Below are positions 1-43,501 of a stretch of DNA of 43,501 nt, in pieces. The stretch spans positions 1 through 43,501 of IMG/VR virus record IMGVR_UViG_3300021399_000121, one strand, 5' to 3'. The DNA is from a virus (taxonomy: Duplodnaviria > Heunggongvirae > Uroviricota > Caudoviricetes). The number at the start of each line of letters is the position of its first letter. Positions within the stretch are counted from its first letter, which is position 1. The position numbers and the translations under genes are program-made. The notes beneath the pieces were generated by a model. It was not told the origin of the DNA. It ran no database searches and was given only the letters and a program-made list of their open reading frames with translations.

Positions 1-88
1 CATCTTGTTCTAATAAAGATGGATTGAGCATTGTACATCCTATTACTTGAATAATAGATGCAGAATCATAATACTTACTTATGTCAAT
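1..88 (-). CDS. Partial gene running off the left edge: probable N-terminus of a phage replicative (DnaB-like) helicase
   Basis: Open frame IDISKYYDSASIIQVIGCTMLNPSLLEQD follows the SD AAGGAGG (90-96). It resembles, from memory, helicase N-termini of large Firmicutes phages and sits next to replication genes. No in-frame ATG/GTG/TTG near the SD; candidate starts are ATT (88) or ATA (82). Confidence 0.4.
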   Translation of the reverse strand, partial: MDISKYYDSASIIQVIGCTMLNPSLLEQD

Positions 89-94
89 CCCTCC

Positions 95-589
95 TTAATG
101 AATATCAAATAATTTTACTCTTTTAGGCTTTTCTATCGGAGTTGGACTAATATAAAATACATCAGTGCCTAAATCTAAAGATCCTTTTAAAAGCTCTGCT
201 TGTTGTTGCTCTAATCTCCATTTATTTTGATAATATCTCATTGCATTATCATATACATAACCAACGATTCTAATGCTCCCATGAGATTTACTAACATCAC
301 CATCACTTACATCATACCAATAAACTAAAGTACGATAAATTCCAGTCATTGAACGACCATCTTCAATTAATTCTTTTATTTGTTGATCAATTCTTCGTTT
401 ACTATAACTTGTTCCATATTTATTTTTACAGTATTCGTGAATTTTATTATAATATTCTTCATTTTCCATCTTTTGATCATAACATTTTTTATGATAATAT
501 CTATTACCAATATGCACAAAATCAGGATATTCTTCACGAGAAAAAATTTCTTCACAATATGGACATTTTACATTTGGAAGTTTTGCCAT
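95..589 (-). CDS. Zinc-finger (CPYC...H..C) hypothetical protein, probably replisome-associated
   Basis: 164-aa ORF with an SD (AGGAGA), its own consensus promoter, an N-terminal CxxC...HxxC and a TAA stop. Lies between the ATPase and the putative helicase. Confidence 0.7.
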   Translation of the reverse strand: MAKLPNVKCPYCEEIFSREEYPDFVHIGNRYYHKKCYDQKMENEEYYNKIHEYCKNKYGTSYSKRRIDQQIKELIEDGRSMTGIYRTLVYWYDVSDGDVSKSHGSIRIVGYVYDNAMRYYQNKWRLEQQQAELLKGSLDLGTDVFYISPTPIEKPKRVKLFDIH

Positions 590-619
590 AATATTCTCCT
601 AAAGATTATTCATAATAAT

Positions 620-648
620 ATTATAGCATAAAAAATAACGGCTGTCAA
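620..648 (-). promoter_or_regulatory. Consensus sigma70/sigmaA promoter, TTGACA-17-TATAAT with extended -10 TG
   Basis: Minus strand reads TTGACA (648-643) gccgttattttttatgc TATAAT (625-620). Confidence 0.9.
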
Positions 649-670
649 GAATTACCTTGACAACCGTTAT
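630..670 (-). terminator. Intrinsic terminator after the ATPase gene
   Basis: 15-bp inverted repeat (635-649 / 656-670) with one G-U pair on the minus strand and a 6-nt loop, followed by a T6 tract. Confidence 0.8.
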
Positions 671-678
671 AAAGAAGA

Positions 679-1686
679 TTATAAACCGAGCCCAACTTGT
701 TCAGTTAACTCGTTTACAATTAATTCAAGCTGTTCAGCTTGTTTAGGTGTAGCATCAGAAACTTTCTTTCCTTTGCCAAGATATTTATCAGTAATTTCAA
801 CAATACGTGGTGCCCAATCAGTACCAAATGCATCACCAGTTGCATTTTGAATTTTTTCAACCAATGTATTAAATTGATTCATTAATTCATTAAAATCTAG
901 AATTTGCGGCACTGATTCAACCTTTACTGGAGCATCTGTAACAAACTTGTTATCATATTCTGCAGCTTGTTTATCGATAGCATCACCGATAGCATTTACG
1001 AGATTGTCATAATTAAATTCAATACTATCTGGCGTATATTTAAAACGAGAACCAGCTACAAATCGAGGTGTTTGCCGCATAAATCCAACAGTATGAATAG
1101 TTCCATCTTCCTCTTGGATTGGATGCGCATAAATAATTAAGTCGCTCATGCGGTCTACGATTAGACGAGGACGATTTCCAAGAGTGGGACAAATTTGATT
1201 ATATTCTTTACCATTTTCATCTGTGAATACTTTATCTTGACTATGGCTAATCATAACAAGACCATAACCAATTTGTGGAATTAAACGAAGAGCTTCATCA
1301 AATTCCTTTGATACCATATTATAGCCTTTTCCATAGGCAAGATCAGCGATATTTTCTACACCTTCACGATTACAAATATACTTTTCACAAAGATCATAAG
1401 CAATGTCTACAGTATCTACAATAATATTATCATAGGTTGCGTGACCTTCATCAGTTTTAAGCTGTTTAAGAACACTTTTAAACTCTGCCCATGAATTAAT
1501 TGGAAGAGCCATAATTCCTGGAATGGTAAGATAACCAGCTTCAAAGCCGAGAAGAAGAGCTTTAGAGAACTTTGAGGCTATAGTTGTCTTACCAGTTTTA
1601 GGAGCACCGTATAGAAGTATAGTATAGCCCTTTAGATCTCTTGATACTACGTGCGGTTTAACCGCAAAAATATCAACACTAGCCAT
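679..1686 (-). CDS. Sak4-like / AAA_24-type P-loop ATPase (phage recombination, single-strand annealing)
   Basis: Walker A LLYGAPKTGKTT, Walker B IIVDTVD and a VMISHS motif. 335 aa, directly downstream of the SSB-like gene, the usual Sak4/SSB pairing. Confidence 0.8.
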   Translation of the reverse strand: MASVDIFAVKPHVVSRDLKGYTILLYGAPKTGKTTIASKFSKALLLGFEAGYLTIPGIMALPINSWAEFKSVLKQLKTDEGHATYDNIIVDTVDIAYDLCEKYICNREGVENIADLAYGKGYNMVSKEFDEALRLIPQIGYGLVMISHSQDKVFTDENGKEYNQICPTLGNRPRLIVDRMSDLIIYAHPIQEEDGTIHTVGFMRQTPRFVAGSRFKYTPDSIEFNYDNLVNAIGDAIDKQAAEYDNKFVTDAPVKVESVPQILDFNELMNQFNTLVEKIQNATGDAFGTDWAPRIVEITDKYLGKGKKVSDATPKQAEQLELIVNELTEQVGLGL

Positions 1687-1700
1687 ATACTACCTCCTAA

Positions 1701-2645
1701 TTAAAATTTAAAATTCTTTGCGGCTGTTGGTGATGCAGACTTCACGGTAGTCGCTCCACTAAAAGGAGGATCATCATTAAAAGCATTGTTTGCATTATCT
1801 CTAGATTTTTGATACTCGTCATGATTTGCACGAACTTCTGCGAGATGCTGTTCACGATCTGCCTTACCCTTTGTTACATCTTCTGCAGTCATTATAGATT
1901 CATCACCAAATTCCATTGGATCAACAGATGCACCCTCAATATCCCAAGCACGAAGAGTGCGAGTTGTGATATTTACAGTCGGAGCGCCAAAAGCATTCTC
2001 TGTTTCAGTACGATTTTCAATTGTTGTGCAAACAATATTGCCCCAAACCTTAGTTAGCATTGGTTCACTGATACTAATATCTGCTTTTTCAAAATAACTC
2101 ATACCACCAGCTGTACGAATTGTATATTCTACTGGAAGGAAATCATTTCTGAAATTGAAAACATAACCACGGATGCGACCATAATTATCACCGTTTTCAA
2201 CTTCAACTTCTTGATAACCCTCAATAAGCATATCTGTCTTAAACGTTGCACAACCTACTGTTGCAATATCACCAGTTTCAGGATGAGCAAAACTACCACG
2301 GACACGTTTCGGAGAAGCCATTTCACCTTCACGAGTTACGAAGTCATTACATTCAACATCACCATCAATACGAATTTTTGTCGCTGAAGCTCCATTCATT
2401 TCATAAGTATTATTTTCATTAATAATTTGCTCTAAGAATGAATAAGTCGCATTTGGCTTGCCATTCTTAAAAGTTGGAACTACATACATGAAATTTACTG
2501 GAACGACATTAACGGCATCTACATCTGTAGCAACATTGATAGAACCACCGATATATTCTACACCTTTTCTTGAAACTTTCTTTGCTAGAGTGTGATTAAA
2601 TACCCAACCACGAACATTAACAGAGTTCTCAAAATTATTTTTCAT
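1701..2645 (-). CDS. Putative phage single-stranded DNA-binding protein
   Basis: 314 aa, beta-rich with two similar halves and a low-complexity C-terminal tail ending NFKF. Adjacent to the Sak4-like ATPase. Function inferred from context. Confidence 0.55.
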   Translation of the reverse strand: MKNNFENSVNVRGWVFNHTLAKKVSRKGVEYIGGSINVATDVDAVNVVPVNFMYVVPTFKNGKPNATYSFLEQIINENNTYEMNGASATKIRIDGDVECNDFVTREGEMASPKRVRGSFAHPETGDIATVGCATFKTDMLIEGYQEVEVENGDNYGRIRGYVFNFRNDFLPVEYTIRTAGGMSYFEKADISISEPMLTKVWGNIVCTTIENRTETENAFGAPTVNITTRTLRAWDIEGASVDPMEFGDESIMTAEDVTKGKADREQHLAEVRANHDEYQKSRDNANNAFNDDPPFSGATTVKSASPTAAKNFKF

Positions 2646-2682
2646 GTGTATTTACTCTCTTTCTATTTTTATTTACAATAAT

Positions 2683-2711
2683 ATTATAAAATATTTTATT
2701 ACAGCTGTCAA
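2683..2711 (-). promoter_or_regulatory. Consensus sigma70/sigmaA promoter, TTGACA-17-TATAAT
   Basis: Minus strand reads TTGACA (2711-2706) gctgtaataaaatattt TATAAT (2688-2683), upstream of the SSB-like gene. Confidence 0.9.
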
Positions 2712-2718
2712 TAAAAAT

Positions 2719-2907
2719 TTATTCCTCTTGCCATCCAATAGGATATCTATGTGCAGGAATACAAAAACTTATACCTGTACGACTGTCATCAACCTTAATA
2801 AATTCCGGCCAATCTTCGAGTGCTTTTTCAAATTCATTTTTATCAATATTTGTATCAATAATTAAAATAGGATTGTCTCCTCCATCATATACATAAATTT
2901 TAAGCAT
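2719..2907 (-). CDS. Hypothetical protein, 62 aa
   Basis: ATG at 2907 overlaps the stop of the ThyX-like gene and has an SD (AGGAGA). This start fits better than the track's start at 2931. Confidence 0.65.
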   Translation of the reverse strand: MLKIYVYDGGDNPILIIDTNIDKNEFEKALEDWPEFIKVDDSRTGISFCIPAHRYPIGWQEE

Positions 2908-3544
2908 TAAAATCTCCTGTAATAAACTCATTGTAAGGGAGTGTCTTTATCCAAGAGACAAATTCTTTAGACCATTGCGGCAAACGATGATTTTTACGTT
3001 GACGATACATTGTTGCAAGTACTTCATAATTAAGACAAATAGTTCGTTTTTGTAAAAATGATTCTGGTAGCATTGCCTTTAAAATCTGTTGATAATGCTC
3101 TTTATCTTGATCCGTTACTTCATTGGCACGATCTCGTACAGTTTTAATCACATCAATGTAGTCATTAAATGCAGCTTCAATATCCCAATCTGATCCATTA
3201 AAATTAGGCCACTCAAATTGAGATGCATTAAAATCTTCTTTAAGAATGGTATGCATTGTACTCTCTGAATTTGCAGAAGTTCCAATTTTATAAGTATCCC
3301 ATTCTGACCAGATATACCTTGGCGCAGTAATTTCAACCCAAACAATTACTTGCCGCATCCATTTACGATGTTCGGTTCCACCTTTCCAAAGACTTTTAGC
3401 CAATTTATAATCATTTGGACCTATAGTGACAGAACCTGTTATATTATTTTTAACTGTATCTGCTTTATCATATGATTTAAGAGGATTCCGCATACCTTTT
3501 AATGCAGAATCAAATCCTTGAACATCTAAAGTATTAAATTCCAT
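2900..3544 (-). CDS. ThyX/Thy1-like (FAD-dependent thymidylate synthase fold) phage protein
   Basis: Motifs HRKWMRQVIVWVEITAPRYIWSEWDTYKIGTSANSESTMH, LPESFLQKRTICLNYEVL and RKNHRLPQW correspond to the ThyX layout, but the RHR signature is diverged. Confidence 0.65.
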   Translation of the reverse strand: MEFNTLDVQGFDSALKGMRNPLKSYDKADTVKNNITGSVTIGPNDYKLAKSLWKGGTEHRKWMRQVIVWVEITAPRYIWSEWDTYKIGTSANSESTMHTILKEDFNASQFEWPNFNGSDWDIEAAFNDYIDVIKTVRDRANEVTDQDKEHYQQILKAMLPESFLQKRTICLNYEVLATMYRQRKNHRLPQWSKEFVSWIKTLPYNEFITGDFNA

Positions 3545-4485
3545 TAATTTACTCCAATGGTTTGATTGTAACCATAATCATTTGATTCATATAAATCAAT
3601 ATAAAATGCTTCTTTCTTATTTAACTCTTCTCTTGGACATTCCTCCAATAGTTCAAAAGTAAAGTTTTCAATACCATCTTGTTCCATTGCAGCATATAAT
3701 TTATTATTTTTAGGAGTATCTATACCGCATCCACATTTACAATGATCGCACCAACGTTTATAAATATCAACTGATTGACCAATATAACATTTATTGTCTA
3801 ATATATTAGTAATTTTATAAACGCCGCATTTAGTTCCATTACCAAGGATCATAATGAACTGTTGCTTTGCTAATGGCTGAAAGTATGTTTGCCATATTAA
3901 TTTGGATATGACTCTTGGGTGCGAAAACTGTAAACGAATATTCTGTAATAATTGAATATCTTTTTTATCTTGCGGTGTGATATTTAATTTATATCCATCA
4001 AGTTGATTTTTATCTTGTTGCTGTTTTCTCCATTGTTCAATCGCAGCATGACGAGTTTGTTTTAAAGATTCTAAATCAAATTCAATGATAGCTTTTTCAG
4101 CATCGCATGTTTCTTTAATATATGCTAACTTATCTTTATATTGTTGTGCGGCATTATTATAATCTTCTTGTAATTTAGTTTCATTATCTTTAGCTATTTG
4201 TTTAAGATTGTCAAGATGGTCTTTAGTTTTATCATATTGTTGATTTAAATCTTTAAGTATTTGATCAGTAAAATCAACTTTATGACGTATATCATTAAGA
4301 GTGGTTTTACCCTTATCAATATCGTTATTAATTCTATCTTTTTCATTTACTAAAGTCTCAACAGCACTTTGTAAACGCTCATATTCTTCTTTTTTCTTTG
4401 ATATAAGAGTTAAATATTTTTTACATATTAATGTAGTAATAACTATTATGATTATGGTTATACTATATAATATAATATACTCCAT
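3544..4485 (-). CDS. GIY-YIG endonuclease with N-terminal transmembrane helix and coiled coil
   Basis: Hydrophobic N-terminus (YIILYSITIIIIVITTLIC), about 130 aa of heptad-rich coil, then a C-terminal GVYKITNILDNKCYIGQS...RW...H...E...GYN GIY-YIG core. Confidence 0.8.
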   Translation of the reverse strand: MEYIILYSITIIIIVITTLICKKYLTLISKKKEEYERLQSAVETLVNEKDRINNDIDKGKTTLNDIRHKVDFTDQILKDLNQQYDKTKDHLDNLKQIAKDNETKLQEDYNNAAQQYKDKLAYIKETCDAEKAIIEFDLESLKQTRHAAIEQWRKQQQDKNQLDGYKLNITPQDKKDIQLLQNIRLQFSHPRVISKLIWQTYFQPLAKQQFIMILGNGTKCGVYKITNILDNKCYIGQSVDIYKRWCDHCKCGCGIDTPKNNKLYAAMEQDGIENFTFELLEECPREELNKKEAFYIDLYESNDYGYNQTIGVN

Positions 4486-4552
4486 AATAAAATGGAGGGC
4501 GCCTTATACAGACAACCCTCCTCTCCTTTTAACTCCGTGTATTATTTTTAAT

Positions 4553-4807
4553 TTACTCAGCTGGTTTTTCCATAGCAGGATCAACAGCTAGACCTTCAGG
4601 AGTTAGACGAATAACCTTCTTTTCAATACCCTCAACAACAACACGCTCAGTAATACCCTTCTTCTGTAGACCAGTTGCAGTACCATTGATTTGACGAGGA
4701 TGTAGACCTAGAGCATTTGCTATATCATCAGCGGTGTACTGACCATTAGGATCTGCCTGTAGAAAACGAATAACTGCCTGAGCGTTCTCACTAAAAAGCT
4801 GTGCCAT
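4553..4807 (-). CDS. Winged helix-turn-helix DNA-binding protein
   Basis: 84 aa: TADDIANALGLHPRQINGTATGLQKKGITERV followed by a wing (VIRLTPEG). Has its own promoter. Confidence 0.75.
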   Translation of the reverse strand: MAQLFSENAQAVIRFLQADPNGQYTADDIANALGLHPRQINGTATGLQKKGITERVVVEGIEKKVIRLTPEGLAVDPAMEKPAE

Positions 4808-4903
4808 AATAATAATCTCCTTTTCTTTCTTTAATACTTATTAATAAATATTATGACTTTATTTTTATATCAAAGAAATCCTTTTCTTTCCTTTGATACA
4901 TAT

Positions 4904-4933
4904 ATTATACTATATAATAACTACAATTGTCTA
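4904..4933 (-). promoter_or_regulatory. sigma70/sigmaA-type promoter, TAGACA-18-TATAAT
   Basis: Minus strand TAGACA (4933-4928) and TATAAT (4909-4904), upstream of the wHTH gene. Confidence 0.65.
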
Positions 4934-4962
4934 CAACTATTTTAAACAACAGTAAAAAATAT

Positions 4963-6030
4963 TTAACTAAAAATTTCATCAAGTAAACAATCATTCTCGT
5001 CTTTATCTGGCCGCATACACTCATATACAGGATGCCGCACAGTATAGTCTTTTTTATTAAGACTCATGCAAGAAATTTGAACTACTTTATCAATATAATT
5101 TTCAGGATGTGCGGCCATGTCTTCACGTAATTCATCAGTTAATCCTGATGCTACACGACCAACTTCAATAAGTTCGCCATCTTTATAAGCACCAAGTCGC
5201 ATCCCATTTTTCCAATTATAATAATAATGTTTAGTTACAGGAATTCCATCTTCCCAATAAGGCCAGATGTCTATTTCTTTACCAGTATATTCCCGCATAG
5301 GATCAAGTAATTCCATTACAATTAAATCAACTGAATCAACATGTTCTTTCATTTTAAAACATGTCATAGGACGTTTATCTGGTTCATAAATACTATCAAG
5401 ACGTTTAAAGACTGCTCCTTCACCACCAGCTGCAAATATCTCATTTAATTTTTCTTGAAACGATTTACAACCTATACCAATATTTATGTTTTCTCCAAGG
5501 GTATAGGTTGTAGCCATCTCAATATATTTTTCACCAATAAAGCAATCATAAAGCATATATTCAAGATAATGACCTACACGAGTCTCAAAAGTATTATCAC
5601 AAAGATTATTTCCTGCATACCAGATACAATCAAATATATAATAATGTACCCAATCAGATGCTTCTTGTCGTGCAATGGCATTTTTAGGTAAACAGCCCAT
5701 AATTGAAGTTACATCATTACTGTGGCCACCGGGGATATAAACTTCACCTAGAACGACCGTATCATCAGGAAGATGTTTACGTGCCCATTCTATGATATGC
5801 GGCACATTATCACTTTTTTCCGCAAGCTCTCCTGTTTTTTTACTTTTGGTACGAGAAAAAAGATAAATATGGTCATTATCAATTTTTTCTAGTTGATAAA
5901 AACATCCATCCATTTTTTGCTGCATACACCATTCGCCATTAGCCATTGCAGCATCTACTTTAGCATCACTAAGTTTATTATGATATCGCATAGCTGGAAT
6001 CTGGTGACTACCAGGATATAATTCACTCAT
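4963..6030 (-). CDS. ATP-dependent DNA ligase
   Basis: Motif I QQKMDG, motif III LGEVY, IIIa YYIFDCI, IV EGAVFK, V KMK, and a C-terminal OB domain (GRVASGLT...RHPVY..MRPDK). Confidence 0.93.
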   Translation of the reverse strand: MSELYPGSHQIPAMRYHNKLSDAKVDAAMANGEWCMQQKMDGCFYQLEKIDNDHIYLFSRTKSKKTGELAEKSDNVPHIIEWARKHLPDDTVVLGEVYIPGGHSNDVTSIMGCLPKNAIARQEASDWVHYYIFDCIWYAGNNLCDNTFETRVGHYLEYMLYDCFIGEKYIEMATTYTLGENINIGIGCKSFQEKLNEIFAAGGEGAVFKRLDSIYEPDKRPMTCFKMKEHVDSVDLIVMELLDPMREYTGKEIDIWPYWEDGIPVTKHYYYNWKNGMRLGAYKDGELIEVGRVASGLTDELREDMAAHPENYIDKVVQISCMSLNKKDYTVRHPVYECMRPDKDENDCLLDEIFS

Positions 6031-6080
6031 AATGTTCCTTCCTATAATAAAATAGAGTAAGGTTTTTACCTTACTTTATT

Positions 6081-6109
6081 ATTATATCATTATAAGGTAT
6101 ATATGTCAA
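6081..6109 (-). promoter_or_regulatory. Consensus sigma70/sigmaA promoter for the ligase, embedded in the last codons of the topoisomerase A gene
   Basis: TTGACA (6109-6104), 17-nt spacer ending TGa, TATAAT (6086-6081). A small hairpin AGTAAGGT/ACCTTACT lies at about 6056-6075. Confidence 0.85.
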
Positions 6110-8423
6110 GAACTATTTTAGACGATAATTTTTCACTCGTATCATTCTTAGTCGAGAATGGAATTGTAGATATTTTAATAGAAGAAACATTATTAGATGA
6201 ATGTACTAGGTAGAGTTCATCAGTTATTTTAACACTCATAGCACATAAAATAATATTATTTATTTTAATTTTTTGTCCTTTTCCGCCACGTCCTTGAGAC
6301 TGAAAAACCTTATTAGCGATTATTTTTCCATAGCCACCCTCTTCAAAAATAAAAATGGGATCTTCTTCATTACAAAGAATTGTACTAGCTACATAATCAG
6401 AGTCATTTAAAGTAATACCTTTAACGCCGCCAGCCGTTTTACCTTGTGCATTAATATCATCTGCTGCGAACCTAATACTATAACCATTACCAGTGACAAG
6501 AATAATATTATCTGTGTCATATCCAAGAGAAACAGATAGTAGCTCATCATCATCTTTAATACTTACAGCTTTGATGCCACGAAGATTCTGGGTGTTACTG
6601 ATATAATCTTTTAATTTAGTTTTCTTAACAATACCCTTTTTAGTTGTGAATAAAATAAAGTCTTGTTGCGCTGTATTAGGGACAATGTTTAAGACATATT
6701 CATCTGGTTCAAGTTGAACAATAGAACCTACAGCGGTTCCCTTATCATTCATGCCGCAAGTTTTAATTGTATTTAATTTAATACGGAACATACGGCCTGT
6801 GCTAGTAAATAACATTACCATATCTGCGGTTGTTGTTTTAAATAAATTTATAACCTGCTCTTTACCACGACGATATGATTTAACAGGGATAGATTTAATA
6901 TATCTATCTTTATTCATATAAACAACTACATCTTCAGGTATAGCTGCAACTTTTTCTTTTGTTGCCTTAGTAGTTTTTGCTGCAGCTCGTTCCGCGATAA
7001 CTGTCCTACGTTTATCACTAAATTTATTACTTACCTCTTGGAATCGTTTAACCATCTGTTCTTTAAGTAATTCTTCTGATTCAAGAATTGCTTTAATGAC
7101 AGAAATACGTTCCAGTAATTGAATTTTTTCTTCAATGAATTTATCGACTTCAAGCTTAGCTAATCGAGATAACTTCATATCAAGAATAGCTTTGGCTTGC
7201 TCTTCATTTATAATAAGCAACTTTTGTAAATTAATATTAGCTTCTTTGATGCTAGGAGATTGTTTAATAATCTTAATAACTTCATCAATCTGTGCAATTG
7301 CTTTAATAATTCCTTCAACAATCTTTAAACGATGCTCTAGTTTATTAAGTTCTTGCTGATATAGATTAATATAAACAATTTTTTCATGGTCAAGATGAGC
7401 TTGAAGAGCTTGCCGCCATCCATAAATTTTTGGGAAACGACCATCTTCAAGCATCGTCATATTAACACTATATGATTTTTGTAGTGATGTATTTGCATAT
7501 AATATTTGTTTAATTTTTTCTTGGTTTACAGCTTTATCAAGATAAATTTTAATACAAACATCTTCACCAGTTAAATCATTGATACCAGTAATTCCAATAT
7601 CAGGATTTTCAGATACTAATTTAGCTACCTCGCTGCAAATAGTATTCGTATATACACCATAGGGTAAATCAGTAACGATTAAAGTTTTTTCTTTATCGTC
7701 ATAGTTAATTGTTGCTTGTAATATGCAAGCTTTACCCTTACCTTGTTTAAGACTTGTAGCGACTTCCGTTTTATTAATTAAAGTTGCACCAGTTGCAAAA
7801 TCAGGATAACAAAGAATATCGTCATCAGATACGTTTTCATCTTGGAGAAGTTTAATTAAAGCGTTATTTACTTCACCAAGATTAAATTGTGGAATACTCG
7901 ACGCAAGACCAACTGCGATGCCAGTTGACCCATTTACAATATTATAATATCCAAGAGAAGAAAGAACTCGTGGATATTGTTCTGTATCATCATAATTATC
8001 TATCCATTCATTAATAGTATATTTATTAGTATCTTGTAATAAATAATTTGATATTGAAGATAATCTTGATGATGTATAACGACTTGCGGCCCAGTTACCT
8101 GTTTCAGTGAGTGTACCATATGAACCTTCAATTTCAATTAGAGGATAGCGCATGGCAAATGGCTGGCCTGATCGCATAATAATACCTTCACAAGACGCAT
8201 CACCATGAATATAGAAACGCATTGCAGACCCAATTGCTTTAAGAGTCTTTTTAAAAGGTTTATCAGATGTGAATTTATCTGTAAAAAGACTATAATACAC
8301 TTGTCTTGCAGATGGTTTAATGCAGTCTCGCACATCTACGAGTGCACGAGATTGAATAACTGCGCCTGCGTATTGAGTAAAAGATTCTTTAATTACATCT
8401 TCTAATTCTAATACTTCATTCAT
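6090..8423 (-). CDS. gyrA: Type IIA DNA topoisomerase subunit A (GyrA/ParC family) with beta-pinwheel C-terminal domain
   Basis: DCIKPSARQ, YIHGD, catalytic AASRY, NGSTGIAVGLAS, PDFATG, ILDMKLSRL and repeated CTD blades (GRMF, GIVKK, GYSIRF, GGVKG). Gyrase versus topo IV identity is not resolved. Confidence 0.93.
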   Translation of the reverse strand: MNEVLELEDVIKESFTQYAGAVIQSRALVDVRDCIKPSARQVYYSLFTDKFTSDKPFKKTLKAIGSAMRFYIHGDASCEGIIMRSGQPFAMRYPLIEIEGSYGTLTETGNWAASRYTSSRLSSISNYLLQDTNKYTINEWIDNYDDTEQYPRVLSSLGYYNIVNGSTGIAVGLASSIPQFNLGEVNNALIKLLQDENVSDDDILCYPDFATGATLINKTEVATSLKQGKGKACILQATINYDDKEKTLIVTDLPYGVYTNTICSEVAKLVSENPDIGITGINDLTGEDVCIKIYLDKAVNQEKIKQILYANTSLQKSYSVNMTMLEDGRFPKIYGWRQALQAHLDHEKIVYINLYQQELNKLEHRLKIVEGIIKAIAQIDEVIKIIKQSPSIKEANINLQKLLIINEEQAKAILDMKLSRLAKLEVDKFIEEKIQLLERISVIKAILESEELLKEQMVKRFQEVSNKFSDKRRTVIAERAAAKTTKATKEKVAAIPEDVVVYMNKDRYIKSIPVKSYRRGKEQVINLFKTTTADMVMLFTSTGRMFRIKLNTIKTCGMNDKGTAVGSIVQLEPDEYVLNIVPNTAQQDFILFTTKKGIVKKTKLKDYISNTQNLRGIKAVSIKDDDELLSVSLGYDTDNIILVTGNGYSIRFAADDINAQGKTAGGVKGITLNDSDYVASTILCNEEDPIFIFEEGGYGKIIANKVFQSQGRGGKGQKIKINNIILCAMSVKITDELYLVHSSNNVSSIKISTIPFSTKNDTSEKLSSKIVLDIYTL

Positions 8424-8431
8424 ATTTTCTC

Positions 8432-10288
8432 CTACTCACGCACGGTCGAAAAATCGATTTCATTAAATACAAATTCTTTGCGGGCTATACCAGAGCTACC
8501 CATCAACGCTTTAAGTAAATTAATTGCATCTTCTGTTGGATTAAGAATATCCATTTTTTGATTTTTACCAAACATAGAAGCTTTAGCTTGATCCGCTGAA
8601 AGACTACCGAGACCTTTGTTGCGTTGTACTTCACTAGTTATTTTACCACGAACAGCATCCATTTCTTCATCTGTAAAATAATATTGCTCACCTTGTTTAG
8701 TTTTAACAATATAAAGTGGTGAACGCAACCAACATAAGCGTTGTTCTTCAATAAACTCAGGACAAAAATGCTGTAGAGCTGTTGCAATTAAAAGACCAAT
8801 ATGATAACCATCACTATCAGAGTCAGTACAAATTGCAACACGACCATATCGTAAATCGGATGGGTCATATGCGCCAGGTGTAATATTTAATGCTTTAAGA
8901 AGTAATTGAATTTCTTCATTCTTTTCTAATTTCTCTTTACTATTGGAAAAAGCATTAATTAATTTACCGCGCAACATTAGAATACCATATTTTTGTCTGT
9001 CACGGGCAACAGCCATTGATGCACCAGCTGATAATCCTTCTACTAAAAGGAGTGTGCTATCTTCACCAAGATATTCTGCATCTTTTAGTTTATCTGGATG
9101 AAGAATCTTAACTTTACTAGATGACTTTTTAGTTTTATTAGCTTTAACTGCGGCACGTGCTTTTTTAGCAGCTTCCGCAGCCTTGCGTGCAATTAATGCT
9201 TTTTCAATAATATTTTTTCCATCAGTAACATTGTTGTCGAGCCAAATCTCCAACTGATCACTAAGAATTGAAGATATAAAAGCAGTATCAATCTTAGTAA
9301 TATTGCTTTTAACTTGTGCATCATAGGCAACATTTTCAGCGGTAATATTACAAACAAGAACAAGTCCTTCTTGTAATGCCGCACCTTCAAGATTTTTATC
9401 CTTTTCTTTTAATATGCCTTGCTCTTTTGCCCATTTATTTAAAGTACGAGTAATACATGATTTAATACTTGTGATATGCGGTCCTGCAGTAGTTAAACCG
9501 CAATTAACATAGGGAACAATTATTGAAGATGACTTATCACAATAAGTTAAAGCTAAATCAAGTTTTTGTTTATCTCTTTGCTCTTGGATAATAAAATTAT
9601 TATTTAAAATAGATATTCCATTTCCAAGAGAACGAGTTAATAAATCTTGAATACCATCATGTTCAATTTTATCACCATTAAACATAATAGTTAATCCTGG
9701 ACAAAGACAGGTAATATCTTCACAGAAATTGCGGAGTTTAGTTTCATTTACTTTTGGTGAAGTAAAAAATTTTTCACTCGGTTGAAAGACTACCCGAGTA
9801 CCATTTTTAATATTAGAATTATCATATAACTCTCTTTTTTCAAATATTCCTTCTTTAAAAACAACTGTTTCAGAATGTCCGTTTTTAGTACTTGTTACTA
9901 CTAACCAATGAGAAAGAAAATTCGTTAATTTTGCTCCGATACCATTAAGTCCAATTGCTGTACCTTCATATACGCCGTCATTACGATATTTACCAGAAGT
10001 ATTAATAACGTCAAAAGAAGCTTGAAGAACAGTTTCTCCATCTTCACGAAAAACGTTAATTGGGAAACCTTGTCCTTTATCTTCTATAACAATGCTTCCA
10101 TCTTCTATTAAAGCAATAGAAATTATATTTCCATGACCAATATTATATTCATCAATAGCATTACCCAGAATTTCAATTGCAAGTTGAGTTGCATCTGAAG
10201 TATCTCCGCAATACATTCCTGGACGTAAACGTACATGCTCTAAAGGAGATAATGATTCAATACTATCTTCTTTATATAAATTATCCAA
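8432..10288 (-). CDS. gyrB: Type IIA DNA topoisomerase subunit B (GyrB/ParE family)
   Basis: EHVRLRPGMY, GHKL motifs EILGNAIDE, DKGQGFP and GLNGIG, TOPRIM motifs EGLSA, LRGKL and DSDSDG, then RNKGLG. TTG start with SD GGAGGT. Confidence 0.95.
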   Translation of the reverse strand: MDNLYKEDSIESLSPLEHVRLRPGMYCGDTSDATQLAIEILGNAIDEYNIGHGNIISIALIEDGSIVIEDKGQGFPINVFREDGETVLQASFDVINTSGKYRNDGVYEGTAIGLNGIGAKLTNFLSHWLVVTSTKNGHSETVVFKEGIFEKRELYDNSNIKNGTRVVFQPSEKFFTSPKVNETKLRNFCEDITCLCPGLTIMFNGDKIEHDGIQDLLTRSLGNGISILNNNFIIQEQRDKQKLDLALTYCDKSSSIIVPYVNCGLTTAGPHITSIKSCITRTLNKWAKEQGILKEKDKNLEGAALQEGLVLVCNITAENVAYDAQVKSNITKIDTAFISSILSDQLEIWLDNNVTDGKNIIEKALIARKAAEAAKKARAAVKANKTKKSSSKVKILHPDKLKDAEYLGEDSTLLLVEGLSAGASMAVARDRQKYGILMLRGKLINAFSNSKEKLEKNEEIQLLLKALNITPGAYDPSDLRYGRVAICTDSDSDGYHIGLLIATALQHFCPEFIEEQRLCWLRSPLYIVKTKQGEQYYFTDEEMDAVRGKITSEVQRNKGLGSLSADQAKASMFGKNQKMDILNPTEDAINLLKALMGSSGIARKEFVFNEIDFSTVRE

Positions 10289-10290
10289 TC

Positions 10291-10494
10291 TTACCTCCCA
10301 TCATCTTCATATCTCCAATGATAATCATTAAGTATCTCAGCATATTGTTTAACTAATACAGCCATCTCAAGCATATTCTTTTTAATTATACGCCAAGCTT
10401 CTTCTTCAGTATTATCATCTTGAGCATTATAAATCATATATTGTATATCGTCTAAAGTGTAATATTTATAATTACCAATTTGTCCATTAGGCAT
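10291..10494 (-). CDS. Hypothetical protein, 67 aa
   Basis: SD (GAAAGGA), a promoter upstream, and a stop adjacent to the gyrB RBS. Confidence 0.65.
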   Translation of the reverse strand: MPNGQIGNYKYYTLDDIQYMIYNAQDDNTEEEAWRIIKKNMLEMAVLVKQYAEILNDYHWRYEDDGR

Positions 10495-10516
10495 AATTAT
10501 CCTTTCTATTTATATA

Positions 10517-10546
10517 ATTATACCATATAAAAATAGCAGATGTCAA
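10517..10546 (-). promoter_or_regulatory. sigma70/sigmaA promoter, TTGACA-18-TATAAT with extended -10, for the topoisomerase operon
   Basis: TTGACA (10546-10541), TATAAT (10522-10517). Confidence 0.8.
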
Positions 10547-10565
10547 GAAAATCTCAACATCTGCT
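10529..10565 (-). terminator. Intrinsic terminator whose 3' arm contains the -35 of the next promoter
   Basis: 14-bp stem (10535-10548 / 10552-10565) with two G-U pairs on the minus strand, then ATTTTT. Confidence 0.75.
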
Positions 10566-10572
10566 TAAACAT

Positions 10573-11058
10573 TTAATCCTGCAGTTCGGCCGCACGTTTC
10601 TCTTCAAGTTTCTTATTTAGTTGTTTACGACGTTCGATCATGCGGGATGTGTATTCTGAGAATGAATCTTTCATATATTTATATTGAGCATAAGCTTTTT
10701 CATATTCTTTTTGAGCTAATTCATACTGATAATAAATGTCATCAAGAACAATACCAAATTCATATTGTTTAGTTGCTTTATATTTAGTATGAAGAGTTCT
10801 ATGAATATTAAGAATACCATGAGCACGTTCTCTTAAAATTTTAGCTTTTGCATGAGCAATTTCAATATCACATTTACGCTCAGCAAAACGATAGCCATCC
10901 CAATCATTAATATTAGAATAATCTTGCGGGCATGGTTTAACAGAACAAGTAAAAATTCCATATTTACTTGATTTCGTTACATAATAGACAGGAATTCTAA
11001 TACCGCCTATAATAATTTTATCTTTCCAAGAGTTTAAAACTTTACTATGTTTACTCAT
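10573..11058 (-). CDS. Hypothetical protein, 161 aa, helical C-terminal half
   Basis: ORF overlapping the upstream gene's stop and followed by a terminator. No recognisable family. Confidence 0.65.
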   Translation of the reverse strand: MSKHSKVLNSWKDKIIIGGIRIPVYYVTKSSKYGIFTCSVKPCPQDYSNINDWDGYRFAERKCDIEIAHAKAKILRERAHGILNIHRTLHTKYKATKQYEFGIVLDDIYYQYELAQKEYEKAYAQYKYMKDSFSEYTSRMIERRKQLNKKLEEKRAAELQD

Positions 11059-11248
11059 GATATTTCACTTTCTCTGTTTCATGACCATATTCTTTAATCA
11101 TAAAAGGTATTTTGCGGCTATACTGAGGATATATTTTTTTAGCTACATCACAAGCCATATCAATAGCTTCTTTTGGACTATTTGCATCAAAATTACCATA
11201 AGTAATTGTTTTTCCATTTTCAGATTGAGATATACGATATTTAGTCAT
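11051..11248 (-). CDS. Hypothetical protein, 65 aa; first gene of the leftward unit
   Basis: SD (AAAGGA) and a promoter directly upstream. Confidence 0.65.
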   Translation of the reverse strand: MTKYRISQSENGKTITYGNFDANSPKEAIDMACDVAKKIYPQYSRKIPFMIKEYGHETEKVKYHE

Positions 11249-11288
11249 ATAATATAAATTCCTTTCATATCAATTATTCTTTAAAATA

Positions 11289-11376
11289 AGTATAACATTT
11301 AATTTAACAATTGTCAAATAATTTTTTTTACTTATTCAAAATTTTATTTGACGATTGTATATAATTATGTTATATT
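11289..11376. promoter_or_regulatory. Divergent promoter pair at the strand switch
   Basis: Leftward: TTGACA (11317-11312)-17-TATACT (11294-11289). Rightward: TTGACG (11348-11353)-17-TATATT (11371-11376). Both have an extended -10 TG. Confidence 0.8.
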
Positions 11377-11402
11377 ATAATAAATAAAAGAAAGGAATTA
11401 TT

Positions 11403-11660
11403 ATGCCTGCATGGTTAATATATGGAAAAGTTATTAAAAAGATGCCTCTTTCAGATGGAAATGGTGGAAAGAAAATTGTAGAACCGCAAACAACTTTTCG
11501 TGCTCTTAATTATCAAGGACGGAGAGTATCTAAATTAGCTGATGCGGGAAAATATTATGAAAAAGAAATGGCTCAAAAAATTGTAGATAAAGCTCAAGCA
11601 TATTGGGATAAACAAGGTTATGGCGATTGTGTCGCATATGAAATTAGAAAGAGCAAATAA
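11403..11660 (+). CDS. Hypothetical protein, 85 aa
   Basis: SD (GAAAGGA), first gene after the rightward promoter, TAA stop overlapping the next ATG. Confidence 0.7.
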   Translation: MPAWLIYGKVIKKMPLSDGNGGKKIVEPQTTFRALNYQGRRVSKLADAGKYYEKEMAQKIVDKAQAYWDKQGYGDCVAYEIRKSK

Positions 11661-11929
11661 TGTCATATAGATTAGAATATATGGGGCCAACACAAACTTT
11701 TAAAGCTGCACCTTATAATAAAGCGAATATTAATGAATCAATGATTGATATAAAACTTGAAGAAGGAATGCAATATTTAGTTGAATTACAACAAGATGGT
11801 CCTGTAACTATTATTAATGGACAATATCTAATTGACCCTAATACTACTATTTGGATAATCTTTCCTTCTTTTGGAGGGTGTATTCCATATTCTCCAGAAG
11901 CTATTTTAAAACAATGGAGAATGGTATAG
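11660..11929 (+). CDS. Hypothetical protein, 89 aa
   Basis: Coupled TAATG start; TAG stop overlaps the next gene's GTG. Confidence 0.7.
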   Translation: MSYRLEYMGPTQTFKAAPYNKANINESMIDIKLEEGMQYLVELQQDGPVTIINGQYLIDPNTTIWIIFPSFGGCIPYSPEAILKQWRMV

Positions 11930-12228
11930 TGAATGAAAAAGATTATTTTTATATTACATTAAATTGTTGCAATTGTGATTATTCAATGTGTCGTTTAGGA
12001 GATATCATTCATAATGATAAAGACGGATGTGTGCGGCAAGTTGATGAAGATTTATTCATTGAATATTATCATCAATTAAAAGAAGTTTGACCATTTGTTT
12101 TAAAATCACAGAATAAAAAAAATATTGATAAAGAATATGAAAAAACAATGCAGATATTAGATAAAGTATATAATAGTCCATGTACTAGACAATATGGTAA
12201 AGGATTTAAAGTTATAGTTGGGATATAG
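11929..12228 (+). CDS. Cys-rich hypothetical protein, 99 aa, one in-frame TGA (12088) read as Trp
   Basis: GTG start with SD GGAGA. Reading through the TGA extends the frame to TAG 12226-12228, one base before the next ATG, closing an otherwise unexplained 140-bp gap. Confidence 0.65.
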
Positions 12229-12229
12229 A

Positions 12230-13039
12230 ATGTTATTTATAACAGGTGATACTCATGGTAGAGTTATTGAGCGTTTTTCGTTTAGACAAAATGCTACACT
12301 TAGACAATTAACAAATAAGGATACTGTAATTCAATTAGGTGATTTTGGTCAACCGTTTGGACCTACTACTTATAAAGAAGCTGAATATGTTTTTAAGTTT
12401 TTAAATGATAAACCTTGAACAACTATTGTTATTGGTGGTAATCATGATGATTATGATTATTGGCAGTCATGTCCTCAGATAGAGCTGTTTGGTGGAAAAG
12501 CACGTCAAGCTACCTTTTATGGAAAAAATTTTTCAGTGTTTTTTATTGATGAAATTACAATTTTAAATGTTGATAATCAAAATATTCTTTGTATCCCATG
12601 TGCAGAATCACACGATGCGGACATTTTATTAGACCCTAATGAAATTGGTTTTAAACGTAAGCAAGCTACTTTACAAAAACAATATCAATGGTTTAGGGTC
12701 GTTGGCCGTTCATGGTGGCCGCAAGAAAAAATGGACGTCCAAAAGAATGCAGAATTTATAGAACATCATATGAATGAACATTTTGATTTTATCCTGACGC
12801 ATGATGCTCCTGCGTTGATAAATTCGTGGTTTAAAAGACCAGAAGATTCTGCAAGAAAAATCTCTACTGCAGGACAATTATTTTTAGAAGAGTTGCGGAG
12901 AAATCTTGATTTCGATGTATGGTTTCATGGTCATTTTCATTTTACAGGCTTTTGGAATGAGTTATATGATGAACGAATTTGCGGAGTATATTCTGAAATT
13001 ATTCAACTTATGAATGAGAATTCCTTGACGATTGTATAG
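12230..13039 (+). CDS. Calcineurin-like metallophosphoesterase, 269 aa, one in-frame TGA (12416) = Trp
   Basis: The full motif set lies in one frame only if the TGA is read through: GDTHG, LGDFG, KP(W)TTIVIGGNHD, THDAP, WFHGHFH. The track splits it into 12218-12418 and 12536-13039. Confidence 0.9.
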
Positions 13040-13054
13040 TAAATATGTTATAAT
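13025..13054 (+). promoter_or_regulatory. sigma70/sigmaA promoter, TTGACG-18-TATAAT with extended -10
   Basis: Shares the 14-mer TTGACGATTGTATA with the promoter at 11348. Confidence 0.75.
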
Positions 13055-13078
13055 ATAATTAAAGAGGAAGGAGATAAT

Positions 13079-13276
13079 ATGTTGAATAATGTCTTTAGTT
13101 ATTGTTCTTGGCTTGAGAATGATATTTCTAGTAATATTATTGATTTTGTTGATAGATATAAATATACTTGTATTCCTAAATGGAAAGTTGATAATTTTCT
13201 TAAAGAATATCATATAAATTATAATGAACTTCCACAATATTTAAAAGATAAACTTGATGAAATTGATGTATACTGA
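13079..13276 (+). CDS. Hypothetical protein, 65 aa if TGA stops translation; 99 aa (to 13378) if TGA=Trp
   Basis: Strong SD (AGGAAGGAG). The only convincing gene in the window whose standard-code stop is TGA. Confidence 0.7.
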   Translation: MLNNVFSYCSWLENDISSNIIDFVDRYKYTCIPKWKVDNFLKEYHINYNELPQYLKDKLDEIDVY

Positions 13277-13287
13277 GGAGCCATTGC

Positions 13288-14769
13288 ATGCAACCTTTTG
13301 ATTGTTTGACGGAAAATGATAAAGAAATTGTGCGGCAGTGGTGTATTAATTATGGAAATGCAGAACCGCAAAGTATAGAAAAAATTTTAGCGACTTGGAA
13401 TAAAAATAAACGAACTTTGTTTAGAGCTTTTGGAAGGAAGCTTCAAATTAGTTTTCCTATTCATCAAAAAGTAAATTCAAGTTATCGTCATTCTAAATGG
13501 AGAAATTTATATTCTCCATTTATTATTTATGATAAAAATGATTTGCAAAATTTTAAATATGACCCACGAAATCATATTTTTATTAATGATCTTGTAGAGT
13601 GGATGCGTGATGATTTAATTGATATTTTACCAGTTTCAATGTTAAAAGGTATTTTAGAATATACTAAATATTGTTATGTTGAAACTGGTAAAACAAATGA
13701 TGATAAATGTTTCGCTGGAGGTGCTAAAGGAAAAGTTTTAAAAATTCCAAAAGGAACAAAGATTATGCGCGCGATTCGTAAAGTTCTTGAATATTACTCT
13801 TTTCCTCACATGGATTCTTTTAATGAATGGCGTGATGATATTAGTGTAATTAATACTGATAAAGAAATCAATGCAGAACTTGTTCTTAGTATTAATCCTG
13901 TTGATTTTATTACTATGAGTGATAATAGAAGCGGATGGACTTCTTGTATGTCATGGATTGATAATGGCGCATATTCAACTGGTACTATTGAAATGTTAAA
14001 TAGTAATGTTGCGGTAGTAGCTTATTTACGTAATCCGCAATCTTTTACGTATAATGACCTTGATATACCTAATAAATCTTGGCGTACTTTAGTTTTTGTA
14101 CATAAAGACATTCTTTTAGTTGGAAAGCATTATCCATATCAAAGTGAAGCTTTAGCTAAAATTGTCCTTGATAAAGTTAGAGAAATTGTAAAAAATACTG
14201 TTGGTTGGAAATATCATTATCATAATCAGCTATATCGTGACATGATACGTAGTTATGATAATAATTATGTTAGGGATAAAGATTACTTTCAACGATTGAA
14301 TGATGGTCATAAAATATATGTTTATACAAATATAATGTATCATGATATTATTGAGGATCATTCTACTGATTATTGGTGTTGTCGTAATAAGGTTAAAAAG
14401 AATCTGTATTTAAATCTATCAGGCCCAGCAACATGTATGTGCTGTGGAGAACCAATAGATAAAGATTTTACGAATAATTTTTCTACTTCAATTAAATATT
14501 GTAAAGATTGTTGTGATAAATATTATTGTCGTGGATGCGGTTTAGTTAGTGTTGAACACTTTAAACATAAGATTATATTTAAAGAAAAAGTTTATGGGGA
14601 AGTGTATACTCATTATGGTCATCCAGATTGTATCATTGATAATTTTTTATGGGATAGTAAAGATGGTTATTGTGTAGCGAAAAATAGATTATATGATGTA
14701 GATAAAACTAGATATAAACCATTAACAAGAGAAAGGCTACTTTTTAATGAAGTTTGCGGCTCCGTATAA
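13288..14769 (+). CDS. Phage hypothetical protein, 493 aa, with C-terminal CxxC zinc-ribbon-like motifs
   Basis: SD GAGGAG. Motif LSINPVDFITMSDN..GWTSCMSW resembles a recurrent phage family (from memory). CMCC, CKDCC and CRGC near the C-terminus. All Trp codons are TGG. Confidence 0.75.
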   Translation: MQPFDCLTENDKEIVRQWCINYGNAEPQSIEKILATWNKNKRTLFRAFGRKLQISFPIHQKVNSSYRHSKWRNLYSPFIIYDKNDLQNFKYDPRNHIFINDLVEWMRDDLIDILPVSMLKGILEYTKYCYVETGKTNDDKCFAGGAKGKVLKIPKGTKIMRAIRKVLEYYSFPHMDSFNEWRDDISVINTDKEINAELVLSINPVDFITMSDNRSGWTSCMSWIDNGAYSTGTIEMLNSNVAVVAYLRNPQSFTYNDLDIPNKSWRTLVFVHKDILLVGKHYPYQSEALAKIVLDKVREIVKNTVGWKYHYHNQLYRDMIRSYDNNYVRDKDYFQRLNDGHKIYVYTNIMYHDIIEDHSTDYWCCRNKVKKNLYLNLSGPATCMCCGEPIDKDFTNNFSTSIKYCKDCCDKYYCRGCGLVSVEHFKHKIIFKEKVYGEVYTHYGHPDCIIDNFLWDSKDGYCVAKNRLYDVDKTRYKPLTRERLLFNEVCGSV

Positions 14770-15637
14770 ATTAGATTTTAATTGTCCAATTGATTATGAA
14801 AATATAGATGAATTTAATATTAATTTTACTGAATATAGTTCTTTTGAAGAACTTAGAAAATTTATTAAATTATATCCTTCACATAGAATAAATATTGAAT
14901 TTTCTAAAGAAAAGTATAATTCAGAAAATATTATAAATGTTTGTAGTGATTTTGATAATGTTTATGTTCGTATTCATCAATGGGAAATTCCATATTTAAA
15001 GTCTTATGAAGAAAAAGGCGTTAAATATTTTTTTGATAATAGTATGCCAATATATTCATATTCTCTGCTAGAATGGGCATTGATGCAAAAAACAACGGGG
15101 ATTTATATTACGGATGATTTAACATATAATCTTGAAGAAGTTTATAAACAATGTAATAATCAAAATATTGAATTAAGGATTATTCTTAATAGACTACCTT
15201 CAATGAATTCATTGGTATCAACATGTCCAACTGTTCAAGCTTATCGGCCGCAAGACTATAATTTTTTAAGTAAATATTATGCTGTTGGTGAGTTTGATTG
15301 TGGAGAAAAATATGATTGGAATAAAGCAGAAGTGCTATATCAAAGATGGTTTATTGATCATTATTGGAGTGATGATTTAAATTTCTTAAATCAAGATATT
15401 AATATACCATATCCAACAGAATCAATTCCTCCAGAATTGACAAGAATACGTTCTTTTTGTAGACATCGTTGTACTATGTCCGCGGAGAATATATGCTCTA
15501 AATGCAGAAGGTTTGTTCTTTTGGGATATCGAAACAAAAATAATAATTTAGTATATACTGATCCAGAAAATGGGTTACCTTCTCTTGAAGAGATGGTTGA
15601 TTCTATAATTGTATCAAAAAACAATAATGTTGAATAA
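14747..15637 (+). CDS. Hypothetical protein, possibly peptidase-U32-like TIM barrel with a C-terminal Cys cluster
   Basis: 296-aa ORF overlapping the previous gene, with CRHRC...CSKC near the C-terminus. The family call is weak. Confidence 0.5.
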   Translation: MKFAAPYKLDFNCPIDYENIDEFNINFTEYSSFEELRKFIKLYPSHRINIEFSKEKYNSENIINVCSDFDNVYVRIHQWEIPYLKSYEEKGVKYFFDNSMPIYSYSLLEWALMQKTTGIYITDDLTYNLEEVYKQCNNQNIELRIILNRLPSMNSLVSTCPTVQAYRPQDYNFLSKYYAVGEFDCGEKYDWNKAEVLYQRWFIDHYWSDDLNFLNQDINIPYPTESIPPELTRIRSFCRHRCTMSAENICSKCRRFVLLGYRNKNNNLVYTDPENGLPSLEEMVDSIIVSKNNNVE

Positions 15638-15640
15638 TTA

Positions 15641-15660
15641 AAAATTATATATAATGAAAA
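15641..15660 (+). promoter_or_regulatory. Candidate late-promoter motif (AAAATTATATATAATGAAAA)
   Basis: 18/20 identity to the intergenic motif at 31895-31914. No properly spaced -35. Confidence 0.45.
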
Positions 15661-15694
15661 GATATTTTTTTAAATAGATAAGGAGATTTTTACG

Positions 15695-16108
15695 ATGATG
15701 GATTCTTATAATGCTTCTTGTTATGTTGAAAATAATGATGGGCAATATCATATGGAATGTGAAATTAATTATGATGGTAAAGAAATTTATTCAGATTATG
15801 ATGGAAATAATTTCGTCAATGGCTTAAATACTATTATGGATGATCTTGAAGCACAAATTGCGCTTATTCCAGAACAAGAAGAAGAAGAAGAAGAGAAGTC
15901 TCTGGAAGAACAAATCATCTGTTTAACTGAAAAAATTAATCAATTACAAGATGAAAAGAAAAGTTTAAATGAGGAAATTAAGAAATTAAAGAGTAATCAA
16001 CAAAAACAAAGAAAAGAAGAGCCTATCTTTAATAGTAATATTTTTAGAGTAGATACGTTTAATGATTTTATTAATGAAGTAATAAAAAATTATGCGATAA
16101 AGGAATAA
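15695..16108 (+). CDS. Acidic coiled-coil hypothetical protein, 137 aa
   Basis: SD (AAGGAG), poly-Glu linker, C-terminal coiled coil. Confidence 0.7.
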   Translation: MMDSYNASCYVENNDGQYHMECEINYDGKEIYSDYDGNNFVNGLNTIMDDLEAQIALIPEQEEEEEEKSLEEQIICLTEKINQLQDEKKSLNEEIKKLKSNQQKQRKEEPIFNSNIFRVDTFNDFINEVIKNYAIKE

Positions 16109-16111
16109 AAT

Positions 16112-16351
16112 ATGAATTTTGTCTATTATATTATTAAAAAAAATGATAACATTATTATTGATATGGCAGACGATATGGTTAATGCAGTTAAAAAAGCTCA
16201 ACAATTAGAGGGAGCTTATTTAATTATGCAAGGATGTATCATTACAGAAATTGGTCAAGATATTGCAGACCTTGAAGATAAAGATAATGATAATATAGAC
16301 TTTGATAATGAAGATGATTATATAGAAACTGATGTAGTTGAAAATGATTAA
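16112..16351 (+). CDS. Acidic hypothetical protein, 79 aa
   Basis: SD (AAGGA) in the end of the previous gene; TAA stop. Confidence 0.65.
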   Translation: MNFVYYIIKKNDNIIIDMADDMVNAVKKAQQLEGAYLIMQGCIITEIGQDIADLEDKDNDNIDFDNEDDYIETDVVEND

Positions 16352-16370
16352 TAAATAGGAGATGATATTG

Positions 16371-16682
16371 ATGCAATCAATTTCGAATAAGTTAACTTCT
16401 AGAAAGTTTTGAATGGCAGTTGCCGCATTTTTAGCTTCTATTGGAACTTCTATTGGGGCTTTTGTTACTGATAATGGCCCAGTAGCAGCAGTAGGAGTAG
16501 TTTGTGCTATGTTAAGTGCCGCAATTTATGCTGCTGCAGAAGCCTATGTTGATGGACAAGGGTTACAAAGTAATGCAGCTACAACAGTAACTACAAAGAC
16601 AATTAGTGCAACAAGTTCAAATGCTAGGGAGACAGTAGAAAAAATTCTTGCTACTAATCCTGGAAATTCTGTACAAGAGTAA
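16371..16682 (+). CDS. Putative holin, 103 aa, in-frame TGA (16410) = Trp14
   Basis: SD AGGAGA precedes ATG 16371. Translation MQSISNKLTSRKF(W)MAVAAFLASIG... gives the KLTSRKFW opening I recognise from Firmicutes phage holins, then two TM helices ending in AEAYVDG. The track's start at 16413 has no SD. Confidence 0.8.
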
Positions 16683-16690
16683 GGATATTT

Positions 16691-16870
16691 ATGGCTATTA
16701 AACAAATAAGTGATGATCGTGATTTTGATTGGGAAGAATATATTTTTGATGTTCCTGACGATGTGTCAGATTTACCAGTAGATTGTGGTTGAGGTTCAAG
16801 AGCAATTTGTATTACTACTGGTGATATTTATATCCTTAGTTCAGAAAAAGAATGGACATTACTTCCATAG
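16691..16870 (+). CDS. Small hypothetical protein, 59 aa, one TGA=Trp (missed by the ORF track)
   Basis: SD AAGGA. MAIKQISDDRDFDWEEYIFDVPDDVSDLPVDCG(W)GSRAICITTGDIYILSSEKEWTLLP, TAG stop directly before a terminator. Confidence 0.7.
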
Positions 16871-16877
16871 TAAATTT

Positions 16878-16909
16878 ATAGCTCGCATTAATTTGCGAGC
16901 TATTTTTTT
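16878..16909 (+). terminator. Intrinsic terminator closing the holin unit
   Basis: ATAGCTCGCA-ttaatt-TGCGAGCTAT followed by a T run. Confidence 0.9.
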
Positions 16910-17008
16910 ATATATATCAAATATCAAAATACAATAATTCATGAGTTTTGATTTTCATATACAATAGAAATGTATTTAGAGACAAAGGAAGATAAGGAGT
17001 GTGCGGCT

Positions 17009-20000
17009 ATGATAGATTTAACAGAATCATTGTTAAAAGCTATCTCTATTGTTGCGGATCGATCTGCTGAAGAAGTAGCTTCTGATAAAACGATTAAAGT
17101 AGCTATTAAAAAAAATATAAGCACTTCTGAAGGAAAATATCTTGTAACTTATAATGGTGGAGATTTTTACGCATACACTCAATCAGGATCAAAAGATATT
17201 TATGAAGAAAATGAACAAGTATATCTTTTATTACCTGAAGGAGATATGAGCCAGAAAAAATTTATTATTGGCAAAGTTGAAGGGGAAAAGAACCAATCAG
17301 AAAAAATATTAAATAGCTCTTTGTTAAATGATTATGTATTATTAGGAGATAATGCAGTCATTGAAAAAGGGTATGGACTTTTAGGTATTCAAAAAATGCA
17401 ACCTTTGCATTTAAACTCATATAAAGTTCAAGATTATTATTATTGTTATTTAAGAGATAAAAATTTAGCAAATGAAATTGTTGATGAAAACAATAATATT
17501 ATTTATAATACTTCTGAATATCCTATAATAGATATTGATGAAGAAAGTTTTAGTAATTCGGCTAAACAAGCAAAAGCATTATTATTACGAGCTAATTTTA
17601 AAGCTTCTCTTGATACAAATAGTATAGGTAATTATGGGTTTATTGTTAATATAGCTTTTGCAGATAAAACTAATCCTCAAACTGATGAAGATAACAATGT
17701 AATATATCCTCCAAAATTAGTAGCCTATGTGCTTGATACAAATAAAATGACTGGTAATCCAGAAAAATTTTATGATTATACCTCACAATATACAATTTCT
17801 AATTTTGATGGAGAGAATTATTTATATATTGATTCTATAATTGCTTTTAGTGAAGGATTTGTTGAAGAAGAAATAAAGAATTATGATAATGAAATTATCG
17901 ATCCTTATATTTATTTTGACAATATTGAAATTATTGCTCTTAATGAAATTTCAGCTGTTAATGGTGATTATAAATTAAGACTTTCTACTCCAAAAGGGAG
18001 CACGGTTAAAGAAGGTAAAAAGGATAGCTTAGAAGTTGCGGCGACTGTCACATATCTTAATCAAGATATAACAAAAGATACTGTTTTTTATTGAGGAGCA
18101 AGAGATCCTTTAATTACATCTTCTCATGAAAAATATAATGCTAAATTGGGCCTTGGATACAGATGTCTTGATGAAAAAAATAGTAAAATAATTGTCGATG
18201 TTGAAGACCTCACCGCAATTGAAAATAATTTTATATGTGTTGCCGTCTATGAATCTGATATTATATTAAAGGCATCTGTTACTTTATATAATAATAATAA
18301 CAATTTAAAAATTACTATTGATAGTGACCAAGGGACTGTTTTTCAATTTAACGAAGGCAATCCTATTTTAACATGTTTAATTAATGATAAAACAGAGAAT
18401 TTTGTTGACAATTATCCAGATGATGGGTTTGTTTTTGTTTGAACCAAAGAAGATTCAGAATTTGGTAATATAATTCTTGATAAAAGTGAGACTCAGTTAG
18501 AAATAGAAAAAGAAAAAGAGTTACAACAATGTAGAGAAAATACTGAAACTCACTTGAGTGATGCTGGTCGCTCTGTTAGTCAAATTTTATCTTATTATTC
18601 AACAATGATTTCTCAAGTAAGAGGTATTTCTTATCCGGATGGCATTTATAAACCAAAAATTCAATGTAAATTAAAAAATACAAATGATTATGTTACTTAT
18701 TCATGTTCTGTTTATAGAGCTGATATTTATGTTGGTTATGGATCTATCACTCTTCAGAATTCTAAGAATATTGTTAATAATAATTATTATGTTACTATTA
18801 CAAATGGAGCACAAGTATTCCAATATGATGAAAATGGAGTTGCACCAAATAGTCAAAAACAAAAAAATCCAATAGAAGTATTGAATTTGACTGCGGTATT
18901 CCACAGCCCGCAAGGGGCGATAGTTACTCCTAAAAAAGTTCGTTGGATTGTTCCAGAAAATTCAACTTTAATAAACATTCCTTCTATTGGATTAGAGACT
19001 GATATTAATACAGGAGAAAGATTCTATGAAGGAGAAGTTTATCCTTTAAGTATTAAAGATATTTATGATAGTAGCTGTACTAATAATCAAATTACTGCTA
19101 TTGTTACTCATATAGATGGAACAGAGTATAGACAAGTTACTGATTTATTGTTTACCAAAGTCGGTGAAATTGGTACAAATGGTACTTCAACAGTTTTAAA
19201 GATTGATGAACTTATTAATGTTCCAACAGATGAGTGTTTAACAATTATAAAAAATTCTGAAGAAGAAGCTTTTTATAATGAAGGAAGTCGTTCTAGTGAT
19301 ACTATTTTAGAAGCTAAAATGTATACAAATAATGCACAAACTTTAGGTCATAGTACGACTTGGAGCATTGCCGGTGGGTCAAATATACAGGCTTATAAGT
19401 ATAAAGTAGAAAAAGAAAATAATGCTTGTAAAGTTACTTATGATGGGAATGAAAATGCTTTAGATGTTCGTATTATAAAAGCTCAAGCAGATTTTGAGGG
19501 TAAAACTTATTCTAGTTTTTATGGTATTCCCGCAATTGAATACGCTGAAAATTATAATTATGATGAGTATCCAATAAAAATAATGCGAGATAAAACATTA
19601 AAAACAGTTCTTTATGATTCTAGTGGAAATAATCCTTCTTATGATGAAAATAAAGGTGTCCATATTGAATTTGGAAATTGAGATAATGACAAAATTAAAT
19701 ATCTAGAGTGAAGTGTTGAAAGTGGCGTAAAGATAGATGGTGAATATGAAAATCCTAATCTATTACTTTCAAGAACTCCTAAACAAAAGATAGGCTCTAA
19801 AGAATTAAAGATAGAATTAGATATGCAAGAAATTCAATCTTTTATATTAGAGACTCAAAGTCGAAGTGAGGATTGCGCTGAGGGTGCATCTCCAGATATA
19901 AAGAAATATATAAATAAGTTTTTAGTAGATGTTGAAAAAATTGCAGGTGACAATATTTTACTTGCATATAATAAAAATACTATCCTTTGAAATAGATTAA

Positions 20001-23000
20001 ATAATTTTATTGATAAAGCTCCTGAGCCATCGAATATTTTTATACAAAGAGTTTATGAAATGTACAAAGAACTCTTTTTACAAATAGAGGAAGAATTAAC
20101 AAATTGTAGAGAAATAAATGAAGAAAATGCGGCTATATATAATAAAATACAACAAAATATCTGAAAAAGTGAATGGCCGAGTGTTATTACAGAAGATAGA
20201 TTACATACATCATCTTTAAGTTCTATTAATAGTATTGAAAAATTAATTGAAATATATCAACAAGCATATGATGATAGGTCTAATGATTTAGACGATGCTA
20301 TAAAAATGCCAGCAAGAAAAGAGATTTTTGATAGTGATTTTAGAACTGTCTTAGATGAAATGGATAGACAATATAAAAGTTATGTTGGTGTTGGTGAAAA
20401 TAAGAAAAAAGATGATTTTAATCCTATTTTAGTTGAATACGCAAAAATTTTAATTGGTTATATTAGTCTTTTGGTTAATGAAACTTCAAGTTACTTTAAT
20501 AACAATGATGATATAAAAAGTAAATATAGTTTTATTAATAAAGATTGAGAAGGATTAACCAGTATAATTGGTGAAAACATCTATGGATGCGTATCTTCTA
20601 CTCTTGACGAGAATATTGCTAGTATTTATACAATTGCTCGTGCATTATATAAATATTATCAAAAACTTTATTTAAGTGTAAAAAGAACTCAAATAGCAGA
20701 AGAGTCTAAAACACTTAATGCTTGAAATTCTTTGTTAAATGGAGAACAGCCAGATTTGTTAAAACAAATTTATGTTATTCCAAATGAAAGTTTTAATGGC
20801 TTATATATGAATAATAATGTTGTTGGTACAGTATTTATTAAAGAAAATGGCCAAAATTTTGTTGTTGCAAAAATATACGTTCCAATTATTATGACACTTA
20901 ATACATATGAACTTTCAGCATTGAATGGTTGAGATGGAACAAGTATAGAAATCGGAGACGATCATATCATGACACCGCAAATTGGTGCGGGTATAAAAGA
21001 TGAAGTTACAAATACTTTTACTGGTATGGTTATGGGTGCTCTTAGCAACATGTCTAATGAAGATAATTCTTCTACTGCTTTTGAGTCTAAAATAGATGAA
21101 AATAATGCTAAAGTCGGTTTAATTGGATATTCAAATGGTAAACAATCTGTTTTTATTGATTCTATTACAGGAAAAGCCACTTTTGGATTGCCAGAAGATG
21201 ATTCGAATCTAACAAATGAAGGACGTATTGTTTTAAATCCTGGCGGTGTTAGTAAAATTGGTAATTGAAAAATAGGGAACCGTTTTCTTTATAATATTGT
21301 TGATGGTACTTATGAGAGACGAAGTGACGCAGATGCTCGCAATAATAAGTCAAAAAATAAATTAATGGTTCCGCATAATAAACATGGAATTATTCTTAGT
21401 TCTGATCAACCTTACATTCATGTTAAAGGTGAAGTGTATGATGAAGAAAATATAACTGGTATTAATTATGAAGATGAATATAATAATATAAATCCTGAAG
21501 ATAGTCTTGAATTAAGAATAGATCCTGGTGATAAATCTTTATTCTCAATTGTTCAACATACTTCTGGTTTTGGTGATGAGGATATAGAAGATTTACATTT
21601 TGGATATAAAGATTTTAATTCAGATTCTATAACAGTTATTAGAAATTATGTTGCAAATCAGAATACTCCTGAATTAAATCAAGCTGGTGGTGATTCAGAA
21701 TATTATATTTATAGATTAGATTATAAACTTCAACCAGATGAAGATGGTAATCTTATTGCTAAACCTTTTTATAATGAAGAAAATGAAGCTACTAACTATT
21801 TTTCAAAAATTAATTCAGATTTAAACCCATGGAAAGAAACTTTTACTTTTACTATTTTAGATTCTGCACAAAATAATATTTCTTTAAATTGAGCATTAAC
21901 TAAAGATAATTTTAAAAAAACGACAACAACCACTGAAGCTGGTCCTGTTTTTAGTATTGATAGTGATAGTGGTTTGATTAGTTATAATCCAAATAATTTA
22001 ATTTGGGATGATGATAGTAGTAGTAGTAATGGAAGTAATATAGTTGGATTTTCTAACAATGATGGATGGTATGATGTTACTGGAAGAACATCTACTGAAG
22101 ATGATTTTTTGGTAGAAACTGAATATCAAAAATATATAGATACTTCTATTATTAAAGATGAGACTATAGGACAAATAAGAAATAAGCTTAATTATAAAAT
22201 CTACCAAATAAGACTTCTCAATTCTAAAATATACCATGAATTAGAAAATATTGTCTTAAATAGTGCTAATGATGGCTATGCTCAATTTTATGTTGTTACA
22301 AATAAGGATTATACTATTGAACAAGCTCTATTAAAATCTGAAGAAATTAGTCTTTGAAGTAATTATGATGATTTAAATATTGAACTTTTTTCATTTAATA
22401 ATAATTATATTTCCAAGAATCAAATATGTTATTTAAAACTACAAATAAGAATTAATTCATACACTATCGATGGTATTTGTTCTAATTCAATAAAGAAAAA
22501 AATAATATCCTATTATAAAACTCCACCTGTTTCACCGTATGGTACTGTTAAGATAACTAATGCTGGTGCTAGTGCACAAAGGCAAAATTTTACTGTTGCA
22601 AATGATGATGGCACTAATATAACTGGGCAATATTGAGTTTCTTCTAATAATAATTTTTATCTTTTTGTTAATAATAATGAGGAATATGATTTTGTTCTTT
22701 GAAAACAGGGCGAAGAGAGTTCTTCAAGAATAGGTCGAGCTTTTGGAAATGGAAAACATTCTAGGTTTTGTACAAGTACTACTAATGCTATAGAAGAAGA
22801 AAAACTTGATTACTTTTATGAAGGTTTTTCTCAAAATAGTACTTGATATATAAATTTTTATTCTCCAGGAACTTATGTAGAGGATATTTTTGAATATGTT
22901 GATACTGAATCTGGTTCATCAGAGTATAACACTATTGGTACACAAGAAGCAAGTATTTATATTACTAAAGAAGAGGGAACTTTAGTTTTTAATACTAGAG

Positions 23001-24985
23001 AATCTGTTTCTCCAGAAAAAGATAATATTGATAACGATGTTACCGTAAATAGTGAATTAAAAATTAAATATCGGGCGATAGTATCTTCGGTTGATTTTAC
23101 AACTTATAAAAATACATATGCAATTGATTGAAGTGTTGTAGATTCAAATTATGATAATATAAAAATTTCTTGAGGATTAAAAACAAATCTTGAAATTGGA
23201 AATATTCTCGGTCTTACTCCAAGTGCAGATGCTTTAAGTAATAAGAGACTTTGTGTTCAAGAGAATGACAGTATTCAAAGTCTTCAAGGAATTCCTTATG
23301 CTAAAACATATTGGTATCAAGATGAAAATAATGGAAACGAAGAAAAATGAGTTATTCTTTATAAAGAATATTATCAATGAGTAAATAGTGATAATAATAA
23401 TAAATCACAATATGGTTATATTGACATAATTAAAAATGATAATATTTATTACAAATATATAAAAACATTTAGAGTAGATGTTGTAAATAATTGATTTAAA
23501 AACGGTGGTTTAGAAATAGAGCACGGAGATAAAACACAAGGCTCTAATGTTTTTGATTGAATTGGTATACCTGTTGATAGAAGATCTTTTAAAGATAATC
23601 TCTATTGAAAAGAATTTATTCGAGTAGGTCTAGATGAAAATGGCCGTTTCTTCAGTGCTGGATTTCAAGATAAAAAAACATATAGTCGAACAGGAAAAAT
23701 ATATGCTTTTGGTAAAGTTCCAGATTTATATGGTCAAGAAATTAGGACTCAAAAAAGTCTTAATGATTACACGCCTATTTTAAAAATTTTCTCAAAAATG
23801 AATGATATAAATACAACATATATCACTCAAGGAACTAATGATAATGGAAATATTAGTATTAGAACATCTGGGACAACTGATAATTATATTGAGTTAGCTA
23901 CTAGTAAGAAATTTGAAAATAATAATGCAACGATTCCTGAAAAAACTACTTATATAAGAGTTAGTTCTTCTAATGGCATCGAAATTCAAGCAGAGAATGA
24001 TTCTAACTTATTCTTATTAACATCAAAGAAACTAGATATAAAAAATGAAGGTAATATATCATTAAGTTCTACCCAAGGTGATATAATACTTAAAAATAAT
24101 GGAGATAAATCCGTTCAAATAAAATCTCTTTCTTATAAAAATACGTCTAAGGAAAATAATCCAGGAGACAAAGAAGATGAAAATAATTACGGTTATCATG
24201 AAATTTCTGCTGGTATCAAAATAGAAGAAAAAAGAGATAGTAGTGGTAATGTAATAAAAGATGATAATGGTAATGCAATAAAAGAAAAAAAGCCGGAAAT
24301 AAAATTAGGTATAGTACCAATAAACAATTCTAGAATGTATAGTTCTTTAATAATTGATTATAATAAAGTAGAATTGCATTTTGATAATTCTTTCCTTAGT
24401 ATAAATAAAGATAGTTTTAAAATTAATAGTGCGAATAAAATGAATCTTGAATTCATTAATAGTAATGATAATGAAAGTCAAATTGATTTAAAGAATGGAA
24501 ATAGTAATATTAATCTTAAAAAGTTTCAGTCGGGTGATCGTAGTGAATATAGTATTGAATTAAACGTAGGTACAAATAATCAAATTGCGATTACAAATAA
24601 AATTATTCTTAAAGCAAGTTCTGGTATTGATATACAATCTAATAATATGATAACGATGACAGCAAGAGATATTAAAATGAGTGTGAGTGGGTCTTTGTCT
24701 TTAGATGGTATTTTAAATGTTGGGACACAGTCTGAGTTTGCAATTCGTATGTATTCTAAGAATTTTACTCATGATAATAGTAAGAAATATCTTGTTTTAA
24801 AAGCTTCTGATTTAGAAAAAATGTTATATTGATATAATCATTACCGTTGAGGGATGGCTCTTCAAGGTAATACTCTTTTTATAAGAAAAACTGGTAGATC
24901 TACTGAATGTGAAGGTAGTTGAGATAGTTCTACACAAACTTGAAAGTGAAATTTTTATAATATTGGAAATTATCTTTCTAACTAA
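17009..24985 (+). CDS. Giant tail/virion structural protein, 2658 aa, 27 in-frame TGA=Trp
   Basis: Nine track fragments (16970 to 23798) share one frame. I read all the gaps and found only TGA, no TAA/TAG, until 24983. TGAs fall in motifs such as LNG(W)DGTSI and IGN(W)KIG. SD AAGGAG before ATG 17009. Tail function inferred from context and remembered motifs. Confidence 0.85.
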
Positions 24986-24998
24986 AGGATGATGATAT

Positions 24999-26315
24999 AT
25001 GGGAATTATAAAAAGGCCAGGAAATGAGTATGATTTTAAAGAGAACTTACTTTATCCAATAAAAGAACTATATTTAACAACTGATAAAGGAGAGAAAGAG
25101 ATATATAGGCTTGTAGTTAATGGTAGTTTATTTTATGCCAAATGTAAAATTAATTTTAAATGAAATCGACCGAGACTTGGTGATAATAAAATTCATTGAG
25201 CTGATCTTCAAACATTAAAATTAAGTGATGGTGTTTGGCATAATTCTTGAACACGCGATGCTCGTGATATTAAAGATTTCTGTATATATGGTTTTTATGG
25301 CGATGGATTTTATCTTCGAAATCATAACAAGTATATAAAATATGAAGAAGAAGAATTATCAAATATACTTTATGGTGAAGCACAATGAGGTGATTTTGAA
25401 GGATGGTATACTAAAAAAGAGGGTGGAGAGAAAATTGAAAAAATAAGGGATATAAAATCCAAAACAACTTTGTTCGATTATAAAAATAAAAATACTATTC
25501 CTGAAATTACACTATATGGTCATTGAAAAGTTCATAGTTTTACAATAAAAGTAAATATTCCAGAATTTTATTGTAAAGAAAAACCAAGTTTGAAATCAAA
25601 ACCAACATGGCAACCATCAATAAAACAAATGAAGAAAAAATTCGTTTTTACAGTAGAAGAAAATAGTCGCAAAGAAAAATTTTTAGTTTTTCATGAAGTA
25701 CCTGTATATACAGATATTATTTCTTTTATAGAAAAAAGAATAAATAGAAAATCTATAAAATATGTTACATGAGCAAAGAACATTCTTGGAAACAATGCTA
25801 AATTAAAACAAGGACCTCAAAAATTTTTAGGATGGCAAGTTTATGATAATGATTCTTCTGGTTTTGAAAGAAGTCTTTGATGAAATAATGATTCAGATGG
25901 CGATTGAACAAAACCAGCATTAAAATCTTATATTGTTTCTGCTGGAAATCTAGGTTCTGGAATAAACACTTTTTATGTTTATCCTTGTTTTCAAGTTCTT
26001 GTAATTGTTTTACCAGCAAAAACTTCAAGTGGAAAAACTATAAAAGGAAGCGGAAAATTTTATACTTTTACATTACCAACAGCCAATATATGAGATGAAG
26101 ATACTGTCGTTGCAGTTTGGAAAGAATCTATAACTACTTATGGAGGATTTATTGAGAAGTATCTTGGTTTTCCACATGGATATCCAGACGGGTATCCAAA
26201 ATATCATTGGAAGGTTACAAAAAGAGAAGGTATTTATTCTTCTTATTATAATAATGATTATTATGGATATCCGTATTCTTCAACAATAGTTATAGAACTT
26301 AAAAAAGATAGTTAA
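24999..26315 (+). CDS. Virion-associated protein with InlB B-repeat (Listeria-Bacteroides repeat)-like domain, 438 aa, 10 TGA=Trp
   Basis: Continuous frame from ATG 24999 to TAA 26313. FEGWYTKKEGGEKI...ITLYGH(W)KVHSFTI matches the F.GWY...TLYA.W B-repeat pattern. Contains a tandem TGATGA at 25878. Confidence 0.75.
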
Positions 26316-26339
26316 TAATATAAAAAGAGAGGTATTTAA

Positions 26340-28166
26340 ATGGCAACTGCTTTAGAAACCATATATCCGCCGCAAGTAGAAACTTTTATGCCTTCTTTCT
26401 GTTATAATGAATCTGCTGTAGTATGATTTAAAATACCTTCTTATAGTGAGGATAAAAAAGGATTAATCAAATATATTCATGTATCTATGGTTGATCAACG
26501 AAATAATCAAAATGTATTTGCGGGTAAAAAAGGTAATACTACTGTTTACCCGCAATACTATCCTCTTGCATTTAGTTCATCAATGTACGATGAATCAAAA
26601 AAAATGTATAAAATTATTATTCCTCCGAAGGTTTTAAAGGGATCTATTTATAATCCTAATCAATATTATAAAATACAGCTACGTTTCGATTTAACAGGAA
26701 GTATAAATTATTCTGCTTATAATAATACTTATAACAATCCAACTAATTTTTTTAAAATAGATGGATCAACTGTTACGGCGGATGCTTTAAAATTAGCAAA
26801 TTATACAAATTATAATCAAGATAATTTTTCAGAATGATCAACAGGGACATTAATAAAGCCTATATTTATTCCAGTTTTATCAATAACAAATATTCTTACA
26901 GATATTTATCCTAGTACAGATGTACCAATAGTAGGTCATTTATCTTTTAAAAGAAATATAAACGATGAATCTGATGAAACGACTTCAGAGCGATTATCTT
27001 GATATCAAATAAAAATAATTACAAATGATAATAATAAAAAAGAAAGATATAGTAGTGATAAAATTCTTGCAATTAATAATAAAATTAATTATAGAATCAA
27101 TACTTGGTTTTTAGACCCTGGTAATTATACAATAAAAATAATTTATGAAACAGAAAATGGATATAACCAAACAGAAGAATATCCAATTCAAATTAAAGAT
27201 TATAACTATGAAGTAGAAATTGAATATAATAAAGATGAACTTATTAATGAAGAAGATGGTTCTATTAAACTTGTCTTAAGAATAGATGAACTTGATCCTG
27301 GATATTTAATTGTTAGACGTTCATCACATCGTTCAAACTTTCAACATTGAGATTTAATTTCTACTTATGATATTGAACAGCAACAACAATATGGGGATAC
27401 TCTAACAATAAAAGATGATACCATAGAAAGTATGACAGGTTATCGATATCAATTACAATATGCTGAGAGAAAAGAAAAAGAAACAGAAATAGACGAAGAT
27501 AATAAATATGAATATATTTTATATAAACCGCAATATATAGAAGAAGGGAATGTTCTCCATTGTGATTTTTATGGTAGTTTATTCTCAGATAAAGATAAAA
27601 AATTAAAAATTAGTTTTAATTTTCAACCATCCAATAGAGCAAATGCGCCTAATCGTTCAAAAGTAGATACTCTTGGAGGACAGTATCCAATTTTTACACA
27701 AAATTCAAAATTAAAATATCATATTTATACTATTAATGGTCTTATTTCTACAGAAGATTGCGGCGAATCTTTCTTATCTAAAGAAAAAATTTTTGGGTCT
27801 GAATATTATAATTATCGTTATAACAAAGAAGAAGTCACAGATACATCAATTTTAGGTGGAAAGTCTGGTTCATCTATTCCAATTGAAAAAATTCAACCTA
27901 ATAATGATTGACTCTATGAGCGTGAATATAGAGATGCTGTTGAAGAATGGCTGAATAATGGTAAACCAAAACTCTTTAGATCAATGACAGAAGGTAATAT
28001 GATAGTCATGTTAGATGGTATCACTTTAACCCCTAAAACTCAGCTAGGCCGCAGATTATATGATTTTAGTGCGACAATGTATGAAATAGGAGACGGAAAA
28101 GATTTTAACTCCATTGTTTCTTTTGGATTATTTGATATGAAGAATGATGGTGGATGAGGAATATAA
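26340..28166 (+). CDS. Tail/baseplate-region structural protein, 608 aa, 6 TGA=Trp
   Basis: SD GAGAGGT. Continuous frame to TAA 28164. Motifs IYPP, FSE(W)ST...IKPI, RRSS...FQH(W)D, KVDTLGGQYP and GKPKLFRSMTEGN. Confidence 0.8.
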
Positions 28167-28184
28167 ATTTACTAAGGAGGAAAA

Positions 28185-31100
28185 ATGAAAAAGCAATATC
28201 CGTATTCTAACGACACAGATTTTCTTAGTAAAATTGATAATTTCCATGTCCGAGAACAATGGGTTAGAATTACTTTACTTGAATATAGTAGTGAAATACC
28301 TTTAGAAAATATTGAAGGAAAAGTTACTGGTGGAACTCTCTCAAAGTCAGGGGATTCCACCGTACGCCGCACTTGCAATTTAGATTGCGTGGTTGATGCT
28401 TTTAAATATAATCCTGACAGTATTAAAGCGAATTATTCAATATCTAAAAAAATATATCTTGAATTAGGTATTACTAATGATACGGAAGATTATCCTGAAG
28501 AAAAAGTTATTTGGTTTCCTCAAGGTGTTTTCTTCATATCAGGATTTTCAATTTCTAATTCTGCTACTGGTAGTGTAGCGATTAATTTAGAGTTTAAAGA
28601 TAAAATGGCTCAATTAGATGGTACTATTGGAGGAGTTCTTCCAGCAACAACCAGATTTGATACAATAACAACAATAAATAATAATATTATTCAAGATAAG
28701 AAAGTTCTTATATATGATATTATTATGGAAACTGTTAATCATTTTGGCGGCGAAGATATTTCTAATATTATTATTGATGATATTCCTAAAAAAGCTAAAA
28801 GAATTGTTAAATGAATGGGTCAAGAGTCTGTTTGAATTTATCCGATTTCTAAGAATGGAAAAATATCTTGAGATATTTGTTTTGCATCTGATCTTGATAA
28901 AAAACAATCTGCTCACACTCCTATAAACAGTAATGGTCAGATAATAGGTGCAAAAGAATATAAGCAAAATGAAAATATCGGTTATGTCTATGAAGATTTT
29001 ACTTATAATGAAGAGCTTACTTTTGATGCGGGAAGTAAAGTAACAGATGTTTTAGACAGAATTAAAAGTTGGCTTGGCAACTATGAATATTTTTATGACG
29101 AATATGGACAATTTCATTTTCAGGAAATTAAAAATTATTTAAATAATTCTCAATCTGCGAATATTTGAGATAAAATTCTTAATGAAACAACTGATGATGA
29201 TTATTTATATGAACCAAATCGTGGAAAAGCTGTTTATACTTTTGATGATAGTGTTAATTTAATAAGTATTTCAAATAAGCCAGTTTATGAAAATATTAAA
29301 AATGATTTTCTTGTTGAAGGTGTTATAAAAGTTAATAATATTGAACATCCTTGTAGATATCATCTTGTAATTGATGATAAACCCACAATTAATTTAGAAG
29401 GATATGACAATATTTTAATGTATACAGACCCTCTAACAAATAACATGACTATCACAAAACCAGAAATAGTTACTCCTCAAAAAGATTCTTCCCAAGAGTA
29501 TAAATGAATTTTACCAGAATTTGCGGAAGATGGAAAAATTTATGGATTGCTAGAAGAACCAAAAGATTTTGTCTATAAAAAAACATTGACAGATATGAAT
29601 GATTTTGCAGTAGAATATAATAATTTAGTCAATGAAGAAAATTCACTTATTTCTGAAGATGGAGAAATAATTCAAGACAGTTTGAATGAAACTGTAAAAG
29701 ATTATTTGTTTAATTTATTAGAAACTTATATGGAATATGATGATTTTGTTGCATATAAACCAAAATATAGAGATACCATTTTTACATTAGTTAGACGTTT
29801 GCATCAATATTCTTTTACAAAAAAAGTACCTCTTCCAACAACAACCGACTATTATGATGAATTATATACTCGATATGGCGTAGACATGTCTGTTGCTGTA
29901 AATACTGATGCTAATGGACAAAATTTAATTGCAGAAAGAATTTCTTGGTGCGGGTGCCTATTACAATTATTATATGATTCTTTTGAGAATATTAGTGATA
30001 AATATAAACAACAACCTCCCGCAAAATATAAAGATATGAATTATTGAAAAAGTATTAATGTACCAATTAAAAATTTATGAGACGGTATTACTACAGAAGA
30101 GAGTAATGAATTAAAAGCTATTCAAAAAAGAAAATGTTCAGAATATATAGAAGAGATAATAATAAAACAGAAACAATTAAAAATATTAATTGAACAATAT
30201 GGGCAAATGATTAATGAAAATAATTTTAGAATTAATCAATACAATGAAAATTCAGACATATCAGAAAATGAACAAGCCGTAAAAAATGAATTAATTTCAA
30301 TAAGAGATAATATTTTAAATAAACAAGTTGATTTATTTAAAGCAGAACAAGATATTTGCGGGAAACGATTAACAATATTATATGCTATACTTACCGCACT
30401 TGGAGCACCAAGTTCCGCAGTAGGTGAAACATATTACACTGTTGATATATCTATGCCTGTTTTAACAACATCTTTTTGGTATTTTAATATTAATAAAGAT
30501 AAAGATAATTATGGATGAAATGAAATTGAGTGATATAAGTATTATCATAAAAATACAGGGATAGAAGAATATTATCCTAATGGATTAGGTTCTATGACAT
30601 ATATTGATTATTCAAAAATTAATTGAGAAGAACCAGAATCAAGAGAAGATATTCCTTCAATGAATCGTTATTCATCTTGATATCAAAATTATTATATTGA
30701 TTATGCTGAAAAAAATGATATGCCATATTTTAATGATGAACTAGATTCTTATATTCCAACAAATTGACGAACAGAATTGTTCTTAATGGGACTACGAGCA
30801 GAAGAAAATGGAACAGACCCAGGGCATTATTATCAAGAATTGAAACTTAACTGGCCCGCAGTTTTTGATTTTAAAAATGAACAGTTAGTAGCAACAACTA
30901 TTAAATATCTTGATTATTTTGTTGGTAATACTGGTGTAATATTAAGTGATGGTTATAACTTTAATGAAAACACTGCCAACGCAAATACTTCTAAAGCTAA
31001 ATTTAATGCTAAAGAAAGTGCTCTTATACAAAATCTTTTATCAGTTTATGAAAATGGCAGTTACTATTATTTCTTTGATATGATAGATAGCTCTTCTCCA

Positions 31101-31562
31101 ACTTGAGGAGAATATAGTGTAAATAATATAGGGCGTCGTACTAATGTAAATGTAAATAAAAATATTAATTGTTTATTTGCACCGCATATTCCAGACTATG
31201 CTTTTGTTAATGTTAGTGGTTTAAATACTCAAAAGCGTAAAGAAATTTTTGCAGAACTTGAAGATATTGCTGAGGATATTATTCAAATAACAGATAATTT
31301 TTATGATAATTTTGCTACAGGTCAACTTAAACAATCTGCTTATGAACAAATTAGATATGACTTACAAGAGTATACTTCATATCAAAACACTGTAAGCATT
31401 TCCGCAATTCCTTGTTTTTATTTAGAACCTGGTGTTCGAGTTGAAATAAAAGATCATACTACAAATACTTATGGTGATTATATAGTAAAAAATATCTCTA
31501 TTCCTCTTGGAATTGGAAATAATATGTCAGTAACTATGTCTAAAGCAATAGAACGAATTTAA
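28185..31562 (+). CDS. Tail protein, 1125 aa, 13 TGA=Trp
   Basis: SD AAGGAGG. Continuous frame to TAA 31560. Motifs GDSTVRRTCNL, IWFPQGVF, KDKMAQLDGTIGG, VK(W)MG, LGNYEYFYD, TN(W)RTEL and IP.FYLEPG. I recognise these as phage tail-tip type. Confidence 0.82.
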
Positions 31563-31572
31563 GGAGGCTTAT

Positions 31573-31845
31573 ATGGATATAGCTACAATTAGTATTTTGA
31601 TTATAACAATCAGTTGTATAGTTGGATTGACTGAATGAGTAAGAACAATAAAAAATGATACCGGAAAAACAGTTGCGCAAATTCGGACTCTTGAAACTAA
31701 AATGAATCATATTGAAGAACAATTAGGTGAATTAGAAAAATCAGAAGAATTAATTGAAGCTACTGTCCATAAAGCCATTGAAGAAAAAATTGTTAATGAA
31801 AAAACTCTTGCTTTAATTCAAGAAAAACTTAAACTTCAAAAATAA
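31573..31845 (+). CDS. Single-TM coiled-coil protein (XhlA/holin-like), 90 aa, TGA=Trp22
   Basis: SD AAGGAGG. MDIATISILIITISCIVGLTE(W)VRTIKND... then a coiled coil; TAA 31843. Absent from the ORF track. Confidence 0.7.
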
Positions 31846-31894
31846 TATCAAAAAATAATTTTAAATAACAAAAGATAATAATGATTATTAACTG

Positions 31895-31914
31895 AAAATT
31901 AAATATAATGGAAA
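31895..31914 (+). promoter_or_regulatory. Candidate late-promoter motif (AAAATTAAATATAATGGAAA)
   Basis: 19/20 identical to 41300-41319. Both are intergenic, upstream of an SD, and lack a -35. Confidence 0.55.
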
Positions 31915-31941
31915 AAGAAAAATAGCTACTAGAGGAGAAAT

Positions 31942-32232
31942 ATGGATATAACAACAATTTCTATAATAATAGCTATTATTGGTTGTTTAGTTGGTGTCGC
32001 AGGATGATTACGAAATAGTAAAGTAGATGCCAGTGAACAAAAAGCTACAGAATCAGAAATAAAGACTAAACTTGATTTTATGTCTAATGATATTAAAGAA
32101 GTTAAAGTTGATGTTCGATCTTTTAGTCGTGATTTACAAGAGGTTAGAACTATTGCAATTTCTGCAAAAGCTGAGGCTGAACGAGCCAATAGTAGAATAA
32201 ATCAATTAATTGAAGATGAAAAGGATGTATAA
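31942..32232 (+). CDS. Single-TM coiled-coil protein (XhlA/holin-like), 96 aa, TGA=Trp22; paralog of 31573-31845
   Basis: SD AGAGGAG. MDITTISIIIAIIGCLVGVAG(W)LRNSK...KLD...SAKAEAERANSRINQL resembles XhlA-like proteins of Firmicutes phage lysis modules (GxAGW, AHKRID-like end). Confidence 0.75.
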
Positions 32233-32234
32233 AA

Positions 32235-32399
32235 ATGGATGCAATAGTAAATTATCTTACTATTGGGGATGAAACAAGAGAAATTGCTGATTCGCAAAGT
32301 CGTGAAGATATTGAGTTACTTAAAACTCAAGTAGAAGAGAATAGAGCAAATATAGAATATATTGCAACGATTATGAATATTGATCTTTCTCAAAAATAA
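32235..32399 (+). CDS. Small protein, 54 aa; N-terminus paralogous to the tail fibre N-terminus
   Basis: MDAIVNYLTIGDETREIADSQSREDIELLKTQVEENRANIEYIATIMNIDLSQK. TAA stop immediately before a terminator. Confidence 0.7.
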   Translation: MDAIVNYLTIGDETREIADSQSREDIELLKTQVEENRANIEYIATIMNIDLSQK

Positions 32400-32405
32400 A
32401 ATTTT

Positions 32406-32436
32406 AAAGGGAGCTTTTATAGCTCCCCTTTTTTTA
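32406..32436 (+). terminator. Intrinsic terminator
   Basis: AAAGGGAGCT-tttat-AGCTCCCTTT followed by a T run. Confidence 0.9.
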
Positions 32437-32617
32437 TTTATTCAAAAAACGATAATATATACTTTTTAATTTTTAAATATTATAGGTGTAATTTCACCTG
32501 GAATTCCTATTTTATTTGTTATACGTATAAGAGATAAAGGAGTGGATGTTCTTGAAAAGAATAAAAGATAATTATGAAGAACACCAATATCGAGTATATA
32601 AGGAGGTGGTTTAGTCT

Positions 32618-35600
32618 ATGGCAAAATATAGTAATGTTGTGGAGTATAATGTCGTAACTAATGTTGATACATCAGGTATTACTAAATTACAAAATGAATT
32701 AACTAAGCTAAAACAATCATTAAAATTTGATAAAACTGGGTTTAATCAATTAGGTTTTGATGATGCTAAAATAGAAAAATCTATTCAAAAAGTTAATCAG
32801 TTACAAAGTGCTATCACTGCAGCATTTAATCCTAAAATTGGTACAATTGATCTTAGTAAGTTAAATACATCATTACAAAAAGAACATACGTCTTTACAAA
32901 TGATAGTTAAAGACTGAGAGCAAATGGGTACTCGTGGTACTATGGCAATCTCAAATTTGTCAAATGCTCTTTTATCAATGAATAAGGGTGCTTTAAATGT
33001 AAATACTACATTATCTAAAATAGCTAATACTTTTGGAAATACCGTTCGTTGGGGTATTACTGCGAGTATTTTCCAAGGGATGATGAGTAGTGTTCAAGGT
33101 GCTGTTTCATACATGAAAAATTTAGATGAATCATTGACTCAAATTCAAATGGTTACTAATTCATCTAAAGAGAACATGCGAGAGCTTGCTCAATATGCAA
33201 ACAACGCCGCACAAGCTTTAGGCTCAACTACTGTTGATTATACTAATGCTGTTAAAGTGTTCGTTCAAGAAGGTTTTTCTGAATCAGAATCTAAACAATA
33301 TGCGAATTTATCAACTAAATTAGCAAATGTTTCAGAGCAAAATACTGCAACGACTTCTGACCAAATTACTGCTTATCGTAATGCTTTTCAGCTTGATTAT
33401 GAACAAACAGTCGCAGCAATGGATAAAGTTGCAAATGTTGCTAACAACACAGCATCAAATGTTAATGAGTTAATGGTTGCATCACAGCGTGCGGCATCTG
33501 TTGCTCAAGCGGTAGGCTCAAGTCAAGATTCATTCTTAGCCGCAATCGCAACTATTGAATCAGTTACTCGTCAAAGTGCTGAAGAAATTGGTAATGGTTT
33601 AAAAGCTATTTATCAGCGTTTCGCTGATATTAAAGTTGGTAAATCAGCTGAAGATGGCGTTGATTATGGTCAATATGCAACTGCATTAAAATCTGTTGGC
33701 GTAGATGTTCTTGATGTAGCAGGTCAATTTAAAGGCATGGATCAAATTTTAAGTGAACTTCAAGATGTGTGAAGTGAACTTGATGATACTATGAAAATTG
33801 CGGTTGGCGAGAAAGTCGCTGGTAAATTTCAATATAACCGCTTTGCCGCATTGATGAATAATCCAGAATACTATCAAAAGGCTCTTGGAGCAACACAGAA
33901 TGCTGATGGTATGATGGATCAAATGAATGAATATTATATAGAAAGCATCGAAGGTAGACTTAATACTTTACAAGCTGCTGGTGAACAAGTTATGTCTACT
34001 TTATTTAACCAAGATGCCGTTGAACCTATGATTGAACAAGTTACTGAACTTGTTAATGGTTTAAATAGTTTAGTCGATGTGGCTGGTGGGTTAAATGGTG
34101 TTGTTCAAGTACTCGGTGCGACTATGCTTCGTGCATTTAGTACACAAATTGCAGGTACTATATCGAACATGGCTACTGCTATAAGTACTATTACTGCTAA
34201 TAGTCGTAATGCCAACCAATTACAAACTACTGCTCAATTAGTTGGTTTAAGTAATTATAGTCAATCTCAAAACACAAGTTCTTTAACTGGAAAATTAGTT
34301 TCTGGTGTTGCTAATAATTATAATTCATTGTCAGATAAAACTCAAGAAAGAATCAGAGACTTATCTCAACAAATTGTTGAGCTTGAAGAGCAAAAAACAG
34401 GTGTTTTAAAAGAACAGGAAAGTTTTTTTAAACAGATTGCTGAAAGAGCAATTGAAGAAAAAAATATTAAAGATCAACAAATTGAAATAGAAAGAGAAAT
34501 TTTAGCACAAAAACGAGACAATAAAAAAATAACACAAGAACAGTATGCAGATGAAATTCTTAAACTAGATGTATTAGAAGATGAAAATCGCATTTATGAA
34601 AAAATTCGTAAAGAAGCAAGTGAGTTTGCTAGAGTAATTGCTCAAGGCGGCAGTGCTGATGAGGAAATGATTGCAAGACTTCAACAAATGCGACAAGAAG
34701 CTTCCGGTCTTGGAATTAATATTGCTGAATTAGAGTCTTTAATTGAGCAACTTGGTATTGCTGAAGGCAATCTTAAAATCGGCGAGACTATGGTTGATGA
34801 CACTCTTAAAATGGCTGATTTTGAAGCTCGTATAAATGGTGTTGTTAAAACATTATCAAATGTTACTTCTGTCGCTTTTGGTTTTTCAATGATTGGTGAT
34901 GCAATTAAAACATTAGCAGATGATAGCGCAACACTAGAAGAAAAACTTAATGCAGTTGTAATGAATGGCCTCATGGGTTTAACAATGTTACTCCCAGGTC
35001 TTACAGCTTTAGTTGCTCAAACAAAAGCTTGAGTATTAGCAACAGTAGCACAAACTAATGCAATTGCAGGAGAGACAGCGGCTGAAAGAGCGCAGAATGC
35101 AGCACAAATATTAAATAATCTTACTCGTGGTACAGCTATTAAAATAATTCTTACTTCTATCGCGGAGAGAATTAAACATACTGCTGCAATTATTGCTGAA
35201 ACAGTTGCTCTAAAAGCTCAAGCAATAGCTGCACTTGCGGCACAAAATCCAATTGCGGCATTGACTATCGGTTTAGGTGTTTTAGCTATTGGTATTGCAG
35301 CAGCTACAAAAGCATGAATTGATAATTATGGTGAAGTAGCTCAAGCTACTAAAGAATATGAAAAACAAAGCGAAATATTAACTGAAACTAAACGCAATTA
35401 TCAAGATGTTACAGAGAAAGTTGAAACATTAAATAATTCACTTGATAAAATTTCTGATATGCGCAGTTCCTTAGATGATATGAAAGAAGGAACTGATGAA
35501 TGAAAAGAAGCTGTTAGGAAACTTAATTCAGAAATTTTAACATTAATTCAAACATACCCTGAAATAGCTAAATTCGTTAGTAATGAAAATGGGGTACTTT

Positions 35601-38600
35601 CTCTTGATTCTGAAAAAAATGTTGACGGAGAAACATTAAATGATTTTTATAATAAACAAATTGCAGAAGCTAATCATTTAAATGACATTAATAGTATTCA
35701 ACAAATAAATACTTTAGATGCTAAAAATAATCAGTTAATTGCAGAATATGCTCAAAAGAATAACGTGTCTTCTGGAGATGTCAGAAATGCTCTTAATAAT
35801 AATGAGGTTGAAATTGCTGGAAGAGAGGATTTAACTTCTTCTTTCGCAGAACTTGCCGCATCTATTCAAAGTAATAATGCAACCATCGAAACATTAAATG
35901 GCACAATTGGAACATTAAATACTAATTATGAGAATCTTGCTGGAAATGCAGAAATTGATACAACCAAGGCATTACAAGAACTTCAACAACGTTGAGGTAA
36001 TATGATTTATGATCAATATGGTGATGAGCTTGGATATAAAACTGATCTAAGTACTTTAAATAATGATAGCGATTTATTAAAAGAAATCGGTGTAGCTATA
36101 GGAAAAGACATTAGTTCTGGTGTCGATACTAGTATTTTTGATGATACGTTAAAAGTTATTACTAAAGATGGAGAGGAAATTGAACATTCGACAGAAGTCT
36201 GAATGCAAATACTCGCCAACAGTGAAGAAGCCACTCGTGCAGCGAACGAATTGTTTGAAACTAACAAATATATTTATGAAACTTTTGGTGCTAAATGAGA
36301 TGATAAAACTCAAAGTTTCATAGGTGAGATCAATGAAGATGCTAAAACAGCTCTTAATGCTTATAATAGTGGTGATGCTTATAATAGTGATGAATTATTT
36401 AAAACTGTTTTAAGTGAAAATGTTCCAGAAATTGGAAGCATCAAAGAGTTTGCAACTGCTATTGAAGCTGGAACTATTAATATAGAAGGACTATCTGAAG
36501 CAGTTAAAAAACTAACTCCAGATATAGCTGATTTAACTAAGAATATTAATGGCAATGATTTTACTAATCGTTTAGACTTTGGACTTGATCCAGATGACAA
36601 TAATAAAGAATATAAAAAATTCTTAAAAGATCAAAATATAACTGAAAGTGCTCTCGACCGCATGTCACGAGACACATATGAAGATAATGCATATTATCAA
36701 CAACAAAAAGAAAGTCTTGAAAGTCTAATAGAAACAAAACAAAAAGACAAAAATATTACAGATGAAGAAACAAAAGAAATTGAAAATCTTCAATCTAAAC
36801 TTGACGGATTAGAAGATTCTGCTAAAGATACCACTATTATGATTCTTCGTATGAGTAATGGTGTTGTAAGTTTACGAAATAAAATTAGTGATATATCTGA
36901 AATTCTCAGTAATGATGCTCTTAAAGGTACTGTTGAATGATATGAAGCTTTAGATGATTTAGATTCAGGATTATCAGAAGTCTTAAATATTGATGCCGGT
37001 ACACTAAGTGATACTTTCATTGAGAGTGGAGACGCTCTAGAATATGCTCAACGTATGGCTGAAGGCGATATGTCTGCTATTGATGATTTACGTAGAGCTG
37101 CAAGTAAAGATATTATTCAAAATCTTTCTATTCAATTAAAAAAAGGGGAAGATATTAAGACTGTTCGTTCAGATTTATTATCTGAATTAAACCAACTACA
37201 AGCAGAAATTGATGCTGGAACTATTACAGTTACAACTGATCTTGATGATAATCCATTTATTCAAAAATTAAATAAAATGCTTGCAGATAGTCAAATTTCT
37301 GCAGAACAAGCTTCTAACATTCTCTCTTCTATTGGAATGGAAGCTAATGTTAAATATGCAGAAGGAAAAGGCACTGTTGATGCGGTAGAATACGAGGTTG
37401 ATATAGATTATGTCGATCAAGTTGGACCAATGCCAGGTGGTGGTCAAATGCCATCTATTCCAAAAATTAGAATGATCCCGCATATGGTGCCAGTAAAAAC
37501 AACAACAAAAATTCCATATCTCCAAGGTACTCATTATACTGGTTCAGGTGTTCAAACTGCAAGCACGGCGGCTCGTAATCCTTCTTATACTGGTGGATAT
37601 AGTAAAAATCCTAAATCTAGTGGAGGTGGTAATAAATCTCCTAAAGGTAATTCAAAACAAGGTAAACATAATCAGAAAAAAGAAAAAGAAAAAAATGAAT
37701 GAGATTATCTAACTGATATTACTAATGATTTAGAGAGACAGTCTGCGGTAATGGAAAAATTAGCTAATCTAGAAGATAGATTATATGGCGCAGATAGAAT
37801 AGCAAATTTGCAACAAGAAAGAGCAGAACATGCAAAAAATATTGGATTACTTGAAAAAGAAGTTAAATTAGCTGAAAAACATAAAAAGACACTTCAAACA
37901 CAAGGGTATGATGAAAATGGTAATTTAACAATTAATGCCTATGCTCGTCGAGCTGGTTTTGATAAAATTCAATTTGATTCTGCTGGAAATCTTGAAAATG
38001 GCAAAGCTATTGAAGCGGCTTTGACGAAACGAGAAAATGATGCTATAGCACAATATAATCTTCATCGCAATGATGAAGATACTTCATATTATGAAGAACA
38101 AGTTCGTTTAGCTAAAGAAGATCATGATGGTTTCATGAAAGCCGTATCTGATTATGAAAATACTTTAAATACTATTGACGATACGAATTTAGAAATCCAA
38201 AAAGAGAGAGAAGCCTTACAAGATGCCGCAGATAAAATTATAGATAGTATTCAAAATGGGATTGATACTATTTGTGATGCATTAGAAACTCAACGAGATT
38301 TTGATAGAATGAAAAATCAATTTTTCCGTGGCGGTGAAGGCTATAGTCATTTTAAAGGAGATACCAGATATTATTCACGAACATTGAATGATACTCTTGG
38401 AAAAACTTTTAATTATAAATTAGAAAATGTTGATAGTAGAATAAAAGATGCTGAAAAAGTTCTTAATAGCAAAGATCCAGATAAAGAAAAAATTAGTCAA
38501 GCCCAAGCTGTACAAAATTTGAAAGAAACTACAGATGATCTTATTTCAACTATCAAGAAAGCTGTTGATGCTTATAATGGATTATTAAAAACTATTAGTG

Positions 38601-41224
38601 AAGCAAGCAGTAAAATGGATGAGTTAATTGATGACCGTATTGCGGCATATGATAGAATTGAAAAAACATTAGATACTAGATTAACTCAATTAAAGTTGAT
38701 GTTTGGTGAAAATGGATATAAAGATCAAGCAGCATTTTATAATCAAAAAATAGCAACTGCAATAAGCAAAATAAACAATCTTATGATCTCTAAAAAAGCA
38801 GAAGAAGAAAAGATAGAAACTCTTAAAACAATAGAGGCAGATAATAAAGAATTAAGTTCTGAACAAAGAAAAGAATTAAAAGATGCTACGAATAAAGTAA
38901 ATGAAATTCAAGAGGAAATTCTTGATACTGAGACTCAAGCCCTTCAAGATAATAGAGCTTTGCTTGAAGCTTTAACACGTCAAAATGTAAATGAAACAAT
39001 AAATGGGATTTTTGGTGGTCAAGATTTAGAGTGACTTTCTCAAGAATGAGAAATGAGAACTCGAAATGATGAACAATATCTTGATGATTATAATCGTGCC
39101 GCGGAACTTGAAAAATTACAATTAAAATATCAAAATTTATTGAATAATTCACAAAATGCTTCTAGTGCGATTCAAAAGAAAATTTCTGATCAAATGAAGC
39201 AGCAATTAACTTACTTACAAAATAAGAAAAAATATGTTTTAGATATAGTCGGAGCGGAAAAGGAAACACAATCTGTTCTTAAAGAAGTCAATGCTATTAC
39301 CAAATATGACGTTGAATATGCAGAAAAACAATTAGATATTCTACAAAAACAAATTGCTTTAGAAGAAGCTAAAAATAATAAAAACCAAATGCGATTACAA
39401 CGAAATGCGGCTGGCAATTATGACTTTGTGTATGGTGCTGATGAAAATCAAGTAGTTCAAGCAACACAAGAGTTAATAAATGCACAACAAGAAGCCTATA
39501 ACTTAGCAAAGAATGCGATGCTGCAGACCTATGAAATGGCTATGGAAACAGCTTTAAAAACGAAAGAGACTTTAGTTGAAATCGTTATGGATACAGGGCT
39601 TGGTGCAGAAGAACAAAAAAATCGTATACAAGAAGTATTGGGTCAATTAGGAGTTTTTATCAATAATTCTAGACTTGAGTATGGTGAAACAATAATTGAT
39701 ACATATAATGAATTTGTTGAAGCTGAAACAACTATTTCTGAACAAAATCTTGGTAATTTAACAGAAATTTTTAATGAATTAAGAGGAAAAACAACTGAAT
39801 ATAATTCAAGTGCTTCAAAAGATATAGGTGATTTTACAATATCTGCTCAACAATCTTTAGATAATTTGGATGCGAAATCTGCAGAAGTTTGAATGCATAT
39901 TGTTAATCAGTCTCTTGATGGGGACGGAGCCGCGTTGCCTAGATTAATTAAAGGATGAGAAGATACTTTCGGAGAATCTGGAACAATGCTAGCTCTCTTT
40001 AATACAATGGCAAATGGAGTAAATTCTTCTTTTGATGATATGGAAAGTCATGTAACTGGTACCATGTTACCAAAAATGGAACAAGGAACAAATCCATTTT
40101 TAGGAGACAATGGAACAATTACTACTTTATTCTTAGATGCTTGAGATTCAACTGAAACTAGATTTTCATTAATGAAAGATAATACTATTGCTGGTATGAC
40201 AACTCTGACAGATGATTTTTCAACATTAACTGATGATATGATGTCATGTATTCTTAATTTTGGACGTACAAATGAAGAAGTTTTAATTACTGCTGGAGAT
40301 CATTATTATAATTTTACACAAAATAGCGTTAAAGAAGCAAAAGAGGAAACAGGCTATTTAACAAGGTCTGAAAATGATTTTAAAACAACTCTAAGCACAT
40401 TAAATGGAGTAATTGCTACAAGTGCTAAGAAACTAAATGATTATGCTGAAGAAATTAAGATAGCATTTAATAGATCAGAAGTTCTTATTAACGAATCAAC
40501 AAAACTTCAAAGATCATTAGGTGAAGTTGAATATTCTGCAGCTAAAGCCGCAGATGAACTAGAAAGACTTGCAAATAATTCTACTGTAGATGTTAATGTA
40601 AGTTACAATACAACTTATACGACAACTTATAGGACTAATTATGAAACAAATGGTTATCCAACTTCTTCTACAGAAACTACAACTACAACTGATAGCAGCA
40701 GTAGTAGCAGCGGTGGTAGTAGTAGCGGTAATAACAATACTGGTAGTAAGAAACCAATTGGTTATCGGTGAAAAGTTTCGGATCAAAATGGAGCGAAAAA
40801 AAGTAAATATGCAGGCACTTATGAAGCTGCGTTAGGATTAATGAAATATTTTGATAATCCTACTTATCCAGTTCAAGAACCAAGATATGATACTGGTGGA
40901 TATACTGGAACATGATTCGATGGTGGTGTAGATAATAAAAAAGGGAAACTTGCTATTTTACATCAAAAAGAACTAGTCCTTAATGCTGATGATACAAAAA
41001 ATATGCTTTCTACTGTTGAAGTTGTTAGAAATATTATGTCTAATATAAATCAATTACCATCTCTTGGAAAAAATATAAGTTCAAGTACTCTTAATAATGA
41101 TGTTGAACAACGTGTTGAAATTAACGCAAACTTCCCAGGAGTAACAACAGCATTAGAAATTGAACGAGCGTTAACAGAATTAGCTGATAATGCTTATCAA
41201 TATGCTAATAAATATAAAAATTAA
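32618..41224 (+). CDS. Tail tape measure protein, 2868 aa, 17 TGA=Trp versus 1 TGG
   Basis: Eleven track fragments share one frame, with only TGA in the gaps. Has a TP901-like TMP core (LDESLTQIQMVT...NNAAQALGSTT...EEIGNGLKAI), long coiled coils and a C-terminal YDTGGYTGT(W)...LAILHQKELVLN motif. SD AAGGAGGTG; TAA 41222. Confidence 0.92.
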
Positions 41225-41228
41225 AGAT

Positions 41229-41274
41229 AAAGGTCTTGTTTTATACAAGACCTTTTTTCTTTTTTTTAAATAAC
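41229..41274 (+). terminator. Intrinsic terminator after the tape measure gene
   Basis: AAAGGTCTTGT-tttat-ACAAGACCTTT (41229-41255) followed by long T tracts. Confidence 0.9.
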
Positions 41275-41299
41275 AAAAATTAATAATAAATAACAATTA

Positions 41300-41319
41300 A
41301 AAATTAAATATAATAGAAA
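41300..41319 (+). promoter_or_regulatory. Candidate late-promoter motif (AAAATTAAATATAATAGAAA)
   Basis: Lies between the terminator and the tail fibre SD. 19/20 identity to 31895-31914. Confidence 0.55.
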
Positions 41320-41350
41320 TATAAAAATAACGGCTATAAAAGGAGAATAG

Positions 41351-43501
<2,151 letters not shown>

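Follow-up and report, generated by a model that had tools for sequence, protein, structure and literature searches.

The replication block at the left end of this phage contig contains no in-frame TGA codon, and codon comparisons with related genomes show that, as far as sequence can tell, purifying selection rather than drift or composition has kept it so. The best explanation, in which we have considerable confidence, is that TGA-free early genes are combined with recoded late genes under host RF2. The window referred to below is the whole stretch of 43,501 nt analyzed here, the left part of a longer contig. With similarly good confidence for the reading as a whole, the phage is best explained as a large SPbeta-like siphovirus that infects an anaerobic Gram-positive host with a cell wall, and TGA is read as Trp in its genes for tail, packaging and lysis and in some others.

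TGA codons in the replication block and the late genes

The features of the window are listed in the table. An original prediction, made from the letters of the DNA, held that the 13 genes of the block (95-11248) are intact, that all 39 Trp codons are TGG and that every stop is TAA or TAG. Our recount agrees: the 13 minus-strand ORFs have 39 TGG and 0 in-frame TGA codons, and their stops are TAA (12) and TAG (1). The block was also correctly said to be translated alike under either code, since all 13 stops are the same under codes 11 and 4 and code 4 adds a short upstream extension before the start codon in only three ORFs; the codon count is therefore not circular. The larger genes match family profiles end to end.

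Out of frame, TGA trinucleotides are frequent (31 in frame +1 and 265 in frame +2), so the DNA of the block as such does not avoid TGA. About 31 in-frame TGA and 9 TGG codons would be expected from positional base frequencies. The late genes were predicted to prefer TGA about 3:1; the TGA:TGG ratio is 109:30 for those starting in the window (Fisher test versus the block, 1e-20) and 147:57 when every recoded gene of the contig is counted (6e-19). One half of the TGA-free claim has to be weakened. The absence of TGA as a sense codon (0 versus 39) stands, and the absence of TGA stops was counted correctly but is not significant alone (0/13, P ~0.4), because a standard-code relative ends only 5 of its 95 long ORFs with TGA.

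Table. Genes, units and candidate regulatory sites of the window
Feature	Position	Strand	Remarks
164-aa gene, function not assigned (phrog_4680)	95..589	-	2 TGG, 0 TGA; TAA stop
Perfect TTGACA-17-TATAAT promoter-like site, intergenic gap	620..648	-	16-bp hairpin (635-670) overlaps -35 box
Sak4-like / AAA_24 ssDNA-annealing ATPase	679..1686	-	2 TGG, 0 TGA
314-aa gene, function not assigned (phrog_2367)	1701..2645	-	3 TGG, 0 TGA
Perfect TTGACA-17-TATAAT promoter-like site	2683..2711	-	
70-aa gene	2719..2931	-	2 TGG, 0 TGA
214-aa gene, function not assigned (phrog_6721)	2900..3544	-	9 TGG, 0 TGA
313-aa protein, C-terminal GIY-YIG homing-endonuclease domain	3544..4485	-	3 TGG, 0 TGA
84-aa gene	4553..4807	-	no Trp codon
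ATP-dependent DNA ligase	4963..6030	-	7 TGG, 0 TGA
Perfect TTGACA-17-TATAAT promoter-like site ahead of ligase gene	6081..6109	-	
Type II topoisomerase A (GyrA/ParC-like) subunit	6090..8423	-	3 TGG, 0 TGA
Type II topoisomerase B (GyrB-like) subunit	8432..10288	-	TTG start, TAG stop; 4 TGG, 0 TGA
67-aa gene	10291..10494	-	2 TGG, 0 TGA
Perfect TTGACA-18-TATAAT promoter-like site	10517..10546	-	hairpin (10535-10565) overlaps -35 box
161-aa gene, no family match	10573..11058	-	2 TGG, 0 TGA
65-aa first gene of minus-strand block	11051..11248	-	no Trp codon
Divergent promoter region	11289..11376	both	
TGA-poor unit, eight ORFs	11403..16682	+	27 TGG, 1 TGA
Terminator-like hairpin, 10-bp stem then T run	16878..16903	+	border of TGA-poor unit and recoded late genes
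Recoded late (tail) genes, open only with TGA as sense	16970..43501	+	109 TGA, 30 TGG together

The contig comprises 107.5 kb of a genome of ~136 kb. A circular contig was rejected, as there is no terminal repeat and the right end lies inside the portal gene, which it cuts. A relative that is 95.5-98.9% identical (G001) bridges the 28.6-kb gap, in which it has head genes, a tRNA(tca), a GH25 endolysin gene and more TGA-free replication genes. In the complete genome, the replication block runs on into DnaB helicase, primase, RecJ and Pol III alpha, the last with 19 TGG and 0 TGA codons in G001; altogether, TGA occupies none of the 81 Trp codons in 19 replication genes of that relative. Genes between 54 and 102 kb of the contig are mostly TGA-free as well. 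When the share of TGA among TGA and TGG codons was set against gene function, TGA was found mainly in genes for structure, packaging and lysis. The endolysin in the gap has TGA at 12 of its 15 Trp codons (3 TGG), and the far end of the minus-strand block is occupied by a RuvC-like resolvase gene in which all 5 Trp codons are TGA (0 TGG).

The region 16970-53979 falls into dozens of fragments under code 11 and into eight long ORFs under code 4. Its part within the window holds ORFs of 2671, 468, 608 and 1125 aa, one for a tape measure protein of 2868 aa (32618-41224) and the first part of one for a fibre protein of 1863 aa. Alignments show that, in terms of conserved residues, TGA means Trp in the recoded genes: in TerL and in the 365-aa and 403-aa proteins, 14 of 15 TGA columns have W or Y/F in at least one homologue, and 26 of 37 TGA positions aligned to a standard-code relative (G005) are TGG there. 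A reading of TGA as Gly (code 25) was rejected on the same ground, the aligned residues being W, Y or F. For annotation, genes of this lineage have to be predicted with code 4, and the record should be treated as covering only about 79% of the genome.

Not all non-late genes lack TGA. A metallophosphoesterase gene (12218-13039) has the sole TGA of the plus-strand unit 11403..16682, at codon 67, where a recoded relative (G003) has TGG at the aligned site, and a Rep-like ORF at 88151-88957 has one TGA.

Suppressor tRNA, promoters and a possible order of events

No tRNA(UCA) was found among the 19 tRNAs of the contig. In the region absent from the contig, G001 and G002 (94-99% identical) and also G003 have a tRNA(tca) of 97 nt with G73. 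It adjoins the GH25 endolysin gene in the near-identical genomes, its variable arm has a CCA loop, and comparison of G001 with G003 shows covariation in its anticodon stem. In both of these relatives, the late region has a single perfect promoter, which stands ahead of this tRNA. As this promoter looks host-type, the tRNA may already be produced when infection begins, and this would blur a sharp switch. A search for a phage RF1, RF2 or TrpRS gene in G000 to G003 found none.

Two other candidates were dropped. The tRNA-Trp(CCA) at 68392-68468, with its U11:A24 pair and one additional base ahead of the anticodon stem, was considered as a Hirsh-type UGA reader; since the standard-code relative G005 has U11:A24 too, this pair gives no tie to recoding. 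A TGA-free gene of 166 aa between the perfect promoter and tRNA(UCA) was considered as part of a code-change operon. It has no family match and a predicted all-helical fold of low confidence (pLDDT 67), more distant relatives keep it without a neighbouring tRNA, and it is probably a tail-module gene.

On the contig, 15 perfect host-type promoter-like sites were observed, compared with 0.14 expected per strand. The block contains four of them; the recoded stretches of the contig contain none. The divergent promoter region carries TTGACA-17-TATACT with an extended TG on the minus strand and TTGACG-17-TATATT with TG on the plus strand, and the GC skew changes sign there. The perfect promoters in the block fit early expression by the host polymerase; we infer this early expression from gene function and consensus promoters only.

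In the favored explanation, the replication block is kept TGA-free probably because it would have to be translated by the unmodified host machinery, with RF2 stopping at UGA. Host RNA polymerase would probably transcribe it from the perfect sigma-A-type promoters straight after infection. The phage tRNA(UCA), beside the endolysin gene and with its own perfect host-type promoter, would meanwhile accumulate and then allow full-length translation of the TGA-containing genes, so that TGA would keep late or dangerous proteins locked at the level of translation. Here we infer the promoter activities, the competition with RF2 and the genetic code of the host.

More tentatively, and with some doubt on our part, the recoding might act gene by gene as a translational lock, independent of transcription units. 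This is suggested by the resolvase, which lies at the promoter-distal end of a TGA-free block driven by putative early promoters and has TGA at five of five Trp codons, and by the fact that the one perfect host-type promoter within the late region belongs to tRNA(UCA). If true, harmful proteins transcribed early would be held back by the codon alone, and tRNA(UCA), instead of being a switch expressed late, would work as a timer that fills slowly.

Alternative explanations and the host

Neutral drift would account for the pattern if recoding were recent and TGA had yet to reach the slowly evolving replication genes, and these proteins are indeed more conserved than the tail proteins (92% versus 62% amino-acid identity to G003). 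However, A/G swaps at Lys, Glu and Gln codons are nearly as frequent in the block (17.9%) as in the late genes (22.4%), and 45% of the G-ending codons of the block are A-ending in G003, so that ~16 TGG-to-TGA changes would be expected among the 36 conserved Trp codons. None was seen: all 36 are TGG in both genomes, while the late Trp codons comprise 65 TGA-TGA, 9 TGG-TGG and 32 swapped positions (32/106, 30%). Too little time is thus ruled out, and the 65 TGA positions common to both genomes make the recoding older than the split from G003. We regard drift as highly improbable. Composition gives no explanation either, because the block favors A-ending codons as strongly as the late genes do (79-92% versus 83-90% at Lys, Glu, Gln, Leu and Arg).

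A host that itself uses code 4, with the TGG-only block resulting from recent acquisition or expression-linked codon bias, would suit the AT-rich genome (34% GC) and the lack of a suppressor tRNA on the contig. Recent transfer is not the cause: the block is ancestral, colinear in the standard-code relative G005 and about as diverged there as the late genes (32-63% identity). The A-ending bias shared with the late genes also speaks against this alternative, as does the tRNA(UCA) that the near-identical genomes have of their own. A phage of a code-4 host would use TGA as Trp in all gene classes and have no need of a peptidoglycan wall; here TGA is missing from the block and from the replication genes of G001 (0/39 and 0/81), and the phage has genes for an LPXTG-anchored Cna-B/SpaA protein, a TagF-like glycerophosphotransferase and a GH25 muramidase, a set that is meaningful only if the host is Gram-positive and has a wall. 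To our knowledge, code-4 bacteria are wall-less Mollicutes or insect endosymbionts. In addition, relatives of the terminase infect Enterococcus, Bacillus, Geobacillus, Lactococcus and Clostridium. With these cell-wall genes, a code-4 host is very unlikely, and the original prediction, which had argued against one from the codon pattern, gains support from them and from the tRNA(UCA). A better placed, still unlikely, alternative dispenses with a timed switch: tRNA(UCA) would be there from the outset and decode UGA slowly or incompletely against host RF2, so that enzymes needed fast and full-length shun TGA and late genes tolerate or exploit slow decoding. The perfect host-type promoter ahead of the tRNA in both relatives, as in early genes, and the lack of a phage RF1, RF2 or TrpRS to sharpen a switch are consistent with it. 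It would be odd, though, for the most abundant virion proteins and the endolysin to be the most heavily recoded if TGA were merely inefficient, and the avoidance in the replication genes is absolute, not graded.

The original prediction had further proposed to find the host through CRISPR spacers. The LPXTG gene had a sole genome match, on a 2.2-kb contig of the MAG 'uncultured Ruminococcus sp. RUG14215', which was rejected as a host link: this contig is a mis-binned fragment of a related phage. In the MAG, prfB is intact and rpoB has no in-frame stop. The spacer search was run with the first 20 kb of the window against this MAG and 300 genomes of its family; no spacer matched, the hits being AT-rich chance matches without repeat arrays.

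Relation to known recoded phages

The pattern matches the model published by Borges et al. 2022 (bioRxiv 10.1101/2021.08.26.457843), who described 'Agate' and 'Jade', two groups of TGA-recoded phages that infect Firmicutes of the gut or rumen, and the idea is not new. The present phage shares with them TGA as Trp in structural and lysis genes with replication machinery in standard code, low GC, genomes of 127-200 kb, a suppressor tRNA(UCA) near the lysis cassette, seen for the present phage in its near-identical relatives, a close standard-code relative with few TGA stops and an endolysin as the most strongly recoded gene. It differs in that no code-change operon with RF1 or TrpRS was found in G000 to G003. 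The paper text as read makes no mention of perfect host-type promoters that partition exactly with TGA-free genes, or of a recoded resolvase ending an otherwise TGA-free replication block. The likeness to the Agate clade rests on size, code, habitat hints and gene pattern only. Roughly 60 relatives were found in metagenomic data. As a kind, the phage is ordinary and opens no new question. It is a clean quantitative case in which selection, and not drift or composition, keeps a reassigned stop codon out of early genes, with a recoded sister genome and a standard-code cousin as built-in controls.

Among other phages, phAss-1 of the proposed Phassvirus (PMC10607447) has a large terminase with 43% identity to that of the present phage. 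It is likewise a large gut phage in which a recoded stop codon interrupts the late genes, and it has suppressor tRNAs without a dedicated aminoacyl-tRNA synthetase, but it recodes TAG to Gln (code 15) with tRNA(CUA) rather than TGA to Trp. Stop-codon reassignment in late genes, with early genes in standard code, is also known in crAss-like and Lak phages (Yutin et al. 2021, PMC7886860; Peters et al. 2022, PMC9523058), for which recoded translation was confirmed by proteomics for code 15; these differ in virus order, Bacteroidota hosts and mostly reassigned TAG. SPbeta-like siphoviruses (Geobacillus virus E3, Enterococcus phage H1 and Lactococcus phage 949) resemble the present phage in having a YonF-type large terminase (31-45% identity) and a tape measure protein of great length, and relatives have a YomU-type tail tube; in the GenBank records of these siphoviruses, the terminase is annotated as intact with the standard code.

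Genome layout and the meaning of TGA

The virus contig (107,501 bp, 34% GC), whose first 43.5 kb form the window, is incomplete: it has no terminal repeat, its completeness is 74% by CheckV, and its final 170 bases encode the start of a portal protein. Five useful related contigs were found in IMG/VR. Two of them, G001 (46.9 kb) and G002 (64.8 kb), match it almost identically in sequence; a sister genome, G003 (140.7 kb), is also recoded (protein identity 83-100%), with TGA likewise read as Trp; G004 (140.2 kb, terminase identity 60%) was used in the tRNA search only; and G005 (142.6 kb, direct terminal repeats, terminase identity 57%) is a standard-code cousin with no tRNA(tca). G001 overlaps both contig ends (95.5-98.9% identity) and bridges a gap of 28,648 bp from the contig's right end to window position 1, which brings the full genome to about 136 kb. 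An insertion of 888 bp within the G001 large terminase gene, missing from our contig at ~105376, encodes a 207-aa ORF with two TGA codons and probably represents a mobile intron or homing-endonuclease element.

The plus strand from 16970, where the late genes begin, is open solely when TGA is read as sense. Of 15 TGA columns in the terminase and two proteins encoded next to it, 14 have an aromatic residue (W, Y or F) in one or more standard-code homologues, and G005 has TGG at 26 of 37 aligned TGA positions; its tape measure protein (2793 aa) contains 26 TGG and no TGA. These columns and aligned TGG codons assign TGA to Trp in this phage and rule out Gly.

Features of the phage genome and of G001 (window and contig positions share one origin)
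Feature	Location	Strand	Details
Hairpins	window 635-670; 10535-10565	minus	16 and 14 bp, respectively, over the -35 box of two perfect promoter-like sites
Replication block	window 95-11248	minus	Sak4-like AAA_24 ATPase, GIY-YIG-domain protein, ATP-dependent DNA ligase, both type II topoisomerase subunits, eight small/unnamed genes
Terminator-like hairpin	window 16878-16903	plus	between TGA-poor unit and first recoded giant ORF
Code-4 ORFs	from 16970	plus	2671, 468, 608, 1125 aa
Tape measure protein		plus	2868 aa, PF10145, code 4
Fibre protein		plus	1863 aa, collagen repeats, code 4
RNA-repair set	contig 59528-64493		two RNA ligases, polynucleotide kinase, phosphoesterase
RNA ligase gene	contig 62092-63369		probable TGA stop
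RNA ligase with back-up stop	contig 62092-63402		
ROOL RNA	contig 64746-65322		RF03087, 331 bits, full length
Nineteenth tRNA	contig 66827-66897		Rfam only, 42 bits
LPXTG-anchored protein and TagF-like genes	contig 68745-71914		
Second recoded stretch	contig 102.7-106.8 kb		large terminase and two upstream genes
Gap, part 1	G001		head genes
Gap, part 2: tRNA(UCA)	G001 28991-29087	minus	97 nt, G73; also in G002, G003
Gap, part 3	G001		GH25 endolysin, 12 TGA, 3 TGG
Gap, part 4	G001	minus	remaining block (minus strand in the contig's orientation): RuvC-like resolvase, NrdD, Pol III alpha, RecJ, primase, DnaB
Terminase insertion	G001 42805-43693		

Absence of TGA from the replication block

The 13 minus-strand genes constitute a replication and recombination block with 39 TGG codons, exactly the hand count of the original prediction, no in-frame TGA, and 12 TAA and one TAG stops. 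About 31 in-frame TGA codons were expected from positional base frequencies, and 296 copies occur out of frame. Late genes starting in the window carry 109 TGA and 30 TGG codons, and all recoded genes of the contig 147 and 57 (Fisher's test against the block, 1e-20 and 6e-19, respectively); the original prediction put the late-gene preference at about 3:1. The 19 consecutive G001 genes that run from Pol III alpha through the first gene of the block contain 81 TGG and no TGA. The absence is real and highly significant. Calling the ORFs under the standard code did not create it, because code 4 leaves the stop unchanged in all 13 genes, only three genes gain a few codons upstream of the start, and the larger genes match family profiles from end to end.

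The lack of TGA stops (0 of 13), also part of the original prediction, is true but weak evidence: it is expected by chance about 40% of the time, since only five of 95 long ORFs in G005 end in TGA. An RNA ligase gene outside the block probably terminates at TGA, with another TGA two codons on and a back-up TAA ten codons past the first, and the G003 orthologue has a TAA or TAG stop near the same point; suppression of the TGA would add an 11-residue tail.

Base composition does not account for the pattern, as the block shares the A-ending preference of the late genes (79-92% and 83-90%, respectively, at Lys, Glu, Gln, Leu and Arg) and has a similar GC3. Recent transfer of the block is contradicted by its colinearity in G005 at 32-63% identity, a range equal to that of the late genes. 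Lack of time for TGG codons to drift was assessed against G003. Synonymous A/G swaps affect 17.9% of conserved Lys/Glu/Gln codons in the block, compared with 22.4% in late genes, and conserved late-gene Trp codons comprise 65 TGA-TGA pairs, nine TGG-TGG pairs and 32 swaps. With ~45% of G-ending block codons ending in A in G003, ~16 TGG-to-TGA changes are predicted, but all 36 conserved Trp codons are TGG in both genomes (probability ~5e-10), which makes drift a very unlikely cause and favours selection.

The TGA-free block is explained by a known mechanism. The proposed reading, expression of these genes before a code switch, is well supported but not new, because Borges et al. describe the same recoding pattern directly, together with very few TGA stops in close standard-code relatives, a suppressor tRNA(UCA) detected in just ~1/3 of TGA-recoded genomes, and a proposed role in blocking premature late-gene expression, above all lysis (bioRxiv 10.1101/2021.08.26.457843). 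The TAG-recoded gut phage phAss-1 has a terminase related to that of this phage (PMC10607447). Our small additions to the known pattern comprise the partition of promoters, the recoding of the resolvase and an explicit test that sets selection against drift.

Promoter partition and suppressor tRNA

The contig contains 15 perfect TTGACA-N16-18-TATAAT sites (0.14 expected per strand). Four occupy intergenic gaps of the block on the coding strand and the others the non-recoded region at 54-102 kb; none falls within the recoded stretches of the contig. Divergent promoter-like sites coincide with a GC skew sign change at ~11.3 kb, and the plus-strand unit preceding the terminator-like hairpin is TGA-poor (27 TGG, one TGA). 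The promoter partition and the hairpin border are independent signs of early and late gene classes.

The single perfect promoter-like site in the late region of G001 and G003 precedes tRNA(UCA) and a TGA-free gene encoding 166 aa. The acceptor stem of this tRNA is 8 bp, its variable arm is long, and its anticodon stem shows compensatory changes between G001 and G003. A Trp-anticodon-like motif, U-CCA-A/C, occurs in the variable-arm loop of all three versions, even though G002 has a quite dissimilar sequence elsewhere; the loop might provide TrpRS with the CCA identity element. The RuvC-like resolvase, situated at the minus-strand block's far end, is recoded (five TGA and no TGG in G001, four and one in G003). 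Since a perfect early-type promoter-like site lies upstream of it, locking appears to act on single genes rather than whole blocks.

Host and accessory features

As for the host, originally predicted not to use code 4, an LPXTG-anchored Cna-B/SpaA protein, a TagF-like glycerophosphotransferase, a GH25 muramidase and the anaerobic ribonucleotide reductase NrdD, all encoded by the phage, suggest a Gram-positive bacterium that is walled and anaerobic. All terminase relatives of known host infect Bacillota. Bacteria using code 4 are known only among wall-less Mollicutes and insect endosymbionts. The sole genome match, the 2.2-kb contig CADBQS010000048.1 (81% identical over its full length) in the rumen MAG 'uncultured Ruminococcus sp. 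RUG14215', whose prfB is intact, was rejected as a host link because it is itself a related-phage fragment, connected to the MAG by binning alone. A CRISPR spacer search of this MAG and 300 genomes of its family with the window's first 20 kb gave only chance matches in AT-rich sequence, none of them in a repeat array.

The LPXTG-anchored protein (590 aa, Cna-B and SpaA pilin-like domains) and the TagF-like enzyme are encoded by TGA-free genes and may be surface-modifying morons. A ROOL RNA lies directly upstream of the tRNA array, in which ARAGORN missed the nineteenth tRNA; by hand, it has anticodon TTG (Gln), and its anticodon stem contains a C31-A39 mismatch. Adjoining the ROOL RNA and the array, the RNA-repair set resembles a defence against anticodon nucleases of the host.
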